Positions 1 through 64,000 of a stretch of DNA of 64,000 nucleotides are shown piece by piece. Made by a program: the position numbers and the translations under genes. The stretch spans positions 159,891-223,890 of the forward strand of contig DASVPJ010000044.1 in the NCBI GenBank assembly GCA_036382875.1, in the 5' to 3' direction. The notes beneath the pieces are model-generated. The model made no database searches. It worked only from the letters and a program-made list of their open reading frames with translations, and had not been told where the DNA came from. How positions within the stretch are numbered: position 1 is the first letter of the stretch; every line of letters begins with the position of its first letter. The DNA comes from Mycobacteriales bacterium. GTDB lineage: Bacteria; Actinomycetota; Actinomycetes; BP-191.

Positions 1-573
1 CACGGCGGCGGGCGCTACCTGCACCACAACTTCGTCGTCGCCGTGCTGAACGACCTGTTCGGCATCCAGGCGCGCGGCGGCTGCTCGTGCGCCGGGCCGT
101 ACGGGCACCGGCTGCTCGGCATCGACCTCGACCGCTCGCACGAGTTCGAGCGCGAGATCACCCGCGGCTGCGAGGGCATCAAGCCCGGCTGGGTGCGGGT
201 CAACTTCAACTACTTCATCACCGACACGGTCTTCGAGTACGTGCTCGACGCCGTCCACCTCATCGCGAGCGAGGGGTGGAAGCTGCTGCCGCACTACGCG
301 TTCGAGCCGCACACCGGCGAGTGGCGGCACCGCGGCGGCGCGGTCGAGCCGCCGCTGTCGCTGCACGACGTGTCGTACGAGGGCGGGCGGTTCTCGTACC
401 CGAAGCGCCACCGGACGGAGCCGGAGTCGGCGCTGGCCGGCTACCTCGCCGAGGCGCGCCGCATCCTCGACGCGGCGGCGGCCGAACGACGCGACTGCCC
501 GGTCCCGGAGGGCCTCTCGGCCGACTTCGAGCACCTGCGGTGGTTCCCGCTGCCGGGTGAGGCGATCGGCTGA
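1..573 (+). CDS. Aminotransferase class V-fold PLP-dependent enzyme, C-terminal fragment (5' end outside window)
   Basis: Frame 1 is open from base 1 with very high GC3. C-terminal motif 'RGGCSCAGPYGH' resembles the cysteine desulfurase / selenocysteine lyase-like fold. Stop at 571-573. Confidence 0.6.
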   Translation, partial: HGGGRYLHHNFVVAVLNDLFGIQARGGCSCAGPYGHRLLGIDLDRSHEFEREITRGCEGIKPGWVRVNFNYFITDTVFEYVLDAVHLIASEGWKLLPHYAFEPHTGEWRHRGGAVEPPLSLHDVSYEGGRFSYPKRHRTEPESALAGYLAEARRILDAAAAERRDCPVPEGLSADFEHLRWFPLPGEAIG

Positions 574-576
574 CGC

Positions 577-880
577 CCTCCCCGTTCTGAAAATCGCCAC
601 GCGGGGAGGGGGCCGTGCCGGCTGCACAGAACGGGCCGGCCCACGCCGGCGCCTCCGGCGCCGCGCTGCACTCTGGGCCGCGCGGCCGAACGCGGGTCGC
701 CCGCCCGGTGCCGGCGGGTGCTGTGTCGCCATCCGTTCTGTGAAGATCACCACGCGGGGAGGGGGCCGTGCCGGCTGCACAGAACGGGCCGGCCCGGCGG
801 CGGCCCGGCGGCGGCCCGGCGGCGGCGCCTCCGGCGCCGCGCCCGCCCGACACGCCGCGCCGCGCCGCGCCACCCACGCC
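577..880. repeat. Tandem duplication of a ~155-bp intergenic unit; each copy carries the inverted repeat ccgttctg-N38-cagaacgg, and the second copy is followed by (ggcggcccg)x3
   Basis: Copy 1 near 577-640 and copy 2 near 732-795 share a 'ccgttctg[aa/tg]aa[a/g]atc[g/a]ccacgcggggagggggccgtgccggctgcacagaacgggccggcc' block. Both are followed by 'cgcctccggcgccgcg'. The 9-mer tandem lies at ~804-830. Confidence 0.6.
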
Positions 881-962
881 GCGCCCACCCCCCGCTGCGC
901 CGCCCGGCGGGCGGGGGCGCCCCCCACGTGTGACCAGCCGCCGCGCGGGCACCCACCACCCC

Positions 963-1880
963 ATGAGGCTGCGTTACCAGGTGGACAGGCTGGAACGGTC
1001 CGAGCGGCTCGACCCGCTGGTCCGTGCGCTGGACGCGTTCTGGCGCCGGGCGCTGCCGGGGAACGGCCGCGCGCGCGACGCGCTGCACGGCACCTGGCTC
1101 GGCCACCCGCTGCACCCGGCGCTCACCGACGTGCCGATCGGCGCGTGGGCGAGCGCGTTGCTGCTCGACGTCACCGCGGGCGACCGCGCGGCCGGCCCGA
1201 GCCAGGCGCTCGTCGGCGCGGGCCTGCTCGCCGCGGTCCCGACGGCGATCACCGGCGCCACCGACTGGACGGCGCTCGGCACGACCGAGCGGCCGCGCCG
1301 GGTCGGCGCGGTGCACGCGGTCGCCAACGGCACCGCCACGGTCCTCTACGCCGCCTCCTGGCTGGCCCGCCGCCGCGGCCGCCACGCGACGGGCCGCGCG
1401 CTCGGCTACGCCGGTGCCGCGCTGATGGGCGCCGGCGGCTACCTCGGCGGGCACCTCGCGTACCGCAACGCCGTCGGCGTCGACCGCACGGCCGACGAGA
1501 CGCAGGTCGGCGAGTGGACCGAGGTCTGCCTGCTGCGCGACCTGCCGATGCGGGTGCCGGTCCGCCGCCGGGTCGGCGAGGCGGACGTGCTGCTGTACCG
1601 GATCGGCTCGACGGTCCGCGCGATCGCGGCCACCTGCTCGCACCTCGGCGGACCGCTGGAGGAGGGCCACGTCCAGGAGGACTGCGTCACCTGCCCGTGG
1701 CACGGCTCGACGTTCGACCTCACCGACGGCTCGGTCGTACGCGGCCCGGCGACCGCGCCGCAGCCGGCCTACGAGGTGCGCGTCGTCGGCCGCACGGTGT
1801 CGGTCCGCCGCGAGCGGCGGCCGGCCCGCGAGGCGGTGCGCGACGAGGACGCCGTGACCCTCGCGGACCGGGCTCGTTAG
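963..1880 (+). CDS. Rieske [2Fe-2S] domain protein with N-terminal DUF2231-like membrane domain
   Basis: Motifs 'CSHLGGPLEEG' and 'CPWHGSTF'. Internal ATG at 963 chosen over the GC-artefact upstream extension of ORF 768..1880. Confidence 0.75.
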   Translation: MRLRYQVDRLERSERLDPLVRALDAFWRRALPGNGRARDALHGTWLGHPLHPALTDVPIGAWASALLLDVTAGDRAAGPSQALVGAGLLAAVPTAITGATDWTALGTTERPRRVGAVHAVANGTATVLYAASWLARRRGRHATGRALGYAGAALMGAGGYLGGHLAYRNAVGVDRTADETQVGEWTEVCLLRDLPMRVPVRRRVGEADVLLYRIGSTVRAIAATCSHLGGPLEEGHVQEDCVTCPWHGSTFDLTDGSVVRGPATAPQPAYEVRVVGRTVSVRRERRPAREAVRDEDAVTLADRAR

Positions 1881-1912
1881 GCAGGGGGCCCAGCAGAAGG
1901 AAGGACTCCGCG

Positions 1913-2209
1913 ATGCTCACCGCGATCGTGCTTCGCGACACGGAGCGCGCCACGCTGTCCCGCCACGAGGTGCTCGCCCTCGAGCACCTGCTGCACGAAC
2001 GCCTCTCCGAGGTCGCCCGCGACCGCCGCTCCGGCGACTCCGCGTTGCTGCTCGCGATCAAGGCCGCCGACTACCTCGCCCCGCTGCTCGACGAGCTCGG
2101 CGACGAGGCGACGTTCGCCCTGCTGGCCACGGTCAGCGCGACCGAGCTGGGCCGGGCCGCGTTCGACCGTGCCACCGCGGTCGCCGCCCTCACCGCGCGC
2201 GCGGCGTAA
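1913..2209 (+). CDS. Hypothetical protein (98 aa)
   Basis: ATG at 1913 is preceded by 'gaaggaagga' RBS. GC3 is near 100%. It is the tail of the artefactual ORF 557..2209. Confidence 0.6.
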   Translation: MLTAIVLRDTERATLSRHEVLALEHLLHERLSEVARDRRSGDSALLLAIKAADYLAPLLDELGDEATFALLATVSATELGRAAFDRATAVAALTARAA

Positions 2210-2257
2210 GGCGACTGTCACGCGTAGGACTCACCCCCTCGGGGCAGCAGTTCGGAC

Positions 2258-2416
2258 ATGAGCACGGAGGAGCTGGCGGAACGCCGCCGCCGCCGCGAGG
2301 AGCTGCTCGAGCAGCGCGCGGCGATGTCGTCCTGGCGCGACCGCCTCCTCGCCCGCCGGACGAAGTACCTCAACGCCCGCCGCGAGCTCGCGCACCGGCT
2401 CAGCCAGCGGTCGTGA
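2258..2416 (+). CDS. Hypothetical small basic coiled-coil protein (52 aa)
   Basis: Absent from the ORF track (<60 aa). ATG at 2258 and TGA at 2414-2416. GC3 is very high and the sequence is Arg/Glu-rich. Confidence 0.45.
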   Translation: MSTEELAERRRRREELLEQRAAMSSWRDRLLARRTKYLNARRELAHRLSQRS

Positions 2417-3413
2417 CCAGCCGGTAGGACGCCGGCCACGCGCCCGGCACGCGTTCGACCAGGCCCCGCGTCTCCAGGTGCCGCAGGTGCGCCAGGGCCT
2501 CGCCGAGCGCCACCCGCTTCATGAACGGCGCGATGTCGTCCCACGCGCGGTTCCACGGCATCGACGCGGCGATGTCCCACGTCGTCAACGGGCCGCCGCG
2601 CAACGACGCGACCAGACCGGCGAGCCGTTCCTCGTGGTGCGCGGACAGCTCGTCGACCCGCTCGGCCATCGCGGTGAACCGGCCGACGTGCGCCGGCAGC
2701 ACCTCGTCAACCGGCTCGGCACGCACCTTCGCCAGCGACGCGAGGTAGTCGCCGAGCGGGTCGGCGCTGGTCTCCTCGTCGTAGAGCCCGATGTGCGGGC
2801 TGATCCGCGGCATCACGTGGTCGCCGGCCAGCAACAGCCCGTCCACCGCGAAGCAGGTGTGGCCGGGCGAGTGGCCGGGGGTCCAGATCGCGCGGACCTC
2901 CCACCCCGGCACGTCGACCCAGTCGCCGTCCGCGAACAGCCGCGTCGGCAGCGCCGGCAGCTCCCGGCGGTGCGGCGCGATGCCGGTGAAGTCCGGCAGC
3001 GCGCCGAGCACCTCCTCCGGAGCGCCGGCCGACAGCATCACGGCGGCGGTCTCCAGCAGCCACGTCTCGGCGGTGTCCCGCCACCGCGAGACGACCCAGG
3101 CGTCCTCGGGGTGCATCGCGAGCCACGCACCGGACGCGTCGCGCACCTTGCCGGACAGGCCGTGGTGGTCGGGGTGGACGTGCGTCACGAGCACGCCGTA
3201 GACGTCCGCGACGTCGTGGCCGGTCTCGGCGATGCCAGCGCGCAACGCCTCCCACGCCTGCGGGTCGTCCCAGCCGGTGTCCACGAGCACCGGGCCGGAC
3301 GCGGTCTCGAACAGGTAGACCAGCGTGAAGCCGAGCGGGTTGTCGGGGATCAGGACCGGCACCGACCACAGGCCCGGCCGGAGCTGCTCGACCGGAGGGG
3401 GACGCAACGCCAC
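2400..3413 (-). CDS. MBL-fold metallo-hydrolase
   Basis: Metallo-beta-lactamase motif 'THVHPDHHG' and later 'GHSPGH'. GTG start. Confidence 0.85.
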   Translation of the reverse strand: MALRPPPVEQLRPGLWSVPVLIPDNPLGFTLVYLFETASGPVLVDTGWDDPQAWEALRAGIAETGHDVADVYGVLVTHVHPDHHGLSGKVRDASGAWLAMHPEDAWVVSRWRDTAETWLLETAAVMLSAGAPEEVLGALPDFTGIAPHRRELPALPTRLFADGDWVDVPGWEVRAIWTPGHSPGHTCFAVDGLLLAGDHVMPRISPHIGLYDEETSADPLGDYLASLAKVRAEPVDEVLPAHVGRFTAMAERVDELSAHHEERLAGLVASLRGGPLTTWDIAASMPWNRAWDDIAPFMKRVALGEALAHLRHLETRGLVERVPGAWPASYRLVTTAG

Positions 3414-3416
3414 CGG

Positions 3417-4352
3417 CTACGCCCGCGGCGCCGGCGCGGCCGGGCCCGCCGCCTCGAGCGTGCGCAGCAGCGCGATGCGCTCGGTCAGCGGCGGGTGGGT
3501 GTCGAACATGCCGTTGAGCCACGAGCCCTTGGCCTCGCGCTCGAGCGGGCTCTCGATCCAGAGGTGGGCCATCGCGTGCGACGTGTGCGACACCACCGTC
3601 GAGTCCTGGAGCAACGTCTCCAGCGCCCGCCGCAGCCCGGTCGGGTTGCGGGTCAGCGCGACCGCGGACGCATCGGCGAGCGCCTCGCGCTGGCGCGACA
3701 CGGCGGCCTGGATCAGCGCGGCCCCGAGCGGCGCGAGGACGAGCGCGACGACGCCGAGCACCAGCAGCAGCATCTCGAGGCCGCCGCCCTCGCTGTCGCT
3801 GCGCCGCCGGGAGCGGCCGCCGAAGAACGAGAACCGCCAGAACAGGTCGCAGAGCACGACGATCGCGCCGCACACCGCGACGACGAGCGTCGTGACGCGG
3901 GTGTCGCGGTTGAGCACGTGCGCCACCTCGTGGCCGATCACGCCCTGGAGCTGCTCGCGGTCGAGGCGTTCGAGCAGCCCGGTCGTCACCGCGACGACCG
4001 CGTGGTCCGGGTCACGTCCGGTGGCGAACGCGTTCGGCGCCGGGTCGCGCACGACCATCACGCGCGGCTTCGGCAGCCCGGCCGCGATCGCCATCTCCTC
4101 GACCACGTTGTGGAGCTGCGGCGCCTGCTCCGGCGTCACCTCGCGCGCGCCGGCGATGGACAGCGCGAGCTTGTCGGAGAAGTAGTACGACGAGACGGTG
4201 CCGACGCTCGCGATCACCAGCGCCACCACGAGGCCCGCCGGCCCGCCGCCGATGTAGAGGTTGAACGCCTCGGCGACGAGCAGCAGCAGCACGAACGCGG
4301 TGGTGACCAGGAACCACGAACGCCTGCGGTTGCGGGCGATCGCGTCGTACAC
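3417..4352 (-). CDS. htpX: M48 family zinc metalloprotease HtpX-like
   Basis: Motif 'HEVAHV', N-terminal TM helices, and the conserved HtpX-LemA gene pairing. Confidence 0.85.
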   Translation of the reverse strand: MYDAIARNRRRSWFLVTTAFVLLLLVAEAFNLYIGGGPAGLVVALVIASVGTVSSYYFSDKLALSIAGAREVTPEQAPQLHNVVEEMAIAAGLPKPRVMVVRDPAPNAFATGRDPDHAVVAVTTGLLERLDREQLQGVIGHEVAHVLNRDTRVTTLVVAVCGAIVVLCDLFWRFSFFGGRSRRRSDSEGGGLEMLLLVLGVVALVLAPLGAALIQAAVSRQREALADASAVALTRNPTGLRRALETLLQDSTVVSHTSHAMAHLWIESPLEREAKGSWLNGMFDTHPPLTERIALLRTLEAAGPAAPAPRA

Positions 4353-4364
4353 GCGGTGCCTCTC

Positions 4365-4928
4365 TTAGAACTGCACCTGGACGGGGTTCCGCGACGGGTC
4401 CGTCGGGTCCAGCTCGAAGTAGTCGCGGCGGGGGACGTTCGCCATCGGCGCCACGAGCGAGGTCGGGATCGTCTCGATCGCGGTGTTGTTCTGCCGCACG
4501 GTGTCGTTGTAGTGCTGGCGGGCGAACGCGATCTTGTTCTCGGTCGTCGTCAGCTCCTCCTGGAGCGCGGCGAAGTTCTGGTTCGCCTTGAGGTCCGGGT
4601 ACGCCTCGGCGACGGCGAGCAGCCCGCGCAGCGCGTTGGTCAGCGCGCCCTCGGCCTGGCCGATCGCCGCCGGGCTGGCACCCTGCGCGCTCAGCGCCTG
4701 CGCGGCGTTGCGCGCCGCGGTGACGCCTTCGAGCGTCGCGCGCTCGTGCGCGGCGTAGCCCTTGACGGTCTCGACGAGGTTCGGGATGAGGTCGTAGCGC
4801 CGCCGGAGCTGCACGTCGATCTGCGCCCACGCCTCGTCCACCCGGTTACGCAGCCGGACGAGCTTGTTGTAGAGGACGACGAAGATCAGGACGAGCAGCA
4901 CGACTACCCCGAGCACGATCCAGAGCAC
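4365..4928 (-). CDS. lemA: LemA family protein
   Basis: 'LYNKLVRLRNRVDEAWAQIDVQLRRRYDLIPNLVE' matches the LemA core. GTG start at 4928 is preceded by a 'gggaggg' RBS. The long N-terminal extension in the ORF track was rejected. Confidence 0.85.
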   Translation of the reverse strand: MLWIVLGVVVLLVLIFVVLYNKLVRLRNRVDEAWAQIDVQLRRRYDLIPNLVETVKGYAAHERATLEGVTAARNAAQALSAQGASPAAIGQAEGALTNALRGLLAVAEAYPDLKANQNFAALQEELTTTENKIAFARQHYNDTVRQNNTAIETIPTSLVAPMANVPRRDYFELDPTDPSRNPVQVQF

Positions 4929-4944
4929 GGCGGTTCCCTCCCGG

Positions 4945-5766
4945 ATGTGGTTGCCTACGCGCATCGTGGACCACGAACGGCCGCATGGCCACATTCCGGG
5001 CGCGGGGGGCGTCCCGCTGCACGCCGAGGCGTACGGCTCCGGCGACCCGGTGACGGTGTTCGCGGCCGGTCTCGGCGGCACGATCCCCGAGACGCGGACG
5101 CTCGCGTCGGGGGTCGGCGGGACCAGGGTGTTCTACGACGTGCGCGGTCACGGCGGGTCGGGCGTGCCCGCCGACGGCGACTGGTCGTACGCCGCGCTGG
5201 CCGGCGACCTGCGGGCCGTGGCGGGCGCGTACGGAGCCACCCGCGCGGTCGGTGTCTCGATGGGCGCGGCCGCGATGCTCGGCGTGCTCGCCGCGGCGCC
5301 GGACCGGTTCACGCACTGCGTGTTCTTCCTGCCCGCGATCCTCGACACCGCGCGGTCGGACGTGGCGACGACGCGGCTGGGCCGGCTCGCGGCGCGCATC
5401 GACTCCGGCGACGTCGCGGCCGTCGAGGAGCTGCTCGCCGCCGAGCTGCCGGCGCCGCTGCGCTCCTCGCCGGAGGTGGTGGCGTACGTCCGCGCGCGCG
5501 CCGCGACGCTGTCCGGGCCCGGCGTCGCCGGGCTGGTCCGCTGCCTGGTGTCGTCCGCGCCGGTCGCGTCCCGCGCGGCACTCGCGCCGGTCACCGCGCG
5601 CTGCCTCGTCGTCGGCCAGGAGGGCGACGAGGTGCACCCGGCGCGCCTCGCCCGCGAGCTGGCCGAGGCGCTGCCGGGCGCGCGGCTGCACGTGTTCGGC
5701 ACGCCGGGCGGGCTGTGGGCGCACCGGCGCGAGCTGCGGTCACTCGTCGGGGAGTTCCTGGCGTAA
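4945..5766 (+). CDS. Alpha/beta hydrolase fold protein
   Basis: Motifs 'VFAAGLGG' and 'GVSMGAAA' (nucleophile elbow GxSxG). Start is uncertain (ATG 4945 or GTG 4966) and lies tightly divergent from lemA. Confidence 0.7.
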   Translation: MWLPTRIVDHERPHGHIPGAGGVPLHAEAYGSGDPVTVFAAGLGGTIPETRTLASGVGGTRVFYDVRGHGGSGVPADGDWSYAALAGDLRAVAGAYGATRAVGVSMGAAAMLGVLAAAPDRFTHCVFFLPAILDTARSDVATTRLGRLAARIDSGDVAAVEELLAAELPAPLRSSPEVVAYVRARAATLSGPGVAGLVRCLVSSAPVASRAALAPVTARCLVVGQEGDEVHPARLARELAEALPGARLHVFGTPGGLWAHRRELRSLVGEFLA

Positions 5767-5808
5767 TTGGCTGGCCCGCGCGCGGCGCCGCGCGGGAGTC
5801 TCGCCGGC

Positions 5809-6438
5809 ATGTGGAGCGCGCTGTGGACCGGGCTGGCCCTCGGCTTCGTCGTCGGCGCGCAGGTCGGGCCGATCTGGCTGCTGTGCGCGCGGACGACGTT
5901 GCGGGCCGGCGTGGCGAGCGGCCTGGCGATCGGGCTCGGCGCGGCGGTCGTCGACCTCTGCTACGCCGCGCTCGGCGCGGCGGGCGTGGCACCGCTGCTC
6001 GCCGTGGCGTCGTTGCGGATCGTCCTCGGCGTCGCGGGCGGGCTCGTGCTGGTGCTGCTCGGCGTGCGGACGCTGCGCACCGCGTGGCGCGTGCGGCTCG
6101 GCGCGGAGACCCCGGAGGAGACCGTGACGCCGTGGGCGGCGCTGCGCACCGGCCTCGTCGCCACCGCCTCGAACCCGCTCACCGTCGCCTCCTGGGCCGC
6201 CGTCTTCGGCGCCGCGGGGGCGGCCAACGCCGCGTCCCGGACCGCCGCGGGCGCGGCGCTGCTCGTGCTCGGCGTCGGGCTGGGCTCGCTCGCCTGGCAC
6301 CTCGTGCTCGTCGCGGCGATGCGGCTGCTGCGCCGCCGGGTCGGCGACCGCACGCTGCGCGCGGTTGACGGCCTGGCCGGTGCGGCGCTGGTCCTGGGCG
6401 GCGTGACGGTGGGCGCGAAGGCGTTGCGCAACGCCTAG
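5809..6438 (+). CDS. LysE/RhtB family amino acid exporter
   Basis: ~210-aa protein with six TM helices and LysE-type topology. Internal ATG ('MWSALWTGL') chosen. Confidence 0.75.
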   Translation: MWSALWTGLALGFVVGAQVGPIWLLCARTTLRAGVASGLAIGLGAAVVDLCYAALGAAGVAPLLAVASLRIVLGVAGGLVLVLLGVRTLRTAWRVRLGAETPEETVTPWAALRTGLVATASNPLTVASWAAVFGAAGAANAASRTAAGAALLVLGVGLGSLAWHLVLVAAMRLLRRRVGDRTLRAVDGLAGAALVLGGVTVGAKALRNA

Positions 6439-6447
6439 GCTCGGCGC

Positions 6448-7017
6448 ATGAGACGTGCCCTCGCCGTCGTCGTCGCGCTCGCCCTGCTGCCCGGCTGCAC
6501 GAAGAAGGACGGCTCGGACGAACTGCCGCCCCCGGACATCGACGGGGTGCGGGTGTTCCAGGGCCTGTCGCACAGCCACGACGGCCCGTACTCGTACCCG
6601 GAGAAGCCGCCGGTCGGCGGCGCGCACAGCCCGGCCTGGCTCGACTGCGGCGTCTACGACGAGCCGGTGCCGGACGTCAACGCCGTCCACTCGATGGAGC
6701 ACGGCGCGGTCTGGATCACGTACCGGCCGACGCTGTCGGAGGACCAGCGCAACGTGATCCGGCGGCTGCAGGGCCTCAAGCCGGCGTACGTGCTGATCTC
6801 GCCGTACGAGGGCCTGCCGTCGCTCGTCGTGGCGTCCACCTGGGGCTACCAGCTCCAGGTCGACGCGGTCGACGACCCGCGGCTCGCGGAGTTCGTGAAT
6901 GAGTACGCCGGCGGCGACCAGGGCGGCGAGGGCGGCGCGCCCTGCTCGGGCGGGCTGTCGCCCGAGGAGGCGGAGCGGTTCAACGCGTCGCCGGGGGCCA
7001 CGCCACCGGCCATGTAG
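6448..7017 (+). CDS. DUF3105 domain lipoprotein
   Basis: Signal peptide with lipobox 'LLPGC'. Conserved 'HSHDGPYSYPEKPPVGGAHSPAWLDCGVY' block is typical of DUF3105. Confidence 0.7.
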   Translation: MRRALAVVVALALLPGCTKKDGSDELPPPDIDGVRVFQGLSHSHDGPYSYPEKPPVGGAHSPAWLDCGVYDEPVPDVNAVHSMEHGAVWITYRPTLSEDQRNVIRRLQGLKPAYVLISPYEGLPSLVVASTWGYQLQVDAVDDPRLAEFVNEYAGGDQGGEGGAPCSGGLSPEEAERFNASPGATPPAM

Positions 7018-7200
7018 GCGTTGCGCCACCCTCCGGTCACGCTCCGTGAACCGAATGCGGCCTGGTCGCGGCTAAACCTGGCGTGGCCGAGATTTTTGCT
7101 GTCTGTCCGGTTTGGCCGGGTTCCGGGATGGGAAGGGGCGGCGCGGCTCAGGCCGTGCCCACCCGGGGGGCGGCCCCGTCCACCATGGAGGAACCCCGTT

Positions 7201-7860
7201 ATGACGCTGTCCCGGTCCAAGGCAGCCGCCGCAGGCGCCATCGCGTTCGTGCTGGCGGGCGGCTACCTCGCGCAGGGGACGTTCGCGGCGGGCATCCCCG
7301 CGAACAAGGTCGCCGCGTCCGGCTCCGAGCTCGAGGTCGTCGGCGCGAACAACAAGGTCGTGCTCCTGACCGAGACCGTGAAGATCAACAACCCGACCGA
7401 CCTGATCATCAACGCGTCCGCCGAGTGCTCGATCATCACCCAGGTCAAGACGACCGGCGAGGAGATCGCCGAGGCCCAGGGCACCGTCCGCATGTGGGTC
7501 GAGATCGACGGCAAGGCGGTCCCGGTGGCCCAGGAGGACACCGACGCGGGCCGCGTGGTGTTCTGCGACCGCCTGCACCGCCAGGAGGTCAACTTCACCG
7601 CCGACGGCGACGACGACTCCGACTTCGTGAAGACCTACCTCAACACCCGCAACGCGAACAGCTTCCAGTGGCTCGCGCTGAACGTCGGCTCGACGTACCA
7701 GGGCACCGAGGACAACGTTCACACGATCAAGCTGTGGGCGGAGTTCTACACGAGCGAGGCGGTCGAGGAGACGTTCGCCCAGGCGGCGGTCGGCAACCGC
7801 ACGCTCGTCCTCGAGCCGGTCAAGGCCGCGCGCGGCGAGCAGGTCGTCGAGCTCGGGTAG
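7201..7860 (+). CDS. Secreted hypothetical protein
   Basis: ATG at 7201 with a GGAGGA RBS. N-terminal signal peptide and high GC3. Confidence 0.65.
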   Translation: MTLSRSKAAAAGAIAFVLAGGYLAQGTFAAGIPANKVAASGSELEVVGANNKVVLLTETVKINNPTDLIINASAECSIITQVKTTGEEIAEAQGTVRMWVEIDGKAVPVAQEDTDAGRVVFCDRLHRQEVNFTADGDDDSDFVKTYLNTRNANSFQWLALNVGSTYQGTEDNVHTIKLWAEFYTSEAVEETFAQAAVGNRTLVLEPVKAARGEQVVELG

Positions 7861-7879
7861 TTCCCCTGCTGCTCCCTGC

Positions 7880-7909
7880 GGAGGCCCGGGCCCGGCGGTC
7901 CGGGCCTCC
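7880..7909. terminator. Bidirectional hairpin between convergent genes (ggaggcccgg-N10-ccgggcctcc)
   Basis: Perfect 10-bp inverted repeat in the 70-bp gap between the stops of the 7201..7860 (+) and 7930..8451 (-) genes. Confidence 0.55.
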
Positions 7910-7929
7910 GTCGTGCGGGGGGTCCCGTC

Positions 7930-8451
7930 CTACTGGTTGTACGCGCCGCCGTCGCCGCTGCCCGACCCGGACGGCGCGCCCGCGGGCGCGACGGTGTCGC
8001 CGGGCTGCGAGTAGAACGCGCCCTGCATGCCCTGCGCCGCGTGGAACTTGCAGTAGAACCGCACCGCCCCGCTGGCCGGCAGCGCGATCTTGGCCTCGCC
8101 CTTCTGGCCTGGCTGCACGGTCACGTCGGCGAGCCCGTCGACGGTGAACGTGTGCGGCGCGTCGCCCTCGTTCTCCAGCTCCAGCGTCAACGTCGTGCCC
8201 GGCTTCACGCGCACGTACGTCGGCCCGAAGTAGAAGTCGTCGAGCTCCATCTCCGTCTTCGTCTCGGCACTCACGTCCTTCGTGCCGTGGTCGTTGACGG
8301 TCCCGGTCAGCGCGACGGGCGCGGCGGCGCTGGTCGCGCCGCCGCTCGTCGCGCCGCCGCTCGGCGCGGCCTTGCCCCCGCCGTCGTCGCCGCCGCCGCA
8401 CGCGGTGAGCAGCAGGGTCAGGGCGGTACTGGTCACGAGCACCCGGCGCAT
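7930..8451 (-). CDS. Cupredoxin-like blue copper lipoprotein
   Basis: Lipobox 'LLTACGG'. C-terminal 'FYCKFHAAQGMQGAF' is a type-1 copper ligand region. Confidence 0.8.
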   Translation of the reverse strand: MRRVLVTSTALTLLLTACGGGDDGGGKAAPSGGATSGGATSAAAPVALTGTVNDHGTKDVSAETKTEMELDDFYFGPTYVRVKPGTTLTLELENEGDAPHTFTVDGLADVTVQPGQKGEAKIALPASGAVRFYCKFHAAQGMQGAFYSQPGDTVAPAGAPSGSGSGDGGAYNQ

Positions 8452-8515
8452 GGGCCACCTCCACGGTCGTCCGGCGGTTCGACTCTAGATCGCCCGCGCG
8501 GGCGGCGGCGTTACG

Positions 8516-9085
8516 GTGTCGCCCATGGACGGTGTCTCTGACCTGATGGCGGCGGTGTACCGCGGCGACGCGGCCGCGCGGGACGCCATCCTCGCGCGGC
8601 GCGCGCCGGCGGACGTGTTCGAGGCGGCGGCGGTCGGCGACGCGGCGCGGCTCGGCGAGCTGCTCGACGGCGACGCGGCGCTGGCCGGCGCCGTCGCGGC
8701 GGACGGGTTCACGCCGCTGCACCTGGCGTCGTTCTTCGGGCACGCCGAGGCGGTGCGAACGTTGCTGGCCCGCGGCGCGGCGCTGGAGACGGTGGCGGAG
8801 AACCCGATGCGGGTCCGCCCGCTGCACAGCGCGGCGGCGAGCGGCGACACCGAGGTGGTCCGGCTGCTGGCCGGGGCGGGCGCGGACGTGAACGCCCGGC
8901 AGGAGGGCGGGTTCGTGCCGCTGCACGCGGTCGCGCAGAACGGCGACGCGGCGGCGGTCGACCTGCTGCTCGCCGCGGGCGCCGACGCGGCGGCGCGCAC
9001 CGACGACGGGCGCTCGGCGGCGGACCTCGCCCGGGAGGCCGGGCACGCCGACCTCGCGGACCGGCTGGCCGGCGCCGCGACCTGA
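8516..9085 (+). CDS. Ankyrin repeat protein
   Basis: Repeated 'G.TPLH.AA..G....V..LL..GA' units (about 4 repeats). No signal peptide. Confidence 0.8.
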   Translation: MSPMDGVSDLMAAVYRGDAAARDAILARRAPADVFEAAAVGDAARLGELLDGDAALAGAVAADGFTPLHLASFFGHAEAVRTLLARGAALETVAENPMRVRPLHSAAASGDTEVVRLLAGAGADVNARQEGGFVPLHAVAQNGDAAAVDLLLAAGADAAARTDDGRSAADLAREAGHADLADRLAGAAT

Positions 9086-9142
9086 CCGAAAACGCCTCCG
9101 GGACCCGCCCCGGCACCCGAGAATCGAGGGAGTCGCGGAGGG

Positions 9143-10453
9143 GTGGGTCAGTTGGTCGAGCGCATCGTGCTGCCGTTCCCGGCCGAACGCCCCGTCGGCG
9201 ACGTGCACCGCTGGGACGACGCGGCCGGCCGGTGGCGCGCGCTCGGCCGCGCGCAGGGCGACGTCGCGGTGGCGGCGGACGCGCGGGTGGCGTTCGTGGC
9301 GGACCGGCGGCGGGCCGCGGGCGGTCTCGGGTTCCTCGACGCGCTGCCGGTGGAGCCGTTCGTACGGCTCGCGGCCGGCGTGGCGTTGCGGGACGGCGAC
9401 GCGCGGCGGCTGGCCCGCTTCGCCTGGCTGTCCGAGCTCGACCTCGACGGCAGCGGCGCGGCCGACGACGACGTCGCGGCGCTGCGCCCGCTCGTCAACC
9501 TCACCGAGCTGCGCCTCGGCGGCGCGCGGGCCGGCGACGACGCGCTGGCGAGCCTGGACTTCCCGCTGCTGCGCCGCCTCGACCTCGACCACTCGCACGT
9601 CGAGCACGGCGTCGCCCACCTGGCCCGGCTGCCGCGCCTGGAGATGCTCGACCTGGCCGCGACGGCGGTGAGCGAGGAGTCGCTGCGCGCGCTGGCCACG
9701 TTGCCGCGGCTGCGCTGGGTGGCGCTCGCGTACGCCGCCGTCCGCCCCGAGGCGCTCGCCGCGCTGGGCGACGTGGCGAACCTCCGCGAGGTGTTCCTCA
9801 ACGGCCTCACCGTCGACGCCACCGTCACCGCCGCCCTCGGCCGTCTGGACGGGCTCCGGCTGCTGGACCTGTCCGGCACGGAGACGTCCAGCCAGGCCGT
9901 CGTGCCGCTGTCCCGGGCGCGCGCGCTCGTCAAGGTGCGACTGTCGGGGACGGCCGTGGACGACCGCGCGCTGCCGTGGCTCGAGCCGGTGCAGACGCTG
10001 GAGTCGCTCTGGCTCGACGACACGGACGTCGGCGAGGGCGCGCCGGAGTCGCTCGCCGCGCTGCGCAACCTGCGCGAGCTCGTGCTCGACGGCACCGCCG
10101 TCCCGGCGGCGGCGCTGGCGGCGCTGGGCGGGCTCCCGCACCTCACCCGCCTCGACCTCGCCCGGACGACGCTGGGCGACGAGGTCGCGCCGGTGCTGCT
10201 CGACCTGCCGCACCTCACCGACCTCGACCTCACCGGGACCGCGCTCACCGACGCCGGCCTCGCCACGCTCGCGCGGCACCCGTCGCTGGCGTCGATCCGG
10301 GTGTCCGGGACGGCCGTCACGCGCCGCGGCATCCGGGGGCTGCTGGACGCGCTGCCCGACGTGACGCTGCCCGACCTCGGCCTCGCGCCGGAGCCGGACG
10401 TGCCCGAGCAGGCGGGTCCCGCCGAGCCGGCGCAGGAACGCTCCCGCCCCTAG
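9143..10453 (+). CDS. Leucine-rich repeat (LRR) protein
   Basis: Many 'L..L..L.L..T.V.D..L..L' repeats. GTG start. Confidence 0.75.
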   Translation: MGQLVERIVLPFPAERPVGDVHRWDDAAGRWRALGRAQGDVAVAADARVAFVADRRRAAGGLGFLDALPVEPFVRLAAGVALRDGDARRLARFAWLSELDLDGSGAADDDVAALRPLVNLTELRLGGARAGDDALASLDFPLLRRLDLDHSHVEHGVAHLARLPRLEMLDLAATAVSEESLRALATLPRLRWVALAYAAVRPEALAALGDVANLREVFLNGLTVDATVTAALGRLDGLRLLDLSGTETSSQAVVPLSRARALVKVRLSGTAVDDRALPWLEPVQTLESLWLDDTDVGEGAPESLAALRNLRELVLDGTAVPAAALAALGGLPHLTRLDLARTTLGDEVAPVLLDLPHLTDLDLTGTALTDAGLATLARHPSLASIRVSGTAVTRRGIRGLLDALPDVTLPDLGLAPEPDVPEQAGPAEPAQERSRP

Positions 10454-11061
10454 GCCACCCGCGACCCCGCCGGCGCCGCCGACCCGGCGGCCGGCCCCGC
10501 CGGCGACCCCGCCGGACGCGGCGCCGGCACCAGCACCGCGACCTCGTTCTCGCGCCGGGTCGCCGGGCACGTCCCGCTCGACGCGAGGAGCTCGGTCAGC
10601 GCGCGGCCGTAGCAGCGGGCGAGCACGCCGGCGTGGTCGCCGAGCTCGTGCCGCCAGGCGTGCATCCGCAACGCACGGAGCCGTTCCGGCCCGCCCTCGC
10701 GCGCGACGCCGGTGAGCCGCGCCAGCGCCGCGTCGACCGCGGCCACCGCCGACACGATCTCCGCCTCGGCCGCCGCGACGTCCGGCCGCGACTCCGGCCA
10801 CGACCCCGCCACCAGCCCGGTCACCTCGGCGAAGCCCGCGGTGAGCGGCAACGACCGCCCGCCCGCGTTCGGCGGGTACACGAACAGGTGCCCGCCCACC
10901 TCCTCCACGTCGGCCGCGGTCACCGCGGCGACCTCGGCGGGCGTCCCGGCGGCGCCGAGCAGCAGCAGCACGTCACGCCGTACGTCCGGCGTCCCGGCCA
11001 GCACGTCCAGCGCGAGGGAGAACCACGCGTCGAGCTCGCGGAGGTGCGCGCAGTCGTTCAT
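10450..11061 (-). CDS. Hypothetical protein
   Basis: ATG at 11061 ('MNDCAHLRELDAW'). High GC3 and no recognisable domain. Confidence 0.5.
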   Translation of the reverse strand: MNDCAHLRELDAWFSLALDVLAGTPDVRRDVLLLLGAAGTPAEVAAVTAADVEEVGGHLFVYPPNAGGRSLPLTAGFAEVTGLVAGSWPESRPDVAAAEAEIVSAVAAVDAALARLTGVAREGGPERLRALRMHAWRHELGDHAGVLARCYGRALTELLASSGTCPATRRENEVAVLVPAPRPAGSPAGPAAGSAAPAGSRVA

Positions 11062-11160
11062 GCCTCCAGGATCGGCGCCGCGCGCAGGCCGTCCGGACAC
11101 CCGTTGGAGCGAGCCCGGACGGTTCAGCCCGCCCGCGCGGCGCGCGTTAGCCCGCTCGGG

Positions 11161-11859
11161 CTACGCCGTCAGCACCGCCACGATCCGCGGGTCGCCCGCC
11201 GCCTCGACCGGCACCGGCCGGCCCCACAGCGCGAGCAGCAGGTCGCTGGCCGGGCCGTGCAGCGACGCCTCCGGGACCCCCGCGGGCACGCCCCGGACGA
11301 GCGACACCGAGTCCGGCCGCAGCGTGCCGAACCACGCGTCGCCGGTGTCGTCGCAGCGCACCGCGAACGTCCCCGCGAGGCCGTCCACCGGCCGCCGCGC
11401 GAGCGAGTACGGCAGGAACAGCGTGAGCGCCTCGTCCACCCCGTCCGCCGCGGCCGCCGCCTCGACCGGCGCGGGCGTCACGTCCCAGCGGTGCACCGCG
11501 ACCTCGTGCGCCATCCGGCGCGCCCACCACGCGACGTCGCCGGGCTCGCCCGACCAGTTCCAGACCGGCGTCTCCGGGGGCTCGTTCGCGAACGCGTCCA
11601 CCAGCTCGGCCGCCGACTCCTCGTACCACGCGACGACGTCGTCGCCGGGCGCGGGCACGCCGCCGAGGTCGACCTCCGCGTCGGCGTGGTCCCGCACGAT
11701 CCGCGCGACCCTGCGGAACCCGTCGCCGACGTGGCCGAGCAGGCGTTCGACGGTCCAGCCGGGACACGACGCCACGTCCGACGCGAGGCAGGTCGCGGCC
11801 GCCTCGGCGAGCGCGGCCGACTCGCGGCGCAGCGCGATTAGGTGCTCCTCGTAGTTCAT
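11161..11859 (-). CDS. Maleylpyruvate isomerase-family mycothiol-dependent enzyme (DinB_2-like, TIGR03083-type)
   Basis: N-terminal 'CPGWTVERLLGHV' is characteristic of the actinobacterial mycothiol-dependent enzyme family. ATGA overlap with the upstream gene. Confidence 0.65.
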   Translation of the reverse strand: MNYEEHLIALRRESAALAEAAATCLASDVASCPGWTVERLLGHVGDGFRRVARIVRDHADAEVDLGGVPAPGDDVVAWYEESAAELVDAFANEPPETPVWNWSGEPGDVAWWARRMAHEVAVHRWDVTPAPVEAAAAADGVDEALTLFLPYSLARRPVDGLAGTFAVRCDDTGDAWFGTLRPDSVSLVRGVPAGVPEASLHGPASDLLLALWGRPVPVEAAGDPRIVAVLTA

Positions 11860-12797
11860 GCGAGCAGCCTCGCGTACGTCGCCCCGTCCATGTTGCCGCC
11901 GGTCGCCACGACCACGACCGACGAGCCGCGCTCGACGCCCGCCGCGCCGGTCAGCAACGCCGCCACCCCGGCCGCCGCGGCCGGCTCCACCGCGAGCTTG
12001 GTGCGTTCGATCGTGCGCCGCATCGCCTCCACGATCGCCTCGTCCGGCACGGTGACCACCCGGTCGACGAACGACCGCACCGCGGCCAGCGTGTGCGTCC
12101 CGGCGAACGGCGCGCACAGCCCGTCCGCGACGCTCGACGGCACCATCGGCACCGGCTCGCCGGCCGCCAGCGCCCGGGTCATCGCGTCCGCGCCCTCCGG
12201 CTCGACGCCGACCACCGTGACCCCCGGCCGCAACGCCTTCAGCACGGCGGCGCAGCCGGAGGCGAGGCCGCCGCCGCCGATCTGCACGACGAGCGTGTCG
12301 AACGCCCCCACGTCCTCCGCGATCTCCAGCCCGACGGTGCCGTTGCCCGCGATGATCGCGGGGTCGTCGAACGGGTGCACCAGCGTGCGCCCGGTCTCCT
12401 CCTGGACGCGGTGCAGCGTGTCCACCAGCGCGCCGTCGGTCAGCACCACCTCGCCGCCGTACGCCTCGACCGCGGCGATCTTCCCGGGGTTCGCGTGTGC
12501 CGGCATGACGACCACGGCCGTGGTGCCGAGCGCGCGGGCGGCGTACGCGAGGCCGGCCGCGTGGTTGCCCGCCGACATCGTGACCAGCCCGGCCGACCGC
12601 CGTTCCGGCGGCATCGACAGCACGGCGTTGAAGCAGCCGCGGACCTTGAACGAGCCGGTCTTCTGGAACAGCTCCGCCTTGACCGTCAGCGACACGCCGG
12701 CGAGGTCGCCCAGCGACGTCGCGGAGAGGCAGGGCGTGCGGTGCACGTACGGCGCGATGCGGGCGGCGGCGGCGCGTACGAGGTCCAGGGTCGGCAT
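11856..12797 (-). CDS. PLP-dependent threonine/serine dehydratase family enzyme
   Basis: Motif 'SFKVRG' (PLP lysine) and Gly-rich 'GGGGL'. Confidence 0.8.
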   Translation of the reverse strand: MPTLDLVRAAAARIAPYVHRTPCLSATSLGDLAGVSLTVKAELFQKTGSFKVRGCFNAVLSMPPERRSAGLVTMSAGNHAAGLAYAARALGTTAVVVMPAHANPGKIAAVEAYGGEVVLTDGALVDTLHRVQEETGRTLVHPFDDPAIIAGNGTVGLEIAEDVGAFDTLVVQIGGGGLASGCAAVLKALRPGVTVVGVEPEGADAMTRALAAGEPVPMVPSSVADGLCAPFAGTHTLAAVRSFVDRVVTVPDEAIVEAMRRTIERTKLAVEPAAAAGVAALLTGAAGVERGSSVVVVATGGNMDGATYARLLA

Positions 12798-12826
12798 GGT
12801 TCCCACCCAACCGTCACAATCGGGCC

Positions 12827-13315
12827 ATGTCGATTTTCGAGCACAAGGCCGAGACGCTCTCCGGCGAGACCGTCTCCATGAACGACTTCGCCGGCAAGGC
12901 GCTGCTGGTCGTCAACGTCGCGTCCCGGTGCGGCCTCACGCCGCAGTACGCCGGCCTCGAGGCGCTGCACGAGGAGTACGCGCCGCGCGGGTTCTCCGTC
13001 GTCGGGTTCCCGTGCAACCAGTTCAAGGGGCAGGAGCCGGGCACCGCCGAGGAGATCCAGGAGTTCTGCTCGACGACGTACGGCGTGACGTTCCCGATGA
13101 TGGCGAAGACCGACGTCAACGGCCCCGACCGGCACCCGGTCTACGCGGAGCTGACGCGCTTCCCCGCCGGCGACGACCGCGGCGACGACGTCATCTGGAA
13201 CTTCGAGAAGTTCCTCGTCTCGCCCCAGGGCGAGGTCGTCGGCCGGTTCCGCCCGCAGGTGCTGCCGGAGGACCCGGCGCTGCGGTCGGCTATCGAGGCG
13301 GTCCTGCCGGCCTGA
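12827..13315 (+). CDS. gpx: Glutathione peroxidase
   Basis: Motif 'VVNVASRCGLTPQY' (catalytic Cys), 'FPCNQF' and 'WNFEKFL'. Confidence 0.9.
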   Translation: MSIFEHKAETLSGETVSMNDFAGKALLVVNVASRCGLTPQYAGLEALHEEYAPRGFSVVGFPCNQFKGQEPGTAEEIQEFCSTTYGVTFPMMAKTDVNGPDRHPVYAELTRFPAGDDRGDDVIWNFEKFLVSPQGEVVGRFRPQVLPEDPALRSAIEAVLPA

Positions 13316-13727
13316 GGTCGAGGTCCGGCGGCGGCGTGTCCGGCGTGCGGTAGACGAGGTACCCCTTGCCGAACGTCGCGTGCCAGTGGTTCACGCGCGC
13401 GACGAGGTGCTCCCACGCCGCCGCGAACGCCGCCGGGTCCTCGTCGTTGACGGCCTGCCGCAGCGGCGCGTAGTCGACCTCGAGGAACTCCTCCATCGCC
13501 TCGGCGTACTTCGGGCGGCTGAACGCGCTGTCCCGCAGCGACTTCGTCAGCGTGCGGCAGAAGTAGCCGGCGGCCGGCCAGTTGCCGTACGTCGCCGCCC
13601 AGTACAGCCGGCGGGCGCGTTCGGCGATCTCCGCCATCAGCCGGTCCATGCCGGGCTGGCTGCGGGCGAGCTCGTTGAGCGTCATCTCCCGCTTGCCGTT
13701 GTGCACGACGATCGCGTCGGCCTCCAC
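13290..13727 (-). CDS. Hypothetical protein
   Basis: High GC3, 145 aa, no recognisable domain. Convergent overlap with gpx. Confidence 0.45.
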   Translation of the reverse strand: MEADAIVVHNGKREMTLNELARSQPGMDRLMAEIAERARRLYWAATYGNWPAAGYFCRTLTKSLRDSAFSRPKYAEAMEEFLEVDYAPLRQAVNDEDPAAFAAAWEHLVARVNHWHATFGKGYLVYRTPDTPPPDLDLRPAGPPR

Positions 13728-13748
13728 GGACGGGAGCCTAGCCAGCGG

Positions 13749-13925
13749 TCAGGGCACCGGGACGCAGAGCGGGATCTCCGGCGTCCACGGGCGGCCGCTC
13801 GCGTAGGTCTCCGGGACCCACACGCAGACCTGCTGGTCCGCCGCGCTCGCCGGCAGGGCGAGCGCGGGCAGCGCGACGGCGGCGGCCACGGCGAGGAGGA
13901 CGGCGCGCTGGGGGTTGCGCGACAC
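13749..13925 (-). CDS. Small secreted peptide (58 aa; ~30-aa mature peptide with 2 Cys)
   Basis: GTG start preceded by an 'aggagtaaggag' RBS. Signal peptide 'AVLLAVAAAVALPALALPASA'. Lies immediately downstream of the ECF sigma fusion gene. Confidence 0.5.
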   Translation of the reverse strand: MSRNPQRAVLLAVAAAVALPALALPASAADQQVCVWVPETYASGRPWTPEIPLCVPVP

Positions 13926-13935
13926 GGACGGCTCC

Positions 13936-14925
13936 TTACTCCTCAGGGTCACAGAGCGGCGAGAACGGGTCGACGCTCAGTATCTCCTGCACGCAGCGCT
14001 GCACGGACTCTTCGAAGGATTCTTCCTCGTACTGCTGCTCCACCCGGACGCCCTCGCGGGTGCCGGCCAGGTTCGGGTCGCCGAGCGGCGGCGTCTCGAC
14101 CTCCGGCTTGTCGGGCGGGGTGACGACCGCGGGCGGCTTCGGCGGGACCACGACCGGGGGCGCGACCGTGCGGACGACCTGCCGCACGGTACCCACCGGG
14201 TCGGCCGCGGGCACCGCCGCGACCGGCGCCGCGCCGTCGCGGACGAGCCCGCCGGCGACCGGCGCGGCGGCCTGCGGGCGCGGCGGGTCGGACGACAGCA
14301 CGATGCCGCCCACGACGCCCGCGACGGTGACGACCGTGACGCCGGCCGCGACCGCGGCGGGCGTGCCGGCGTAGCGGGCCCGGCGGAGCAGGCCGAGCAC
14401 GGCGACGCTCGCGCTCTGCGCGGCGCGGCGCATCCGGTGCCTGGCCTTGGTCAGCGCCGCCTCGGCCGACTTGGTGCCGACGCCGAGGGTGAGCGCGGCC
14501 TCCTTGACGCTCATGCCGTTCGCCCGCGCGAACACCACGGCGAACTCGCGCGGCGACAGCTTCAGGCACTCGTCGTAGAGCCAGCGCGCCTCGGCCAGGT
14601 CGAGCAGCGTGTCGGTCGGGTCGGCCGGGTCGACGGTCCGCAGCGCGTCGCGGACGCCGACGCGGAGCTGGCGCACCCGGTCCCGCTGCACGTCGGCGCA
14701 CAGTCGCACGGTCACCGTCGTCAGGAACTGCCCGACGTACGCCGGGTCGAGGCGCTCGAACGTCACCGCGCGCAGCATCGCCTCCTGCACCACGTCGTCC
14801 ACCTCGTCCTTGCAGCCGAGGCGGCGGGCGGCGATCCGGCGGAGCCGTTCCTCGTGCGGCAGCACGAGCGGCCAGCGGGCGGCGACGTCGTCGGGCAGGG
14901 ACTCCGGTGCGGCGGTGAGCGTCAA
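13936..14925 (-). CDS. ECF sigma factor fused to a C-terminal TM helix and Pro-rich extracytoplasmic tail
   Basis: Sigma-2 region 'DEVDDVVQEAMLRA' and sigma-4 region 'LSPREFAVVFARANGMSVKEAALTLGVGTKSAEAALTKARHRMRR' continue in-frame into a TM helix 'VTVVTVAGVVGGIVL' and a 'PPVVVPPKPPAVVTPPDKPEVETPP' tail. Start is uncertain: ORF opens at 15207, TTG at 14925 or GTG at 14865 are plausible. Confidence 0.6.
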   Translation of the reverse strand: MTLTAAPESLPDDVAARWPLVLPHEERLRRIAARRLGCKDEVDDVVQEAMLRAVTFERLDPAYVGQFLTTVTVRLCADVQRDRVRQLRVGVRDALRTVDPADPTDTLLDLAEARWLYDECLKLSPREFAVVFARANGMSVKEAALTLGVGTKSAEAALTKARHRMRRAAQSASVAVLGLLRRARYAGTPAAVAAGVTVVTVAGVVGGIVLSSDPPRPQAAAPVAGGLVRDGAAPVAAVPAADPVGTVRQVVRTVAPPVVVPPKPPAVVTPPDKPEVETPPLGDPNLAGTREGVRVEQQYEEESFEESVQRCVQEILSVDPFSPLCDPEE

Positions 14926-15353
14926 CGACTCTCCCGGGTCCGTGGGCGGATGGAGCGCGGGTGGCCGATGCTTCGCCGTACGGGGGCGCTGTCCCTGCGT
15001 GGCCCCGAAAAAGTCGTAGGGGCCCCCCGTCCGGGCGCGTAAGACAGGTGCCCGCACGCGGCCGCGCGCCCAGCCCGCCGCGGCCGCGCGGGTGTGGCCC
15101 GGGCGGCGACCCTTCCCAGAAGGTCGCCGTCCGTGCGTCCCCGCCCAGGGGCGCCGGCTCGGTTGCTGGGGGGCGCCGTCCGGACCCTGAGGGGGTTTGG
15201 TGGTCATGGGCGGCCGCGCGCCCAGGAACGCGCGGCTGCCCGTGATCGCGGCCGCCGGGCGCGGCCCCGGCCCGCCGGGCCGCGGTCGCCCTTACCGACA
15301 CGCCACGGCGGCCCTGCGGGTTTTTGTCACACCCCCGTTGCACAGTGGTCCGC

Positions 15354-15623
15354 ATGGACATGACCCGCTGGTGCCGCGGCTGCGCCGCCGAGACGGCGTA
15401 CGTCCGCTTCGACTGCACGGAGCACCCCGAGGACTGCGTCGAGCTCGTCTGCGAGCTGTGCGGCGCCGGGTTCGAGCTGGCCGCGATCCAGGTCGCCGGC
15501 GGCACCGCCGCCGCGGCCGCCGCGGCCGCCGCGGCCGGCACGGCCGGCCCGGGCGCCACCTCGGCCGGCGCGGCCGGCGCCGCCCGCGCCACCGCGCGGA
15601 GGGGAGGGCGCCGCACCGCGTAG
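15354..15623 (+). CDS. Small zinc-ribbon-like protein with poly-Ala C-terminal tail
   Basis: Cys pairs 'CRGC...C...CELC'. GC3 near 100%. Divergent from the sigma gene. Confidence 0.5.
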   Translation: MDMTRWCRGCAAETAYVRFDCTEHPEDCVELVCELCGAGFELAAIQVAGGTAAAAAAAAAAGTAGPGATSAGAAGAARATARRGGRRTA

Positions 15624-15675
15624 CCGCCCACGCCCCCGCCCCAGCCGCGCGCGACGTCGCGCGCGCCGCCGCGGC

Positions 15676-16458
15676 TCAGCGCGGCGCGACCTCGGCCCAC
15701 GCCACGGTCAGCTCGCCGAGCCGCCAGCGCGCCGGGTTGCGCGCCACCCGCCACCCGTCCGCGCCGAGCGCGGCCGCCGCGTCGGCCCACCGCTGCCGGG
15801 CCGGGACGTCGCCCGCCCGCAGCCACGCCCGGTCCCACGCGACGAGGAACGCGTGCACCCGCTCGCCGGTGACGTTGCGGTGGATGAGCGCCTTGGGCAG
15901 GCGTTCGGCCAGGTCGGAGGGCCGCTCCAGCTCCTCGACGCGGGCCGCGAACGTCACCGTCCGCGGCCCGTCCTTGTCGAGCGCGACCCACACCGCGCGC
16001 CGGCCGATCTCGTCGCACGTGCCCTCGACGAGCACGCCGTCGTCGTCGAGCCGCTCGCGCAGCACGTCCCACGCGTGGAGGGCGGACGGCTCGTCGTACT
16101 GGCGGAGGACGTTCATCGCGCGGACCACGACGGGCCGCCGCCCGCCGAGCGGCACGTCGAATCCGCCGTGCACGAACGACAGCCGCTCCCGCGCGTACGG
16201 CGCCGCGGCCTCGACGCGCTCGCGGACGATCTCGACGCCGACCACCTCGACGTCGGGCCGCGCCTCCGCGAGCCGGGCGGCGAGCTCCAGCGTGGTGACC
16301 GGGTGCCGCCCGTAGCCGAGGTCCACGACGAGGGGGTCGGCGGCCCGGCGCAGCCGCGCGCCGTGCAACGCCACCAGCCAGCGGTCGACGCGGCGCAGCC
16401 GGTTCGGGTGGGTGGTGCCGCGCGTCTCCTCGCCGAGCGGCCGGCGCGGCCTGCTCAC
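15676..16458 (-). CDS. Class I SAM-dependent methyltransferase
   Basis: Motifs 'VVDLGYGRHPVTT' and 'VVGVEI'. GTG start overlaps the upstream stop (GTGA). Confidence 0.7.
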   Translation of the reverse strand: MSRPRRPLGEETRGTTHPNRLRRVDRWLVALHGARLRRAADPLVVDLGYGRHPVTTLELAARLAEARPDVEVVGVEIVRERVEAAAPYARERLSFVHGGFDVPLGGRRPVVVRAMNVLRQYDEPSALHAWDVLRERLDDDGVLVEGTCDEIGRRAVWVALDKDGPRTVTFAARVEELERPSDLAERLPKALIHRNVTGERVHAFLVAWDRAWLRAGDVPARQRWADAAAALGADGWRVARNPARWRLGELTVAWAEVAPR

Positions 16459-17546
16459 CCGCGCACCGTCCGCAACGCGGCGGCGAGGCGTTCGAAGTCG
16501 CCGAGGGTGTTGTACGGCGCCGCCGACGCCCGCAGCCAGCCGCGCCCGCGCCACGGCGTCGCGCCGACCTCGACCCGCGCCTCGGCCCACAGCCGGTCGC
16601 GCAGCGCCAGCGCCTCGTCGTACGTCATCACGCCGGGGTCGAGCAGCACCATCGACGCCTGCCGCCCGCGCGGCACGGGCCGGGCGAGCCCGGTCAGCGC
16701 GGCGCCGTCCCAGGCCAGCGCGCGGCCGTGCGCCCGCACCTCGTCCCACCCGAGGTCGTCCATGAACGCCAGCGCGGCCGGCACCGACAGCCACGCCGAC
16801 GGGTCGAACGTCCCCGCCCAGTCGAACTCCGCCTGGAACCCCAGCCCCCACCCGTGCGACGGCACGAGCGGCCGCACCGGCGAGCGGGCGTAGAGGACGG
16901 CGGCGCCCTTCGGCGCGCAGACCCACTTGTGCAGGTTGCCGGTCCACCAGTCCGGGTCGAGCGCGGTGAGGTCCACCGGCAGCAGGCCCGGCGCGTGCGC
17001 GGCGTCGACCAGGCACGGCACGCCGCGCGCGCGGCACCCGCGCACGACCTCCTCGAACGGCATCCGCACCGCCGTCCCCGACGTCACCGCGTCGACCACG
17101 ACCAGCCGCGCACGCTCGTCCACCGCGTCGAGCAGGACGGACGCCGGCGCGTCCGGGTCGAACGCCACCACGTGCACCTGCGCGCCGCGCGCGGCGAGCG
17201 TGTTCGCGACGGCGGGGTAGACGTGGTCGGTGACGACGGCGCGGTCGCCGGGCCGCACCACCGACGCGAGCACGGTGGCGGCGCCGGTGGTGGCGTTCGG
17301 GACGAACACCAGCCGCTCCGGGTCCGCGCCGAGGAACGCCGCCACCTCCGCGCGCGCGGCCGCGACGAGCGGCCAGTAGCGGCGGGCCAGGAAGTCGACC
17401 GGCTGCTCCTCCAGCCGCGCCCGCCAGCGGGCCTGCTCCTCCAGCACCGCGGTCGGCGTCGCGCCGAACGACCCGTGGTTGAGGAACGCCGCCTCCGGGT
17501 CGAGCGGCCACGCCCCGCGCACCCCCGCGCCCAGGCGCGCCGTCAC
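16455..17546 (-). CDS. Aminotransferase class V-fold PLP-dependent enzyme (isopenicillin N epimerase-like family)
   Basis: Motif 'NHGSFGATP'. Lengths ~360 aa. GTGA overlap at both ends. Confidence 0.75.
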   Translation of the reverse strand: MTARLGAGVRGAWPLDPEAAFLNHGSFGATPTAVLEEQARWRARLEEQPVDFLARRYWPLVAAARAEVAAFLGADPERLVFVPNATTGAATVLASVVRPGDRAVVTDHVYPAVANTLAARGAQVHVVAFDPDAPASVLLDAVDERARLVVVDAVTSGTAVRMPFEEVVRGCRARGVPCLVDAAHAPGLLPVDLTALDPDWWTGNLHKWVCAPKGAAVLYARSPVRPLVPSHGWGLGFQAEFDWAGTFDPSAWLSVPAALAFMDDLGWDEVRAHGRALAWDGAALTGLARPVPRGRQASMVLLDPGVMTYDEALALRDRLWAEARVEVGATPWRGRGWLRASAAPYNTLGDFERLAAALRTVRG

Positions 17547-18625
17547 GTGGTGGCGGCGTAGCGCCCGGCCAGGTCGAGGTCGGGCTCGTCGACGTACGCG
17601 ATCGGGTTGGCCGCCTCGCGGTCGAGGTGCCCGCCGGTCGCGGTCGCGGTGAGCATCGCCAGGCCCAGCGTCGTGAGCTCGGCCGAGCGCCGGTGCACGA
17701 CCGGCAGCCCGGTCACCGACGGCAGCACCGCGCGCCACGCGCGGTCCGCCGCGCCGTGCGCGGTGAGGAACGCCGCCTCCGGCGCGAGCGCCCGCACGAC
17801 CCGCGCCACCGCGAACGCGCCCGACTCGTACGCCACCCGCACCGGGTCCTCCCCGGGCCGCGCGACCGCCGCCGACGCGGCGAGCGACTCGCGCGAGCGG
17901 CCGGTCCGCAGCACCAGCCCCTCCAGCGCGTCGACCATGCCGGGCAGCGGTGCCTCGTACACCTGGTACGACCGGCCGCCGGCCCGCAGCGCGACGCCCG
18001 GCGGCGGCTCCGGCGCGGGCGGCGCGACCGGCACGTGCACGACCACCGGCGACCCGAACGTCACCAGCGGCACCACCGCGCCCGACCCCTCGACCGCGCA
18101 CACCTCGCTCGTCGCGCCGACCGCGACCGGCAGCCGCGACCGCAGCCCGAGCCGCCGCGCAGCCGGCAGCATCAGGTCGCCGAGCACGTCGGTCGAGCCC
18201 TGCTGCGGCGCCAGCCGCTCGGCGCGCGGGTCGGCCGCCGTGCCGTCCGGCGCGAAGAACCCGGTCGCGCTCGCGACCGTCGGGTCGGTCGCGAGCCGCC
18301 CGGTGAGCAGCGACGCCACGAAGTCCCGCGCCGACGCGACCCACCCCTCGCCCGGGGTGTCAGGCACTGACGCGAGCACCGGCGTCAACGGCTCGCCCTC
18401 GCGCGAGACCAGCAGCCAGCCCCGGGTGCCCGAGCAGCCGAGCGCCTCCACCTCGACCGGGTCCGCGCCCGCCGCGACGCAGCCGGCGACCGCCGACTCG
18501 ACGGCGTTCCAGACGTCCCGCGCCGACGTGCCGCGGGGCGACCGCGCCACCGCGACGAGCCCGTCCGCCGCCCACACCGCGGCGGTCACGTCGGCGGCGC
18601 CGACGTCGATCGCGAGGTACGTCAC
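17543..18625 (-). CDS. FGGY-like (ASKHA fold) carbohydrate kinase, short form
   Basis: N-terminal 'YLAIDVGAADVTAAV' plus 'ALGCSGTRGW' resemble FGGY N-domain motifs. About 360 aa, shorter than canonical FGGY kinases. Confidence 0.5.
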   Translation of the reverse strand: MTYLAIDVGAADVTAAVWAADGLVAVARSPRGTSARDVWNAVESAVAGCVAAGADPVEVEALGCSGTRGWLLVSREGEPLTPVLASVPDTPGEGWVASARDFVASLLTGRLATDPTVASATGFFAPDGTAADPRAERLAPQQGSTDVLGDLMLPAARRLGLRSRLPVAVGATSEVCAVEGSGAVVPLVTFGSPVVVHVPVAPPAPEPPPGVALRAGGRSYQVYEAPLPGMVDALEGLVLRTGRSRESLAASAAVARPGEDPVRVAYESGAFAVARVVRALAPEAAFLTAHGAADRAWRAVLPSVTGLPVVHRRSAELTTLGLAMLTATATGGHLDREAANPIAYVDEPDLDLAGRYAATT

Positions 18626-19515
18626 CGCGACCGGACCACCTTGCCGACCGCGGAGAAGTCCTCGCGCCCGTAGCCCGCGTCCTGCGCCTCGCGCAGCGCC
18701 GCCCGCGCGACGCGGGTGGAGGCGAGGTCCACCTCGACCCGCGCGGCGTAGTCGAGCGCCAGGTCCAGGTCCTTCGCCATCAGGTCGGTCATGAAGCCGG
18801 GCCGCCAGCCGTTCGACGCCGGCGCGTCGGGCAGCACGCCCTCGAACGGCACCCGCGTGCGCACCGCCGTGCAGTCGCCGGTCGAGTGCAGCAGCACCTC
18901 CAGCAGCGACCGCAGGTCCACGCCCGAGCGGTGCGCCAGCGTGAACGCCTCCGCCGTGGCCTGCATCTGCGCGGCGTAGAGGAGGTTGTTGCAGAGCTTC
19001 ACGACCTGCCCCATGCCGGGGCCGCCGACGTGCACGACGAGCCGGGCGAACGCCGCGAGCACCGGCCGCACCTCGTCCAGCACCGCCGGGTCGCCGCCGA
19101 CCATCAGCGTCAGCGTGCCGTTCTCGGCACCGACCGAGCCGCCGGACACCGGCGCGTCGAGGTAGCGGCCGCCGGCCTCCTCGACGCGCGCGTGCTGGGC
19201 GCGTTCCGCGTCGGGGTCGATCGTCGAGCAGTCCACGACGACCGCACCGGGCCGCAACGCGGGCAGCAGGCCCTCGACCACGGCCGCGACCTCGGGCGAG
19301 GACGGCACGCACAGCACCACGACGTCCGACGCGGCCGCGACGCCGGCCGCCGACCCGCCGTCCACGGCGCCGAACGCCAGCGCCCGCTCGACCGGTCCCG
19401 GCGAGCGGGACGCGACGGTGACGCGGTGACCCGCCTCGACCAGATGGCGCGTCATGGGCAGCCCCATGACGCCGAGCCCGACGAAGCCGACGTCCACCCG
19501 GCTAGGCAACCACAT
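18622..19515 (-). CDS. NAD(P)-dependent oxidoreductase, 3-hydroxyisobutyrate dehydrogenase family
   Basis: Motif '[13 protein letters not shown]' (Rossmann) and the C-terminal 6PGDH-like helical domain. Start is ATG 19515 or GTG 19497. Confidence 0.8.
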
Positions 19516-19533
19516 CGCGGTCCCGCACACAGC

Positions 19534-19566
19534 GGGACCCCCGGAGGGCATCGCCCCGGGGGTCCC
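19534..19566 (-). terminator. Strong GC hairpin (gggacccccgg-N11-ccgggggtccc) between LPXTG gene and downstream operon; overlapping alternative stem
   Basis: 11-bp perfect inverted repeat. The left arm can alternatively pair with 'ggtcccgc' at 19519-19526. No U-tract. Confidence 0.45.
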
Positions 19567-19580
19567 GCGCGTGCGGAGGG

Positions 19581-20627
19581 TCAGGCCGTCACGCGCCGCC
19601 GCCGCGTCGCCGCCTGCAGCCAGGCACCGGCCGCCAGCGCGAACGCCGCGAGCCCGCCGAGCCGCGCCGCAGGCGCGCCCGTCATGGGCAGCGCGCCCGC
19701 GCCGTCCGACGTCGCGGAGCCGCCGGACCCGCTCCCGGACGCGTTGCCGGAGCCGCCGCCGGGGCCGCGCGTCGACCCGCCGGACTTCACCTGGGTCGCC
19801 TGTCCGCTCGACGAGGAGACGCCGGTGACCGTGGTGTCGAGGGGCAGCGGAACGTCGGCGGTCACGGTGCTCGCGGCCGTCTCCGTGGTGCCGTTGCCGG
19901 CGTCGCCGCCGTCCGCGCGGACGCAGCCGACGGTCACCAGGCTCGGCACCGCCACCTCGCACACCGCGCCGAGCTGCTCGTCACTGCCGATCTCGGTGCC
20001 GTTGACCTTGACCAGGTACGACGCCGAGCCGTCCCGCGAGGCCTCCGCGTGCAGGACCGTGACGTCAACCGTGCCGCCGAGCAGCCGTACGTGCGCGCCG
20101 TCGCTGGACGACGAGCCGTTGCTGGTGCCGCCGGTGTGCGAGGCCTCCGACGTCGACTCCAGCAGCACGACCGAGGCGGTGTCCTCGTCGACGACGTACG
20201 CCTCCAGCGCGGCCGCGCGCCCGCGCGCCGTGTGGGTGCCGCCGCTCTCCGACACCTCCGCCTGCCACGGCGCCACGACCACGCGGCCGAGCGGCGTCTC
20301 GCCGGTGTCGAGCAACGACCCGCCGGTCCGGCCGGCGCCCTGCTGCGTGCCTCCGGTGCCGAGCACCGGCTGGCCGTTCACGACGACGACGCCGGCGCTC
20401 GCCGTGCCGCCGCTGCCCGACGCCTCCGCCGCGGTCCGCGAGATCGCGATGAGGTCGCCGACCGTCAGCACCGACGCCTCGGCGGAGCCGGCCGGCGCCG
20501 AGGGCACCGTGTCGTCCGCGCCGGCGGCGGTGGGCACGAGGCACAACGCCACCGCCAGGCCCGCGGCACCGGCCGCCGCCCTGCGGCTCGCGGCGACGGG
20601 GAGCCGCCGCGCTTCTCTCTGATCCAT
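19581..20627 (-). CDS. LPXTG-motif cell-wall anchored surface protein (Ser/Gly/Thr-rich)
   Basis: Signal peptide; C-terminal 'LPMTG' + hydrophobic stretch + 'RRRR'. ATG at 20627 with 'gggaggacgg' RBS. Confidence 0.75.
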   Translation of the reverse strand: MDQREARRLPVAASRRAAAGAAGLAVALCLVPTAAGADDTVPSAPAGSAEASVLTVGDLIAISRTAAEASGSGGTASAGVVVVNGQPVLGTGGTQQGAGRTGGSLLDTGETPLGRVVVAPWQAEVSESGGTHTARGRAAALEAYVVDEDTASVVLLESTSEASHTGGTSNGSSSSDGAHVRLLGGTVDVTVLHAEASRDGSASYLVKVNGTEIGSDEQLGAVCEVAVPSLVTVGCVRADGGDAGNGTTETAASTVTADVPLPLDTTVTGVSSSSGQATQVKSGGSTRGPGGGSGNASGSGSGGSATSDGAGALPMTGAPAARLGGLAAFALAAGAWLQAATRRRRVTA

Positions 20628-20795
20628 TGTCCGTCCTCCCGTAGGGTCCACTTCGTCGACCCGGCGATGCCCGTTCACGGAATCGGCCACGCGGCGCTAC
20701 CGGGTTTCACCGGAAAGCGACAACGGACGTTTCGGAAGTTCGCGCACGAAGGTGGGAAAGGCTGCGTTTCGGGAAACGACGAACCCGCGCGGGAC

Positions 20796-22508
20796 TCAGG
20801 ACTCCTCGGCCGCCGAGGCCTGCTCGCGGTACAGCGCGAGGACGTCCCTGAGCCGGTAGCGCTTGTGCCCGCCGGCGGTGGCGATCGCGGGGAGCCGGCC
20901 CTGCGCCACCCAGTTGTTCACCGTCCGGGGCGACACCCGGAACAGGTTCGCCACCTGCGACGTGCGCAGCAGGTCGTCCGCGTCGGCGGCGTGGCCGATC
21001 CGGTCACGCACGTCGGGCGGGACCGCGCCGAGCTCGTCGCCGTCGACGATCACCAGCGGCATCGCCGCGACGCCGAGGGCGGGCCGCGCCGCCACCTGCC
21101 GTGCGAGCGAGCGCACCGCCTGCCGTTGCGACCAGCCGGTCGCCTTCGGCTCGGCGTCGGCCACCACGACGGCGCCGGTGACGTTGCCGTCCGCGTCGCG
21201 GATCGGTGCCTGCCCGAGGAACGCCACGCCGTGCCGCACGACGACCGGGTGCAGCGCCAGGTCCGGCGTCGCGCGCGCGTCGTCGACGAACGCCCCGACC
21301 GCCCACTCGCCGTTGTCGTCGTAGTCGCGCGCGTCGACGCCGTACGCGCCCTTCACGACCATCCGGTCGCCGTCGCCCACGACGACGAGCCCGATCGAGG
21401 CGTCGCACGTCACGCTCGCGACGAACGCCAGGTCGTCGTACGCCGGCACGCGCCCGATCGGGGTCCGGGTGAACGGCCGCCCCGGCACCCGGGCGCGGCG
21501 CGGCGCCGGCCCGGTGTCGCGGATCTCCTCGAGGCGTTGCGCGGCGGCCGCGAGCAGGCCGTGCGCGCGCACCTCGGTGACCGGCAGCACGCGCCGCAAC
21601 GGCGCCAGCAGCGGCCCCAGGTCGTCGTCCCTGAACCGCGCCGCGGTCGCGGCGGCCAGCCAGGTCAGGTCCTCGACCAGCACGTCGTCGTCGTCGGTCA
21701 GCAGCGCCGCGCGCATCGACCGCAGCACGAGCGGCGCGTAGCCGGCGAACCACTCCGCGCGTACCGGGTCGTCGTCGCCGCGCAGCGTCGCCGCCCACGC
21801 CTGCACCACGACCGCGTCGACCACCGCGAACGGCTGCGCCGCGCCCGGGCACCCGCCGCGTCGCGGCCGGCGCGGCGTCGAGAGGAGGTGTTCCGCGCCG
21901 TCCAGTGAGGACGCCCACGCGTCGGCCCCGAGCGCGGCCGCGCGGCGCGGCGACGTGCCGAACGCCGCGCCGCCGGCCACGACAGGGACGCCGGCCGCGT
22001 GCGCGGCGGCCACCGTGTCGGGCACCTGCGGCAGGCACGCGCGCGTCGTACAGGTCAGCAGCAACGCCGCGGGCGCGGTCCGCGCGAGGTACGCCGTCAG
22101 CTCGGCCGGCGCGACCGGCGGGACGAGCAGCGTGACGCGCCAGCCGCGCAGCGCCAGCGCGGCCGAGAAGATCCGCGCCGGCAGCGTGTGCGCCTCGCCC
22201 TCCGGCACCGTCGCCACGATGCGGCCGCGCTCGCGCGTGGACGCGTGCGACTGCAGGACGGCGGCGACGGCGTTGTCGATCGCGAGGGACACCGCGTGCT
22301 CGGTCGGCACGTCCCACTCGTGGCGCGCCCACCGCTCGCCGACCTCGGCGGCGGCCGGGGCGACGACCTGGAGCAGCGCCTCCTCCGGCGAGAAGCGCCC
22401 GCGCTGCACGGCGCTGAGCAGCGCGGCGGCGGCGGCGTGCTCGTCGCTCGCGAGCGCGTCGACGAAGCCGCGGCGGTTCGGTGGTACGTCGTGCCGGTGG
22501 TGCGTCAC
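20796..22508 (-). CDS. Multidomain regulator: cobalamin(B12)-binding domain + GAF-like domain + C-terminal excisionase/MerR-type HTH
   Basis: N-terminal B12-binding_2 helical bundle and Rossmann-like B12 domain ('RIVATVPEGEAHTLPARIFSAALALRGWRV'). C-terminal 'LLRTSQVANLFRVSPRTVNNWVAQGRLPAIATAGGHKRYRLRDV' HTH. Confidence 0.65.
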   Translation of the reverse strand: MTHHRHDVPPNRRGFVDALASDEHAAAAALLSAVQRGRFSPEEALLQVVAPAAAEVGERWARHEWDVPTEHAVSLAIDNAVAAVLQSHASTRERGRIVATVPEGEAHTLPARIFSAALALRGWRVTLLVPPVAPAELTAYLARTAPAALLLTCTTRACLPQVPDTVAAAHAAGVPVVAGGAAFGTSPRRAAALGADAWASSLDGAEHLLSTPRRPRRGGCPGAAQPFAVVDAVVVQAWAATLRGDDDPVRAEWFAGYAPLVLRSMRAALLTDDDDVLVEDLTWLAAATAARFRDDDLGPLLAPLRRVLPVTEVRAHGLLAAAAQRLEEIRDTGPAPRRARVPGRPFTRTPIGRVPAYDDLAFVASVTCDASIGLVVVGDGDRMVVKGAYGVDARDYDDNGEWAVGAFVDDARATPDLALHPVVVRHGVAFLGQAPIRDADGNVTGAVVVADAEPKATGWSQRQAVRSLARQVAARPALGVAAMPLVIVDGDELGAVPPDVRDRIGHAADADDLLRTSQVANLFRVSPRTVNNWVAQGRLPAIATAGGHKRYRLRDVLALYREQASAAEES

Positions 22509-22597
22509 TCGTGCCTCGGGCTCTGTCCGGTTCAGGGGACGACCTCATGGTTCTCGGCACGAGCCCCGATTCGCGTTCATCACCCGAACGGACCAAT

Positions 22598-22625
22598 CCG
22601 GAAACGCCCGAACGGGAATTTCCGG
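22598..22625 (-). terminator. Candidate hairpin terminator (ccggaaa-N14-tttccgg) downstream of peptidase gene
   Basis: 7-bp inverted repeat about 17 nt after the stop at 22642. Confidence 0.3.
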
Positions 22626-22641
22626 GTGTACCGGTTTTGGG

Positions 22642-24543
22642 CTACGGAACCACGGGCAGCCGGATCGCGCTCGCCTTCGGGCCGAGGTGCAGGGTGACGA
22701 CGCCGCCGGTGTTCGACGCGAACGACCCGCCGGTGGCGTTGGAGAACGTGAACCGCAGCCGGTGGCCGCGCGGCACGACGTAGTCCGTGTACAGCGACGG
22801 GAACCGCGACAGCACCGCGGTGTCCGGCTGCAACGGCGTGCCGGGCACCGGCGTCGACGGCCCGCGCGGCTTCACCGAGTCGCGGACGAGCGCCTGGAGC
22901 CAGGCGTACGTCACCGTCAGCACGTCCTTGTCGTCGCCGTCCCACAGCGTGTCGTCCGGCGTCTGGTCGTCCTCGGCGTCCGGCCCGAGGTCGTCGATGC
23001 GCACCGCGATCGACGTGTCCGGGCCGAGCGCGGAGTACTTCAGGTCGAGCTGCACCTGACCGGAGATGCGCGTCGTCCGGGAGAACGGGGCCGTGGTGAA
23101 CGACACCGACCGCGGCGCCCCCGCGCCGGCCGGGTTGTCCGCCCACTGCACGGTCGACGCCTCGCCGACCGCGCGGGTGCCGAGCGCGCCGTCCTTCGCC
23201 GGGTAGAGCACGAGGTCGCGGCGCGACGCCGGGTACGCGTTGCCACTGACCCAGTTGCCGCGCGCCTGCTGGACCTCGACCGAGCCCTTCGTCAGCGCGC
23301 CGGCCTGCTTGCCCTTGAGGTACTGGAGCCACCAGCGGTGGTTCGCCTCGATGAACCGGTCCGCGAACGGGTGCGGGATCTGGTGGCCGCTCGCCGCGCA
23401 CGTCTCCTCGGTGGGGCAGCGCGGGTCGACGTGGTCGCCGTTGATCAGCCAGAGCTTCTTGGGCAGCCGCTTGGGCAGCGAGAGCCACATGTTGCCGGCG
23501 TTGGACGTCTTGACGTTGAAGTCGAAGATGCCGTGGATCAGGAACATCGCCGCGCGCACCTTGCCGGCGTCCTTGCGGAAGTCGCGCTCCGCCCAGAACG
23601 GCGCCGCCGCGTCCTGGTACGGCGGCGCGTAGCCGCCCGCCGCCACCAGCCCGAGGCTCGCGACGCAGGCCCGCCGCTCGGCGACGTGCACGGGGTAGAG
23701 CGTGTCCTCGGTGCCGGAGTTCTGGATGTCGGTGGCGGCCATGACCGCGGTGAAGCGCGACGGCGTGAGCTGGTGCGACGACGACTGCACGCCGTTCATG
23801 AAGTGGTAGTCGTACCAGGCGTCGATCGCGCGGATCGGGATGACCGCGGCGAGCGCGTCCTTGTGCTTGCCGGAGATCGGCTGCTCGGCCGCCGCGCCCA
23901 GCGCGATCGTGCCGTCGTACGAGCCGCCGGTCATGCCGACCTTGCCGTTGCTCCACTTCTGCTCGGCGAGCCAGTCGACCACGTCGACGGCGTCGAGCAC
24001 CTCGTCGCGGTCGCCGTACGTCTGGCAGCCCGACGAGTTGCGGGTGCCGCGCAGGTCCATCGCGGCGAACGCGTAGCCGCGCGGCACGAAGTACTCGTCG
24101 TACCACTCGGGGAACGCCGTCTGCGCCTTGTCGCAGCCGCTGATGCCGGGGCCGCCGGGCGAGCCGGGGAGGCCGCCGGGCGGGGACTGCGTCGGCGTCT
24201 TGCACTCGCCCTTGTAGCCGCGGCCGAGGGTGTTGAAGTACGGCGACGCCATCATGATCGTCGGCACCCGGGCCGACGTCTTCGGCCGGACGATGTCGAC
24301 CCAGATCTGGTCGACGCCGTTGCGCGCGGTCACCTGCACCGACTCGCGCACCGCGTCCTTGTACGAGTAGCGCACCGGGTCGAGCCGGTCGAGGTCGGGC
24401 AGCCCCGGGGTCTGCGGCGGCGTCTTCGCGTTGAAGTCGTCGGTCGCCCGGGTGCCGCGCGCGGGCGCGGCGCCGGACTGGGCGACGCCGAGCAGCGTGA
24501 CGGCGGCGGCGAGGAGCGGCAGGAGGCGGGGCAGGCGGCGCAT
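22642..24543 (-). CDS. Secreted CocE/NonD family hydrolase / Xaa-Pro dipeptidyl-peptidase (S15)
   Basis: Signal peptide; 'GMTGGSYDG' nucleophile elbow. About 630 aa with the S15 architecture. Confidence 0.8.
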   Translation of the reverse strand: MRRLPRLLPLLAAAVTLLGVAQSGAAPARGTRATDDFNAKTPPQTPGLPDLDRLDPVRYSYKDAVRESVQVTARNGVDQIWVDIVRPKTSARVPTIMMASPYFNTLGRGYKGECKTPTQSPPGGLPGSPGGPGISGCDKAQTAFPEWYDEYFVPRGYAFAAMDLRGTRNSSGCQTYGDRDEVLDAVDVVDWLAEQKWSNGKVGMTGGSYDGTIALGAAAEQPISGKHKDALAAVIPIRAIDAWYDYHFMNGVQSSSHQLTPSRFTAVMAATDIQNSGTEDTLYPVHVAERRACVASLGLVAAGGYAPPYQDAAAPFWAERDFRKDAGKVRAAMFLIHGIFDFNVKTSNAGNMWLSLPKRLPKKLWLINGDHVDPRCPTEETCAASGHQIPHPFADRFIEANHRWWLQYLKGKQAGALTKGSVEVQQARGNWVSGNAYPASRRDLVLYPAKDGALGTRAVGEASTVQWADNPAGAGAPRSVSFTTAPFSRTTRISGQVQLDLKYSALGPDTSIAVRIDDLGPDAEDDQTPDDTLWDGDDKDVLTVTYAWLQALVRDSVKPRGPSTPVPGTPLQPDTAVLSRFPSLYTDYVVPRGHRLRFTFSNATGGSFASNTGGVVTLHLGPKASAIRLPVVP

Positions 24544-24616
24544 CCCGATCCGTTCGTCGCGCGTGCCGTCGCCCCCTGCTCACCGCCCGGGCGGGCCCGC
24601 GGCTCCGCCCCGGCCC

Positions 24617-24690
24617 CCGCCCGATTTCGCGACCCGGTCGCGGCATCCGCACGCGGATGTACGAGAACGCGACCGGGTCGCGAAATCAGC
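24617..24690. repeat. REP-like palindromic element copy 1 (tttcgcgacccggtcgcg...cgcgaccgggtcgcgaaa with nested catccgcacgcggatg)
   Basis: 18-bp perfect inverted repeat around a 26-nt loop that contains a second palindrome. The reverse complement is ~90% identical to the element at 33141-33205. Confidence 0.7.
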
Positions 24691-24726
24691 CGGCCGGCGC
24701 GCCCGCGCCGCGCGCGCGGCCGGCGG

Positions 24727-25209
24727 CTAGTCCGCCACGCGCTCCAGCGTCGCGGACAGGTGGGACTGCAACGGCTGGCCCACGGCGGCCATGTCGACGG
24801 CGTACATGAGCGTGCCGTCCACGAGCCCGTAGAGCCGCTTCAACGCCGTCACCTCCTTGGCCGACGACGTCCGCGCGACGAGGTCGGTGGCCAGCTCGAT
24901 CCGGCTGAACGCCACCGTCCCGTAGTAGATCTCCACGATCCCGGTCGGGTGCGCGAGCACCACCTCGACGCCGTTGTCCGGCTGCGGCCGCCAGTAGCCG
25001 GTCTCGGCGTGCAGGGGCCGGCCGTCGTCCAGCGACCAGGTCCGCTGTGTGTACGCGAGGAACGGCTTGCCGTTGTGCCGGAACGTCACCTCCTCGCCGT
25101 AGCGGAACCCCTCCATCGTCGGGTAGCCGCCCACGCCCTCGCCGCGCCAGGTGCCGAGGAGGAACGCGAGCGGCGCGAGGTCGCCGTGCGGGGCGTTCGC
25201 GTCGTCCAT
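24727..25209 (-). CDS. Nitrobindin/FABP-like (THAP4-type heme-binding, DUF1794) protein
   Basis: 'LAPLAFLLGTWRGEG' N-terminal motif. Internal ATG ('MDDANAPHG') chosen over the upstream extension. Confidence 0.6.
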   Translation of the reverse strand: MDDANAPHGDLAPLAFLLGTWRGEGVGGYPTMEGFRYGEEVTFRHNGKPFLAYTQRTWSLDDGRPLHAETGYWRPQPDNGVEVVLAHPTGIVEIYYGTVAFSRIELATDLVARTSSAKEVTALKRLYGLVDGTLMYAVDMAAVGQPLQSHLSATLERVAD

Positions 25210-25288
25210 GCCGGGAAGGTAACGCGCCCGGCGCGTGTTGCCGCCGCTGAAGCACAATGCTGCCCAGACGACGGGGAGAGGCGACCAC

Positions 25289-26566
25289 GTGAGGCACCGC
25301 GACCGGCCGCGCGACCTGCCGCGGCGCGTGGCGACGATCTCGGTCCACACGTCGCCCCTCGACCAGCCGGGCACCGGCGACGCCGGTGGCATGAACGTCT
25401 ACGTGGTCGAGCTCTCCCGCCGCCTCGCCGCGCTCGGCATCGAGGTCGACATCTTCACCCGCACCACCTCGTCAAGCCTGCCGCCGGTCGTCCCGCTCGC
25501 CGACGGCATCACCGTGCGGCACATCACGGCGGGACCGTTCGAGGGCCTGGCCAAGAACGACCTCCCGGCCCAGCTCTGCGCGTTCACGTCCGGCGTGATG
25601 CGCGCCGAGGCGATGCGCGAGCCCGGCTGGTACGACGTCGTCCACTCGCACTACTGGCTCTCCGGCCAGGTGGGCTGGCTGGCCAAGGAGCGCTGGGGCG
25701 TGCCGCTCGTGCACTCGTTCCACACGCTGGCCAAGGTGAAGAACGCCGCCCTCGCCGACGGCGACGAGCCGGAGCCGGCCGCCCGCGTCATCGGTGAGGA
25801 GCAGGTCGTGGACGCCGCCGACCGGCTCGTCGCGTCGACCGGCGACGAGGCCCGCGACCTGATCGAGCTCTACGGCGCCGACCCGGCCCGCGTCGTCACC
25901 GTCGCGCCCGGCGTCGACCTGGAGCGCTACACACCGGGCGACCGCGCCGCGGCACGCCGCGAGGTGGGGCTCGCGGACGGCGACGTGCTGCTGCTGTTCG
26001 TCGGCCGCATCCAGCCGTTGAAGGCGCCGGACGTGCTGATCCGCGCCGCCGCGCTGCTCGCGGAGGACCCGGCGCTGCGGTCCCGGCTGGTCGTCGCGGT
26101 CGTCGGCGGCCCCTCGGGCACCGGCACCCGCGACCCCGAACGCCTCGACGCGCTCGCCCGCGAGCTCGGCATCAGCGACGTCGTGCGCCGCGAGCCGCCG
26201 GTCCCGCCGGACCGGCTCGTCGCCTACTACCGGGCCGCCGAGGCGGTCGTCGTGCCGTCGTACAACGAGTCGTTCGGGCTCGTCGCCCTGGAGGCGCAGG
26301 CGTGCGGCACCCCGGTCGTGGCCGCGTCGGTCGGCGGCCTGCGGACCGCGGTCCGCGACGGCGGCGTCCTCGTCGAGGGCCACGACCCGGCCGACTACGC
26401 GCGGGTGCTGCGCCGGCTGATCGACTCCCCGGCCGAGCGCGACGCGCTGGGCCGCAACGCCGTCGCGCACGCGCAGGCGTTCGGCTGGCACGCCACCGCG
26501 GCCGGCATCCTCGACGTCTACCGCGACGCGCTCGACGCGCCGCGCGCGCTGGCGGTCAACGAGTGA
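25289..26566 (+). CDS. mshA: D-inositol-3-phosphate glycosyltransferase MshA (mycothiol biosynthesis)
   Basis: '[23 protein letters not shown]' and the GT4 C-terminal '[19 protein letters not shown]'. GTG at 25289 with 'ggggagagg' RBS. Confidence 0.9.
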
Positions 26567-27084
26567 GCCTCGACCACGTCATCGGCCGCGACCCGGAGAC
26601 TGTCGCGCGGCTCGATGGCGTGATCCGCGAGGCGCTCGACGGCGTCGGCCTGGAGTACGAGCGGGTCGAGGAGGGCGCGTTCCTCGTCAAGCTCGCCGGG
26701 CAGCACAAGCTCGCCACGATGACCTGGCTCGTCGTCGGCGACCACACGCTGCTGGTCGAGGCGTTCTTCATGCGCAGGCCGGAGTCGAACGACGGCGGGA
26801 CGTACGGCTTCCTGATGCAGCGCAACGCGCGGACGTACGGCGTGCACTTCTCCTGCGACCGGCTCGGCGACGTCTACCTCGTCGGGCACGTGCCGCTGCA
26901 CGCGGTCACGGCGGAGGAGGTGGACCGGCTGCTCGGCTGCGTCCTGGAGTACGCGGACACGACGTTCGACGCGGCGTTGCGGCTCGGGTTCGCCGAGAGC
27001 ATGCGGCGCGAGGAGGAGTGGCGGGCCAAGCAGGCGGCCGAGGGCGGCGCCCCGCTACGCCCGATCTTCGGCGGCGAGCCGTAG
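26563..27084 (+). CDS. YbjN domain protein (conserved downstream of mshA)
   Basis: GTGA overlap with the mshA stop; matches the Rv0487-type partner of mshA. Confidence 0.75.
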
Positions 27085-27142
27085 GGCGCTCCCTCCCCGG
27101 CCGCGTAAAGAGGGTGTCCACCCACTTCCCAGGGAGCCCACG

Positions 27143-27346
27143 ATGACCCGGCGCCTCACCCTCAAGAAGGACTCGCTCGCCCCGCTCACCACCGACGAGC
27201 TCGGCGTCGTCGGCGGCGCCGCGCAGGCGTCCGCCCTGACCTGCTTCACCTGCCTCGGCGACTGCGTCGTGGTCGGCGAGTACAGCGTGATCCTGGTCAC
27301 CGAGTGCTGCTCGGGCCTCCCGACGTTCCCCTGCCCGCGCGGCTAA
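27143..27346 (+). CDS. Cys-rich 67-aa peptide with double-glycine-type leader (candidate RiPP/bacteriocin-like precursor)
   Basis: ATG at 27143 with 'agggagcc' RBS. GC3 near 100%. Leader 'LTTDELGVVGG' fits the double-Gly consensus; the 42-aa core has 6 Cys and many Ser/Thr. Confidence 0.6.
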   Translation: MTRRLTLKKDSLAPLTTDELGVVGGAAQASALTCFTCLGDCVVVGEYSVILVTECCSGLPTFPCPRG

Positions 27347-27831
27347 CGCAGCTCGACCGGTACCCCGCCGGCGATCGTCTGCAGGACGACGCAGTAGCGG
27401 CGGGTGAGCTTCAGCAACGTCTCCCGCGACTCCTCGGGCACGTCCACGTCGAACGTCAGCCGGATCGCCGTGAACCCCACCGGCGCCTCCTTGTCGACGC
27501 CGAGCGTGCCGCGGAAGTCGAGGTCGCCCTCGGCGCGGACGGTGCCGCCGTCGACCGGGATGTCCAGCGACGTCGCGACCGCGCGCAGCGTCACGCCCGC
27601 GCAGGCGACCAGCGCCTGCAGCAGCATGTCGCCGGAGCAGACGGCCGTCCCGTCGCCGCCGGTCGCCGGGTGCAGCCCGGCCTCCGCGAGCGCGCGTCCG
27701 GTCGCGACCGAGCAGGTCACGCCCGCGCCGAGGTCGCCGCTCGCGGTGAGCGTCACGAGCGCGGCCGCCGGGTCCTCGCGGTACCGCTCCTTCAACGGCG
27801 CCTGCGCCGCGCGCAACGTGTCCCTGTCCAC
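27343..27831 (-). CDS. OsmC/Ohr family peroxiredoxin-like protein
   Basis: 'GGDGTAVCSGDMLLQALVACAG' and the C-terminal 'RYCVVLQT' are OsmC motifs. GTG start at 27831. Confidence 0.8.
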   Translation of the reverse strand: MDRDTLRAAQAPLKERYREDPAAALVTLTASGDLGAGVTCSVATGRALAEAGLHPATGGDGTAVCSGDMLLQALVACAGVTLRAVATSLDIPVDGGTVRAEGDLDFRGTLGVDKEAPVGFTAIRLTFDVDVPEESRETLLKLTRRYCVVLQTIAGGVPVELR

Positions 27832-27861
27832 CGCGCGACCGTACCGGTACCCTCCGGCGTC

Positions 27862-28872
27862 ATGGCGGGGGAACGTCCGAGCAAGGCGTCGTTGCGCGAG
27901 GTCAAGCGCGAGTACAAGCAGCGGCAGCGGGCCGCGAAGTGGCGGCCGCGCCGGCGCCGCGCCCTGCGCGCCGTGCCCGCCCCGGGCGCCGCCTCGCGCC
28001 GCGTCCGCGTCCCGCGCCGCGCCCGCGCCCCGCGCGAGCACGGCCGGCTCCGCGGCGCGGTCTCGACTGTGGTCGGGCTGGCGCTCGTCGCCGGGTTCGT
28101 GGTCGCGTACCTGGCGGTCACGGGCGGCGTCCCGCAGCCCCGCCCGCGCGAGGCCGCCGCGGTCCCGAACCTCGTCCCGACGACGCCCCCGAAGCCGGCG
28201 CCGGCGGACCCGTTCGCGGGCTCCAAGGTCGAGCACTGGGCGGTCGGCACGGCCGGGCTCACGGTGCCGGCCGGCAAGGCCACCGGCGGGTTCTCCGCGC
28301 GGCAGGTGCAGGCGGCGTACGCCGCCAGGACCGCGTACCTGCGGGCGGCGATGCTCGACGAGCGGGTGCTGTACCGCCGCGACCTGCGGCCGGTGCTCGC
28401 GACGCTCGACCCGGCCACCAAGGAACGCATGCCGACCCGGCTCGCCAACGTGTTCGGCGACGACGTCAGGCAGTCGCACGCCGGCACCCGGGTCAACGGC
28501 CTGCTCACCCCGCGCGCCGTCGGGAGCGACCTGTACGTCGACTTCAGCTACGTCGCCGTCTACGCGCTGCGCCCGGGCGCCGGCGGCGAAACCGAGCTCG
28601 TCGCGGTGAAGCGGACCGGCTCGACGCTGTTCCGGCGCAAGGGCGGCGGCGTCACGCCCGCGTGGCTCTACCTGTCGGGCTACACGAGCGACCACTCGCG
28701 CTGCGGCTGGAAGTGGCCGGACACCACCGTCGAGGTGTGGCTCGGCCCGGCCGCGTCGGCGCCGCCGTCGGCGTCGTACTCGCCGATGCCCGACCCCAGG
28801 GAGACCGTCAACCTGCTCGACCCGCGCGCGCCGGACCCGAAGGGGTGCTTCGACAACACCGGCGAGCTCTAG
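27862..28872 (+). CDS. Hypothetical single-pass membrane protein
   Basis: ATG at 27862; basic N-terminus, TM 'VVGLALVAGFVVAYLAV', extracytoplasmic C-terminal domain. Confidence 0.6.
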   Translation: MAGERPSKASLREVKREYKQRQRAAKWRPRRRRALRAVPAPGAASRRVRVPRRARAPREHGRLRGAVSTVVGLALVAGFVVAYLAVTGGVPQPRPREAAAVPNLVPTTPPKPAPADPFAGSKVEHWAVGTAGLTVPAGKATGGFSARQVQAAYAARTAYLRAAMLDERVLYRRDLRPVLATLDPATKERMPTRLANVFGDDVRQSHAGTRVNGLLTPRAVGSDLYVDFSYVAVYALRPGAGGETELVAVKRTGSTLFRRKGGGVTPAWLYLSGYTSDHSRCGWKWPDTTVEVWLGPAASAPPSASYSPMPDPRETVNLLDPRAPDPKGCFDNTGEL

Positions 28873-28879
28873 CGCCTGG

Positions 28880-29506
28880 CTAGGCCGCCGCCGCCAGGAC
28901 GTACGGCGCCAGCGCGTCGGCGATGAGCGCGTGGCCGGCGGACGACGGGTGGTACCGGTCCGCCGCGAACAGCGACACGTCGCCCGCGAACGCCGGCGCG
29001 AGCAGGCTGCCGAGCGACGCGACGGCGCCGCCCGCGGCGGTGACGGCGGCGGCCTGCAACGCCGCGTACGCCGCGCTGGCCTCGCGCACCGCGCCGCGGA
29101 ACGCCGCGGGGACGCCGGGCACGACGCTCAGGTCGGGTGCCGTCGCGACGACGACCCGCGCGCCGGCCGCGGTGAGTGCGGCGACCGCGTCGCCGAGCGC
29201 GCGGGCGCAGGCGGTGGGGTCGGCGAGGTGGGCGAGGTCGTTCGCGCCGATGACGACGACGGCGACGTCCGGCGGGCGGCGCAACGCGCGCCGCACCTGC
29301 GCGGCGAGCCCGGCCGAACGGGCGCCGGGCACGGCGACGACGTCGACGACCGCGTCGCGGCCGGTGGCGAGGAGGGCGGCGTGCAGCCGGGCGCCGATCG
29401 TGTCCGAACGCGCGGCCGCACCGGTGCCGTAGGCGATGGAGTCGCCGAGCACGGCGAGGCGGACGGGAGGCACGGTCGGTGCAACACCGCCGCGCGGCCC
29501 GGTCAT
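28880..29506 (-). CDS. SGNH/GDSL hydrolase family protein
   Basis: 'LAVLGDSIAYG' (GDS block) and 'VVVIGANDL'. ATGA overlap with kptA. Confidence 0.75.
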   Translation of the reverse strand: MTGPRGGVAPTVPPVRLAVLGDSIAYGTGAAARSDTIGARLHAALLATGRDAVVDVVAVPGARSAGLAAQVRRALRRPPDVAVVVIGANDLAHLADPTACARALGDAVAALTAAGARVVVATAPDLSVVPGVPAAFRGAVREASAAYAALQAAAVTAAGGAVASLGSLLAPAFAGDVSLFAADRYHPSSAGHALIADALAPYVLAAAA

Positions 29507-30021
29507 CCCGCCGACAGGTACCGCGCCGGCACGGCGTCGGCGAGCCAGACGCCGAGCCCGGCGTCGGAGAACGCCACGCCGTCCCGCCACGCGTCGCCCG
29601 CCGCCACGACGAGCACCGCGACCGGCCGGCGGCGCCGCGCGCCGACCTGCCGGGCCGTCTCGACGTCGGCGGACAGGTGGACCTGCTGCCGCCCCATCGG
29701 CCGCAGCCCCTCGCGCAGGATCGCCGGGACGGCGTCGGCGGTGGTGCCGTGGAACAGCGTCTCCGGCGGCCGCGCCGGCGCCCGCGCCACGCGGGTCGCG
29801 ACGCTGTGGCCGTACCGCGCGCGGACGCGGCCGGCGGCGACCTCGTAACGCCGCGTGCCGGGCCGGGCCACGACCGCCTCGACGTCCGCGACGGTGACGC
29901 CGAGCGCCGCCGCCAGGTTGGCCACCGGAACCCAGCCGCCCTCGTCCAGCGCCAGCCCGAAGCGTTCCGGGGCGTGCCGCAGTGCCAGCGCCATCCGGCG
30001 GCTGAGCGCGACCGGGTCCAC
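29503..30021 (-). CDS. kptA: RNA 2'-phosphotransferase KptA/Tpt1 family
   Basis: 'LRHAPERFGLALDEGGWV' and 'LFHGTTADAVPAILREGLRPMGRQQVHLS' match Tpt1 motifs. Confidence 0.8.
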   Translation of the reverse strand: MDPVALSRRMALALRHAPERFGLALDEGGWVPVANLAAALGVTVADVEAVVARPGTRRYEVAAGRVRARYGHSVATRVARAPARPPETLFHGTTADAVPAILREGLRPMGRQQVHLSADVETARQVGARRRRPVAVLVVAAGDAWRDGVAFSDAGLGVWLADAVPARYLSAG

Positions 30022-30027
30022 GCCGGG

Positions 30028-30792
30028 TCAGCGGCCCTGCGCCGCCACTCCGGCGATCGCCGCGCGGGCCGCGTCGGGGTCGAGGTACGCGCCGCTGACG
30101 CCGTACTCCGGGTCCACCGGCCGCGTCGGGCGCAGGTCGGCGTCGAGGTCGTAGCGCAGCGGGATGCCGGTGGGGACGTTGAGGCCGACGATCGCGTCGT
30201 CGGCGATCCCGTCGAGGTGCTTCACGAGCGCCCGCAGGCTGTTGCCGTGCGCGGCGACGAGCACCGTCCGCCCGGCGCGCAGGTCGGGCACGATCGCGTC
30301 GGCCCAGTACGGCAGCATCCGGTCGAGCACGTCGGCGAGGCACTCGGTCGCGGGGAGCACGTCGCGCGGCAGGTCGGCGTAGCGCGGGTCGAGCGCCGGG
30401 TGCATCGGGTCCGCCGCGTCGAGCGGCGGCGGCGGCGTGTCGTACGAGCGCCGCCAGAGCATGAACTGCTCCTCGCCGAACTCCTCCCGGACCTGCGACT
30501 TGTCCTTGCCCTGCAGCGCGCCGTAGTGGCGCTCGTTCAGCCGCCAGGAGCGCCGCACCGGGATCCAGAGCCGGTCCGCCTCCTCGAGCGCGAGGTTCGC
30601 GGTCCGGATCGCCCGTCGCTGCAGCGACGTGTGCAGCACGTCCGGCTCGACGCCGGCCTCGCGCAGCAGCCGCCCGCCGCGGCGCGCCTCCTCCTCGCCC
30701 TTCGGCGACAGGTCGACGTCGACCCAGCCCGTGAAGCGGTTCTCCTTGTTCCACGTGCTCTCGCCGTGGCGCAGCAGTACGAGGGTCGTCAC
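30028..30792 (-). CDS. gpmA: 2,3-bisphosphoglycerate-dependent phosphoglycerate mutase
   Basis: '[26 protein letters not shown]' and the RHG catalytic motif. GTG start gives ~254 aa. Confidence 0.9.
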
Positions 30793-30844
30793 GGCCGGGC
30801 AGCCTACGCGGTAATCGCCGGCCCCCCGGAACGTGTGCCGAGGC

Positions 30845-31447
30845 ATGAGACTCCTACGCCCAGCCGTGCTCGCCGCCGTCGCGGCGCTCTCCGTCCACGT
30901 CTCCACCGCCCAGGCGCTGCCGCCCGTCGGCTGCTACGGCCTGCCCAGCGTCCCCGCGGCGTTCGTCTGCGTGACCGAGTTCACGCCGGGCAACGCCGTC
31001 CCCGGCGCGACCGTCGACCCGGAGAACGGCACCGTCACCGTCCCGGCGTTCTGCGCCGGCGACTGCTACGGCCCGTTCACGGTCCCGGTGCCCGGCGTCG
31101 ACCTGTCGTCCAGCAGCGGTGCCGTCGCCGTCGTCACGTACCAGGGCGAGTCGTACGCGATCGTCGTCGGCCAGACCCCGCCGCTGGGCGTCCCCGACGT
31201 GCCGGACCTCTCCGGCCTCCTCCCGCAGTTCGCGGACTGCCCCGGCGAGCCGGTGGTACGGGAGACGAGCCCGGTCGTCTGCTTCCACGAGAACTACTAC
31301 GGCACGACGTGGTACGTCGGCACCTGCCTCACCGACCCGTGCACGTACCTGTCGATCCGGCAGGACCTCATCGAGCGGCTTCCCGGCCTGATCGCCGACA
31401 TCGTGGACGACCCGGGCTACGTCTGCGACCGCCTGACCGTCTGCTAG
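30845..31447 (+). CDS. Secreted Cys-rich hypothetical protein
   Basis: Signal peptide '[24 protein letters not shown]'. About 10 Cys in the mature region. Confidence 0.6.
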
Positions 31448-31451
31448 CGCG

Positions 31452-32213
31452 TCACTCCACGACGCGGGCCGCCACGCGCGCGGCCCGCGTCGCGGGGTGC
31501 ACCGCGACCACGCCCGCGGCGCGCCGGGCGTCGCAGTGCTCCTTGAGCACCGCGTACGCGTTCGCGCCCATCAGCGCGGTCAGCTCCGGCCCGTACGACT
31601 CGTAGAGCAGCTCGCGGCCGACGTGCGCCTCCGCGACCTCGGTGCAGTACCAGTCGAGGTCGTGCCCGCCCTCGCCCCAGCCGCGCCGGTCGAACTCCGT
31701 GATCGTCGTGACGAGCACCTTCGTCTCGTCCAGGCGCTCCTCCCACTCCTGCGTCCGCAGGATCGGGAGCTGCCAGCAGACGTCCGGCTTCGTCTCGAGC
31801 GGGTGGCGTTCGGTACGCCACGCCATCCGGTGCAGCGCGCAGCCCGCGCCGCCGGGGAAACCGGGCCGGTTGAGGAACACGCACGCGCCGTCCACCAGCC
31901 GGGTGCGGACCCGCCCGTCGTCCTCCTCGGTGATCCCGCCCGCGCGCCCCTCGCGGCGGAGCTGCCAGTCCTCCGCCGTCAGCTCCTTCGCCATCCGGCG
32001 CACCCGGCGTTCGTCCGCCTTGTCGGAGAAGAACGCGCCGTGCGAGCAGCAGCCGTCGTCGGGCCTGGTCCGCTGGATGCCCGCGCAGCCGGCGCCGAAG
32101 ATGCAGGTCCACGACGACATCAGCCACGTCACGTCGCAGCGGAACATCTCGTCCGCGTCGTCGGGGTTCAGGAACGAGAACCACTCGCGTGGGAAGTCGA
32201 GGTGGTGCGGCAT
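31452..32213 (-). CDS. Conserved actinobacterial Cys-rich hypothetical protein (Rv0495c-like position)
   Basis: 'FRCDVTWLMSSWTCIFGAGCAGI...DGCCSHGAFF' Cys clusters. High GC3. Confidence 0.55.
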   Translation of the reverse strand: MPHHLDFPREWFSFLNPDDADEMFRCDVTWLMSSWTCIFGAGCAGIQRTRPDDGCCSHGAFFSDKADERRVRRMAKELTAEDWQLRREGRAGGITEEDDGRVRTRLVDGACVFLNRPGFPGGAGCALHRMAWRTERHPLETKPDVCWQLPILRTQEWEERLDETKVLVTTITEFDRRGWGEGGHDLDWYCTEVAEAHVGRELLYESYGPELTALMGANAYAVLKEHCDARRAAGVVAVHPATRAARVAARVVE

Positions 32214-32235
32214 TCGTCCACCTTAGAGTGGGCAC

Positions 32236-33051
32236 ATGGCCGTCCACGTGCCTTCCGCGAAGGTCGCGCTGTCCACGGCGTCGACCTACCCGGAGAGCAC
32301 CGCGTCGGCGTTCGAGATCGCCGCGCGGCTCGGCTACGACGGTGTCGAGGTCATGGTCTGGACCGACCCGGTGAGCCAGGACGTGGACGCGCTGCGCCGG
32401 CTGTCCGACTACCACGGCATCCCGATCCTCGCGGTGCACGCGCCGTGCCTGCTCATCACCCAGCGGGTGTGGGGCACCGACCCGTGGGCGAAGCTGGTCC
32501 GCGCGAAGAACGCCGCCGACACGCTCGGCGCCGCGACCGTCGTGGTGCACCCGCCGTTCCGGTGGCAGCGCGACTACGCGAAGGACTTCGTGGCCGGCAT
32601 CGAGCGGATGGCGGGCGAGACGGACGTGCGGTTCGCGGTCGAGAACATGTTCCCGCTGCGCGCCCGCGGCCGGGCCGTGGTGCCGTACGCGCCCGACTGG
32701 GACGTCCGCCTCGACGACTACCGGCACACCACGCTCGACCTGTCGCACACCGCCGTCTCGCAGAGCGACGCGCTGGCGATGGCCGAGGCGCTCGGCGACC
32801 GGCTGGCGCACGTGCACCTCGCCGACGGCCTCGGCTCGCCGCGCGACGAGCACCTCGTCCCCGGCCGCGGCACCCAGCCGTGCGCCGAGGTGCTGGAGCT
32901 GCTGGCGCGGCGGTCGTTCGCCGGGACCGTGGTGGTCGAGGTGAACACCCGCCGCGCCGAGTCGCGCGCCGACCGCGAGGCGGACCTCGCCGAGGCGCTC
33001 GCGTACACCCGGCTGCACCTCGCCTCCGCCCCCGAGCCCCTCCCGTCCTGA
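32236..33051 (+). CDS. Sugar phosphate isomerase/epimerase (xylose isomerase-like TIM barrel)
   Basis: 'GYDGVEVM...HAPC...VVHPPF...ENM' pattern of the AP endonuclease 2 / xylose isomerase-like fold. Confidence 0.75.
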
Positions 33052-33140
33052 GCCGGCACCGCGCCGGCGCTCCGCGCGCCGGCGCCGCGCGCCCGGCGGG
33101 CCCCCGGCGGGCGCCCGCCCCGGCGGGGCCCCGCCGACAG

Positions 33141-33205
33141 CGCGACCGGGTCGCGTTCTCGTACATCCGCGTACGGGAGCCGCGACCGGGTCGCGAAATC
33201 CGTCG
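33141..33205. repeat. REP-like palindromic element copy 2 (inverted relative to copy at 24617)
   Basis: 'cgcgaccgggtcgcgttctcgtacatccgcgtacgggagccgcgaccgggtcgcgaaatc' matches the reverse complement of 24617-24690. Confidence 0.7.
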
Positions 33206-33328
33206 GATGGGCGGGGGTGGGGCGGGGTGGGGCGGGGGGTGTGGCGGATGGGCGATTGACGCGGGTTCGTCCCGGTTCTACCGTCGCCGCTACGTCCGCA
33301 TCCCAGCGTGGGCGTGGGGGTGTTGCTG

Positions 33329-34222
33329 ATGGCTCGACGTGCCATCCTCGCCGGCGCCGCGTTCGCGGTCGCACTGGCCGGTTCCTTCGCGCTGCCGCCT
33401 GCCTCGGCGCTCGTCGGCGACACGTGCGGCACCGCGCTGCCCATGGGCGCGACGGTGACCGGCGTGGTCGGCGGCCAGGCGCAGCCGCAGCAGTGGTGGC
33501 TCCAGGCCGCGGTGCCCGGCCGCTACGTCGTCACGCTCGTCTCGGCGGTCGGCGACGCCGACCTCGTGGTGGCCGACGGCGCCTGCGGAACGCTCTGCAG
33601 CAGCTCGCGCGGCGGCCTCTCGGTGAGCGACCCGAAGGGCGTCACCGACTCGTGCACGGTCGCGGTGACGACGTTCGCGCTGCGGGTCGCGGCGCAGTCC
33701 GCGTCGTCGCGCATCCCGGCGAACTACTCCCTCACGATCGCCCCGCTCGGCCCGAACACCACCGAGTGCCGCGACGGCCTCGACAACGACGCCGACGCGT
33801 TCATCGACCTCAGCGACAGCGGCTGCGAGGGCGTCGACGACCTCAACGAGGGCAGCGGCAACTGCCACGCCGTCGGCCCCGGCTCGGTCTGCGTCGACCC
33901 CGGCGCCGAGCTCAAGCGGCTGACGACCGTCCAGCCCGAGGGGCAGGACTGGCGCATCGCCGGCTACCTCGACCGCTACCGCTTCGACGCGGGCGAGGCG
34001 CTCTGCCCGGTGCTCGTGGTCAAGCCCCTGGGCACGAACGACACGTGCGCGTTCCTGGGCGGCACGTTCGTCGAGCGGGTCCAGACGCTGCTCACCCCGA
34101 CCCGCGAGGACGACGCCCCGACCGGGCTGCCGGTCCCGAACGAGGTCGTGCTCTGCAAGGCGACGGTCAGCGCGACCGCGGGCCAGGCGGACGAGTCCGT
34201 CGACACGTACTGGGTCTGCTGA
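33329..34222 (+). CDS. Secreted hypothetical protein
   Basis: Signal peptide 'MARRAILAGAAFAVALAGSFALPPASA'. Cys-rich mature protein. Confidence 0.6.
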   Translation: MARRAILAGAAFAVALAGSFALPPASALVGDTCGTALPMGATVTGVVGGQAQPQQWWLQAAVPGRYVVTLVSAVGDADLVVADGACGTLCSSSRGGLSVSDPKGVTDSCTVAVTTFALRVAAQSASSRIPANYSLTIAPLGPNTTECRDGLDNDADAFIDLSDSGCEGVDDLNEGSGNCHAVGPGSVCVDPGAELKRLTTVQPEGQDWRIAGYLDRYRFDAGEALCPVLVVKPLGTNDTCAFLGGTFVERVQTLLTPTREDDAPTGLPVPNEVVLCKATVSATAGQADESVDTYWVC

Positions 34223-34235
34223 GACGCTGCGGCGT

Positions 34236-34952
34236 GTGAGCCGCTCGAAGTTCGACTCGCTCGCCGCGGTCTACGACGCCGCGCGCCCGGCGTACCCCGA
34301 CGGGCTCTACGACGCCCTCCCGCTGTCCGGCGCGACGGTCGCCGACGTCGGCGCGGGCACCGGCATCTCGACCCGTGGGATGCTCGCCCGCGGCGCGCGG
34401 GTGGCGGCGTTCGACCTCTCCGCGCCGATGCTCGGCCTGGTCGGCGCGCACCCCGGGCTGCTCGGGACCGCCGTCGCGGACGCGCACGCGCTGCCGCTGC
34501 GCGACGCGTCGGTCGACCTCGTGACGTTCGCCCAGGCGTTCCACTGGGTGGACCCGGCCCGCGCGGTGCCGGAGGCCCGGCGGGTGCTGCGGCCCGGCGG
34601 CACGCTGGCCCTCTGGTGGAACGACTCCGACGCGCGCGGCGAGCCGTGGTGGCAGGTGCAGCAGGACCTGCTGGAGACGCTGAACGACGACTACGGCCGC
34701 GACTACCGCGAGCACGACCCGGCCGGCGACCTCGCGCTGGCGTTCGGGGACGTGACCGCGCGCACGGTGCCGTGGGTGCGCCGGCTCGACGTGGAGACGT
34801 ACCTCGTCTTCCTGTCGTCCAAGTCGTACGTCGCCGCGCTGGGCGAGCGGATGCCGGGCTTCCTGGACGCGCAGCGCGACCTGCTGGCGGCGGCGTTCCC
34901 GGACGGGACGGTGGCGGAGCCGTTTGTCACCCGGCTCTGGCTCGCGCGCTAG
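34236..34952 (+). CDS. Class I SAM-dependent methyltransferase
   Basis: 'VADVGAGTGISTRGM' SAM motif I and 'LRPGGTLAL'. Confidence 0.8.
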   Translation: MSRSKFDSLAAVYDAARPAYPDGLYDALPLSGATVADVGAGTGISTRGMLARGARVAAFDLSAPMLGLVGAHPGLLGTAVADAHALPLRDASVDLVTFAQAFHWVDPARAVPEARRVLRPGGTLALWWNDSDARGEPWWQVQQDLLETLNDDYGRDYREHDPAGDLALAFGDVTARTVPWVRRLDVETYLVFLSSKSYVAALGERMPGFLDAQRDLLAAAFPDGTVAEPFVTRLWLAR

Positions 34953-35135
34953 CCTCGCACCCATGTCGCGAAGCACGGGTACGCCTCCGGCGTCGCGAGC
35001 CTGCTGCGCGCCGCGCGGCCCGGCGCCTCGCGGCGTTGTCCTTCCCTCCGGCAGCGCCGCTGCCGGAGGGTCGTCCGCCTTGCGATGCACCGACCCGGAC
35101 GTCGCTCGCGACGGCTCGTGACTGGAGGCGCACCC

Positions 35136-36050
35136 ATGCTTCGCCGCACGATCCTCGCCGCGTCCCGGCAGCCGCGGCTGCGCGACGCGATCAGCACCAT
35201 GCCGGTCTCGCGCGACGTCGTGCGCCGGTTCGTCGCGGGCGAGACGACCGAGGACGCGGTCCGCGTGGCGCGCGAGCTGGTGGACGCCGGCCTGCTGGTC
35301 AGCCTCGACCACCTCGGCGAGGACACCACGGAGGCGGGGCACGCGGAGGCCGTGACGAAGGCGTACCTCACGCTGCTGCACCGGCTCGACGACGCCGGGC
35401 TGACCGGCGGCGCCGAGGTGTCAGTGAAGCTCTCCGCGATCGGCCAGGCGCTGGACGAGGCGATGTGCCTCGACAACGCCCGCCGCATCGTCGAGGCGGC
35501 GACCGCGGCCGGCACGACGGTGACGCTCGACATGGAGGACCACACCACCACGGACTCGACGCTGCGCATCCTCGGCGAGCTGCGGGAGGACTTCCCGGGC
35601 ACCGGCGCGGTGATCCAGTCGTACCTGCGGCGCAGCGCCGGCGACGTCGAGGACCTGATCCGCGCGAAGGCGCGGGTGCGGCTGTGCAAGGGCGCGTACA
35701 AGGAGCCGGAGTCGGTCGCGTACCAGAGCCGCAAGGAGGTGGACCTCTCCTACGTCCGCCTGCTCGTCCGCTTGATGGACGAGGGCGCGTACCCGATGGT
35801 CGCGACGCACGACCCGCGGCTGGTGGCCATCGCGTCGGCGCTGGCCGCGCGGCGGGTGCCGGGGACGTTCGAGTTCCAGATGCTCTACGGCATCCGCCCG
35901 AACGAGCAGCGCCGGCTCGCCGCCGACGGCCACCGGGTCCGCGTCTACACGCCGTACGGCCAGGAGTGGTACGGCTACCTGATGCGGCGGATGGCCGAGC
36001 GGCCGGCGAACCTCGCGTTCTTCCTCCGCGCGCTGGCGACGAAGTCGTGA
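35136..36050 (+). CDS. Proline dehydrogenase family protein (monofunctional PutA-like)
   Basis: 'VSLDHLGE' and 'TLDMEDHT...IQSYL...VRLCKGAY' PRODH TIM-barrel motifs. GGAGG RBS before the second ATG. Confidence 0.8.
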   Translation: MLRRTILAASRQPRLRDAISTMPVSRDVVRRFVAGETTEDAVRVARELVDAGLLVSLDHLGEDTTEAGHAEAVTKAYLTLLHRLDDAGLTGGAEVSVKLSAIGQALDEAMCLDNARRIVEAATAAGTTVTLDMEDHTTTDSTLRILGELREDFPGTGAVIQSYLRRSAGDVEDLIRAKARVRLCKGAYKEPESVAYQSRKEVDLSYVRLLVRLMDEGAYPMVATHDPRLVAIASALAARRVPGTFEFQMLYGIRPNEQRRLAADGHRVRVYTPYGQEWYGYLMRRMAERPANLAFFLRALATKS

Positions 36051-36843
36051 CCGCGCTCGCCATCCTCGGCGCCGGCAAGATGGGCGAGGCGCTGCTGTCC
36101 GGCCTGCTGCGCGCCGGCACCGACCCGGCGACGGTCGTCGTCACGGTGCGGCGCGAGGAGCGCGCGGCGGCGCTGCGTTCGCGCTACGGCGTCGAGGTCG
36201 TGCCCAACGCCGACGCCGCCCGCGCCGACACGGTGCTCCTCGCGGTGAAGCCGCAGGACATGGACGCGCTGCTCCGGGAGGTGACGGTGGCGCCCACCCA
36301 GCTCGTCGTGTCGATGGCGGCGGGCATCCCGACGGCGTTCGTCGAGAAGCGGCTCGGCCCCGTCCCGGTCGTCCGCGTCATGTCCAACACGCCGGTCCTC
36401 GTGGACGCCGCGATGTCGGCGGTGTCGGCCGGCGCGCACGCGACCGAGGAGCACCTCGCGCGCACCGAGGAGCTGCTCGGCCACGTGGGCCGCACGATCC
36501 GGGTGCCGGAGTCGCAGCAGGACGCGGTGACCGCGCTGTCCGGCAGCGGCCCGGCGTACTTCTTCTACCTGGTCGAGGCGATGATCGACGCGGGCATCCT
36601 GCTCGGGCTGCCGCGGGCGGTGGCCGCCGAGCTGATCGTGCAGACCGCGCTCGGCTCGGCGCTGATGCTGCGCGACACCGGGGAGCACCCGGTGAAGCTC
36701 CGCGAGGCCGTGACGTCGCCGGCCGGCACCACGATCAACGCCGTCCGCGAGCTCGAGAAGCACTCGGTCCGCGCCGCGCTGATCGCGGCGATCGAGGCCG
36801 CTCGGGACCGTTCGCAGGAGCTCGCCTCCGGCCACGAGTAGGG
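36046..36843 (+). CDS. proC: Pyrroline-5-carboxylate reductase
   Basis: 'LAILGAGKMGEALLSGL' and the 'SPAGTT' C-terminal motif. GTGA overlap with the PRODH stop. Confidence 0.9.
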
Positions 36844-36865
36844 CCTTGCCAGGGCACTGCATACC

Positions 36866-36896
36866 GCGTATACATACCGAGTATGTCGGTACGCCA
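36866..36896. promoter_or_regulatory. Palindromic operator-like site overlapping PadR start (gtatac; acatac-cga-gtatgt; taccga-N7-tcggta)
   Basis: Nested inverted repeats centred on the padR ATG. PadR regulators are typically autoregulatory at ATGT/ACAT palindromes. Confidence 0.45.
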
Positions 36897-37458
36897 GGCG
36901 CTGCTCACGCTGCTCGACGGCGAGCCCATGTACGGCTACCAGCTCCGCGCCGAGTTCGAGGCGCGGACGGGGTCGACGTGGCCGCTCAACGTCGGGCAGG
37001 TCTACACGACGCTGACCCGCCTCGAACGCGACGGGCTCGTCACGGAGGCGGGCAGCGACGCCGAGGGGCACGTGTTCTACGCGCTCACCGACGCCGGCCG
37101 CGACGAGGTGCGCCGCTGGTTCGGCACCCCGGTCGAGCGCGGCGCGAAGCCACCGCGGGACGAGCTCGCGATCAAGCTCGCGCTCGCGGTGACCGTGCCG
37201 GGCGTCGACGTCCGCGCGGTGATCCAGGCGCAGCGCACCGACACGGTGCGCGCGCTGCAGGAGTACACGCGGCTCAAGGCCGGCGCGACGGACGAGGACC
37301 TGGCCTGGCTGCTGGTGGTCGACGCGCTGGTGTTCCAGGCGGAGGCCGAGGTGCGGTGGCTCGACCACTGCGAGGCGCGGCTCGCGCGGCACGCGACCGC
37401 GCCGCGGGTGCCGGCGAGCGCGCGCGAGGGCGCGCGGCAGAAGGGGGGCGTGCGATGA
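36883..37458 (+). CDS. PadR family transcriptional regulator
   Basis: 'LLTLLDGEPMYGYQL...VYTTLTRLERDGLV' winged-helix motif. Confidence 0.9.
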   Translation: MSVRQALLTLLDGEPMYGYQLRAEFEARTGSTWPLNVGQVYTTLTRLERDGLVTEAGSDAEGHVFYALTDAGRDEVRRWFGTPVERGAKPPRDELAIKLALAVTVPGVDVRAVIQAQRTDTVRALQEYTRLKAGATDEDLAWLLVVDALVFQAEAEVRWLDHCEARLARHATAPRVPASAREGARQKGGVR

Positions 37459-38171
37459 CGTTGGTCGTGGAGCTGCGGGGCGTGACCCGGGTGCACGGCT
37501 CGGGGGCGGCCGAGGTGGTGGCGTTGCGCGAGGTGTCGCTCGGCGTCGCGGCCGGCGAGCTGGTCGCGGTGATGGGGCCGAGCGGCTCCGGCAAGTCGAC
37601 GCTGCTGCACCTGGCCGGCGGGCTGGACGCGCCGACCGGCGGGCAGGTGTTCGTGGAGGGCACCGACCTCGGCACGCTGTCGCAGTCGGCGCTCGCGGCG
37701 TTGCGGCGGCGGGCGGTCGGCTACGTGTTCCAGGACTTCAACCTGGTGCCCGCGCTGACCGCGGTGGAGAACGTCGCGCTCCCGCGCGAGCTCGACGGCG
37801 CGCCCTGGCGCGCCGCCCGGGCCGACGCCGAGCGGGCGCTGGAGGAGGTCGGCATCGGCGAGCTCGCCGACCGCTTCCCCGACGACATGTCCGGCGGCCA
37901 GCAGCAGCGGGTCGCGATCGCCCGCGCGCTCGTCGGCGAGCGCCGCCTCGTCCTCGCCGACGAGCCGACCGGCGCGCTCGACTCGGAGACCGGCGAGTCG
38001 GTGCTGCGCCTGCTGCGCGCGCGCTGCGACGCCGGCGCGGCGGGCGTGCTGGTGACGCACGAGGCGCGGCACGCGGCGTGGGCGGACCGCGTGGTGTTCC
38101 TGCGCGACGGCCTCGTGGTGGACCAGGCGGGGCCGGTGGCGCCGCCCGAGTCGCTCCTCGTCGAGCGGTGA
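37455..38171 (+). CDS. ABC transporter ATP-binding protein (MacB/FtsE-like)
   Basis: Walker A 'GPSGSGKST', signature 'MSGGQQQRVAIARAL', Walker B 'LVLADEPTGALD'. ATGA overlap with padR. Confidence 0.9.
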   Translation: MTLVVELRGVTRVHGSGAAEVVALREVSLGVAAGELVAVMGPSGSGKSTLLHLAGGLDAPTGGQVFVEGTDLGTLSQSALAALRRRAVGYVFQDFNLVPALTAVENVALPRELDGAPWRAARADAERALEEVGIGELADRFPDDMSGGQQQRVAIARALVGERRLVLADEPTGALDSETGESVLRLLRARCDAGAAGVLVTHEARHAAWADRVVFLRDGLVVDQAGPVAPPESLLVER

Positions 38172-38176
38172 GAGGG

Positions 38177-40813
38177 ATGCGCGGCTACCGCGTGGCGCTG
38201 CGCATCGCGCGCCGCGAGGCGTGGCGGTCGAAGGGCCGCAGCGCGCTCGTCGTCGCGATGATCGGCATCCCGATGCTGGGGCTGGCGTTCGCCGACGTCA
38301 CGGTGCGCACCGGGCAGCTCCCCGCGGCGGAGAAGGCCCGCCGCGAGCTGGGCGCCGCCGACGTGCTGGCCGAGCTCGTCTCGGGCAGCCCCATCGAGCA
38401 GATGGGGCTGTGGAGCTACGGCTTCAAGGGCGACGGGCAGACCCCGCCGCCGGAGCGCGACCCCGACGTCGAGGCGGCGCTGCCGCCGGGCAGCCGGGTG
38501 CTGCGCTGGCACACGTACTACGGCATCCCCATCGGCGCGCACGACCGCGTCGAGGACGGGGAGGTCGAGCGGCTCGACCTGACCGACCCGATGGCGCGCG
38601 GGCTCGTACGGCTGCGCGCCGGCGCGCTGCCGCGCCGCGCGGACGAGGCGGCCGTGACGTCGCGCGTCGCGCGGACGCTCGGCGTCGGCCCGGGCGACAC
38701 GGTGGCGCTGGGCAAGGACGCGTTCCGCGTCTCCGCGGTCGTGGACACCCGCGCGAGCCTGTCCGCGTTCAAGGCGTACGTCGCCCCCGCCGCGCGGCTC
38801 GCCGAGCGCGGCATCGCGCCCGATATCGGCCGGCGCTTCGCCGTCGACCTGCCCTCCGGCGCGGGCGACGTCGAGACGGTGCGGCCGCTCAACGCGCTGG
38901 GCATGCGCGTGATGCCGCGCACCTGGTACGCGTTCCCGCCCGCCGACCCGACGGAGGCCGCGCCGGCCGCCGAGGAGATCGGCGCGGGCGTCGTCGCGGT
39001 CGGGCTCGCGACGCTCGAGATCGTGCTGCTGGCGGGGACCGCGTTCGCGGTCGGTGCCCGCCGGAAGCGCCGTGAGCTGGCGCTCGTCGCGGCGACGGGA
39101 GGGGATCGCCGCGACGTGCGCCGGATCGTGCTCGCCGAGGGCGCCGTGCTGGGCGCGGTCGCCGGCGCCCTCGGCGTGGCCGGTGGCGTCGCCACCGTGT
39201 TCTTCGGCCGCCCGCTGCTCGAACGCCTCTCCGGCAACCTGTTCGGCCCGCTCGACCTGCGCCCGCTGGAGCTGGGCGCGATCGTCGCGATCGGCGCGGG
39301 AACGGCGCTGCTCGCGTCGCTGCTGCCCGCCCGCGCGGCCTCGCGGCAGCCGGTGGTCGCGGCGCTCACCGGCCGGCGCGGGGAGGCGCGGACGCGCGCT
39401 CGCGTCCCCGTCGTCGCGCTCGCCGCGGTCGTCGTCGGCGCGGCGCTGGCGTTCTGGGCGGCGGGCACCGGGAACCTCGTGGCCGAGGGCGTGACGGGTG
39501 CCGCCGCGCGCGGGCGGCGCGCGAACTTCAACCTCGTCCTGGCCGGCGCGGTGCTCGCCGAGCTCGGGTTCGTCGCGTCGGCCCCGGCGCTCGTCGGCCT
39601 CGTCGGCCGGCTCGCGACCCGGCTGCCGCTCTCGCTGCGCCTCGCCGTGCGCGACGCGGCGCGGCACCGTACGCGCTCCGGCCCCGCGGTCGCCGCGGTC
39701 GTGGCCGCGGTCGCCGGCACCGTCGCGCTGTCGGTCTACGTCTCCAGCGACCTCGACCGGCAGCGCCGCGAGTACCGGCCGGCGCTGCCGTCCGGCTTCG
39801 CGTCGGTCAGCTACGGCGACCTGAAGAACCCGTTGCCGCCGTCGACGGTCGAGGCCGCGGCGCGGGCGCTGCGCGCGCGGGACTGGGTCGAGGTCGCGGA
39901 CGTCATGCAGCCCTGCGACGGCACCACGGAGTGCGCGTTCTGGATGCCGGAGGCGCCGCCGGCGCTGCACTGCGCCGAGCCGCCGTGTCCCGGCTACGGG
40001 CCGATCCCCGGGATGCTCGTCGCGTCGGACGCGCGCTACGTCGCCGCCTGGACCGGGCGCGAGGACCCGGCCGTCGAGGCGGCCCTGGCCCGCGGCGCGG
40101 TCGTGGTCTTCGACCAACGGTGGCTGCGGGACGGCCGGCTCGCGCTGCGCGGCCAGATCGCGCGGGTGCACGACACGGGGCCGCCGCGCACCAGGACCCT
40201 CTCCCTGCCGGCGTACGTCGCCGCCGCCGACGAGGCGAGGTTCGCGAGCCTGCCGACCGCGGTGCTCTCGCCGGAGACGGCGCGCCGGCACGGGCTGCCG
40301 GTGACCCGCTCGTCGGCGCTGCTGCGGACGTCGCGGATGCCGTCGGAACGCGAGGAGGCGGCGGCCCGCGCGGCGGTCCGCAAGGCGCACGAGCGGACGT
40401 ACATCGGCGTCTACGTCGAGCGCGGGTTCCGGCAGAACGCCGGGCTCGTCCTGCTCGCGCTGGCCGGCGGGGCGGCGTTCGTGACCATCGCGTCGACCGG
40501 GATCGCCACCGGCCTCGCCGCGGCGGACAGCCGGCCGGACCTCGCCACGCTCGCCGCCGTCGGTGCGGCGCCGCGGGTACGCCGCCGGCTCGCGATGGCG
40601 CAGGCCGCGACGGTGGCGTCGCTCGGCGGCGCGCTCGGGATCCTGGCCGGACTCGTGCCGGCGTACGCGATCGTCGCCGCGCGCGCGGAGCTGCACGCGG
40701 TCGTGCCGTGGACCACCCTCGCGACCGTCGCGATCGGCGTTCCGGTGCTCGCCGCCGCGCTGGTCGGCCTCGTCACCCGGTCGCGGCTGCCGCTGGAACG
40801 GCGGCTCGCGTGA
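38177..40813 (+). CDS. ABC transporter permease, FtsX/MacB-like (double FtsX domain, ~878 aa)
   Basis: Two 4-TM FtsX-like blocks separated by large extracytoplasmic domains. Start is ATG 38177 or GTG 38168. Confidence 0.75.
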   Translation: MRGYRVALRIARREAWRSKGRSALVVAMIGIPMLGLAFADVTVRTGQLPAAEKARRELGAADVLAELVSGSPIEQMGLWSYGFKGDGQTPPPERDPDVEAALPPGSRVLRWHTYYGIPIGAHDRVEDGEVERLDLTDPMARGLVRLRAGALPRRADEAAVTSRVARTLGVGPGDTVALGKDAFRVSAVVDTRASLSAFKAYVAPAARLAERGIAPDIGRRFAVDLPSGAGDVETVRPLNALGMRVMPRTWYAFPPADPTEAAPAAEEIGAGVVAVGLATLEIVLLAGTAFAVGARRKRRELALVAATGGDRRDVRRIVLAEGAVLGAVAGALGVAGGVATVFFGRPLLERLSGNLFGPLDLRPLELGAIVAIGAGTALLASLLPARAASRQPVVAALTGRRGEARTRARVPVVALAAVVVGAALAFWAAGTGNLVAEGVTGAAARGRRANFNLVLAGAVLAELGFVASAPALVGLVGRLATRLPLSLRLAVRDAARHRTRSGPAVAAVVAAVAGTVALSVYVSSDLDRQRREYRPALPSGFASVSYGDLKNPLPPSTVEAAARALRARDWVEVADVMQPCDGTTECAFWMPEAPPALHCAEPPCPGYGPIPGMLVASDARYVAAWTGREDPAVEAALARGAVVVFDQRWLRDGRLALRGQIARVHDTGPPRTRTLSLPAYVAAADEARFASLPTAVLSPETARRHGLPVTRSSALLRTSRMPSEREEAAARAAVRKAHERTYIGVYVERGFRQNAGLVLLALAGGAAFVTIASTGIATGLAAADSRPDLATLAAVGAAPRVRRRLAMAQAATVASLGGALGILAGLVPAYAIVAARAELHAVVPWTTLATVAIGVPVLAAALVGLVTRSRLPLERRLA

Positions 40814-41328
40814 GGGCGCTGCTCGCCGCCGCGGCGGTGGCGGCGCTCGTGGTGGTGCCCCGCGTGCTGCCGCACCAGGCCGGCGCGCGGGAGCGACCCC
40901 CCGTCGTCGCCGCCCCCGAGGCCCCGGCCACCCCGGAGGCGCCGACGGGCGTCGGCGACGTCACCGGGCTCACGCCGGCGATGCGGCGGGCGGTGGCCCG
41001 CGCGACGGACGCGGCGGCGGCGGACGGCGTGACGCTCGTCGTCACGTCCGGCTGGCGCAGCGCGGAGCACCAGCAACGCCTCTACCGCGAGGCGGTCGCG
41101 AAGTACGGCTCGCCTGAGGTCGCCCGCCGGTGGGTGCTGCCGCCGGCCGAGTCGGCGCACGTGCGCGGCGAGGCCGTGGACGTCGGGCCGCCCTCCGCCG
41201 CCAGGTGGCTGGAACGCCACGGCGTCCGGTACGGCCTGTGCCGGCGCTACGCGAACGAGCCGTGGCACTTCGAGCGGCTCGCCGCCGCCAAGGGCTCGTC
41301 CTGCCCCGCGCTGGAGCCGCACGCCTGA
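40810..41328 (+). CDS. M15 family D-Ala-D-Ala carboxypeptidase-like metallopeptidase (VanY-like)
   Basis: 'VTSGWRSAEHQQRLY', 'HVRGEAVDV' and 'EPWHFE' motifs. GTGA overlap with the permease. Confidence 0.75.
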   Translation: MRALLAAAAVAALVVVPRVLPHQAGARERPPVVAAPEAPATPEAPTGVGDVTGLTPAMRRAVARATDAAAADGVTLVVTSGWRSAEHQQRLYREAVAKYGSPEVARRWVLPPAESAHVRGEAVDVGPPSAARWLERHGVRYGLCRRYANEPWHFERLAAAKGSSCPALEPHA

Positions 41329-41391
41329 CGGTTGCCGCGGGCGGCCGCGGCGCCGGCGGCGAGCCCCGCGGCGGCGACGTAGGGTCGGGGC

Positions 41392-42705
41392 GTGGACGTC
41401 CTCGCGGCGCCCGACCTCACGAGCGCGCGGATGCAGATGGCGCTGAGCCTCGGGTGGCACATCGTCATCGCGTGCTTCGGCGTGGGCTTCCCCGTCCTCG
41501 TGCTGCTCGCCGAGTGGCGCGGCCACCGCACCGGCGACCGCACGTACGACCTGCTGGCCCGCCGCTGGGCGAAGTCGCTGGCCGTGCTCTTCGCCGTCGG
41601 CGCGGTGAGCGGCACGATCCTCAGCTTCGAGCTCGGCATCCTCTGGCCGGGGCTGATGGGCCGCTTCGGCGAGGTGATCGGGCTGCCGTTCGCGATCGAG
41701 GGGATCGCGTTCTTCGTCGAGGCGATCTTCCTCGGCATCTACCTCTACGGCTGGGACCGGCTGACCCCGCGCCAGCACCTGTGGAGCGGCGTGCCGGTGG
41801 CGCTCGCCGGCGCGGCGAGCGCGTGGTTCGTCGTCACGGCCAACGCCTGGATGAACCAGCCGCGCGGCTTCCGCCTCGTCAACGGCGAGGTCGTCGACCC
41901 CGACCCGGTCGCCGCGATGTTCAACCCGGCGACCGGCCCGCAGACGACGCACATGCTGCTCGCCGCGTACCTCGTCACCGGCTTCGGCGTCGCCAGCGTC
42001 TACGCCTGGTCGTGGCTGCGCGGCCGCCGCGACCGCTACACCCGGCTCGGCTTCCTGCTGCCGTTCACGGTCGCCGCCGCGCTCGCGCTGCCGCAGGTCG
42101 TCGTGGGCGACTGGGCGGCGCGGTTCCTCGCCGAGCGCCAGCCGGTCAAGCTGGCCGCGATCGAGGGGCTCGAACGTACCCAGCGCGGCGCCCCGCTGAC
42201 CGTCGGCGGCGTGGTCGAGATCCCGAAGGGCCTGTCCCTGCTGGCCCGGCACGACCCCGACGCCGAGGTGATCGGCCTCGACTCCGTGCCCGAGGAGGAC
42301 CGGCCGCCGGTGCTCCCGGTGCGGGTGGCGTTCCAGGTGATGGTGGCGATCGGCACCGGCTACCTCGCGCTCGCCGCGTGGTTCGCGGTCGCCTGGTGGC
42401 GCCGGCGCGACCTGCCGAGGTCGCGGCTGTTCATGCTCGCCGCGCTCGCCGCCGGCCCGGCCGCCGCGCTCGCGCTGGAGGCGGGCTGGATCGTCACCGA
42501 GGTCGGCCGGCAGCCGTGGATCGTCTACGGCGTGCTGCGCACCCGCGACGCGGTGACGCAGGCGAGCGGCATCCGCTACGGCTACTACGCGCTGATCGCG
42601 GTCTACACCGCGATGACCGTCGCCACGGTCTACGTCCTGCGCCGGCTCGGGCGGCTGCCGCGCGAGGACATGGCCGACCCGTCCGCGCCGGAGCCGATGG
42701 CGTGA
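41392..42705 (+). CDS. cydA: Cytochrome bd ubiquinol oxidase subunit I
   Basis: The 'MQMALSLGWHIVIACFGVGFP' N-terminus and the Q-loop region. Confidence 0.92.
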   Translation: MDVLAAPDLTSARMQMALSLGWHIVIACFGVGFPVLVLLAEWRGHRTGDRTYDLLARRWAKSLAVLFAVGAVSGTILSFELGILWPGLMGRFGEVIGLPFAIEGIAFFVEAIFLGIYLYGWDRLTPRQHLWSGVPVALAGAASAWFVVTANAWMNQPRGFRLVNGEVVDPDPVAAMFNPATGPQTTHMLLAAYLVTGFGVASVYAWSWLRGRRDRYTRLGFLLPFTVAAALALPQVVVGDWAARFLAERQPVKLAAIEGLERTQRGAPLTVGGVVEIPKGLSLLARHDPDAEVIGLDSVPEEDRPPVLPVRVAFQVMVAIGTGYLALAAWFAVAWWRRRDLPRSRLFMLAALAAGPAAALALEAGWIVTEVGRQPWIVYGVLRTRDAVTQASGIRYGYYALIAVYTAMTVATVYVLRRLGRLPREDMADPSAPEPMA

Positions 42706-43706
42706 GCCTCGCCGACCTCGTCCTCGCGGCCATGTGGGTCGGCCTGACGGCGTACGCGCTGCTCGGCGGCGCCGACTTCGGCGGCGGCTGGTGGGACCTC
42801 CTGGCCGGCGGCGCGAAGCGCGGCGCGCCGCAGCGCACGCTGATCGAGCACTCGATCGGCCCGGTGTGGGAGGCCAACCACGTCTGGCTGATCTTCGTGC
42901 TGGTGACGCTGTGGACCGGGTTCCCGCACGCGTTCGCCGCGATCATGTCCACGCTCTACGTCCCGCTGACGCTGGCGGCGTTCGGCGTGATCCTGCGCGG
43001 GAGCGCGTTCGCGTTCCGCAAGTCGGTGTCCGAGGTGAGCCTCAAGCGGCTGTTCGGGGCGACGTTCGCGGCGTCCAGCGTGCTGACGCCGTTCTTCCTC
43101 GGCACGGTCGCGGGCGCGGTGGCGAGCGGGCGGGTGCCGCCGGGCAACGCGCGCGGCGACGCGCTGACGTCGTGGCTCAACCCGACGAGCGTCCTCGGCG
43201 GGACGCTCGCGGTCGGCGCGTGCGCGTACCTCGCCGCCGTCTACCTGTGCCGCGACTCGCTGCGCGACGGCCACGCGGACCTGGCGGAGGGGTTCCGGCT
43301 GCGCGGCATGGTCACCGCGGTCGTCGTCGGCGCGGTGGCCCTCGCCGGGGTCGCGGTGCTGCGCGCCGACGCGCCGAAGCTGTTCGACGGGCTCACCGGC
43401 CGCGCGCTGCCGTTGATGCTGCTCTCCGGCGTGGCCGGGGTGGGCAGCGTGTGGCTGCTGGCGACCCGCCGCTACGGCACCGCGCGGGTCGCCGCCGCCC
43501 TCGCCGTGGCCGCCGTGCTGTGGGGGTGGGGGGTCGGCCAGTACCCGTACCTGCTGGAGCCGGCGTACACCGTCGAGGAGGCCGCGGCGAGCCCGGCGGC
43601 GCTCCGGCCGCTGCTGGTCACGATGGTCGCGGCCACGATCCTCGTCGTTCCGTCGCTTTTGCTCCTCATTGCGATGTTCCAGCGCCAGGAGGGGGAGCAG
43701 GAGTAG
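42702..43706 (+). CDS. cydB: Cytochrome bd ubiquinol oxidase subunit II
   Basis: GTGA overlap with cydA. 'GADFGGGWWDLLAG' motif. Confidence 0.9.
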   Translation: MSLADLVLAAMWVGLTAYALLGGADFGGGWWDLLAGGAKRGAPQRTLIEHSIGPVWEANHVWLIFVLVTLWTGFPHAFAAIMSTLYVPLTLAAFGVILRGSAFAFRKSVSEVSLKRLFGATFAASSVLTPFFLGTVAGAVASGRVPPGNARGDALTSWLNPTSVLGGTLAVGACAYLAAVYLCRDSLRDGHADLAEGFRLRGMVTAVVVGAVALAGVAVLRADAPKLFDGLTGRALPLMLLSGVAGVGSVWLLATRRYGTARVAAALAVAAVLWGWGVGQYPYLLEPAYTVEEAAASPAALRPLLVTMVAATILVVPSLLLLIAMFQRQEGEQE

Positions 43707-43732
43707 CCCGCGCGCGGGCGAAGTCAGGTCAG

Positions 43733-45322
43733 GTGACCCGTCGCCTGCTCGCCGGCCTCGTCGCCGTCGCCGTCCTGCCCGCCGCGGTGCCCGCCGTGGC
43801 CGGCGCGCCCGCCCCCGCCCGGATCGACCTCGCGTCGGCCGACACGCTGTTCGGCGACCTCGGCGCCGCGCGCGGCGACGCGCGTGCCGTCGCGGCCCGC
43901 GCGCTGCGGTCCTACGCCCCGCGGCTCGGCGTCGACGCGTCGGACATCCGCCTCGACACCGTGCGGCACTCGCTCGTCGGCACGCACGTGCGCGGCACCG
44001 AGGTGCGCGACGGCGTCCCGGTCGCGGGCACGTACGCGCTCGTCTCGATCGTCGGCGGCCGCGTCGTGCAGGTCGCCGCGCGCGACTCCGACCTCCCCGG
44101 CACGGCCGTGGCGTCGCCGGTGTCCGCGGCGGTCGCGGTGACCTCCGCGCTGCGGGCCGCGCGCGTGACGAGCACCGTCGTGCCGAGCCGCGCGACCCGG
44201 CTGCTCGTCGCGAAGGACGGCCGCCTGGTCGACACGTACCGCGTCGGCGTCCTGTCGCTGAAGCCGGCCGTCGCGCTGACCTACGACGTCGCCGCCGCCG
44301 ACGGCCGCGTCCTCGCGGTCCGCGACGACAAGCGCTACGTCGACGGCTCCGCGACGGTGTTCGACCCCAACCCGGTCGTCACGTCGCGCAACACCAAGCT
44401 GCGCCAGACCGGCGTCGACCAGCTCGGCGTCGACACCGACCTCGACAGCGCGGAGCTCGCGAAGCAGCTCCGCACGCTGCCGCTCAAGCAGCTCGACCCG
44501 ACGATGCTCGCGGCCGGCCGGCTGGTCGGCCCGTGGGTCACGATCCACGGCCCGGTCGGGCCGAGCGTGGACGGCAAGTTCGCGTTCACCCGCGGCGACC
44601 CGCGCTTCGAGGCGACGATGGCGTACGCGCACATCGACCGCATCCAGCGGTACTTCCAGTCGCTCGGCTTCCGCCCCGACCGCGAGACCGGCGCCAACGC
44701 CGAGTCGCAGGACGTCGTCACGACGCGCGTCGAGGGCTTCGACAACTCGTTCTACCAGCCGGCCAACGACGTCATGCTGCTCGGCACCGGCGGCGTGGAC
44801 GACGGCGAGGACGCCGAGGTGATCATCCACGAGTACGGCCACGCCGTGCAGGACGACCAGGTGCCCGGCTGGGGCGACGCGCACGAGGGCGGCTCGATGG
44901 GCGAGGGCTTCGGCGACTTCCTCGCGGCGGCGTACTACGCCCGCACGTCGGGCGGCTTCGGCGACGCCTGCGTCGCCGACTGGGACGCGACGTCGTACTC
45001 CACGGCCAACCCGCCGTGCCTGCGCCGGATGGACTCGCGCAAGCGCTACCCGGCCGACCTGGAGAACGAGGTCCACGCCGACGGCGAGCTGTGGTCCGCG
45101 CTGCTGTGGCGGGTCCGCAACAACCTCGGCCGCAACGCCGTGCAGAAGAGCGACAACGCCATCAAGCTGGTGCTCACGTCGCACGAGTTCCTGACGCCGA
45201 GCGCGGAGTTCGGCGACGCGGTGGCCGCGCTGCGGCAGGCGGCGCGGGCGCTCAAGCAGCCCACCTGGGCGCGGTACGTCGACGCCGCCGCGCGCGCGAG
45301 CGGCATGCCGCTCAACCCCTGA
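43733..45322 (+). CDS. Secreted zinc metalloprotease (HExxH; thermolysin/fungalysin-like)
   Basis: Signal peptide; 'VIIHEYGHAV' and the downstream 'EGFGDFLAAAYY'. GTG start is uncertain. Confidence 0.7.
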   Translation: MTRRLLAGLVAVAVLPAAVPAVAGAPAPARIDLASADTLFGDLGAARGDARAVAARALRSYAPRLGVDASDIRLDTVRHSLVGTHVRGTEVRDGVPVAGTYALVSIVGGRVVQVAARDSDLPGTAVASPVSAAVAVTSALRAARVTSTVVPSRATRLLVAKDGRLVDTYRVGVLSLKPAVALTYDVAAADGRVLAVRDDKRYVDGSATVFDPNPVVTSRNTKLRQTGVDQLGVDTDLDSAELAKQLRTLPLKQLDPTMLAAGRLVGPWVTIHGPVGPSVDGKFAFTRGDPRFEATMAYAHIDRIQRYFQSLGFRPDRETGANAESQDVVTTRVEGFDNSFYQPANDVMLLGTGGVDDGEDAEVIIHEYGHAVQDDQVPGWGDAHEGGSMGEGFGDFLAAAYYARTSGGFGDACVADWDATSYSTANPPCLRRMDSRKRYPADLENEVHADGELWSALLWRVRNNLGRNAVQKSDNAIKLVLTSHEFLTPSAEFGDAVAALRQAARALKQPTWARYVDAAARASGMPLNP

Positions 45323-45430
45323 CCGCCCGGCTGCTGCTCGCGCCGCTCGCCGGCGCCCGCTGCCGCACCTCCGGATGTGCACGGCGTCCTGAGCGGCTAA
45401 CGTCGGGCGCATGGCCGCGATGGGGCGCCC

Positions 45431-46612
45431 GTGAGCGACTCGGTCCTCGTCCTGTGGGACGACGTGCTGGCGTCGTACGACTTCGGCCGCACCCACCCGC
45501 TCCGCCCGCTGCGGCTTGAGCTGACGCTCGCGCTGTCGCGGCGGCTCGGCGTCCTCGACCGGCCCGGCGTCACGGTCGCCGCGCCGCGCGCCTCCGGTGA
45601 CGAGACGCTCGCGCTCGTCCACGACCGCGACTACATCGAGGCGGTCCGCCGCGCGCCGGACGACCTGATGACGCGGCTCGGCCACCGCTACGGGCTCGGG
45701 TCCGGCGACAACCCGGTGTTCCCGCGGATGCACGAGGCCGCGGCGCTGGTCACCGGCGCCTCCGTGGAGGCGGCGCAGGCGGTGTGGGAGGGCCGCGCGC
45801 AGCACGCCGTGAACATCGCCGGCGGGCTGCACCACGCGATGCGCGACCGGGCCAGCGGCTTCTGCGTCTACGACGACCCGGCCGTCGCGATCGCCTGGCT
45901 GCTCCAGGCCGGCGCGCGGCGGGTCGCGTACGTCGACGTCGACGTCCACCACGGCGACGGCGTGCAGGCGGCGTTCTACGGCGACCCGCGCGTGCTCACG
46001 GTGTCGCTGCACGAGTCGGGGCGCTACCTGTTCCCCGGCACCGGGTTCCCCGAGGAGACCGGCACGGGCGAGGGCCGCGGCACGAGCGTCAACGTCGCGC
46101 TCCCGCCGGGCACGAACGACGCCGAGTGGCTGCGCGCGTTCGACGCCGTGGTGCCTCCGGTCCTCGCGGCGTTCCGGCCCGACGTGCTCGTCACGCAGCT
46201 CGGCTGCGACACCCACACGCTCGACCCGCTCGCGCACCTCGCGCTGTCGGTCGACGGCCAGCGCGCGGCGTACGCCCTGCTGCACCGGCTCGCGCACGAC
46301 CTCTGCGCCGGCCGCTGGGTGGTGCTCGGCGGCGGGGGCTACGAGATCGTCCAGGTGGTGCCCCGGTCGTGGACCCACGCGCTGGCCGAGGTCACCGGCG
46401 CGCGCCTGCCGGACGAGGTACCCGAGGACTGGCAGCACGAGGCGTTCGCGCGCAGCGGCGAGCACGGCCCGACCCGGATGGGCGACGGCCGCGACGTGGT
46501 GTGGACGCCGTGGGACGGGAGCGCGGGCACCCACGTCGACCGGGCGATCGCGGCCACGGTGGGGGCGGCGTTCCCGCTGCTCGGCCTGTCCGCGCCCGGA
46601 GTGGGGGGTTAG
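45431..46612 (+). CDS. Histone deacetylase family protein / acetoin utilization AcuC-like
   Basis: 'DVDVHHGDGVQAAF' and 'GGGGY' motifs. Confidence 0.85.
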   Translation: MSDSVLVLWDDVLASYDFGRTHPLRPLRLELTLALSRRLGVLDRPGVTVAAPRASGDETLALVHDRDYIEAVRRAPDDLMTRLGHRYGLGSGDNPVFPRMHEAAALVTGASVEAAQAVWEGRAQHAVNIAGGLHHAMRDRASGFCVYDDPAVAIAWLLQAGARRVAYVDVDVHHGDGVQAAFYGDPRVLTVSLHESGRYLFPGTGFPEETGTGEGRGTSVNVALPPGTNDAEWLRAFDAVVPPVLAAFRPDVLVTQLGCDTHTLDPLAHLALSVDGQRAAYALLHRLAHDLCAGRWVVLGGGGYEIVQVVPRSWTHALAEVTGARLPDEVPEDWQHEAFARSGEHGPTRMGDGRDVVWTPWDGSAGTHVDRAIAATVGAAFPLLGLSAPGVGG

Positions 46613-46726
46613 GCCGATCGGCGGCTGGCGCACCCGTCACTCGGTGCTCTATAACCACAGGAAGTACGCGCCGTCACGTACTCGTGGTGGGGAAGCCGCG
46701 AGGGCGGGCGCGCCAGGAGCGTTCCC

Positions 46727-46924
46727 GTGACGAGCAACCCCCTGTCCGAGGTGAAGTTCCTCACCGTCGCCGAGGTCGCGTCGATGATGCGCGTCTCCAA
46801 GATGACGGTCTACCGCCTGGTGCACTCCGGCGAGCTGCCCGCCGTGCAGATCGGCCGGTCGTTCCGCGTGCCCGAGCAGGCCGTGCACGAGTACCTGCGT
46901 GCGGCGTTCATCGAGGCCGGCTGA
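46727..46924 (+). CDS. Excisionase-family HTH DNA-binding protein (Rv0500A-like)
   Basis: 'LTVAEVASMMRVSKMTVYRLVHSGELPAVQIGRSFRVPE'. GTG start with 'caggagcg' RBS. Confidence 0.8.
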   Translation: MTSNPLSEVKFLTVAEVASMMRVSKMTVYRLVHSGELPAVQIGRSFRVPEQAVHEYLRAAFIEAG

Positions 46925-46976
46925 CAACCATCCGGCACCGCCGGGTCGTCACCCACTCCGACCGAACGGAGGCAGG

Positions 46977-47480
46977 GTGGACGACAGGGACACGGCGTTC
47001 GCGACGTACGTCGCGGCGCGCAGGCGCGCGCTGCTGCGCGCGGCCTGGCTGCTGACGTCCGACTGGCACCTCGCCGAGGACCTCGTCCAGACCGCGCTCG
47101 CCAAGGCGTACCTCGCCTGGCGGCGCATCGACGACCCGGACCCGTACGTGCGCCGCGTCCTCGTGACGACGTACGTCACGTGGTGGCGCCGCCGCTGGCA
47201 CGGCGAGGAGCCGACGGAGTCACTGCCCGACGTGGCCGCCGCGGCCGACGACGGGGACCTGCGCCGCCAGCTCCACGACGCGCTGCGGACGCTGCCCCGC
47301 CGGCAGCGCGCCGTCGTCGTCCTGCGCTACTTCGAGGACCTGACGGAGGCGGAGACCGCCGCCGCGCTGGGCTGTTCGGTCGGCACCGTGAAGAGCCAGC
47401 ACGCCCGCGCGATGGCGCGGCTCCGGTCGCTCGCCGACCTGGCCGACCTCGCGCCCGCCGAGACCGGAGCGACCCCATGA
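46977..47480 (+). CDS. ECF RNA polymerase sigma factor
   Basis: Sigma-2 'DLVQTALAKAYLAW' and sigma-4 'LPRRQRAVVVLRYFEDLTEAETAAALGCSVGTVKSQHARAMARL'. Confidence 0.85.
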   Translation: MDDRDTAFATYVAARRRALLRAAWLLTSDWHLAEDLVQTALAKAYLAWRRIDDPDPYVRRVLVTTYVTWWRRRWHGEEPTESLPDVAAAADDGDLRRQLHDALRTLPRRQRAVVVLRYFEDLTEAETAAALGCSVGTVKSQHARAMARLRSLADLADLAPAETGATP

Positions 47481-48835
47481 GCACCCTCCGCGACACCCTC
47501 CACGCGCTGCCGCCGGAGCCGCCGGCCGAGCTCGGCCTGGCCGGCAACGCCCGCCGCCGCGCCGGCCGCATCCGTCGCCGCCGCGCCCTGGCCGGCTCCG
47601 CCGTCACGGCCGTCGTCGCGGCGCTCGCCGTCGCCGCGGTCGCGCTGCCCCGGCCGGCCGACGTCGTGCCGGCCGCGACGTCGCCGCTCGTGGGGACGTT
47701 CCCCGAGTGGCCGCGCCGCGGCGACGGCGACGCCGCCCTCGACGCGGACGCCGTCGCGACCTGGACCGCGTTCGTCGAGGGCCCGGCCAAGGCGCGGCTC
47801 GTCGGGACGCCGCGCGTCCTCTACTCCGGTGCCGCCGACCGGCTCGTCGTGCTCGCCGGCACCACCGACCCCGGCGGCGACCGGCTCGCGGTCGTCGGCC
47901 CGGGCGCGGGCGGCGACCTCGCCGTGCTCGCCGACCGCGCCGCGCCGCTGCCCGGCACCGTCGCCCTGCGCTTCCTCATCGCCGCGCCGCCGGAGCCGAC
48001 CAACGGCTACTACTGCGGCGCGCCGCTCGTCGACGACCCGGCGTACGCCACGCGGCTGCTCGTGGTCGCCGCGCCGGGCGTCCGGGAGGCGCGCTGGCTC
48101 CGTACGGGCCCGCTGGGTCTGCACTGCCCGTTCAGCACGGCGGCGGCGGCCCCGCGGGAGCACCACCCCGTCGAGGTGCGGGACGGCGTCGCGCTGGCCG
48201 ACATCCCGATGGGGTCCGGCGAGTTCGTCTTCGGCGAGGTGCGGGTGAGCGGCGGGCGCTGGGTGGACGCGGTGCGGCTCCAGACCCCCGCGACGGCGCC
48301 GTACCCGGCGCCCGACGCGGCGCCGGCCTCGGCGACCCTGCCGAGGTTCGTGCGCACCGACCACAGCCGCGCCGACGCGCTGGCGCTGCTCCTCGACGAC
48401 GACGGCATCGAGGGCGTCGCGGGCGGCGAACGGTGCCGCGAGGCGTGGTCCCGCAGCCTCCCCGACGGCACCGCCGCGGTGTTCTGCATCGTCCGCTCGC
48501 CCGACGAGAACGACCCGACCCGCGACCGGGCCGTCGTCGTCGCCGACGGCGCCGACCGCCGCTTCCGCGTCTACGACTTCCCGCCCACGACGGCCGACGT
48601 GTTCGCCACCGTCGTGACCGGACGCACCGCGCGCTGGCTCGTCGTCGTCGGCCCGAAGGACCTCGCCGGCGCCACGCTGCTCGGCGACCGCGAGGTGCCC
48701 GTGCCGCTCGTCGACGGCGCCGGGTTCCTGCGGCTGGAGGACGGCCAGGCGACCGGCGACACGTTCCTGCGGACGTCCTCGGGCGGCACCTACCCGGTGG
48801 TCCGGATCGACGGCCGGGAGGTCGTGCCGGACTAG
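47477..48835 (+). CDS. Membrane-anchored protein co-transcribed with ECF sigma (putative anti-sigma factor)
   Basis: ATGA overlap with the sigma gene; single TM 'AVTAVVAALAVAAVAL'. Large extracytoplasmic domain of unknown fold. Confidence 0.55.
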   Translation: MSTLRDTLHALPPEPPAELGLAGNARRRAGRIRRRRALAGSAVTAVVAALAVAAVALPRPADVVPAATSPLVGTFPEWPRRGDGDAALDADAVATWTAFVEGPAKARLVGTPRVLYSGAADRLVVLAGTTDPGGDRLAVVGPGAGGDLAVLADRAAPLPGTVALRFLIAAPPEPTNGYYCGAPLVDDPAYATRLLVVAAPGVREARWLRTGPLGLHCPFSTAAAAPREHHPVEVRDGVALADIPMGSGEFVFGEVRVSGGRWVDAVRLQTPATAPYPAPDAAPASATLPRFVRTDHSRADALALLLDDDGIEGVAGGERCREAWSRSLPDGTAAVFCIVRSPDENDPTRDRAVVVADGADRRFRVYDFPPTTADVFATVVTGRTARWLVVVGPKDLAGATLLGDREVPVPLVDGAGFLRLEDGQATGDTFLRTSSGGTYPVVRIDGREVVPD

Positions 48836-48881
48836 GCGGTAGCATTCGGCGTTCGCACTCCAGACCTCCGAAGGTGTCCCT

Positions 48882-48980
48882 GTGGGCTCGGTCATCAAGA
48901 AGCGCCGCAAGCGCATGGCGAAGAAGAAGCACCGCAAGCTGCTGAAGAAGACGCGCGTCCAGCGGCGTAACAAGAAGTAG
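48882..48980 (+). CDS. 30S ribosomal protein bS22 (Rv0500B-like 32-aa basic peptide)
   Basis: Encodes '[32 protein letters not shown]', near-identical to the actinobacterial bS22 family. 'gaaggtg' RBS; absent from the ORF track (<60 aa). Confidence 0.8.
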
Positions 48981-48982
48981 CG

Positions 48983-49867
48983 ATGCCCGAGTCGTTCGGC
49001 TGGATCACCTTCCTGTCCGACTACGGGCTGGACGACGCGTTCGTCGGCGTCTGCCACGGTGTGGTCGCGCGCATCGCTCCCGCGGTCCGCGTGATCGACG
49101 TGTGCCACGAGATCGCGCCGCAGGACGTCGAGCAGGGCGCGACGACGCTGGCCGGGGCGGTCGAGTACCTGCCGGTCGCGGTGCACCTCGCGATCGTCGA
49201 CCCGGGCGTCGGCACGTCCCGCCGCGGCGTCGCCGTCCGGACCGCCAGCGGCAGCATCACGGTCGGGCCGGACAACGGCGTCGCCTCGCTCGCCTGGAAG
49301 GCGCTCGGCGGCGCGGTGGCCGCCCGCTGCCTGGACAACCAGGAGCTGTGGCTGCGCAACCCGTCGAAGACGTTCCACGGCCGCGACGTGTTCGCCCCGG
49401 TGGCGGCGTACCTGGCGAACGGCGGCGCGTTCGAGGACGTCGGCGCCGAGGCCGACCTCGACTCGCTGGTGCAGGTCACGCTGCGCCCGCCGACGGTGGA
49501 CGACGACCACGTGCACGGCGAGGTCCGCGCCGTGGACCACTTCGGCAACCTCTCGCTGAACATGCAGCGCGCCGACCTCGAGGCGGCCGGCATGAACCTC
49601 GGCGACACCGTCGAGCTGCGGATGGAGGGGCGCACCCTCCAGGTGCCGTTCACGCACACGTTCGGCGAGGTGCCGCCGGGCCGTACGGCGGTCTGCGAGG
49701 ACTCGTTCCGGCACATCACGATCGCGGTCAACCTCGGCCACGCCGCGAAGACGCTGCGCGCCCGCCGCGGCGACCCGGTCGTCATCAGCCGCGTCGCCCG
49801 GGTGGCCCCGCACGCGCCCGAGCGCATCGGCATCCTCGACCCGCCGCCCCAGCCCTCGACGGTCTGA
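48983..49867 (+). CDS. SAM hydroxide adenosyltransferase family protein (DUF62; fluorinase/chlorinase-like fold)
   Basis: 'WITFLSDYGLDDAFVGVCHGVV', 'VHLAIVDPGVGT' and 'FHGRDVFAPVAA' are hallmark motifs. Confidence 0.8.
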   Translation: MPESFGWITFLSDYGLDDAFVGVCHGVVARIAPAVRVIDVCHEIAPQDVEQGATTLAGAVEYLPVAVHLAIVDPGVGTSRRGVAVRTASGSITVGPDNGVASLAWKALGGAVAARCLDNQELWLRNPSKTFHGRDVFAPVAAYLANGGAFEDVGAEADLDSLVQVTLRPPTVDDDHVHGEVRAVDHFGNLSLNMQRADLEAAGMNLGDTVELRMEGRTLQVPFTHTFGEVPPGRTAVCEDSFRHITIAVNLGHAAKTLRARRGDPVVISRVARVAPHAPERIGILDPPPQPSTV

Positions 49868-49872
49868 GCACG

Positions 49873-50214
49873 GTGACGGGGGAGGACGTCACGGCGGTCG
49901 CCGACGAGGCGGTCCGGCGGGCGCGCGTCGCGACCGGCTTCCTGGTCGTCCACGTCGCCGCGCTCGGCTACGCCGGCGTCACCGCCGCCCGCGGGGACCT
50001 CGTCCTCGCCCGCTTCGACCTCGCCGTCACCGGCCTCCTCTGCCTGGTGACCTCGATGCGGGCGCTGCGGCACGGCTACCAGCACGGGCACCGGGTGGGC
50101 CGGCGGGTGGCGTACCTCGGGCTGTTGCTCACGACGTCGTTCGTCGGGGTCGCCATCGCGGTCGCGCTGCGGCCGCCGCCGGGTGTGAGCCGGATCACAG
50201 CGCCGGACCGTTGA
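49873..50214 (+). CDS. Hypothetical small membrane protein
   Basis: High GC3; two or three TM helices. GTG start is uncertain. Confidence 0.4.
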   Translation: MTGEDVTAVADEAVRRARVATGFLVVHVAALGYAGVTAARGDLVLARFDLAVTGLLCLVTSMRALRHGYQHGHRVGRRVAYLGLLLTTSFVGVAIAVALRPPPGVSRITAPDR

Positions 50215-50277
50215 CGCGGGCTCCCTTAGCCCCGCTAGGTTAGCGCCGTTCAGTTATCCGTCGAACGGAGCCGCGCC

Positions 50278-52494
50278 ATGCTCGTCCGCGCCGCCGACCT
50301 GGTCGTCCGCCGCCGCGTCGTCATCCTCGTGCTCGCCCTCGTCGGGCTCGTCGTCGCCGGAGCGCTCGGCGGCGGCGTCGCGTCCCGGCTCTCCTCCGGA
50401 GGCTTCGAGGACGCCGGCGCCGAGTCCACCAAGGCGGAGAAGGCGCTGGAGGCGTTCGGCGGCCAGCCGAACTTCGTCCTCCTCGTCACCGCCAGAGGCG
50501 GGTCCGTGGACGACGCCGCGGCGGCGCGGGCCGGGCTCGACGTGACCAACCGGCTCGGCGCCGAGCCGGCGGTGACGTTCGCCGGCTCGTACTGGTCGCT
50601 CGGCAAGCCGCAGCCGCTGCGGTCGACCAAGGGCGACTCGGCGCTGGTCCTCGCGCGCATCGCCGGCAGCCAGGACGAGGTGAACAAGGCGGCCAAGGAC
50701 CTGATCCCGCGCTACACCACCTCCGACGCGACGGTCGAGGTCCGGCCGGGCGGCATCTCGGCGGTCTACAAGGACGTCAACGACGTCATCGAGGAGGACA
50801 CCCAGAAGGCCGACTCGCTCGCGATCCCGGTCACGCTGGTCGCGCTGATCCTGGTGTTCGGCTCGGTCGTGGCGGCGTTCCTCCCGCTCGCGGTCGGCGT
50901 GCTCGCGATCGTCGGGACGTTCCTCGTGCTGCGGATCGTGGCGTCGTTCACCGAGGTGTCGATCTACTCGCTGTCGCTGACCACCGCGATGGGTCTCGGC
51001 CTGGCGATCGACTACTCGCTGTTCATCGTCAACCGCTACCGCGAGGAGGTGCGCAACGGCCTCACCTCCGACGAGGCGGTCAAGCGCTCCGTCCTGACCG
51101 CGGGCCGCACCGTGACGTTCTCCGCGCTCACCGTGGCCGCGTCGCTCGGCGCGCTGCTGGTGTTCCCGCTGGCGTTCCTGCGGTCGTTCGCCTACGCCGG
51201 CATCGCCGTCGTCGCGCTGGCCGCGGTCGGCGCGGTGCTCGTGCTGCCGGCGCTCATCGCGCTGCTCGGCTCCCGCGTCGACAAGCTCGTGCTGTGGCGG
51301 CACAAGGTGACCCCGGTCGGCGAGGGCATGTGGCACCGGATCGCGGTGACCGTCATGCGCCGCCCGTGGCCGGTCGCGGTCGGCGTCGTCGCGCTGCTCG
51401 CCGTCCTCGGCGCGCCGTTCCTCGGCATCCGCCTCGGGCTGCCGGACGACCGCGTGCTGCCGAAGGACGCGCCGAGCCGCCAGGTCTCCGAGGTGCTGCG
51501 CCGCGACTACGCCTCCCGCGAGGCGCAGGCCGCGTCCGTCGTCGCCCGGGGCGTGCGGCCGGCCGAGCGCAAGGCCGACATCGAGGCGTACGCCACGTCG
51601 CTGTCCACGCTGCCCGGCGTCGCGCGGGTCGACGCGCTCACCGGCTCCTACGCCGGCGGCCGGCTGGTCTTCCCCGCGACCCCTGTCTCGCAGCGCTTCT
51701 ACTCGCCCGAGGCGACGTACCTGTCGGTCATCCCCTCGGTCGAGCCGGTGTCCGACGCGGGCGAACGCCTCGTGCGGGCGATCCGCTCGGCGCCGTCGCC
51801 GCTCGGCAAGGTCCTCGTCGGCGGCCAGTCCGCGGTGCTCGTGGACTCGAAGAAGTCGATCGGCGACAAGGTCCCGCTGGCCGGGCTGATCATCGCGCTG
51901 GCCACCGCGGTCGTGCTGTTCCTGTCGTTCGGCTCGGTGCTGGTCCCGGTCAAGGCCGTGGTGCTGAACCTGCTGTCGCTGTCGGCGACGTTCGGCGCGA
52001 TGGTCTGGATCTTCCAGGAGGGCCACTTCGCCGGCGCCCTCGACTTCACCGCCACCGGCTCGCTCACCGCGTCGATGCCGATCCTGATGTTCTGCATCGC
52101 GTTCGGCCTGTCCATGGACTACGAGGTCTTCCTGCTCTCCCGCATCAAGGAGGAGCACGACAGGACCGGTGACAACGCCGCCTCGGTCGCGATCGGCCTC
52201 GAACGCACCGGTCGCATCGTCACCGCCGCCGCCGTCCTGATCGCGGTCGTCTTCGCGGCGTTCGCGCTGACGTCGCGGATCTCGTTCATGATCATGTTCG
52301 GCGTCGGCCTCACGATGGCCGTCGTGATGGACGCGACGCTGATCCGCGCGGCGCTGGTGCCGGCGTTCATGAAGCTGGCCGGCGAGGCCAACTGGTGGGC
52401 GCCCGCGCCGCTGCGCCGCCTCTACGACCGCTACGGCATCAGCGAGAATGAGCCGGTGACCGAGACGCCGCGCGAGCTGGAGCCGGCCGGGTGA
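50278..52494 (+). CDS. MMPL family (RND superfamily) transporter
   Basis: 738 aa with twelve TM helices in two 6-TM bundles and two periplasmic domains, typical MMPL architecture. Confidence 0.85.
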   Translation: MLVRAADLVVRRRVVILVLALVGLVVAGALGGGVASRLSSGGFEDAGAESTKAEKALEAFGGQPNFVLLVTARGGSVDDAAAARAGLDVTNRLGAEPAVTFAGSYWSLGKPQPLRSTKGDSALVLARIAGSQDEVNKAAKDLIPRYTTSDATVEVRPGGISAVYKDVNDVIEEDTQKADSLAIPVTLVALILVFGSVVAAFLPLAVGVLAIVGTFLVLRIVASFTEVSIYSLSLTTAMGLGLAIDYSLFIVNRYREEVRNGLTSDEAVKRSVLTAGRTVTFSALTVAASLGALLVFPLAFLRSFAYAGIAVVALAAVGAVLVLPALIALLGSRVDKLVLWRHKVTPVGEGMWHRIAVTVMRRPWPVAVGVVALLAVLGAPFLGIRLGLPDDRVLPKDAPSRQVSEVLRRDYASREAQAASVVARGVRPAERKADIEAYATSLSTLPGVARVDALTGSYAGGRLVFPATPVSQRFYSPEATYLSVIPSVEPVSDAGERLVRAIRSAPSPLGKVLVGGQSAVLVDSKKSIGDKVPLAGLIIALATAVVLFLSFGSVLVPVKAVVLNLLSLSATFGAMVWIFQEGHFAGALDFTATGSLTASMPILMFCIAFGLSMDYEVFLLSRIKEEHDRTGDNAASVAIGLERTGRIVTAAAVLIAVVFAAFALTSRISFMIMFGVGLTMAVVMDATLIRAALVPAFMKLAGEANWWAPAPLRRLYDRYGISENEPVTETPRELEPAG

Positions 52495-53120
52495 GCCCGG
52501 CCCGGCGCCGCGCGCGGCGCGGCGAGGGCGACCTGCTGCGCACCGAGATCCTCGACGCGGCGGGCCGCCTGCTGGCCGAGAAGGGCGACGAGGACGCCGT
52601 CTCGATCCGGATGATCGCCGACGCGGTCGGCGTCACGCCGCCGTCGATCTACCTGCACTTCCCGGACAAGGACACGCTGATCGAGGCGGTCTGCGAGCAG
52701 CGGTTCGGCGAGTTCGACGAGGCGCTGGAGAAGGCCGCGGCGTCCTACGCCGACCCGGTCGACGCGCTGCGGGCGCGCGGCCGGGCGTACGTGGCGTTCG
52801 GGCTCGACCACCCGGAGCACTACCGGGTCATCTTCATGACGCGGCACGAGCGGTCGATGGACCTCGCCGACCTCACGCCGGACGGCGCGACGGCGGGGGC
52901 GCGGGCGTTCGGCCACCTCGTCGACGCGGTCGTCCGGGGTGTCGAGGCGGGCGCGATCGCGACGGCCGACCCGCTCGGCACGTCGATCGCGCTGTGGGCG
53001 TCGTTCCACGGGCTGGTGTCGTTGCTGATCAGCGAGCCGGGCTTCCCGTGGCCGCCGGTCGACTCGCTGGTGGACGCGGTGCTGGACCTGCAGATCGAGG
53101 GCCTGCGGCCCCGGACGTAG
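52491..53120 (+). CDS. TetR/AcrR family transcriptional regulator
   Basis: 'LLAEKGDEDAVSIRMIADAVGVTPPSIYLHF' HTH. GTGA overlap with the MMPL gene. Confidence 0.85.
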   Translation: MSPARRRARRGEGDLLRTEILDAAGRLLAEKGDEDAVSIRMIADAVGVTPPSIYLHFPDKDTLIEAVCEQRFGEFDEALEKAAASYADPVDALRARGRAYVAFGLDHPEHYRVIFMTRHERSMDLADLTPDGATAGARAFGHLVDAVVRGVEAGAIATADPLGTSIALWASFHGLVSLLISEPGFPWPPVDSLVDAVLDLQIEGLRPRT

Positions 53121-53130
53121 ACTCGTCCGC

Positions 53131-54165
53131 ATGCGTCCGCGTCGTGTGCTGATCACCGGTGTGTCCCGGTTCCTCGGCGGGCGGCTCGCGGCGCAGCTCC
53201 AGGCGGACCCGGAGATCGAGCAGGTCATCGGCGTCGACACCGTGCCGCCGCGCGGCGACCTCGGCCGGACGCAGTTCGTCCGCGCCGACATCCGCAACCC
53301 GCTCATCGCCAAGGTCATCGCCTCGTCCGAGGTCGACACGGTGGTCCACCTCAACGTCGTCGCGACGCCGCTCACGGTCGGCGGCCGCACGGCGATGAAG
53401 GAGATCAACGTCATCGGCACGATGCAGCTCCTCGCCGCGTGCCAGAAGGCGGCGTCGGTGCGCAAGCTGGTCCTCAAGTCGACCACCGCCGTCTACGGCT
53501 CGTCGCCGAAGGACCCGGCGCTGTTCACCGAGGACATGGAGCCGCGGCACCTGCCGCGCTCGGGCTACGCCAAGGACTCCGTCGAGGTCGAGGGCTACGT
53601 CCGCGGCTTCGGCCGGCGCCGCCCCGACGTCGCGCTGTCGATCCTGCGGTTCACGAACTTCATCGGCCCGCGCATCGACACCCCGCTCACCCGGTACTTC
53701 TCGCTGCCGGTCGTGCCGACGGTGTTCGGCTTCGACCCGCGCATCCAGTTCGTGCACGAGGACGACGCGCTGGAGGTGCTGCGCCTCGCGACGCTGGAGG
53801 ACAAGCCCGGCATCGTCAACGTCGGCGGCTCCGGCGTGCTCCTGCTGTCGCAGGCGATCCGCCGGGCGGGGCGGCCGTCGTTCCCGGTCCTCGAGCCGCT
53901 GGTCAACGTCGTCGGGCAGTCCTTCCGCCGGGCCGGTGTCGTGGACTTCTCGCCGGAGCAGATGCGCTTCCTCGAGCACGGCCGCGTCGCCGACACCACG
54001 CGGCTGCGCGAGCGCTTCGGCTACGTCCCGCGCTGGACGTCGGCGGAGGCGTTCGACGACTTCGTCCGCGCCCGCGGGCTCAACCGGATGCTCAACCCGG
54101 ACGTCGTGGCGGTCGCCGAGCAGGCGATCCTCTCCCGCCTGCCCCGGAGGTCGGTCCATGCCTGA
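53131..54165 (+). CDS. NAD-dependent epimerase/dehydratase family protein (GalE2/Rv0501-like)
   Basis: 'VLITGVSRFLGGRL' Rossmann motif; 'YAKDS' catalytic region. Confidence 0.8.
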   Translation: MRPRRVLITGVSRFLGGRLAAQLQADPEIEQVIGVDTVPPRGDLGRTQFVRADIRNPLIAKVIASSEVDTVVHLNVVATPLTVGGRTAMKEINVIGTMQLLAACQKAASVRKLVLKSTTAVYGSSPKDPALFTEDMEPRHLPRSGYAKDSVEVEGYVRGFGRRRPDVALSILRFTNFIGPRIDTPLTRYFSLPVVPTVFGFDPRIQFVHEDDALEVLRLATLEDKPGIVNVGGSGVLLLSQAIRRAGRPSFPVLEPLVNVVGQSFRRAGVVDFSPEQMRFLEHGRVADTTRLRERFGYVPRWTSAEAFDDFVRARGLNRMLNPDVVAVAEQAILSRLPRRSVHA

Positions 54166-55093
54166 CGCGCGCGTCATCCCGATCCGCGACCACGGCCCGG
54201 CCGCCCCCGCGCCGGAGCCGCTGGACCTGGCCGACCTGGCCGAGGACGACGCCCCCGAGTGGGAACGCCGCGTTGCCGGCGCGCTCGCGTTCCTGCGCCG
54301 CCGGATCACCGGCGACTACCCGGTGGACGACTTCGGCTTCGACCCGGACCTCACCGACCACGTGCTGCTGCCGGCGGTGCGCCCGCTGTACGAGAAGTGG
54401 TTCCGCGTCGAGGCGCGCGGCCTCGACAACGTCCCGTCCACCGGCGGCGCGCTGATCGTCGCCAACCACTCCGGCACGCTGCCGCTCGACGCGATCGGCG
54501 TGGCGCTGCCGCTGCTCGACGACCACCCGGCGCACCGGCACCTGCGGATGCTCGGCGCCGACCTGGTGTTCCGGCTGCCGGTGCTCGCGCCGCTCGCCCG
54601 CAAGGCCGGGCACACGCTGGCCTGCAACGAGGACGCCGAGCGGCTGCTCTCCTCCGGCGAGCTGGTCGGCGTGTGGCCCGAGGGCTTCAAGGGCGTCGGC
54701 AAGCCGTTCAGCGAGCGGTACAAGCTGCAGCGCTTCGGCCGCGGCGGCTTCGTGTCGGCCGCGCTGCGCACCGGTGTGCCGATCATCCCGGTGTCGATCG
54801 TCGGCGCCGAGGAGATCTACCCGATGATCGGCAACCTCAAGACGCTGGCCCGGCTGCTCGGGCTGCCGTACGTCCCGGTGACGCCGACGTTCCCGCTGCT
54901 CGGCCCGCTCGGCGCGGTGCCGTTGCCGTCGAAGTGGCTCATCGAGTTCGGCGAGCCGATCCACACCGACCACCTCGGCCCGGCCGCCGCCGACGACCCG
55001 ATGCTCGTGTTCAACCTCACCGACCAGGTGCGCGAGGTCATCCAGCAGACGCTCTACCGGCTGCTGATGCAGCGGCGTTCGGTCTGGTACTGA
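54158..55093 (+). CDS. Lysophospholipid (1-acyl-sn-glycerol-3-phosphate) acyltransferase family (Rv0502-like)
   Basis: 'VANHSGTLPLD' (HX4D motif) and 'VPIIPVSIVGAEE'. Confidence 0.8.
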   Translation: MPDARVIPIRDHGPAAPAPEPLDLADLAEDDAPEWERRVAGALAFLRRRITGDYPVDDFGFDPDLTDHVLLPAVRPLYEKWFRVEARGLDNVPSTGGALIVANHSGTLPLDAIGVALPLLDDHPAHRHLRMLGADLVFRLPVLAPLARKAGHTLACNEDAERLLSSGELVGVWPEGFKGVGKPFSERYKLQRFGRGGFVSAALRTGVPIIPVSIVGAEEIYPMIGNLKTLARLLGLPYVPVTPTFPLLGPLGAVPLPSKWLIEFGEPIHTDHLGPAAADDPMLVFNLTDQVREVIQQTLYRLLMQRRSVWY

Positions 55094-55125
55094 GCGAGTA
55101 CGGCACCACGCAGGTCCCCGTCGTC

Positions 55126-55536
55126 GTGACGCGGACCGAGTGGCTGTCGCGGACGTACGCCTCCCGCATCGGGCCGGTCGGCGGCGCGGGGCACTACGAC
55201 GTCTGGCGCGTCGAGGTCGACCTCGCCGCGGCCGAGCCGGTGCTGCCGGTGCAGCTGCGCCGCGAGAACGGCGGGTTGTCGCGCCAGACGCCCTGGCGCA
55301 AGGGCGCGGCGGTCGAGCTCACGGTCGTGGTGCGCGTGCCGTGCGCGCGGGAGGAGGCGGCGTTGCTGCTGTCCGAGGGCGACCGGCTGCACAGCGGCGC
55401 GGCGTGGCCCGTCGTGTCGTGGCCGGGCGGCGGCGAGGAAATCGGTCTGGTCGCGAAGCGCGACACCCGCGACTCGCACGGGCGCTGGCGCCTGCGTCAG
55501 TCCGGCATCGGCAACGGCCTGCGGGAGCGCACGTAG
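55126..55536 (+). CDS. Hypothetical protein
   Basis: High GC3 in frame 1 after the acyltransferase stop. Start codon unclear (GTG 55126 proposed; could be upstream). Confidence 0.4.
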   Translation: MTRTEWLSRTYASRIGPVGGAGHYDVWRVEVDLAAAEPVLPVQLRRENGGLSRQTPWRKGAAVELTVVVRVPCAREEAALLLSEGDRLHSGAAWPVVSWPGGGEEIGLVAKRDTRDSHGRWRLRQSGIGNGLRERT

Positions 55537-56020
55537 GCGACGCCGAACGCGCTGGCGATCGTGAGCGCGACGGCGAGCGGTACGACGCCGGACTCGCGGC
55601 CGGGGACGTCGGTCGCCGGCGGGTACGTCGTCAGCCGCAGGCTCGCGAGGACGGCGTCCGGATCGGAGTGCGGGTTGCCGCCGCAGCCGCTGACGTCGCC
55701 GTCATAGCCGCCGACGTACAGCCGGCGTCCCTCCGGGGGCCTGGCCGGCTCCGCCTCGGTCCCGAAGCGGCCACAGCCTCGCGGGGCACGGTTCGCCAGC
55801 ACGAGCCACGGCCCCACCGAGCCGCGGGCGACCGCGTCGACGCGCATCTCCCAGTGGATCTGGTCGAGCCGCTTCGTGACCTCGCCGACGACCACCACGT
55901 CCGCGTTCGCGAGCTGGGTCTCCAGCGGCTCCCGCGACCGCACAGGCACGCGAACGCCGGGCGGGGGAGGAGCACCGTCGCCCCCGCCACCATCACGAGC
56001 ACCAGCAGCCGGCGGGTCAT
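55497..56020 (-). pseudogene. Frameshifted paralog of the adjacent CxC-motif membrane-anchored protein
   Basis: Signal peptide and 'RPAFACLC' are in one frame (ATG 56020); the homologous mature region 'EPLETQLANADVVVVGEV...' continues in the +1 frame. Shift maps to a G-run near 55931-55935. Confidence 0.55.
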
Positions 56021-56556
56021 CGCGCGAGCCGCAGGGCGGCGAGGTCGGCGGCGTCGCGGCGGCGCCGGCGGCGTTCCTCGGGCGTGCGCCGGGCGATCGG
56101 CAGCGAGACCACGCCGAGCGCCGCGATGGCCGCGCTGACCCAGCCGCCGCCGCCCCTGTCGTCGGCGCCGGGCAGCGGGGCGTACCCCGGCAGGCCGACG
56201 TCCTCGGACGTCCTGAACATCACGTGGCGGCACTGCCCGGTGACGAGCTCGCGGGGCCCGGCGTAGACGACAGGACCCGGGCCGGGCGGGCTCGCCGAGC
56301 AGGACGAGAACGGCGCCAGGTCCGTGTGCAGCAGCGTGATCCGGCGTACCCGGCCCTTGTACACGCGGTCGACGCGCACCTCGGACTTGCCCTCGCCGAC
56401 GTACGCGACGACCTCGCCCTCGAACACCACGTCCGCGTTCGCGACGGCCGCGGGGAGCTCGGGCGGCCCGGCGCACGAGCAGGCGAACGCCGGCCGCGTC
56501 CAGAACGTCGCCGCCGCCACGAGCCCGAGCACCACGAGGCTCCGCGACCCGCGCAT
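56017..56556 (-). CDS. Secreted/membrane-anchored hypothetical protein with N-terminal 'RPAFACSC' motif and C-terminal TM + basic tail
   Basis: ATG 56556 with 'gggggtgggcg' RBS. Signal peptide; C-terminal TM 'VSAAIAALGVVSLPIA' then 'RRRRRR'. ATGA overlap with the downstream paralog. Confidence 0.6.
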   Translation of the reverse strand: MRGSRSLVVLGLVAAATFWTRPAFACSCAGPPELPAAVANADVVFEGEVVAYVGEGKSEVRVDRVYKGRVRRITLLHTDLAPFSSCSASPPGPGPVVYAGPRELVTGQCRHVMFRTSEDVGLPGYAPLPGADDRGGGGWVSAAIAALGVVSLPIARRTPEERRRRRRDAADLAALRLAR

Positions 56557-56597
56557 CGCCCACCCCCATCCGTTCGGGCCAGTGGGGCCCGTCCAGG

Positions 56598-57569
56598 TCA
56601 CGCGAGGGTCAAGGTCTCGGCACCTTCGTCGGTCACCAGCAGCGTGTGCTCGAACTGCGCCGTCCGCTTCAGGTCGACGGTCACCGCGGTCCAGTCGTCG
56701 TCCCACATCCGGTGCTCCCACGACCCGACCGTGATCATCGGCTCGATGGTGAACGTCATCCCCGGCTCGAGCCGCGTCGTCGCGCGCGGGTCGTAGTAGT
56801 GCGGCACCTGCGGGTCGGCGTGGAACGTCGCCCCGATGCCGTGCCCGACGAACGCGCGCACGACGCCGAAGCCGTTCGACTCCGCGTGCTCCTGGATCGC
56901 CTTGCCGATGTCGCGCACCTGCCCGCCCGGCCGCACCGCCGCGATGCCGAGGTCGAGGCACTCCTTCGTCACCTGGACCAGGCGGTGGGACTCCTCGTCG
57001 ACCTCGCCGACGAGGAACGTCGCGTTGGTGTCGCCGTGCATCCCGTCCAGGAAGATCGTCACGTCGAGGTTCACGATGTCGCCGTCGTGCAGCACCGACG
57101 AGTCGGGGATGCCGTGGCAGATGACCTCGTTGACGCTGGTGCACAGCGACTTCGGGAAGCCGTTGTAGTTGAGCGGGCTCGGGTAGCCGCCGCGGCGGAT
57201 GCACTCCTCGTGCGCGATCGCGTCGAGCTCGTCGGTCGTGATGCCGGGACGGACCGCGGCGCCGACCGTCTGGAGCACCTCGGCCGCCGCGCGGCCGGCG
57301 CGGCGCATCCGCTCGATCTCCTCCGGCGTCTTCGGCCGGCCGCTGCCGCGCACCCGCGTCGGCCGGCCGCTCTCCGCGTACTCGGGCCGCGGGATGTGCG
57401 GCGGCACCGGGCGCATCGGCGAGACGCGGCCTGGCTTCACCCGCCGCGCGGCGTCGGCCTTCGCCGCCGCGGCGGCCGGGTCGAGGTCGGCGAGCCGGTG
57501 GCAGCGCTTGTAGCGACGCCCGCTGCCGCACCAGCAGAGGTCGTTCGCGCTGAGAGTGGTCGTGGTCAT
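56598..57569 (-). CDS. map: Type I methionyl aminopeptidase with N-terminal SEC-C-like zinc finger extension
   Basis: N-terminal '[13 protein letters not shown]'. Catalytic 'HGIPD', 'DIVNLDVT' and 'GHGIG' motifs. Confidence 0.88.
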
Positions 57570-58468
57570 CGGGTACCAGCGTAGACGGCGTTGCGCCGCC
57601 TCCGGTACGCCAACCCGGCCATCACCCCGCCGACGACCGCGCCGACCCCCGCCGCCGCGGGCACGCCGACCAGCACCGCCTTGCGCCCGGTGCGGAAGTC
57701 GCGGACGTCCCAGCCCCGCTGCCGGGCGATGTCGCGCAGCTCGCCGTCCGGGTTCACGGCGACGGCGTGGCCGACGACGGAGAGCATCGGGACGTCGTTC
57801 GCCGAGTCGCTGTACGCCGTGCAGCGGCTCAGGTCCAGCCCCTCCCGCTCGGCCAGCGCGCGCACCGCCTCCGCCTTCGCGGCCCCGTGCAACGGCTCCC
57901 CGACCAGCCGCCCGGTGTAGCGGCCGTCCTCCACCTCGGACACCGTGCCGAGCGCGCCGGTGAGGCCGAGCCGGCGGCTGACGATGCTGGCCAGCTCCAC
58001 CGGCGTGGCCGTGACGATCCAGACCCGCTGGCCGTTGTCGAGGTGCTGCTGCGCCAGCGCCCGCGTCCCGCTGTAGATGCGGTGCGCCATCAGCTCGTCG
58101 TAGATCTCCTCGCCGTAGGCGACGATCTCCGCGACCTCCCGCCCCTTCACGAACGCGAGCGCCGCCTCGCGCGCCTCCAGCATCGCGCCGTGCGACTCCG
58201 TGCCCTTCAGCCGGAACATGAGCTGGTCCCACGCGAAGCCCAGCAGGTCCCGGGACGTGAAGAGCTTCCGCGCCGCCAGGCCCTTGGCGAAGTGGAAGAT
58301 GCTGGCGCCGACCATGAGGGTGTTGTCGCAGTCGAAGAACGCGGCCGCGGTCGGGTCCGGTGGCACCTCCAGCGCCTGCTCGACCTCGGCGGCGGCTGCG
58401 CTCGCCGCGCCGCTCAGTACGTGCACGACCTCCTCGTCGCGCCTGCGCCTCCTGAACACGCCTTGCAC
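57566..58468 (-). CDS. HAD-IB family hydrolase (SerB/Rv0505c-like)
   Basis: 'AFFDCDNTL' (DxDxT) and the downstream '[10 protein letters not shown]'. GTG start. Confidence 0.8.
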
Positions 58469-58663
58469 CCTAGTGGGGTGGTTACGGCGTACCGGCGCGC
58501 CTAGGGCGCCTGCGGCGCTTTAGTCGGCGCACCGGCACGCCGTACCCACCCCCCAAGCCCGCCCCTCCCACTGCGTCGTACGCCGCCGCGTCGAGCGGCG
58601 GCGGACGACGGCTCGCGCCGCGCGTCACCTTGCGCCCCCCGCTCCCGCCTTCCTCCTGACATG

Positions 58664-58695
58664 CCGAAGGCCCCCGCTTTCGCGGGGGCCTTCGG
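58664..58695 (-). terminator. Intrinsic terminator-like hairpin (ccgaaggcccccgc-tttc-gcgggggccttcgg)
   Basis: 14-bp perfect inverted repeat with a 4-nt loop, ~35 nt downstream of the LAXTG gene stop at 58730. Followed on the plus strand by (ggtgctt)x3. Confidence 0.65.
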
Positions 58696-58729
58696 TGGAG
58701 GTCGGTGCTGTGTGCTTGGTGCTTGGTGC

Positions 58730-60154
58730 TTACGCCTCGACGGTGCGGCGGCGGCGGGCGACCAGGGCGACGCCCACGAGGCCGGTGCCGAGGACCGCGA
58801 AGAGCGGGAGCTCAGCGCCCGTACGGGCCAGCGGGGTCTTGGTGTCCGGCGTCGTGACCTTCGGCGGGGTGACCGAGCGGGGCGCGATCGCGGCGTTCAC
58901 CGCGGTGCCGGCCGGGACCAGCGTGACCGCCACGAGCGGCTTCGCGGCCTTGAGCGGGTTGACGACGATGCCCACGCCGGTCGAGGAGCTGTTCGCGAAC
59001 TTGCCGGCCGGGTCGACCGTGGTGCTGGTCTGGCCGTTGACGATCTGGACACCGGCGGTGGCGAGGACGCCGTTCACCGACTCGATCACCGTCTGGACCG
59101 CGTCCTGCGCCTCGGCCGGGAGGGCGTTGCCGAGGACCGTGCCCTCGATGCCCTTCGACGTGAGCTTCAGGTCGAGGACGTCCGCGACCTTGAGGCCGAG
59201 GATCGTGGTGAGCGTGTCGGCCGCGGCCGCGCCCTTGCTGCCGTTCGCCGAGGAGAACGACTCGGTCTTGACCGCGTCGAGGTGCACGAGGCCGCCGAGG
59301 ATGTCCAGGCCACCGACGCCCGAGGTCGCCTTGGCGGTGACCATGGAGCCGGCGCGGGTGATCGTCTCGGTCGACTCGAGGAGCGACAGGCGGACGAGGT
59401 CCGTGTCGGCCGAGAGGTTCGCGAGGGTGCTCTGCAGCGAGTCGAGCAGCGTGGTGAGCTGCGCCTTGACGGCCTCGACCTGCTGGACGACCGGGGCGGT
59501 CGCGCCCTGCGTGGCCTCGTCGAGGACCGACAGCGCGTTCTCGACCGCGGCGCCGACCGTGCTCTGCGCGCCGTCGACCGTGTCGTTGAGCTGCGAGACG
59601 ACCTGGTTGAGGTCGGTCTTCAGCGGGAGCTCCGGCAGGCCGGCGAGGCCGATGCGGAGGCTGGCCAGCGACGAGGACGAGGTGCTCGTCAGCGCCGAGG
59701 TGGCCGAGTCGGGGGAGACGGACGAGGTGATCTCGCCGACGCCGATCTTCAGCAGGCCCAGGTCCTGGGCGAGGATCGCGTCGTTCGCCGACGACTTGCC
59801 GTCGAGGCTCGAGATGACGCTCTTGCCGAGGACGTCCGAGAGGACGACGACGTTGCCGTTGCCGAGGACGGCCTTGGCGACCGAGGACGGCTTCGCGACC
59901 AGGTCCTTGGCGGTGCTGCCGTCGGTGAACGAGATGTCCTGCGACAGCGACGTGATGTCGCCGACGCCGGGGATCGCGACCGGGACCGGGAGGTTGATCT
60001 CCAGGTGGATCGCGGTGCCCGTCGCCTTGCCGCCGAAGACGTCCGGCACCGGCACGGTGTTGGCGCCGGCCGGCGTGATCGCCGAGACGACGAGGGTGCC
60101 GGTGGCAAGGGCGAGAGCGGTGAGCCGCGCCCCCCGGCTGTTGAACTTGGCCAT
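58730..60154 (-). CDS. LAXTG-motif (sortase E-type) cell-wall anchored surface protein, Ser/Thr/Ala/Val-rich
   Basis: Signal peptide; C-terminal 'LARTG' + 'AELPLFAVLGTGLVGVALVA' + 'RRRR'. Preceded by an AT-richer promoter region at 60160-60400. Confidence 0.8.
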   Translation of the reverse strand: MAKFNSRGARLTALALATGTLVVSAITPAGANTVPVPDVFGGKATGTAIHLEINLPVPVAIPGVGDITSLSQDISFTDGSTAKDLVAKPSSVAKAVLGNGNVVVLSDVLGKSVISSLDGKSSANDAILAQDLGLLKIGVGEITSSVSPDSATSALTSTSSSSLASLRIGLAGLPELPLKTDLNQVVSQLNDTVDGAQSTVGAAVENALSVLDEATQGATAPVVQQVEAVKAQLTTLLDSLQSTLANLSADTDLVRLSLLESTETITRAGSMVTAKATSGVGGLDILGGLVHLDAVKTESFSSANGSKGAAAADTLTTILGLKVADVLDLKLTSKGIEGTVLGNALPAEAQDAVQTVIESVNGVLATAGVQIVNGQTSTTVDPAGKFANSSSTGVGIVVNPLKAAKPLVAVTLVPAGTAVNAAIAPRSVTPPKVTTPDTKTPLARTGAELPLFAVLGTGLVGVALVARRRRTVEA

Positions 60155-60401
60155 TCTCCCGACCTCCGAGTTTTGCCGGCCATCCCTGGACCGGCGATGT
60201 CTGTCTGTATGTCAGTACGGGTGGTGTACGACGTAGCCCACAACGACTAGTAGATCGACGGGGTTACGGGCTTCCTTGAAGAAAATTCCCGGGCAAGAGC
60301 GGGCACAGCGGACGAACCGGACACTCCGGACGGGTGAGCGTAGCGTGTCGTGTGACCTACGTCCTGTATCGGACGTTGCGCCGAACGGTTGAGTCGCGGC
60401 G

Positions 60402-61622
60402 CTACGGCAGCGTGACGCCCGGCACCAGCGGGGCGTCCACGCCGGGCAGCGGCGGCAGCGTCGGCAGCGGCGTCGGGAGCTGCTCGTTGACCTCGTCCAC
60501 CACGGTCTGGAGCGGGGACGCGACGGGCGGCGGGATCTGCGACGGCAGCGGGTAGTGCGACTGCGTCGGCGACGGGGTCGGCGACGGCTGCGTCGGCTGC
60601 GGCGACGGGGTGGGCGACTGCGTCGGCTCGGGCGACGGCGCCTGGGTCGGCTCCGGGGACGGCGCCGGCTCGGGGGAGCCGGTCGGGTCCTCGGGGCAGG
60701 TGCACGGGAGCGGGCCGAGCGAGTCGTACGACGGGGACGGCTTCGGCGTCGGCGCCGTGGTCTCGCCCGGCGACGGCGCGACCGGCGCGGGGGCCGGGCA
60801 GTCGCTGCCGCAGGTGCCGACCGACAGGAGCTGCGAGGCGCGCAGGTCGAGGCTCGCGACGAGCGCCAGCGACTCCTCGGCCTTCGCGTGCGCGGACGTC
60901 GGCAGCTTGTCGAGCACCTGCCCGAGGCGGCCGCGCTGGCGCTGGGTGAAGTCGCGGACGGCGTGCAGCACGTCGTCGTCCTGCTCGTTCGCGTACGCCT
61001 CGAACAGCAGGCGGGTGCCGTCGCGGGTGTCCTCGTCCATCAGCCGCAACGCCTCGCCGACGCGCTCGGAGCGCGAGCCGCCGAACGCGACCGTGATCTG
61101 GCCGGCCTCGGCCGGCGCGGCGAGCGCCAGGTCGGTGTCGACGAGCTGCGCGATCTCGCCCAGCCGGGTCTCGGCGTGCTGGAGGTGGCGCTTGCCGCGG
61201 TTGACGTCGTTGCGGGCCAGCGCGAGCTGGGCGCCCTCGGCGCTGCGCTTGATGCCGTACAGCGCGTCGCCCGGGAGCGAGCGGCTGGCGCCGACGCCGA
61301 CCGCGGAGATGCCGACGACCGCGGCCATCGACGCGGCGGCCGCGGCCATCGCGCGCTGCACGCGCCAGCCCTCGACCCAGGTCTTCGCCCGGTCGACGGG
61401 GCTCGGCGCCGGGACGGCGACGGGCGGCACGGTGGCGACGGCCATCAGGCGGCGGCGCAGCGTGTCGCGGAAGTCCGCGGACGCGGCGACGGGCACGGTC
61501 TGCAGGCCCTCGGCGAGGCTCAGGAGGGGGGCGAGCGCCGGGTCACGGCGCGCGGAGGCGACACCGCGGCCCTCGAGGGCGGCGGCGAACTCCTCTGCGA
61601 GCTTCGCCGTACGGCGCATCAC
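60402..61622 (-). CDS. Anti-sigma factor (RsdA-like) with Pro/Ser/Thr-rich C-terminal region
   Basis: Downstream of and co-oriented with the ECF sigma gene; central TM 'MAAAAASMAAVVGISAVGV'. C-terminal 'PSPEPTQ' repeats. Confidence 0.6.
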   Translation of the reverse strand: MMRRTAKLAEEFAAALEGRGVASARRDPALAPLLSLAEGLQTVPVAASADFRDTLRRRLMAVATVPPVAVPAPSPVDRAKTWVEGWRVQRAMAAAAASMAAVVGISAVGVGASRSLPGDALYGIKRSAEGAQLALARNDVNRGKRHLQHAETRLGEIAQLVDTDLALAAPAEAGQITVAFGGSRSERVGEALRLMDEDTRDGTRLLFEAYANEQDDDVLHAVRDFTQRQRGRLGQVLDKLPTSAHAKAEESLALVASLDLRASQLLSVGTCGSDCPAPAPVAPSPGETTAPTPKPSPSYDSLGPLPCTCPEDPTGSPEPAPSPEPTQAPSPEPTQSPTPSPQPTQPSPTPSPTQSHYPLPSQIPPPVASPLQTVVDEVNEQLPTPLPTLPPLPGVDAPLVPGVTLP

Positions 61623-61710
61623 CGGAGTGCCTCCTTCGGCATCGTCAACGAGGCCGGCGACAGAGGGTTACGGGCCGGTTGGCCCGATTCCTGCGGGTAT
61701 ATACGGAGAG

Positions 61711-62511
61711 TCACAGGACGAGCTCCTTGGGCAACATCCGGCCCAGGGTGCGCACGGCGCGGTACTGCAGCGCCTTGATCGCGCCCTCGCTCTTGCCCAT
61801 CGCCTGCGCGGTCTCAAGGACGGACATGCCCTGGAGGAACCGCAGCACGACGCACTCCTGCTGCTCGCCGTTGAGGCGCTTCACCGCGTCGAGGAGGGCG
61901 ACGTTCGTGATGCCCTCGAGGACCTCGTTCTCGGGGCCGTCCGTCGCGCGGTCCGCGTCGAGCATGTCCGCCGTCGACACCTCGAGACGGAACCGGCCGC
62001 TCTTGTAGTGGTCCGCGACGATGTTGCGGGCGATCGTGACGAGCCACGCGGCGAAGTCGCGGCCCTGCCACTCGAACGACCCGATGCGCCGCAGCGCGCG
62101 CAGGAACGTCTCGCTGACCAGGTCCTCGGCGAGCGCCTTGGTGCCCACGCGGTAGTAGACGTAGCGGTAGACGAGGTCGAGGTAGCGGTCGTACAGCAGC
62201 CCGAACGCCTCCGCGTCGCCACGCTGCGCGCGCGCGACGAGCTCGACGACCGCCGGCTCGATCTCGGCGGCCTCCACGTCAGCCTCGGGGGCCGCCGCGG
62301 GCGCGGCGGCGTCAAGCTCGCTGCCCGGAGCGGACGCCGCTCCGGCCAGCTCGGGACGCAGCGGGATGACGTTGCCGAGGCCGCCGAGCGAGGGGGCGGC
62401 GAACGCGCCGTCGCCGAACGCCTGCGGCTCGGTGTGGTAGCGGACGAGCTCCTCGCGCAGCAGGTCCAGGCCCCGCCGCGGCGGGCCGCCGGGACGCCCG
62501 GGGCGGGTCAC
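61711..62511 (-). CDS. ECF sigma factor (SigD-like) with N-terminal extension
   Basis: Sigma-2 'EDLVSETFLRALRR' and sigma-4 'LNGEQQECVVLRFLQGMSVLETAQAMGKSEGAIKALQYRAVRTL'. Confidence 0.85.
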   Translation of the reverse strand: MTRPGRPGGPPRRGLDLLREELVRYHTEPQAFGDGAFAAPSLGGLGNVIPLRPELAGAASAPGSELDAAAPAAAPEADVEAAEIEPAVVELVARAQRGDAEAFGLLYDRYLDLVYRYVYYRVGTKALAEDLVSETFLRALRRIGSFEWQGRDFAAWLVTIARNIVADHYKSGRFRLEVSTADMLDADRATDGPENEVLEGITNVALLDAVKRLNGEQQECVVLRFLQGMSVLETAQAMGKSEGAIKALQYRAVRTLGRMLPKELVL

Positions 62512-62597
62512 CGGACCACCTGCGACACGGTCACGGCGCCGGCGACGAGGATCGCGAGCAGCAGCAGCAGCACGCCGATGGCGGTCTGCGTACGCAT
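62508..62597 (-). CDS. 29-aa hydrophobic upstream ORF translationally coupled (GTGA) to the SigD-like sigma gene
   Basis: Encodes 'MRTQTAIGVLLLLLAILVAGAVTVSQVVR'. ATG preceded by an 'agggag' RBS; GC3 in 28 of 29 codons. Stop overlaps the sigma GTG start. Confidence 0.45.
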   Translation of the reverse strand: MRTQTAIGVLLLLLAILVAGAVTVSQVVR

Positions 62598-62738
62598 CGC
62601 TGCTCCCTGCGCCGACGAGGGGTCTGAGCAGCCCATCGTGGGGCCACTTGTCACGTTCCGTCCAGAATCGGACAACTCAGAGTGTCGGGTGAGCCGTCCG
62701 GGTACTTGAACGCGCCACGCCGTGAGCGGTGACGGCGG

Positions 62739-63119
62739 CTACGAGTCTCCGGCCAGCTCGAGCGTGAGCCGCGAGATCTGGCGTTCCAGCTCGGGCAGAC
62801 CGTCGATCTTCCCGAGGCACAGCGTCACCCCGACCTCGCGGGCCGCGGCCTCGATCGTCGGGTCGAGGTAGGCGGTGTAGAGGATCACCGGCTGGCTGGG
62901 GCGTTCCTCCTTGATCCGCCGCGTCGTCTCCAGGCCGTCGATGCCGGGCATCTTGAGGTCCATCACGACGACGTCCGGGTCGCTCTCGGCGATCGTGCGC
63001 ACGGCGTCCTCGCCGCTCGCGGCCCGCCCGACGACCTCGAACCCGTCCAGCTCGAGCATCTCCGCGAGCATCGTGCGCACGTGGTCGGTGTCGTCCACGA
63101 CCATGACCTTGACGGCCAT
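62739..63119 (-). CDS. Single-domain response regulator (CheY-like receiver)
   Basis: '[18 protein letters not shown]...[21 protein letters not shown]' with the conserved Asp and Lys. Confidence 0.85.
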
Positions 63120-63162
63120 CCCTGTCACACCTCCGTCGTACGCTGCTCGGCGATGGCGCAGA

Positions 63163-64000
63163 CGACTCTTCCCGGTCGGGGCGGCGGTGGCAACCCCGCC
63201 CCGCCCGCCGCCGTGCGCGTGCGGCGGCGCCGGCGGTTCCCGTACGTGCGGTGGACGCTGCTCGCGGCGTTCGTCGCGGTGGTGTCGTTCGTCGCCGGGA
63301 TGCTCGTCGCGCCGATCGACCTGACCGTGCCCGCCCGGCTGCCGACGGCGTTGCTGCTCGACTCCTCCGAGCGGTTCTACGCCTCGATCCGGGCGCCTGA
63401 GATCCGCGAGGACGTCGCCTCCGCGGAGATCCCCGAGGTGCTGCGCAACGCCGTCATCGCCGCCGAGGACGAGCGGTTCTTCTCGCACAAGGGCGTCGAC
63501 CCGGTCGCGATCGGCCGCGCGGCGTACCGCGACGTGTTCGACAACGGCCGCACGCAGGGCGGCTCGACGATCACCCAGCAGTGGGTGAAGAACATCTACG
63601 TCGGCCGCGAGAAGACCGCGCTGCGCAAGATGCGCGAGGCGGTCGTCGCGTACCGCGCGGAGAAGGAGTTCGGCAAGGCCGAGATCCTGCACCGCTACCT
63701 GAACAGCGTGTACCTCGGCAACGGCACGTACGGCGTGCAGGCCGCCGCGAAGTACTACTTCGGGGTGCCGGTGAAGGACCTGGCGCTGGACAAGTCGACC
63801 GGGCGGCGTTCGCCGGTGCTGGAGCTCGCCCGCGCGGCGATGCTCGCCGGGATGATCAACGCGCCGTCGCTGAACAACCCGGTGAAGTCGCTGCCCAACG
63901 CCAAGGCGCGCCAGCTCTACGCGCTCGACCGGATGAGCGACAACCGGTTCATCTCGGTGATCGACGCGTCGCGGGCGTACCGCCAGCCGTTGGTGCTCGC
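63163..64000 (+). CDS. Class A penicillin-binding protein / peptidoglycan transglycosylase (GT51), N-terminal part (3' end outside window)
   Basis: '[18 protein letters not shown]', '[12 protein letters not shown]' and '[34 protein letters not shown]' GT51 motifs. Confidence 0.85.

Follow-up and report, generated by a model that had tools for sequence, protein, structure and literature searches.

A family of ECF sigma factors with a transmembrane helix plus a C-terminal two-cysteine module, in one lineage encoded beside a small secreted peptide: a candidate transmembrane sigma switch

The stretch of DNA analysed here (64 kb, referred to as the window) contains a two-gene unit in which an ECF sigma factor is fused in frame to a transmembrane (TM) helix, an extracytoplasmic spacer and a two-Cys module, and is followed by a gene for a small, predicted secreted peptide. 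We propose, with slightly less than even confidence, that the unit constitutes a one-component transmembrane sigma switch from which the sigma domain would be released by proteolysis. ECF sigma factors constitute the third major route by which bacteria transduce signals, and those that bring their own regulatory extensions attract interest as switches made of one protein. Little characterisation exists of the membrane-anchored ECFs (ECF48, ECF52, ECF53 and IutY), and all have a recognisable anti-sigma or zinc-finger domain. The family described here drops the anti-sigma domain, and its only conserved extras are the two-Cys module and, in this lineage, a 30-aa partner. Two families absent from current domain libraries are thereby defined, the C-terminal module and the CVPWP peptide.

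Results

Sigma gene, its start and its upstream region

The sigma, peptide and zinc-ribbon genes of the original prediction were all found, with the sigma and peptide genes on the minus strand. The sigma gene (13936..14925, minus strand) encodes 329 aa from a TTG start to a TAA stop and is defined by Pfam and NCBIfam sigma matches, by its orthologues and by its GC3, which is 0.89–0.99 along the full length. It had originally been drawn up to an ATG at 15207, but the true start is the TTG at 14925, preceded by the RBS GGGAG. The upstream ATG is ruled out and the 94-codon N-terminal extension is not coding, because GC by codon position is flat across 15207..14926 (0.78/0.74/0.80), the JGI gene call for an identical protein (P0001) is 329 aa, and a conserved promoter-like motif is embedded in the extension.

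This motif, P1 (TTACG-N17-CCCTA(C/G)(G/A)A; 15014..15042, minus strand), lies ~95 nt 5' of the sigma start codon. It occurs once in the window, with none expected from shuffled sequences. Each of 11 orthologous loci contains precisely one copy, compared with none in 95 other loci, and we regard it as a putative promoter element upstream of the sigma gene. A regulon search with P1 returned a single site per locus, always 5' of the sigma gene, from which no regulon is derivable. The 5' leader between P1 and the start codon (14926..15013, minus strand) lacks coding periodicity and carries extra blocks conserved in an alignment of 10 upstream regions (AGGAY-N15/16-CGAA and CCCGCG..ATCC, in addition to the RBS), which are possibly a second promoter. 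Searches of the region found no Rfam match and no generic sigma-70 promoter or terminator.

Sigma-2 (aa 20–85) and sigma-4 (aa 121–169), both part of the original prediction, make up the cytoplasmic portion of the protein (14419..14868, minus strand) and were located by Pfam, AF2 and PDB sequence matches, the latter to SigE and SigL. Sigma70_r2 (38 bits, cutoff 24, E about 1e-9; 1.4e-9 for the ORF 13936..15207), Sigma70_ECF (24.4 bits, cutoff 21.1, E=3.2e-5) and TIGR02937 (46.5 bits, cutoff 42.9, E=2.9e-12) all score above cutoff, with Sigma70_r4_2 slightly under its 25.7-bit cutoff at 22.5 bits (E 5.8e-5 to 8.7e-5). No match to sigma region 1 or region 3 was found in the protein with Pfam or NCBIfam. 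The AF2 model from a 24-sequence alignment has a pLDDT >90 across roughly aa 10–180, and the sigma domains share a mean identity of 80% among orthologues. The protein belongs to the ECF (group 4) sigma-70 family.

Transmembrane helix, spacer and two-Cys module

The hydrophobic helix, Pro-rich tail and acidic Cys-containing C-terminus expected beyond the sigma domains are all there. A single TM helix rich in Gly, Thr and Val (aa 188–211; 14293..14364, minus strand) is indicated both by Kyte-Doolittle hydropathy, with a best 19-residue window of 2.33, and by AF2, which models a helix at aa 191–211. The segment, TPAAVAAGVTVVTVAGVVGGIVLS, begins only 18 residues past sigma-4. The intervening linker contains no Cys and no His, and most of it is modelled by AF2 as a helix continuing from sigma-4. 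The Arg-bearing juxtamembrane sequence LLRRARY lies on the N-terminal side of the TM helix, with which an N-in/C-out topology fits. A hydrophobic segment after the sigma domain is likewise present in most of 40 new sigma-positive representatives of the family, mostly at aa 160–230, and 38 of the 40 reach a Kyte-Doolittle 19-residue maximum of at least 1.5.

The helix is followed by a 65-aa Pro/Ala/Val extracytoplasmic spacer (aa 212–276; 14098..14292, minus strand) composed of 25% Pro, 23% Val and 18% Ala. Its mean identity among orthologues is 24% and its length varies, as fits a spacer. The remaining ~50 aa (aa 277–329; 13939..14097, minus strand) form an acidic module with two Cys, recognised by the conserved Cys and by profile search, whose consensus is TPPxGDP..GT..GV..E(D/E)E(S/T)F.E(S/T)(L/V)..C(V/L)....DP.H..C. 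Among orthologues C311 is invariant and C325 is more than 90% conserved, both Cys are invariant in a diverse alignment of 38 members (A5), and the mean identity of the module is 46% versus 24% for the spacer; judged by this difference and by the invariant Cys, the module is under constraint. No Pfam or NCBIfam family covers it, and in the AF2 model of the full protein the TM helix and tail have a low pLDDT (36–65), such that no fold can be assigned to the module.

The architecture had been described as a fused sigma/anti-sigma-like one. The fusion stands, and the anti-sigma part is an overstatement: sigma-4 and the TM helix are separated only by the 18-residue linker, and none of 38 diverse family members has a zf-HC2, RskA, zinc finger or other known anti-sigma domain. 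PF13490 (zf-HC2) gives no match to the sigma protein at E up to 1, and FecR has no match in this protein or in the family. Inhibition therefore cannot use a classical anti-sigma fold.

The fusion is intact in orthologues

The in-frame join of sigma, TM helix and tail is preserved in about 25 full-length orthologues, which keep the complete sigma-TM-spacer-module layout. Apart from the protein in the window, these comprise 24 further proteins of 308–363 aa from different samples, aligned over 94–100% of the query at 50–68% identity, and none of them has a stop or frameshift that splits the sigma and TM regions. A frameshift or misassembly hiding a separate anti-sigma gene, or a functionless read-through tail, deserves consideration in that high-GC genomes yield long spurious ORFs, of which the 94-codon N-terminal extension of this same gene is an example. 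However, the same unbroken layout recurs in the orthologues and in 43 representative clusters from unrelated samples, the fusion, its two Cys and the peptide are found together in independent assemblies, and a coding GC3 continues across the TM helix, spacer and module (0.89–1.00 from the sigma domain through the peptide). With the uninterrupted layout and GC3 periodicity excluding a split gene, and with the Cys invariant and the module conserved, an artefact is effectively refuted.

A profile search with the module gave 58 matches among 1.84 billion representatives. In 43 of these the module forms the C-terminus of an ECF sigma protein; the others are short products, which are probably truncated, and one 975-aa match that is probably spurious. 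A homology search from the diverse family alignment mostly returned the close orthologues again, and placed two distant members on contigs. Scanning genome contigs brought up just two kinds of protein, an unfused Frankia relative and cousins from Streptomyces (~33% identity) in which a TM helix and a Pro/Ser-rich tail are present without the Cys module or the peptide, and a scan of metagenome contigs with over-generic patterns recovered no close orthologue. The membrane-tethered sigma factor with this module is so far known only from uncultured Frankia-like soil bacteria.

The secreted Cys peptide

The tiny downstream gene (13749..13925, minus strand), identified by its position, motif and GC3 of 1.00, is as originally described: it starts with GTG at 13925, 10 nt past the sigma stop, has an RBS (AAGGAG at 13937..13932) and is 58 codons long. 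A signal peptide is predicted at aa 1–28 (13925..13842), with cleavage at ..PASA|ADQQ to leave a mature peptide of 30 aa (13841..13752), ADQQVCVWVPETYASGRPWTPEIPLCVPVP. Both its position and its motif are kept in 10 of 10 orthologous loci. The peptide gene comes next in each, co-oriented with the sigma gene and spaced -4 to +58 nt from it; in three of the ten it overlaps the sigma stop by 4 nt, and the scan found no terminator-like site between the two genes. As read from the sequence and not from a dedicated predictor, all ten peptides start with an N-region of basic character, continue into a hydrophobic core and reach an AxA-type site, and all contain C-x17/19-C[VI]P-W-P ending 0–9 residues before the stop. 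The +1 product is accordingly predicted to be a small Sec-exported peptide with a conserved Cys pair. The region between the Cys evolves fast (about 40% identity).

The peptide family is small. A search gave 13 database members at E <1e-9, all of 54–71 aa, for a total of about 14 among 5.8 billion proteins, and the family adjoins the sigma gene in every locus that can be inspected. Its motif is found once in the window and in none of the other loci. In a paralogue of the sigma factor (P0027) the +1 gene overlaps the sigma gene and encodes a Cys-rich secreted protein of 209 aa with the C-terminus C-x15-CVPWGP, an independent repeat of the pairing of sigma with a secreted partner. The +1 peptide is missing from two distant family members (L105 and L106), where the gene downstream is convergent and, as far as its C-terminus is visible, resembles ffh on reading of the sequence. 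The peptide is thus not required by every module-bearing sigma factor.

Neighbouring genes

The divergent small zinc-ribbon gene reported upstream is present (15354..15623, plus strand), and its core, RWCxGCA..FDC..HPEDCVELVC..CG, is kept in all ten orthologous loci with upstream sequence, the window included. It is a conserved neighbour with a putative functional link; the protein has no Pfam or NCBIfam match, and the gene is missing at a paralogous locus (L060). On the other side of the unit, a syntenic gene (13290..13727, minus strand) encodes a 145-aa cytoplasmic protein with 76–90% identity among loci, for which a single-sequence AF2 model gives a four-helix bundle (pLDDT 78). Foldseek against the PDB returned only generic helical bundles for it (best E=0.21) and phmmer against the PDB returned nothing. 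At one locus (L063) an opposite-strand MFS gene lies between the peptide gene and the 145-aa gene, and at L060 the latter is missing; the 145-aa protein is probably a non-obligatory neighbour of the sigma/peptide system. Further neighbours include GSHPx and PALP genes, and no protease gene was identified nearby.

Discussion

In the proposed switch, the tether would confine the sigma domain to the membrane and keep it apart from free RNA polymerase. Outside the cell, a disulfide would form between the two module Cys and likewise between the two peptide Cys, and the module would act as a sensor, with the peptide, co-produced in stoichiometric amounts, probably binding or shielding it. A trigger that disturbs this outside complex, be it thiol/redox stress, envelope stress or loss of the peptide, would expose the tail to a site-1 or tail-specific protease, and a site-2 protease would then cut the Gly-rich TM helix and free an active sigma domain of ~185 aa. 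Overall this would amount to regulated intramembrane proteolysis without a separate anti-sigma factor, for which the sequence offers indirect features only: the single-pass N-in topology, the helix-destabilising Gly and Thr in the TM helix and the position of the module at the extreme C-terminus. Some considerations count against release: a constitutively co-expressed partner makes an odd 'signal', the short 18-residue linker alone is no proof of an inactive tethered form, and the low AF2 confidence in the tail lends no structural support to a folded module. Were the model to hold, no smaller transmembrane sigma switch would have been described to date, and the unit would offer a simple system in which to study silencing by tethering only and the gating of intramembrane proteolysis by a disulfide module.

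With confidence well under even, we further suggest that the sigma factor and the peptide could be a receptor-ligand pair, with control by tethering only and with the presence, redox state or titration of the peptide deciding whether the sigma factor is clipped. The two-Cys module would receive, or be shielded by, the disulfide-loop peptide ending CVPWP, and the peptide would be titrated by an envelope or environmental target. If true, this would be a new mode of ECF regulation, a 'split sensor' or autocrine peptide-sensing sigma factor. It is rather unlikely that the peptide is instead an output, such as an antimicrobial, signalling or cell-wall effector coupled to the sigma gene, with the module sensing something else. 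Autoregulation and the presence of target genes are common in ECF operons, the distant family members do without the peptide, and fast evolution between the Cys is as expected for an effector or recognition peptide; but the +1 slot usually holds a cognate regulator, start and stop overlap in three of the ten loci, the pairing recurs at the paralogue with a different and larger CVPW-terminated protein, and so rare a peptide family is found beside sigma wherever its context can be inspected.

The sigma factor might work while tethered, as ToxR and CadC do, recruiting core RNA polymerase to promoters at the membrane, with the module and peptide tuning stability or oligomerisation and not release. 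The lack of an inhibitory anti-sigma domain, the apparent completeness of the sigma domain, the precedent of membrane activators that combine two periplasmic Cys with a partner from the same transcript (e.g. ToxRS), and a linker that could join the sigma-4 C-terminus to the membrane all speak for this, yet we consider it unlikely: the literature search brought up no example of a membrane-active sigma factor, cleavage is held to be necessary for those fused ECFs on which there are studies or predictions, and a mostly helical linker would leave little room for a ~400-kDa holoenzyme on DNA. We regard it as highly unlikely that the divergent zinc-ribbon protein, as a minimal ZAS-like factor, is what really serves as cytoplasmic anti-sigma factor, with the membrane tail secondary. 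Its constant place beside the sigma gene in orthologous loci, its richness in Cys and His, with an H-x3-C-x4-C-x2-C pattern that loosely recalls the ZAS motif H-x3-C-x2-C, and the zinc finger that the related fused groups ECF48, ECF52 and ECF53 have in cis would suit such a role. At ~45 aa, however, its core is too short to hold a four-helix anti-sigma domain, and it has no zf-HC2 match; neither the paralogue nor the distant family members have the gene, and the genomes behind all these loci are related, with conserved synteny in the flanks in any case.

The release model has parallels among known ECF groups, with which the family was compared through the published group descriptions of the ECF Hub (Casas-Pastor et al. 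2021). The original view that the architecture is uncommon is fair, although TM-containing C-terminal extensions have already been described for ECF48, ECF52, ECF53, ECF57, ECF220, ECF262, ECF263 and IutY; a literature search on membrane-bound and membrane-tethered sigma factors gave no relevant paper. The closest likeness is to ECF52 (SCO4117 of Streptomyces coelicolor), ECF48 and ECF53. In these actinobacterial ECFs the C-terminal extension comprises roughly one TM helix, an extracytoplasmic part rich in Pro and a domain outside the cell; they lack a separate anti-sigma gene, and proteolytic release has been proposed for them. All three, however, have a zinc finger (zf-HC2/ZAS) between sigma-4 and the TM helix, which is lacking here, and extensions reaching 350–400 aa as opposed to about 160 aa. 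ECF52 has a carbohydrate-binding module after the Pro-rich stretch, whereas here the spacer is followed only by the two-Cys module of ~50 aa, which together with the dedicated +1 secreted peptide is a further difference from these groups. The ECF53 promoter signature (TGTTTATC..TCTCC) does not match the upstream motif found here (TGTCTTACG..CCCTAGAA). Truncated SCO4117 keeps regulatory activity (PMC5826349).

IutY of Pseudomonas putida, an ECF243 hybrid, similarly combines sigma, a TM helix and an outside sensor in one polypeptide. Its sigma is activated by Prc and RseP cleavage, as is also predicted for ECF48, ECF52 and ECF53 (PMC8999054), and a truncated form is constitutively active. It differs in that its anti-sigma domain is of the FecR type, its periplasmic domain is large and it works with a TonB-dependent receptor in Gram-negative cell-surface signalling, all of which is absent here. 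By these descriptions the family is set apart from ECF48, ECF52, ECF53 and IutY, whose defining features it fails to show. Membership in the actinobacterial ECF287, which has a conserved Cys-containing C-terminal extension of unknown function and no anti-sigma factor, is also ruled out: that extension is ~80 aa with no TM helix listed, as opposed to ~160 aa with one, and its neighbours are MerR/TetR regulators and an alpha/beta hydrolase rather than the zinc-ribbon, peptide, 145-aa, GSHPx and PALP genes.

The canonical pairing of an ECF sigma factor and a single-pass anti-sigma factor, as in RpoE-RseA-RseB and SigW-RsiW, likewise offers a +1 gene, a single-pass topology, an outside sensor and an expected site-1/site-2 proteolysis. 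Here, by contrast, the sigma factor contains its own anchor, an anti-sigma domain is lacking, and the +1 gene makes only an exported peptide of 30 aa, for which the sigma domain in the cytoplasm is out of reach. ToxR/ToxS of Vibrio cholerae (and also CadC) is a DNA-directed regulator on one TM helix; the outside domain of ToxR has two Cys, and its proteolysis is controlled by their redox state and by ToxS (PMC6242745, PMC8359183), a small partner encoded directly downstream in the same operon that binds and protects this domain. ToxR is a winged-helix activator rather than a sigma factor and does its work while bound to the membrane, whereas ToxS is itself membrane-anchored and unrelated in sequence to the peptide, so that the comparison is a functional analogy only. 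The function proposed here would thus resemble IutY and ECF52 in that a sigma factor is freed from its own membrane anchor, and ToxR/ToxS in that a two-Cys outside domain may be protected by a co-transcribed partner.

The sigma factor gene and its product

The ORF at 13936..15207 on the minus strand has matches over the cutoff to Sigma70_r2 (Pfam; E=1.4e-9), Sigma70_ECF (E=3.2e-5) and TIGR02937 (E=2.9e-12), and a match to Sigma70_r4_2 (E=8.7e-5, 22.5 bits) slightly under its 25.7-bit cutoff. All of the sigma-family matches are confined to residues 107-266 of this ORF, and the coding status of its first 94 codons was therefore checked. GC content per codon position is flat across 15207..14926 (0.78/0.74/0.80), and every segment downstream of 14926 shows the strong third-position bias typical of this high-GC genome (0.98 in the sigma domain, 0.99 in the transmembrane [TM] helix and spacer, 0.89 in the C-terminal module, and 1.00 in the peptide gene). 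The JGI gene call P0001 is identical across 329 aa and starts at TTG 14925, and a motif kept in every orthologous locus is embedded in the supposed N-terminal extension. The start at 15207 is thus rejected, which gives a sigma gene at 14925..13936 (-), with GGGAG preceding its TTG codon. Both strands of 11842..16315 contain many long overlapping ORFs (e.g. 707 aa at 13949..16072 and 375 aa at 13915..15042), which are not genes but a consequence of the very high GC content, and any ORF-based reading of the window should allow for them.

The protein contains sigma-2 (aa 20-85) and sigma-4 (aa 121-169) regions, a juxtamembrane linker of 18 residues (aa 170-187; QSASVAVLGLLRRARYAG), a TM helix (aa 188-211; TPAAVAAGVTVVTVAGVVGGIVLS) with a Kyte-Doolittle 19-mer maximum of 2.33, a spacer (aa 212-276) that is 25% Pro, 23% Val and 18% Ala, and a C-terminal module with two cysteines (aa 277-329; ETPPLGDPNLAGTREGVRVEQQYEEESFEESVQRCVQEILSVDPFSPLCDPEE). 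A cluster of Arg residues precedes the TM helix and none follows it, and by the positive-inside rule the predicted topology is N-in/C-out, with a complete, cytoplasmic sigma domain and the TM helix starting 18 residues after sigma-4. AlphaFold2 modeling with 24 sequences places residues ~10-180 at pLDDT > 90, with the last sigma-4 helix reaching residue 185 and a second helix spanning 191-211; confidence is low in the tail (pLDDT 36-65), where the model contains a single short helix, ESFEESVQRCV.

Conservation of the fusion and the C-terminal module

The in-frame joining of sigma factor, TM helix and tail recurs in 24 more homologues, 308-363 aa long and drawn from different samples (50-68% identity), the named ones being only 'Frankiaceae bacterium' MAG proteins. 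In all 24 the TM helix and the C-terminal module are retained, joined by a Pro-rich spacer that varies. None is split and the layout is uninterrupted over 94-100% of the query, so the frameshift that the original prediction had raised as the case against a fusion is excluded. Mean identity to the window protein is 80% in the sigma domain, 47% in the juxtamembrane segment and TM helix, 24% in the spacer and 46% in the module, a pattern that shows constraint on the module and a spacer that is simply a spacer.

A module profile built from the last 55 residues of 20 orthologues finds 58 proteins at E up to 1e-3 among 1.84 billion representative proteins. When compared by phmmer with the sigma domain from the window, 40 of the 54 representatives not seen before are ECF sigma proteins (197-368 aa, most 290-340). 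The majority have a hydrophobic segment after the sigma domain, and the module lies within 0-25 residues of the C-terminus; together with three sigma fusions already known from the homology search (P0013, P0023 and P0026), the fusions carrying the module total 43. The remaining matches are short (43-237 aa), which fits truncated gene calls, except for a 975-aa protein that aligns in nine short stretches and seems spurious. The core consensus is G-V-x-V-x3-H-x-[DE]-E-[ST]-[FL]-x-[EQ]-[ST]-[LV]-x-R-C-[LV]-x2-G-[VI]-x-[VL]-x-P-x2-[VIL]-G-C, and no Pfam or NCBIfam model covers it; across 38 aligned, diverse members neither cysteine varies. The family is known almost solely from metagenomes.

A linked secreted peptide

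The predicted 58-codon gene downstream of the sigma factor is borne out: it starts at GTG 13925, 10 nt past the sigma stop, with a strong RBS (AAGGAG), and encodes a signal peptide, MSRNPQRAVLLAVAAAVALPALALPASA, followed after the predicted cleavage site by the mature peptide ADQQVCVWVPETYASGRPWTPEIPLCVPVP. Nine further orthologous loci were recovered, and in all ten, the window included, a co-oriented gene of 54-71 codons lies immediately 3' of the sigma gene (gap -4 to +58 nt), its start overlapping the sigma stop by 4 nt in three. All ten peptides have a basic N-region, a hydrophobic core and an AxA-type cleavage site, and the mature peptides (26-38 residues) share the pattern C-x3-P-x2-[WYF]-x2-G-x8-C-[VI]-P-W-P, with Cys spacing of 19 residues in nine loci and 17 in one, and a stop 0-9 residues past the motif. 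A regular expression for this motif near an ORF end has one match in the 64-kb window and, among the loci compared, is confined to the orthologous ones; searching 5.8 billion proteins with a profile built on the ten peptides gives 13 matches at E < 1e-9, each 54-71 aa long, and one additional marginal match. A scan found no terminator-like site between the sigma, peptide and 145-aa protein genes.

The most telling case is the paralogue P0027, encoded in the metagenome assembly that also contains orthologue P0015: its sigma domain shows ~47% identity, and it has a TM helix and a two-Cys module of its own. The next gene, which overlaps that of P0027 by 4 nt, encodes a secreted, Cys-rich protein of 209 aa (L060:5056-5685, +) with no recorded Pfam match and a C-terminus (...C-x15-CVPWGP) resembling the small peptide, so the pairing of a module-bearing sigma factor with an exported CVPW protein has been kept through duplication with a change in partner size. 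The 209-aa protein may be a clue to the origin of the peptide, or a larger form of the same partner.

The two more distant module-family members that could be placed on contigs (L105 and L106) lack the adjacent peptide; their downstream neighbor is convergent, and the visible part of its C-terminus looks ffh-like on inspection of the sequence. Upstream and divergent are genes for secreted proteins whose mature chains have Cys close to both ends (L105:2130-2840, L106:857-1246 and L106:215-748, all on the minus strand). A Frankia isolate (Frankia sp. AgKG'84/4, L001:549-1109) encodes a 186-aa sigma-only relative with 50% sigma-domain identity and no TM tail, followed by a convergent gene, which could be either an unfused ancestral state or a secondary loss. 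Relatives in Streptomyces spp. (L002..L013; ~33% identity) are ECF sigma proteins that combine a TM helix with a long tail rich in Pro and Ser but have neither Cys module nor peptide. For most of them the next gene downstream encodes an ABC-transporter ATPase that, on inspection of its sequence, resembles mkl/mceG. The peptide is therefore lineage-specific, and tethering is older and more widespread; the Streptomyces proteins offer a related group in cultured strains, open to experiment.

Upstream DNA and neighboring genes

Upstream of the sigma gene, the motif TTACG-N17-CCCTA(C/G)(G/A)A (15014..15042, -) has invariant spacing in 10/10 loci. It is unique in the window (0 expected by chance) and occurs once per locus in eleven orthologous loci and in 0/95 others; no second, regulon-defining site was found in the window or the loci compared. 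The 5' leader (14926..15013, -) contains blocks AGGAY-N15/16-CGAA and CCCGCG..ATCC in 10/10 loci, and no Rfam match was found in the region, leader included. One of these elements may be an autoregulated promoter, and the leader blocks could represent a second promoter, of ECF type, a regulatory RNA, or a site bound by a protein.

The predicted divergent zinc-ribbon gene (15354..15623, +; core RWCxGCA..FDC..HPEDCVELVC..CG) is present in all ten orthologous loci with upstream sequence, window included, and absent elsewhere. Just 5' of it (15208..15353) is a conserved non-coding element, CGACACGCC-N~15-TTTTTGTCACACCCCC-N-TTGCACAGTGG in the gene direction, ending 5-6 nt ahead of the ATG in the window, L058 and L055, where the transcript may be leaderless, and ~30 nt upstream, followed by a GGAGG RBS, in L057, L061 and L062. 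The window copy has an odd poly-Ala/Gly tail (codon-position-2 GC 1.0) not seen in other loci.

The 145-aa cytoplasmic protein (13290..13727, -) is 76-90% identical among loci, above the conservation of the sigma factor, with invariant motifs GNWPAA, FSRPKY and NHWH; its predicted model is a four-helix bundle with no significant structural or sequence relative in Pfam, NCBIfam or PDB. At L063 an opposite-strand MFS gene separates it from the peptide gene, and it is absent at the P0027 locus, so it is not an obligatory component. Synteny runs, from upstream to downstream, from an FGGY-family gene, an aminotransferase, a short-chain dehydrogenase and a 261-277-aa protein without a Pfam match, through the zinc-ribbon, sigma, peptide and 145-aa genes, to GSHPx, PALP and MDMPI genes; gene order is conserved across these related genomes, so neighborhood alone is a weak argument. 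The window's ~264-aa protein without a Pfam match (15676..16470, -) is conserved and is syntenic in every orthologous locus whose upstream sequence reaches far enough, and its DLGYG motif looks, on inspection of the sequence, SAM-dependent methyltransferase-like.

Proposed mechanism

We tentatively favor, at somewhat short of an even chance, a sigma factor released by proteolysis with the outside module as sensor, a scheme that we infer in all its steps. The tether would keep the sigma domain at the membrane, and the Cys pairs would form disulfides outside the cell, where the module would act as sensor, probably bound or capped by the co-produced peptide. Disturbance of this complex would make the tail accessible to a site-1 or tail-specific protease, and a site-2 protease would next cleave the Gly/Thr-rich TM helix, freeing the sigma domain. 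IutY is released by Prc and RseP and is active when truncated, and release by the same route is predicted for ECF48, ECF52 and ECF53 (PMC8999054); truncated SCO4117 retains regulatory activity (PMC5826349). A further precedent is the membrane-tethered regulator ToxR, whose proteolysis is governed by its two-Cys periplasmic domain and by ToxS, the product of the adjoining downstream gene (PMC6242745, PMC8359183).

A ToxR-like sigma factor, active while still tethered, is an unlikely reading here. The peptide might instead be a coupled output and not a regulator, which we hold to be rather doubtful and which is compatible with release. That the zinc-ribbon protein is a minimal cytoplasmic anti-sigma factor seems improbable, and with the layout recurring in different samples, an artefact or functionless read-through is effectively excluded. 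The system is minimal and clearly defined, with two new small families and a proposed mechanism open to test.

Comparison with known membrane-anchored ECF sigma factors

The protein had been described as fused sigma/anti-sigma-like; the membrane-tethered fusion stands, and the anti-sigma-like part does not. A Pfam scan of 38 diverse members gives sigma and HTH families only, with no match to anti-sigma families (zf-HC2, RskA, FecR and others), and the 18-residue linker has no Cys or His, which sets the family apart from known membrane-anchored ECFs, as judged by published descriptions of the ECF groups. ECF48, ECF52 and ECF53 are described as having a zinc finger and about one TM helix, ECF52 additionally a carbohydrate-binding module, and IutY (ECF243) a FecR-type anti-sigma part; the zinc finger, carbohydrate-binding module and FecR-type part are all absent in this family. 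The actinobacterial ECF287 has a Cys-containing extension of ~80 aa, with no TM helix listed and MerR/TetR regulators adjoining. Membrane-anchored ECF sigma factors as such are an already known kind; what is new is a family that lacks a zinc finger, ends in a two-Cys module with no existing annotation and, in this lineage, has a secreted peptide as its dedicated partner.

What the first reader, a model, noticed from the sequence alone, without database searches (positions are those of the whole stretch)
27143..27346. Orphan Cys-rich peptide gene with a double-glycine-type leader between ybjN and osmC
A 67-codon ORF with near-100% GC3 and an RBS encodes MTRRLTLKKDSLAPLTTDELGVVGG|AAQASALTCFTCLGDCVVVGEYSVILVTECCSGLPTFPCPRG. 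The segment LTTDELGVVGG fits the double-Gly bacteriocin/class II lanthipeptide leader consensus (L-x3-E-L-x2-V-x-GG). The predicted 42-aa core has 6 Cys plus many Ser/Thr, as in lanthipeptide, ranthipeptide or disulfide-rich bacteriocin precursors. No LanM, radical SAM, C39-peptidase ABC exporter or immunity gene is nearby; neighbours are the housekeeping mshA-ybjN pair and osmC. It is either a remotely processed RiPP precursor, a small redox or metal-binding peptide, or an undescribed family. Synteny-core regions are rarely searched for RiPPs, so a gene like this is easily missed by annotation.
Basis: partly seen in the sequence, partly recalled or inferred. Interest (0 to 1): 0.8.

Follow-up and report, generated by a model that had tools for sequence, protein, structure and literature searches.

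The report
Stray class I lanthipeptide precursor gene
The small Cys-rich gene is real and is a precursor of a lanthipeptide (a ribosomal peptide cross-linked by thioether rings); its modifying enzymes and exporter lie on another contig of the same genome, so it is a new, mis-annotated member of a known kind rather than a new system.

Summary
The 67-codon ORF at 27143-27346 (+) is real: GC3 is 0.985, it has a GGGAG ribosome-binding site, and both NCBI and JGI called it, as "hypothetical protein VF519_18640". Its leader belongs to the class I lanthipeptide leader family LxLxKx5L...GG (NCBIfam NF038153, Pfam PF28317). It scores 17.1 bits against a cutoff of 22, which explains the missing annotation. 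A leader HMM I built from 29 cluster-encoded precursors scores it 31.8 bits; background is at most 6.3 bits.

The 64-kb window holds no RiPP enzyme. The same MAG (tags VF519_084xx, another contig of the same metagenome) encodes LanC, LanB, a C39-peptidase ABC exporter and five precursors with the same leader.

The core is not unique. About 35 metagenomic peptides share TC[YF][TS]C...T.CC.G[IL]PTF...C, and the invariant core columns are three Cys, two Thr and one Pro.

In close relatives the same mshA-ybjN-osmC-gpm block holds up to nine such precursors (L090). The nearest GTDB genome (L010) keeps only a 5'-truncated relic.

Best reading: a distal precursor processed in trans. This is a new member of a known kind and of moderate interest. 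Modification itself is untested.

The parts
27132..27136 (+). Shine-Dalgarno-like GGGAG, 6 nt upstream of the ATG
   Evidence: Read directly from the sequence.
27143..27346 (+). Precursor peptide gene (LanA-type), 67 aa plus TAA. It equals NCBI HEX8004710.1 / VF519_18640, annotated 'hypothetical protein'.
   Evidence: ORF. GC3 0.985. Exact database match. Called by JGI.
27143..27217 (+). Leader, MTRRLTLKKDSLAPLTTDELGVVGG. It carries the LxLxKx5L motif (L5, L7, K9, L15) and ends in GG. The cleavage site may instead be one residue later (GGA|A, to 27220), which restores the usual hydrophobic register at -4/-7/-12/-15.
   Evidence: NF038153 17.1 bits, cutoff 22. Custom leader HMM 31.8 bits over HMM positions 1-25. 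Motif from PMC7268733. The same short spacing occurs in P0134.
27218..27343 (+). Core, AAQASALTCFTCLGDCVVVGEYSVILVTECCSGLPTFPCPRG: 6 Cys, 3 Ser, 4 Thr. Member of the TC[YF][TS]C...T.CC.G[IL]PTF...C core subfamily.
   Evidence: phmmer and profile hits share the core. In alignment A3 the invariant core columns are C41, T53, C55, P60, T61 and C64, and C56 is at least 90% conserved.
26563..27084 (+). Context: ybjN-family gene. It overlaps the mshA stop by 4 nt and lies 58 nt upstream of the peptide gene, so it is the likely upstream member of the same transcript (inferred).
   Evidence: PF10722 85.2 bits. No promoter-like or terminator-like site in 26400-28000.
25235..26566 (+). Context: mshA (mycothiol glycosyltransferase).
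   Evidence: TIGR03449 640.8 bits, cutoff 462.5.
27343..27831 (-). Context: convergent osmC-like gene. Its stop codon overlaps the stop codon of the peptide gene.
   Evidence: PF02566 63.2 bits. JGI gene call of 162 aa.

Best explanation
The ORF encodes a class I lanthipeptide precursor (LanA) that lies away from its biosynthetic genes.

Proposed mechanism:
1. The gene is probably transcribed with, or just downstream of, mshA-ybjN and translated from its own RBS.
2. The N-terminal leader (LxLxKx5L...GG) is recognised in trans by LanB (VF519_08405, by the spacing of the tags; a glutamyl-tRNA-dependent Ser/Thr dehydratase) and by LanC (a cyclase that adds Cys thiols to the dehydro residues). Both are encoded on another contig of the same genome.
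3. The C39-peptidase ABC exporter of that cluster then cuts after GG (or GGA) and exports a mature peptide of about 41-42 aa with up to six thioether rings.

The gene is the single intact survivor, in this genome, of an array of fast-evolving precursor genes that a small clade of uncultured Frankiaceae-like actinobacteria carries inside the mshA-ybjN-osmC-gpm block.

Shown: the gene is real, the leader and core are homologous to the family, the enzymes are in the same MAG, and the synteny holds. Inferred: co-transcription, trans-processing, ring formation, the cleavage site and any bioactivity.
For: - **Coding:** GC3 is 0.985 and there is an RBS.
- **Leader homology:** NF038153 lant_leader_L1a is the only NCBIfam hit (17.1 bits). 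A custom HMM from 29 cluster-encoded precursors scores 31.8 bits, with background at most 6.3. Relatives that share both leader and core pass the NF038153 cutoff (P0133 27.5 bits, P0138 27.1 bits).
- **What this leader family sits next to:** in L001, L007 and L008, 5 to about 14 such precursors flank LanC, LanB, a conserved protein of about 150 aa and a C39-ABC exporter.
- **Same genome:** the peptide is VF519_18640. LanB is HEX8002703.1, and its neighbours VF519_08410 to VF519_08435 carry the same locus-tag prefix. Both contigs come from JGI metagenome 3300034687 (contigs _000002 and _000010). GC is 75.2% against 74.5%. Tetranucleotide correlation is 0.994, equal to that between the two halves of the window.
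- **Selection on the core:** about 35 peptides at E < 1e-13 share the core. The invariant core columns are Cys, Thr and one Pro.
- **Synteny:** L090 (YbjN 95% identical) carries 9 family precursors in the same block. The closest one is 58% identical to the window peptide, E 8e-18. L094 shows the same block.
- **Literature:** LxLxKx5L...GG leaders with a C39 protease are described for class I LanAs (PMC7268733).
Against: - There is no expression or mass-spectrometry data.
- The peptide is below the curated NF038153 cutoff.
- Read with GG as the cleavage site, its leader is one residue shorter than the family consensus between EL and VVGG.
- Assigning both contigs to one genome rests on MAG binning.
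- The closest GTDB genome has only a truncated relic at this junction, so the site is prone to decay.
- Against its best L090 match the peptide has dN/dS of about 0.6, while flanking genes have 0.14-0.31.
- The five cluster-encoded precursors of the same MAG have different cores, so acceptance of this core by that LanB/LanC pair is assumed.
Confidence: 0.7

Rival explanations
1. A decaying leftover. The gene is an intact-looking but functionally obsolete remnant of a former precursor array, and it is no longer expressed or processed.
For: L090 has 9 precursors in the block and the window has 1. The sister genome L010 has a copy at this junction that lost its RBS, start codon and about 19 leader codons through a deletion of about 93 nt. 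The leader scores at the low end of the family (31.8 bits against 35-54 for cluster-encoded members) and is below the NF038153 cutoff. dN/dS is about 0.6.
Against: The reading frame, RBS and GG site are intact. Every invariant core residue of the subfamily is kept (C41, T53, C55, C56, P60, T61, C64). The leader Pro ('LAPLT') and the short spacing recur in other members (P0134, P0138, P0140), so they are subfamily traits rather than damage. High dN/dS is usual for RiPP cores, and the comparison may be between paralogues (dS 0.475 against 0.23-0.33 in the flanking genes).
Confidence: 0.17
2. A precursor processed by a different machinery, such as a second LanBC, a LanM or another RiPP system elsewhere in the genome, rather than by the VF519_084xx cluster.
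For: The rest of the MAG could not be searched. The five precursors beside the VF519 cluster have unrelated cores. A precursor of this leader family (L002-L004) and arrays of this core subfamily (L090, L096, L098) were all found away from any LanBC gene.
Against: The leader matches the leaders beside the VF519 LanBC cluster over its full length (for example LTLKRETLTALTTDDL against LTLKKDSLAPLTTDEL). In all three clusters examined this leader family accompanies LanB, LanC and a C39-ABC exporter.
Confidence: 0.08
3. An unmodified, disulfide-rich double-glycine bacteriocin or signalling peptide. It would be exported and cleaved by a C39 ABC transporter without lanthionine formation.
For: It has a GG leader and six Cys. 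Relatives give weak, sub-threshold hits to ComC, Bacteriocin_IIc and bacteriocin_sig.
Against: The window peptide has no hit to any class II bacteriocin model. Conserved Thr residues are paired with conserved Cys. The leader family co-occurs with LanB/LanC in every cluster seen.
Confidence: 0.04
4. A chance ORF in a 75% GC genome, or the shadow of a gene on the opposite strand.
For: High-GC genomes are full of long spurious ORFs. The antisense ORF 27055-27300 shares the wobble phase.
Against: The leader HMM scores 31.8 bits against background of 6.3 or less. Homologues with conserved Cys and Thr exist. GC1 > GC2 only on the + strand. An RBS is present.
Confidence: 0.01

Closest known systems
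Class I lanthipeptide precursors with LxLxKx5L...GG leaders (NCBIfam NF038153 lant_leader_L1a; Pfam PF28317 Lant_leader_dom; motif described by Walker et al. 2020, PMC7268733)
   Same: The leader motif and its length match, and it ends in GG. The core is rich in Cys, Ser and Thr. The same genome holds LanB, LanC and a C39-peptidase ABC exporter.
   Different: The peptide scores below the curated cutoff (17.1 against 22 bits). It lies on a different contig from the enzymes, inside a housekeeping block. Walker et al. describe the motif for Bacteroidetes, whereas this is an uncultured Frankiaceae-like actinobacterium. The core subfamily (..CC.GIPTF..C) has no characterised member that I could find.
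Prochlorosins (ProcA/ProcM) of marine picocyanobacteria
   Same: It works alike in outline. Many precursors have conserved leaders and hypervariable cores, several are encoded far from the single modifying machinery, and the leader is removed at a GG site.
   Different: Prochlorosins are class II (bifunctional ProcM) with Nif11-type leaders in cyanobacteria. Here the enzymes are split into LanB and LanC, with a different leader. No homology is implied, and promiscuity of this LanB/LanC pair is untested.
Nisin-type class I lanthipeptides (NisA/NisB/NisC/NisT/NisP)
   Same: The enzyme classes are the same: a full-length LanB with Lant_dehydr_N and Lant_dehydr_C domains, and a LanC.
   Different: The nisin family uses an FNLD/FxLD leader box, a subtilisin-like LanP protease and a LanT without a C39 domain, and the precursor is clustered with the enzymes. 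None of this applies here.
Class II double-glycine bacteriocins and ComC-type pheromones
   Same: They also have a GG-type leader that is cut by a C39 ABC transporter.
   Different: The window peptide matches none of their models. The core has conserved Thr/Cys pairs, and the family co-occurs with LanB/LanC.

Membership tests
Class I lanthipeptide precursor, LxLxKx5L...GG leader family (NF038153 / PF28317) | Scores at or above the curated NF038153 cutoff (22 bits) | tested here: not met
   17.1 bits, E 0.0046; it is the only family hit. Members sharing leader and core do pass: P0133 27.5 bits, P0138 27.1 bits. Other clear members also fail: P0136 15.6 bits, L090 10186-10383 15.2 bits, and the cluster-encoded L007 precursor 20.1 bits. 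The cutoff therefore misses true members.
Class I lanthipeptide precursor, LxLxKx5L...GG leader family (NF038153 / PF28317) | Full-length leader homology to precursors encoded beside LanB/LanC | tested here: met
   An HMM of 29 cluster-encoded leaders (window peptide excluded) scores 31.8 bits, E 5e-8, over HMM positions 1-25. The next non-family segment scores 6.3 bits or less.
Class I lanthipeptide precursor, LxLxKx5L...GG leader family (NF038153 / PF28317) | LxLxKx5L motif and a GG (or GA/AG) leader end | tested here: met
   The motif is L5-T-L7-K-K9-DSLAP-L15, followed by ...VVGG25. The motif definition is from PMC7268733.
Class I lanthipeptide precursor, LxLxKx5L...GG leader family (NF038153 / PF28317) | LanB dehydratase and LanC cyclase encoded in the same genome | tested here: met
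   In L007, LanC (PF05147) is at 8763-10004 and LanB (PF04738 + PF14028, 1027 aa) at 10001-13084. The locus-tag prefix VF519 and the metagenome are the same as for the window peptide. Caveat: this depends on MAG binning.
Class I lanthipeptide precursor, LxLxKx5L...GG leader family (NF038153 / PF28317) | C39-peptidase ABC exporter available for GG cleavage | tested here: met
   L007 13538-15703 carries PF03412 + PF00664 + PF00005. Its best NCBIfam match is the NHLP-type peptidase/permease/ATPase (613.7 bits, below the equivalog cutoff).
Class I lanthipeptide precursor, LxLxKx5L...GG leader family (NF038153 / PF28317) | Precursor encoded within or next to the biosynthetic cluster | tested here: not met
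   No LanB, LanC or C39 domain was found in the 64-kb window. The enzymes are on another contig.
Class I lanthipeptide precursor, LxLxKx5L...GG leader family (NF038153 / PF28317) | Ser/Thr dehydration and (methyl)lanthionine rings in the product | not testable with these tools
   This needs mass spectrometry of the native or heterologously produced peptide. The sequence only shows that 7 Ser/Thr and 6 Cys are available.
Class II lanthipeptide (LanM-modified) | LanM synthetase nearby or in the genome | tested here: inconclusive
   No LanC-like domain was found anywhere in the window. The rest of the genome could not be searched. The leader family is associated with LanB/LanC in all three clusters seen.
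Unmodified class II double-glycine bacteriocin / ComC | Match to Bacteriocin_IIc, ComC, TIGR01847 or TIGR03949 models | tested here: not met
   The window peptide has no hit at E <= 1 (NCBIfam) or E <= 10 (Pfam).
Ranthipeptide or other radical-SAM RiPP | Radical SAM maturase nearby; match to a precursor model such as TIGR04149 | tested here: not met
   No radical SAM domain was found among the window's gene calls. The window peptide does not hit TIGR04149. Some relatives hit it weakly, through the GG leader only.

The most novel reading that the evidence does not exclude
Uncultured soil Frankiaceae-like actinobacteria run a class I (LanB/LanC) counterpart of the prochlorosin system. One LanBC plus C39-exporter set would service many hypervariable precursors. 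Much of that repertoire sits not in the cluster but in arrays embedded in conserved housekeeping loci: mshA-ybjN-osmC-gpm, and a second site between a PBP gene and CAP-domain genes. Those arrays expand, shrink and decay between close relatives. The ..TC[YF][TS]C...T.CC.G[IL]PTF..C core would then be a new, uncharacterised lanthipeptide scaffold.
Probability: 0.45. Interest if true: 0.55.

Novelty: new member of a known kind. Interest (0 to 1): 0.4.

Why it matters
- **Annotation and mining.** The gene is a true RiPP precursor that NCBI's pipeline left as "hypothetical" because it falls 5 bits below a curated cutoff. Cluster-centred genome mining (antiSMASH- or RODEO-style neighbourhoods) would also miss it, because the enzymes are on another contig.
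- **Dispersed class I precursors.** In this clade the precursor repertoire is partly dispersed into housekeeping synteny blocks and turns over quickly: 9 genes, 1 gene or a relic at the same junction in genomes whose YbjN is about 95% identical. If one LanB/LanC pair really processes all of them, this is a natural, substrate-tolerant class I system. Such systems are well documented for class II (ProcM) and would be useful for peptide engineering.
- **An uncharacterised core.** The core subfamily has no characterised member that I could find in the literature searched.

Tried and rejected
- Pfam on the peptide gave nothing. The local Pfam copy apparently lacks PF28317, or the peptide is below its threshold.
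- The first word-indexed homologue search found only 2 weak relatives. The exhaustive phmmer search was needed to find the core family. Two of its top hits, P0131 and P0132, are long repetitive proteins that match 'LTPDELEVA'-like repeats; I rejected them as irrelevant.
- tblastn of the peptide against 80 ybjN-anchored loci from GTDB species representatives found no intact homologue. The source MAG itself is not among those representatives.
- The sigma-70 promoter and intrinsic-terminator scan of 26400-28000 found nothing, which is uninformative in a 75% GC actinobacterium.
- I tried to read the source contig beyond the window's 3' end by anchoring a metagenome scan on the PBP gene. The source contig is not in that collection; the best match was 79% identical. 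Contig look-ups were exhausted by then.
- GC3 alone was rejected as proof of strand, because the antisense ORF shares the wobble phase.
- I considered a functional link to mycothiol, since the precursor is beside mshA and the enzymes are beside mshC. The L001 and L008 clusters are not near mshC, so I treat this as probable coincidence.
- Structure prediction was not attempted. It is not meaningful for an unmodified RiPP precursor.

Full report
**1. Observation**

The ORF is exactly as described: 27143-27346 on the + strand, ATG to TAA, 67 codons, translating to MTRRLTLKKDSLAPLTTDELGVVGGAAQASALTCFTCLGDCVVVGEYSVILVTECCSGLPTFPCPRG. The window has 75% GC, so long spurious ORFs occur in every frame and the ORF alone proves nothing.

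GC by codon position is 0.618 / 0.544 / 0.985, the same signature as the flanking genes; the 58-nt spacer upstream lacks it. An antisense ORF (27055-27300) shares the wobble phase, so GC3 cannot assign the strand. The GC1 > GC2 order and the homology described below do assign it. A GGGAG sits 6 nt before the ATG, which is the first start codon in the frame.

The neighbours are MshA (TIGR03449, 640.8 bits), a YbjN-family protein (PF10722) and a convergent OsmC-like protein (PF02566). The OsmC stop codon overlaps the peptide's stop codon.

**2. What the peptide is**

The only curated family hit is NCBIfam NF038153, lant_leader_L1a ("class I lanthipeptide"). It covers residues 3-25 and scores 17.1 bits, below the 22-bit cutoff. 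The identical protein is in NCBI as [quoted passage not shown], on a 309-kb contig.

Two weak relatives (P0002, P0003) share the leader MRKLTLKKDTL.ELTTDEL..VVGG and carry Pfam PF28317, Lant_leader_dom. P0002 lies in a Frankiaceae MAG within a row of nine such peptides (a tenth lies beyond LanC). The row is followed by a C39-peptidase ABC transporter, a 148-aa protein, LanB (Lant_dehydr_N + Lant_dehydr_C) and LanC.

I built a leader HMM from 29 precursors of three such clusters plus P0003, excluding the window peptide. It scores the window leader at 31.8 bits (E 5e-8) across all 25 match states. No unrelated six-frame segment among 11,937 exceeds 6.3 bits.

The leader also fits the LxLxKx5L...GG motif (L5, L7, K9, L15). 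Walker et al. 2020 reported this motif for class I LanAs that come with C39 proteases (PMC7268733).

**3. Where the enzymes are**

The window has none. tblastn with LanB, LanC and a C39-ABC exporter gave only a generic ABC-ATPase match at 37.5 kb. Pfam listings for +-10 kb and for my own gene calls over the rest of the window show no LanB, LanC, LanM, radical SAM or C39 domain.

A search with the L001 LanB returned P0034, "lantibiotic dehydratase [Mycobacteriales bacterium]". It lies on contig _000010 of the same JGI metagenome (3300034687) that holds the window contig _000002. The genes there are:

| Gene | L007 coordinates |
|---|---|
| LanC | 8763-10004 |
| LanB | 10001-13084 |
| 154-aa protein | 13081-13545 |
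| C39-ABC exporter | 13538-15703 |
| five precursors | 15824-16676 and 17999-18208 |

The precursors carry the same leader, for example MRNRSLTLKRETLTALTTDDLTAVVGG.

An exact look-up shows these proteins carry locus tags VF519_08410 to VF519_08435, so they are in the same NCBI MAG as VF519_18640. GC (74.5% against 75.2%) and tetranucleotide profile agree; r = 0.994, identical to the value between the two window halves. The one caveat is that "same genome" rests on binning.

**4. The core is a conserved subfamily**

Exhaustive phmmer found nine small peptides that align over leader and core. A profile search raised this to about 35 peptides at E < 1e-13. All come from metagenomes or Frankiaceae MAGs, and NCBI annotates one of them (P0161) as a class I lanthipeptide.

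The shared pattern is TC[YF][TS]C-x(2,3)-C ... T-x-CC-x-G-[IL]-PTF-x(1-6)-C. In a 12-sequence alignment the invariant core columns are C41, T53, C55, P60, T61 and C64, and C56 is at least 90% conserved. These are mostly the residue types needed for methyllanthionine rings.

Two oddities of the window leader recur in other members (P0134, P0138, P0140): the Pro in LAPLT, and a spacer one residue shorter between EL and VVGG. They are therefore subfamily traits. If cleavage follows GGA rather than GG, the canonical hydrophobic register at -4/-7/-12/-15 is restored (inference).

**5. Conservation at the junction**

Among 80 ybjN-anchored loci from GTDB species representatives, none has an intact homologue.

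- **L010**, the closest genome (YbjN 95%, OsmC 92%), has only 150 nt between ybjN and osmC. Those 150 nt encode ...RELLGVAGG|SVTAYTCACQSLRECLLAPTLPDRACVPDITFRVICR*. This is a family precursor whose RBS, start codon and first ~19 leader codons were removed by a deletion of about 93 nt. It is 51% identical (E 2e-15) to an intact precursor in L098.
- **L090**, a metagenomic contig with YbjN 95% and MshA 92% identical, has the same gene order from the S15 peptidase to gpm. It carries nine family precursors interleaved with ybjN, DUF2277, osmC and the GDSL lipase, and no LanB or LanC within 10 kb. One of them (10186-10383) is the window peptide's closest relative: 58% identity, E 8e-18.
- **L094** repeats the pattern, with an IS481 transposase next to ybjN.

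The junction therefore held a precursor array ancestrally, and the window genome keeps one intact gene of it. The peptide evolves much faster than its neighbours. Its dN is 0.28 and its dN/dS about 0.6, against dN 0.03-0.15 and dN/dS 0.14-0.31 for the flanking genes. This is expected for RiPP cores, but it is also compatible with relaxed selection or with comparing paralogues.

**6. A second dispersed site**

In the L010 genome (assembly GCA_035940575) and in L098, intact precursors of the same core subfamily sit between a PBP (transglycosylase) gene and CAP-domain genes. Upstream of them is the order HAD, 474-aa protein, DUF5667, ECF sigma. The window's last 6.5 kb shows the same HAD, unknown protein, DUF5667, ECF sigma, PBP order and ends inside the PBP gene. 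More precursors could lie just outside the window. I could not read that region.

**7. Mechanism and comparison**

The best-supported model is a distal class I LanA processed in trans by the VF519_084xx LanB/LanC pair, then cleaved and exported by the C39-ABC transporter.

- It is a member of the known LxLxKx5L...GG class I leader family by homology, although it fails the curated score cutoff and the clustering criterion.
- It works like the prochlorosin system (many dispersed, hypervariable precursors and one machinery) without being related to it.
- It differs from nisin-type systems, which have an FxLD leader, a LanP protease and a clustered precursor.

Rivals are a non-functional leftover, processing by another machinery, an unmodified GG-bacteriocin, and a chance ORF; the last is effectively excluded.

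**8. Verdict**

This is a new, mis-annotated member of a known kind. It adds a modestly interesting point about precursor arrays embedded in housekeeping synteny blocks. Interest is 0.4.

Noticed in passing
L010 3530-3670 (closest GTDB relative, Frankiaceae MAG SMAG_U6499): The ybjN-osmC spacer holds a 5'-truncated lanthipeptide precursor relic (ELLGVAGG|SVTAYTCAC...ITFRVICR*). It has a different core type from the window peptide. A deletion of about 93 nt removed the RBS, the start codon and the N-terminal part of the leader.
   Followed up: yes
L090 9724-12697 (ENA ERZ1758341, 262-kb contig); also L091 and L094: Nine precursor genes of the same leader family are interleaved with ybjN, DUF2277, osmC and the GDSL lipase in a genome whose YbjN is 95% identical to the window's. 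There is no LanB or LanC within 10 kb. In L094 an IS481 transposase sits between ybjN and DUF2277.
   Followed up: yes
window 57566-64000; compare L096/L097 1-11145 and L098: The window's 3' end has the gene order HAD hydrolase, unknown protein (~470-490 aa), DUF5667, ECF sigma, PBP (transglycosylase). In two relatives this order is followed directly by 2-4 precursors of the same core subfamily and then by CAP-domain genes. The window ends inside the PBP gene, so further precursors may lie just beyond it.
   Followed up: partly
L007 8763-18208 (same MAG, contig _000010): The LanC-LanB-C39-ABC cluster is wedged next to mshC (TIGR03447, 586 bits), with precursors on both sides of mshC. The distal precursor in the window lies next to mshA. 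Both loci touch mycothiol biosynthesis genes. The L001 and L008 clusters are not near mshC, so this is probably coincidence.
   Followed up: partly
L007 13081-13545; L001 11640-12086; L008 13102-13572: A protein of about 150 aa is conserved between LanB and the C39-ABC exporter in all three clusters. It has one predicted hydrophobic helix. The L007 copy has no Pfam or NCBIfam hit. It could be an exporter accessory or immunity protein.
   Followed up: partly
window 27862-28869 (+): A 336-aa protein with no Pfam hit lies between osmC and the GDSL lipase. It is also present in L010 and L011 (46-51% identity). It occupies the position where L090 has four precursor genes.
   Followed up: no
window 8489-10453 (+): Adjacent ankyrin-repeat (198 aa) and leucine-rich-repeat (455 aa) proteins. 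This is an unusual pair for an actinobacterium.
   Followed up: no
L002-L004 (P0003): Another solitary precursor of the same leader family lies next to a PadR regulator and a Kelch/beta-propeller protein, again with no LanB or LanC within 10 kb. Stand-alone precursors of this family are therefore not rare.
   Followed up: partly
L008 5425-8698 and 15833-17341: One LanBC/C39-ABC cluster is flanked by about 14 precursor genes with the same leader and very diverse cores, several carrying a PTLP/PTWP motif. A fatty-acid-hydroxylase-family gene lies among them. This suggests a broadly substrate-tolerant class I system.
   Followed up: no

Follow-up and report, generated by a model that had tools for sequence, protein, structure and literature searches.

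The gene pair described here lies on the minus strand of a 64,000-nucleotide stretch of DNA (the window, in whose numbering all positions are given) from a soil actinobacterium represented by a Mycobacteriales MAG. The first gene, gene A, encodes a protein identical to NCBI entry HEX8004742.1 (VF519_18805; our P0001), which is annotated as "hypothetical protein", and its GC3 is ~1.0 from end to end in a GC3 frame plot. The second, gene B, follows directly, its ATG (56020-56018) overlapping the TGA of gene A. The overlap and the alignment of gene A with the conceptually joined gene B (47% identity over 68 aa, E 5e-13) bear out the original prediction of tandem paralogues with an ATGA junction. 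The two products were also said to share one layout; in A the Gly-rich segment (DDRGGGG) and the poly-Arg tail (RRRRRR) stand out, and B has only weak counterparts of them (GRESG; RSRRP). A scan of positions 55000-58600 for promoters and terminators found none. The features of both genes are collected in Table 1.

Table 1. Features of genes A and B in the window. Cysteines are numbered from the predicted mature N-terminus; the hyphen in AFA-C marks the predicted cleavage site.
Feature	Position	Strand	Basis and remarks
Gene A, intact TIMP-like protein, 179 aa	56017..56556, stop codon included	minus	ORF and translation; ATG at 56556, stop 56019-56017
Gene A signal peptide, residues 1-25, MRGSRSLVVLGLVAAATFWTRPAFA	56482..56556	minus	sequence reading; predicted signal-peptidase-I site AFA-C
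Gene A mature TIMP-N-like (OB-fold) ectodomain, residues 26-135	56152..56481	minus	profile matches, hhalign, AlphaFold, Foldseek
Gene A conserved cysteines	C1 56479-56481; C3 56473-56475; C61 56299-56301; C84 56230-56232	minus	
Gene A C-terminal transmembrane (TM) helix, WVSAAIAALGVVSLPIA	56092..56142	minus	sequence reading
Gene A Arg-rich tail, putatively cytoplasmic, RRTPEERRRRRRDAADLAALRLAR	56020..56091	minus	alignments; kept in the closest relatives P0002-P0004
ATGA overlap of gene A stop and gene B start	56017..56020	minus	seen directly in the sequence
Gene B 5' segment in the ATG frame, signal peptide and CLCGRG, residues 1-30	55931..56020	minus	translation; GC3 1.0 to ~55935
Gene B frameshift zone, GGT CGC GGG A	55929..55940, GGG run 55933-55931	minus	net -1, one base missing
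Gene B 3' segment in the -1 frame, TIMP-like domain from EPLETQLANADVV, TM helix, short basic tail and stop	55497..55931	minus	translation, GC3 0.93-1.0, profile scores
Gene B TM helix	55586-55530	minus	within the 3' segment

Gene A is very probably a homologue of the N-terminal domain of the TIMPs, of which the RPAFA-CSC ... ANADVV layout of its product is a signature. A profile built from eight family sequences and compared with the PDB reached TIMP-2 (2tmp_A) at E 5.4e-5, with an alignment that starts at mature residue 1. With 142 sequences in the profile, the match to TIMP-2 again began at residue 1 and reached 4.5e-10, followed by TIMP-3 with 3.5e-7 and TIMP-1 with 2.5e-5; the top 15 PDB matches were TIMPs without exception, and no NTR module other than TIMPs was matched at E<1e-3. 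In these alignments the CSC motif, the Cys of "sCG" and the Cys of "lC" fall on TIMP Cys1/3, Cys72 and Cys101. Comparison of the gene A clade with N-TIMP-2 by hhalign (E 2.5e-5) likewise placed C26, C28, C86 and C109 of the precursor on C1, C3, C72 and C101, and C86 and C109 are invariant or nearly so in the family. Partners for the predicted disulfides of Cys1 and Cys3 (TIMP Cys1-Cys70 and Cys3-Cys99) are present. The third disulfide of the TIMP N-domain (Cys13-Cys124) has no Cys at its column, where TIMP-2 reads AFCNADVV and gene A reads AVANADVV. The TIMP C-terminal domain (~60 residues, three disulfides) is absent as well, and its place is taken by a linker followed by a TM helix and a basic tail.

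Several relatives of gene A exceed the gathering score of the Pfam TIMP family (PF00965, MEROPS I35; 23.1 bits), namely P0006 with 36.8, P0133 with 29.0, P0139 with 27.8 and P0142 with 24.0 bits. Their matches start at profile position 2 and run to ~115 of 183, covering the N-domain only. Neither gene A nor joined B matched Pfam TIMP even at E<=10, and the closest relatives P0003 and P0137 did not match it at E<=0.1. The TIMP membership of A and B is derived from the profiles and, transitively, from their relatives. Gene A and joined B yielded nothing informative when scanned directly against Pfam and NCBIfam, and gene A used as a single-sequence query against the PDB returned noise only.

The AlphaFold model of gene A on the 142-sequence alignment (pLDDT 84.1, pTM 0.78) is an OB-fold beta-barrel of the TIMP/NTR type. 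When this model was searched with Foldseek, the top 17 PDB matches were TIMP-1 or TIMP-2 only (E 2.4e-4 to 6.6e-3, probability 1.00), at moderate TM-scores of 0.47-0.59, and were followed by the NTR modules of PCOLCE, meteorin and agrin NtA at E 0.02-0.07. An earlier run on a shallow alignment of 27 sequences had given a pLDDT of 59.8, and TIMPs led its Foldseek matches at E ~0.08. A search of a viral structure library gave no significant match. Through the profiles, hhalign, the Pfam-scoring relatives and Foldseek, a family whose function the original prediction had called unknown can now be described as homologous to the TIMP N-terminal inhibitory domain.

The catalytic zinc of a protease targeted by a TIMP is ligated by the inhibitor's free N-terminal Cys1, whereas the thiols of its cysteines are engaged in disulfides. 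Extending the N-terminus of a TIMP by Ala, or acetylating it, abolishes inhibition. An AxA signal-peptidase site directly precedes the CxC motif in 253 of the 262 relatives, and the mature protein should therefore start with Cys1, as in TIMPs; the predicted cleavage motifs are AFA-CSC in gene A and AFA-CLC in gene B. The residue at mature position 2, S2, hardly varies across the family. The CxC motif had been proposed instead as an acylation or lipobox-like site or as a metal ligand, which would make the proteins lipoproteins, or metallochaperones with a free-thiol Cu/Zn site. The Cys does follow a signal peptide, and a permissive PROSITE-like lipobox pattern is found in 28 of the 262 relatives. 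However, the strict lipobox L-[ASTVI]-[GAS]-C, which we reject for the PAFA-C of gene A, occurs in one relative of the 262, position -2 being often R, H, Q or Y. Both cysteines have conserved distal partners that align with the TIMP disulfides, and the C-terminal TM anchor would make a lipid anchor redundant. We consider lipoproteins or metallochaperones very unlikely. Metal binding by CxC is retained only in the sense known from TIMPs, with a free N-terminal Cys1 placed on the zinc of the target and the thiols locked in disulfides.

Clustered at 50% identity, the family comprises 11,498 clusters when the cut-off is E<=1e-3, and 2,200 when it is E<=1e-10. One homologue occurs in the cultured actinomycete Nonomuraea gerenzanensis, at 5022016-5022708 of NZ_LT559118.1, and a scan of a genome collection returned five loci only, all in Propionibacteriaceae MAGs. 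A C-terminal hydrophobic stretch (TM helix) with a basic tail is found in 100 of 149 family representatives. Among long relatives, the only domain fusions are with CarboxypepD_reg and HpiC1-like domains, and none is with a peptidase. For an LPXTG-type sorting signal, NCBIfam gave no match in gene A or B. Relative P0006 matched the GVDTG, LAVTG and LPXTG anchors below threshold (17.5, 15.8 and 11.3 bits; cut-offs 29, 27 and 15.9) because of its TM helix and RRRR tail. Together with this architecture, we regard the homology and the fold of gene A as established. A literature search found no experimental study of the family and no paper on bacterial sequence homologues of TIMPs.

In gene B, the coding frame changes within the gene, and this change is real in the assemblies. 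The ATG frame reads MTRRLLVLVMVAGATVLLPRPAFACLCGRG and continues with ~100 out-of-frame Arg/Ser-rich residues to a stop at 55631, while the remainder of the protein (EPLETQLANADVVVVGEV ... TM ... RSRRP) lies in another frame that ends at 55497 and has no in-frame stop before it. In the GC3 frame plot, the coding frame switches at ~55940-55930 with values of 0.93-1.0 on either side. The distance from CxC to ANADVV is 29 nt in gene B versus 30 nt in gene A, and one G added to the GGG run restores ...CLCGRGEPLETQLANADVV..., the lost base being placeable only to within ~55940-55929. A +1 frameshift at a GGG run near 55931-55935 had been predicted. The switch at GGG is upheld, and its direction is corrected to a net -1, with one nucleotide missing, not a ribosomal +1. 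Against a family profile from which gene B was left out, joined B scored 56.4 bits, the downstream frame alone 25.5 and the ATG product as it stands 16.4. Since joined B outscores either piece, the two pieces are halves of one gene. All four cysteines are retained in it, as are most conserved positions.

Pseudogene, sequencing error and slippery site had been left side by side in the original prediction, and the first is now favoured. Gene B would be a divergent paralogue, formerly translationally coupled to A, that lost one base just past CxC. As it stands, it would give only a signal peptide with out-of-frame sequence, or a leaderless fragment; it is therefore most likely a recent pseudogene, a reading we hold to be probable, and its function has most likely been lost. 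The lesion is recent, or possibly a consensus error, because a GC3 of 0.93-1.0 and the four cysteines have been kept. If the missing G were such a sequencing or consensus error, gene B would be intact in the organism and the locus an ordinary coupled pair of TIMP-like paralogues. The high GC3 of both segments, the downstream frame free of stops, the retained cysteines and conserved positions and the intact ATGA coupling all agree with an error. Against it, exactly the same 1,401 bases were obtained in the JGI, ENA/MEGAHIT and Logan assemblies, which come from three different assemblers, although one read set is probably behind all three. Furthermore, a G run of three bases is not a typical site of indel errors in short reads. 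A residual chance of error is left, and we rate it as distinctly unlikely.

The third possibility is that the G run is a site of programmed -1 ribosomal frameshifting or of transcriptional slippage and that gene B is expressed in this way. The two frames overlap with no stop nearby, and a -1 slip at GGG would yield a full-length protein. However, the codons GGT CGC GGG AGC contain no X XXY YYZ heptamer, and re-pairing in the -1 frame would mismatch. The G run is just 3 nt long, and the 84 nt downstream fold no better than shuffled sequences (z -0.86). The relatives are single intact ORFs, and none other is known to need a frameshift. The slippery site is thus not supported, and we give programmed expression hardly any credence. 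A search for orthologues of gene B among 5.8 billion proteins found only its own truncated ORF, and the second copy is absent from the relatives' loci L004 and L005. The recent pseudogene remains the preferred reading. In the public annotation, gene B is given as 55949-55497, a 150-aa hypothetical protein (VF519_18800), an entry that conceals a disrupted paralogue; the frameshifted copy is itself of minor interest.

For the locus as a whole, we favour with moderate confidence a TIMP N-domain homologue that acts via Cys1 (gene A) combined with a pseudogene (gene B). The balance tips slightly towards gene A acting as a metallopeptidase inhibitor through Cys1, by analogy with TIMPs, and its most likely function is that of a surface-tethered zinc-metallopeptidase inhibitor. 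For gene A we infer the cleavage site, the disulfides, the inhibitory activity and the identity of the target as follows. The protein would be exported by its Sec-type signal peptide, and signal peptidase I would cut at AFA-CSC, leaving a free Cys1. Cys1 and Cys3 would be disulfide-bonded to Cys61 and Cys84, bonds that would correspond to Cys1-Cys70 and Cys3-Cys99 of TIMPs. The C-terminal TM helix would hold the domain on the outer face of the cytoplasmic membrane, with the Arg-rich tail in the cytoplasm. By the same analogy, the N-terminal edge of the domain may lodge like a wedge in the active-site cleft of its target, a zinc metallopeptidase of the envelope or the medium, where the alpha-amino and carbonyl groups of Cys1 may chelate the catalytic zinc.

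Partner genes were sought by all-against-all clustering of the ORFs of 35 loci, by scanning with Pfam 140 ORFs that flank 30 of these loci, by a HEXXH motif scan of the flanking ORFs and by a BLAST search in which the M23 peptidase of locus L006 was the query. Among the 35 clustered loci, no gene family recurred beyond close relatives, and no metallopeptidase gene was a recurrent neighbour in the 30 loci with 140 flanking ORFs. Because no metallopeptidase recurs among the neighbours, gene neighbourhood lends no support to any target. The lack of an enriched peptidase beside family members, and their heterogeneous gene contexts, fit a protein with the TIMP/NTR fold that is no protease inhibitor but a membrane-tethered module for binding or scaffolding, for instance of a cell-wall polymer or a partner protein. 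Modules of this fold that bind and do not inhibit are agrin NtA, the netrin C-terminal domain and complement C345C, and the non-inhibitory modules of PCOLCE, meteorin and agrin NtA were also returned by Foldseek. However, at the threshold given above, the sequence profiles match genuine TIMPs and leave all other NTR modules unmatched. The nearly invariant signal-peptidase site right before Cys1 and the equally conserved Ser2 are, moreover, both specifically required by the zinc-chelating mechanism of TIMPs and would be needless for generic binding. A binding module is to our mind unlikely, and inhibition of a metallopeptidase stays the preferred function.

The animal proteins TIMP-1 to TIMP-4 share with the bacterial family a signal peptide cut (predicted in bacteria) directly before Cys1 of the N-domain, a Cys1-x-Cys3 motif in which Ser or Thr occupies position 2, the helix-to-strand segment "A..NADVV", the OB-fold and, in the "SxxCG" C-D loop and in "LC", the cysteines for two of the three N-domain disulfides. 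The bacterial proteins differ by the missing C-terminal domain and Cys13-Cys124 pair, by a TM helix and a basic, putatively cytoplasmic tail in their stead, by the Pfam scores of genes A and B below threshold and by an inhibition that is putative. The NTR modules (PF01759: netrins, PCOLCE, sFRPs, complement C3/C4/C5) and agrin NtA have the fold in common with gene A, but they give no sequence-profile match, are internal or C-terminal without a free N-terminal Cys and are for the most part not protease inhibitors.

Among bacterial inhibitors, the Pseudomonas alkaline protease inhibitor APRin (MEROPS I38) acts on a metzincin, and its N-terminal residue reaches the catalytic zinc; its sequence is unrelated to the gene A family, and its gene lies beside that of the cognate protease. 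Like APRin, potempin A of Tannerella forsythia (PMC9890683) is a bacterial beta-barrel inhibitor of a metzincin, surface-retained or periplasmic, with a sequence unrelated to the gene A family, a gene beside its cognate protease and a bilobal mechanism in place of N-terminal chelation. In Listeria monocytogenes, the TIMP-like lipoprotein Tim (LMRG_00714) is the partner of the metzincin Mtz (PMC8235301). Tim, which is linked to a metalloprotease (PMC8235301), resembles the gene A family in being bacterial, membrane-attached and TIMP-like in fold. Unlike the gene A family, Tim has a lipobox (LTAC), is encoded beside its metzincin and is cleaved by it (PMC8235301), whereas the gene A family has sequence homology to TIMPs, a predicted signal-peptidase-I site, a C-terminal TM anchor and no adjacent protease.

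TIMPs have been described as an ancient eukaryotic family that arose early in metazoan evolution (PMC4860685), and the four TIMPs have been called the only endogenous protein inhibitors of MMPs (PMC9890683). For TIMP-like structures in bacteria, the authors who described Tim could trace no earlier record in the literature (PMC8235301). The bacterial family reported here spans thousands of clusters, whereas in the literature reached TIMPs are treated as an animal family, and it keeps the features needed for the TIMP mechanism, namely a predicted free Cys1, the CSC motif and two predicted anchoring disulfides. It is conceivable, and we put it forward only tentatively, that the family is a very large bacterial branch of true TIMPs (>10,000 clusters), mostly one-domain and membrane-tethered, whose members serve Actinobacteria and other phyla as endogenous or defensive inhibitors of zinc metallopeptidases outside the cytoplasm, and that it is possibly the evolutionary source of the TIMP family or an ancient horizontal acquisition of it. 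If metallopeptidase inhibition is true, the family would add a new layer to the control of proteolysis in the bacterial cell envelope, would offer protein engineering a simple two-disulfide TIMP scaffold and would provide a way of testing how animal TIMPs arose.

The proteins encoded by the two adjoining minus-strand genes, the intact gene A and the frameshifted gene B, and by their relatives are homologous, in sequence and in fold, to the N-terminal inhibitory domain (N-TIMP) of the tissue inhibitors of metalloproteinases (TIMPs). The mature N-terminus of gene A, CSCAGPPELPAAVANADVVFEGEV, looks like that of TIMP-2, a likeness that served as a lead and was then tested. Scanning gene A and gene B directly against Pfam gave no TIMP match. 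P0006, a homologue of gene A, has a precomputed PF00965 match, and the Pfam TIMP gathering score (23.1 bits) was passed by 4 of 10 relatives tested (36.8, 29.0, 27.8 and 24.0 bits), all matching from profile position 2 and in the N-domain only. Against the PDB, an 8-sequence family profile found TIMP-2 (E 5.4e-5) in an alignment that starts at mature residue 1, and a 142-sequence profile found TIMP-2 (4.5e-10), TIMP-3 (3.5e-7) and TIMP-1 (2.5e-5); its best 15 matches were TIMPs throughout, with modules of the related NTR fold class other than TIMPs absent. The gene A clade aligned with N-TIMP-2 in hhalign at E 2.5e-5, pairing C26, C28, C86 and C109 of gene A with Cys1, Cys3, Cys72 and Cys101. 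For the AlphaFold model made with a deep alignment (pTM 0.78, pLDDT 84.1), the best 17 Foldseek matches in the PDB were TIMP-1 or TIMP-2 (E 2.4e-4 to 6.6e-3, probability 1.00, TM 0.47-0.59), followed by the NTR modules of PCOLCE, meteorin and agrin.

The four cysteines of the family are equivalent to those of two N-TIMP disulfides; the third disulfide and the whole C-terminal domain are absent. On these two counts, and because gene A and gene B themselves fall below the Pfam threshold, we file the family as a bacterial, single-domain, membrane-anchored TIMP variant, apart from the canonical TIMPs. The searchable literature yielded no account of bacterial proteins related to TIMPs in sequence; TIMPs are treated there as a eukaryotic, metazoan family (PMC4860685), and the potempins described are unrelated to the family here (PMC9890683). 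The homology is not entirely new but lies latent in databases, since the Pfam TIMP model already captures part of the bacterial family.

The CxC motif had been suggested as a lipobox-like acylation site, a reading that we discard: an AxA signal-peptidase-I site lies directly ahead of CxC in 253 of 262 relatives, versus a strict lipobox in one, and R, H, Q or Y is frequent at position -2 before the Cys. From this arrangement, a free Cys1 is expected at the start of the mature chain. In TIMPs, the alpha-amino and carbonyl groups of Cys1 chelate the protease zinc. This chelation is also given in PMC9890683. Ser2 is nearly invariant across the family. In 100 of 149 family representatives the C-terminus consists of a hydrophobic helix and then a basic tail, an arrangement that would tether the domain at the outer face of the membrane. 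The original prediction held the function of the family to be unknown; homology to the TIMP N-domain now allows one to be inferred, and the features above support a surface-tethered metallopeptidase inhibitor in which inhibition and target are putative.

Some further features were observed in the export and anchoring segments. A juxtamembrane motif of approximately LxALG.G.aPLpGa(S/D)D, 5-20 residues ahead of the TM helix, is conserved across subfamilies in two family alignments (A1 and A5); in gene A it reads APLPGADD (56158-56175), and gene B is without it. As an LPXTG-type sorting signal it fails the NCBIfam thresholds. The signal peptide n-region of gene B (56009-56020, minus strand), M-T-R-R-L-L-V-L, has a superficial twin-arginine (Tat) likeness, and several relatives share a similar RRLLVL-like n-region. 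Sec is the more probable export route, given the strongly hydrophobic h-region and a cargo with disulfides.

The sequence of gene A is exactly that of HEX8004742.1 (VF519_18805), annotated as 'hypothetical protein' in a Mycobacteriales MAG, and the window is actinobacterial DNA of high GC. The ATG frame of gene B gives MTRRLLVLVMVAGATVLLPRPAFACLCGRG and then about 100 Arg/Ser-rich residues without resemblance to the family, and the homologous remainder lies in another frame (EPLETQLANADVVVVGEV, a TM helix and RSRRP, ending at 55497). GC3 is about 1.0 in the gene A frame as far as 56017, 1.0 in the ATG frame of gene B as far as about 55935, and 0.93-1.0 in the third frame between about 55940 and 55497. 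Inserting one G into the GGG run at 55933-55931 yields CLCGRGEPLETQLANADVV, with the 10-residue spacing of gene A. Joined B, the conceptual product of the two frames fused across the missing base, aligns with gene A (E 5e-13, 47% identity, 68 aa aligned) and scores 56.4 bits against the 142-sequence profile, from which gene B itself was left out, versus 25.5 for the downstream frame alone and 16.4 for the unaltered ATG product; because of this alignment and these scores, the two pieces are halves of a single gene. The proposed pair of paralogues with a split second copy thus stands, and the sign given to the shift does not: the switch from offset 2 to offset 1 is -1, and the distance from CxC to ANADVV is 29 nt in gene B versus 30 in gene A, so the '+1' denotes a missing base and no ribosomal +1 shift.

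The 1,401 bases at 55300-56700 are identical in contigs of JGI 3300034687, ENA ERZ27253064 (MEGAHIT) and Logan SRR10929040, and because the three agree an assembler artefact is unlikely; one read set probably lies behind all three assemblies, so that a consensus error keeps a low probability. A slippery site at the GGG run had also been considered. Programmed recoding is unlikely, and we reject such a site: an X XXY YYZ heptamer is absent from the junction codons (GGT CGC GGG AGC), only 3 nt make up the G run, and the downstream 84 nt fold at the shuffled level (z -0.86). With the same bases in three assemblies, the pseudogene option is the most likely reading, gene B being a paralogue inactivated recently. 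It retains all four Cys and carries Leu for Ser2 and Val for Phe20 at nearly invariant family positions. Its origin as a recent duplicate of gene A is ruled out because the DNA similarity is patchy. The loci of gene A's closest relatives (70% and 56% identical) have no second copy, and among 5.8 billion proteins no homologue of gene B was found besides itself. NCBI annotates the downstream ORF alone (VF519_18800, 150-aa hypothetical protein, 55497-55949, minus strand), the JGI, ENA and Logan gene calls likewise give a leaderless 148 aa, and the frameshift and the paralogy with gene A are unrecorded in public records.

Features of the window and gene contexts of family loci
Feature	Position	Strand	Remarks
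Metallo-beta-lactamase-fold gene	2400-3416		Beside M48/LemA pair
M48 (HtpX-like) zinc peptidase beside LemA-family gene	3417-5132	minus	Sole zinc endopeptidase identified within window
136-aa ORF	55126-55536	plus	Gene call in all three assemblies; no Pfam match
Gene B start	ATG 56020-56018	minus	ATGA overlap with gene A stop codon; read from sequence
Gene A	ATG 56556 to TGA 56019-56017	minus	ORF, 179 aa
Methionine aminopeptidase (Peptidase_M24)	56598-57569	minus	N-terminal SEC-C zinc-binding motif; 41-nt gap to gene A, which lies downstream
HAD-family hydrolase	57566-58468	minus	4-nt overlap with methionine aminopeptidase gene
Context, window and L004			HAD hydrolase, methionine aminopeptidase, gene A
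Context, L005			CarboxypepD_reg protein, gene A homologue, Fic protein
Context, P0006 locus (L006)			prfB, ftsE, ftsX, Peptidase_M23 gene, TIMP-like gene, smpB
Context, P0043 locus			Two ABC ATPases, TIMP-like gene, DUF2252

Gene contexts vary from subfamily to subfamily. Neither ORF clustering over 35 loci nor Pfam annotation of 140 flanking ORFs from 30 loci revealed a recurrent neighbour family or peptidase, and domain fusions of family members were uninformative about the target. Because the order of HAD hydrolase, methionine aminopeptidase and TIMP-like gene is conserved in L004 (it is not in L005), a cytoplasmic metallopeptidase gene may share a transcript with gene A. The distance between the M48/LemA pair and the TIMP-like genes is about 50 kb. 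The 136-aa ORF is convergent with gene B, overlapping its 3' end by 40 nt; L004 has at this position a 395-aa gene without Pfam match. At L006 (4595-6576), the TIMP-like gene directly follows the Peptidase_M23 gene, both between ftsE-ftsX and smpB, a possible pairing of inhibitor and peptidoglycan hydrolase; this adjacency is a single case, with no recurrence in about 30 other loci.

In clusters at 50% identity, the family numbers 11,498 with a cut-off of E<=1e-3 and 2,200 with one of E<=1e-10; eukaryotic TIMPs score too low to enter these counts, judging by the 26.5 bits that TIMP-2 reaches against the similar 8-sequence profile. Six long relatives of 460-1,213 aa (P0126, P0136, P0198, P0211, P0124, P0132) have two or three TIMP-like repeats and no further Pfam domains detected; their internal repeats start with CPRCA, and therefore the first Cys of these is not available as a free N-terminus. 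Propionibacteriaceae MAGs contain members, as does a cultured actinomycete, Nonomuraea gerenzanensis (L053 4899-5591; NZ_LT559118.1 5022016-5022708). The homologue of the latter, missing from the gene table used, has the full architecture of AHA|CSC, TIMP-like domain, TM helix and RRRN tail, and N. gerenzanensis would be a practical choice for experiments. The family assignment is the main result of interest, and would gain much in weight with proof of inhibitory activity and of an evolutionary link to animal TIMPs.
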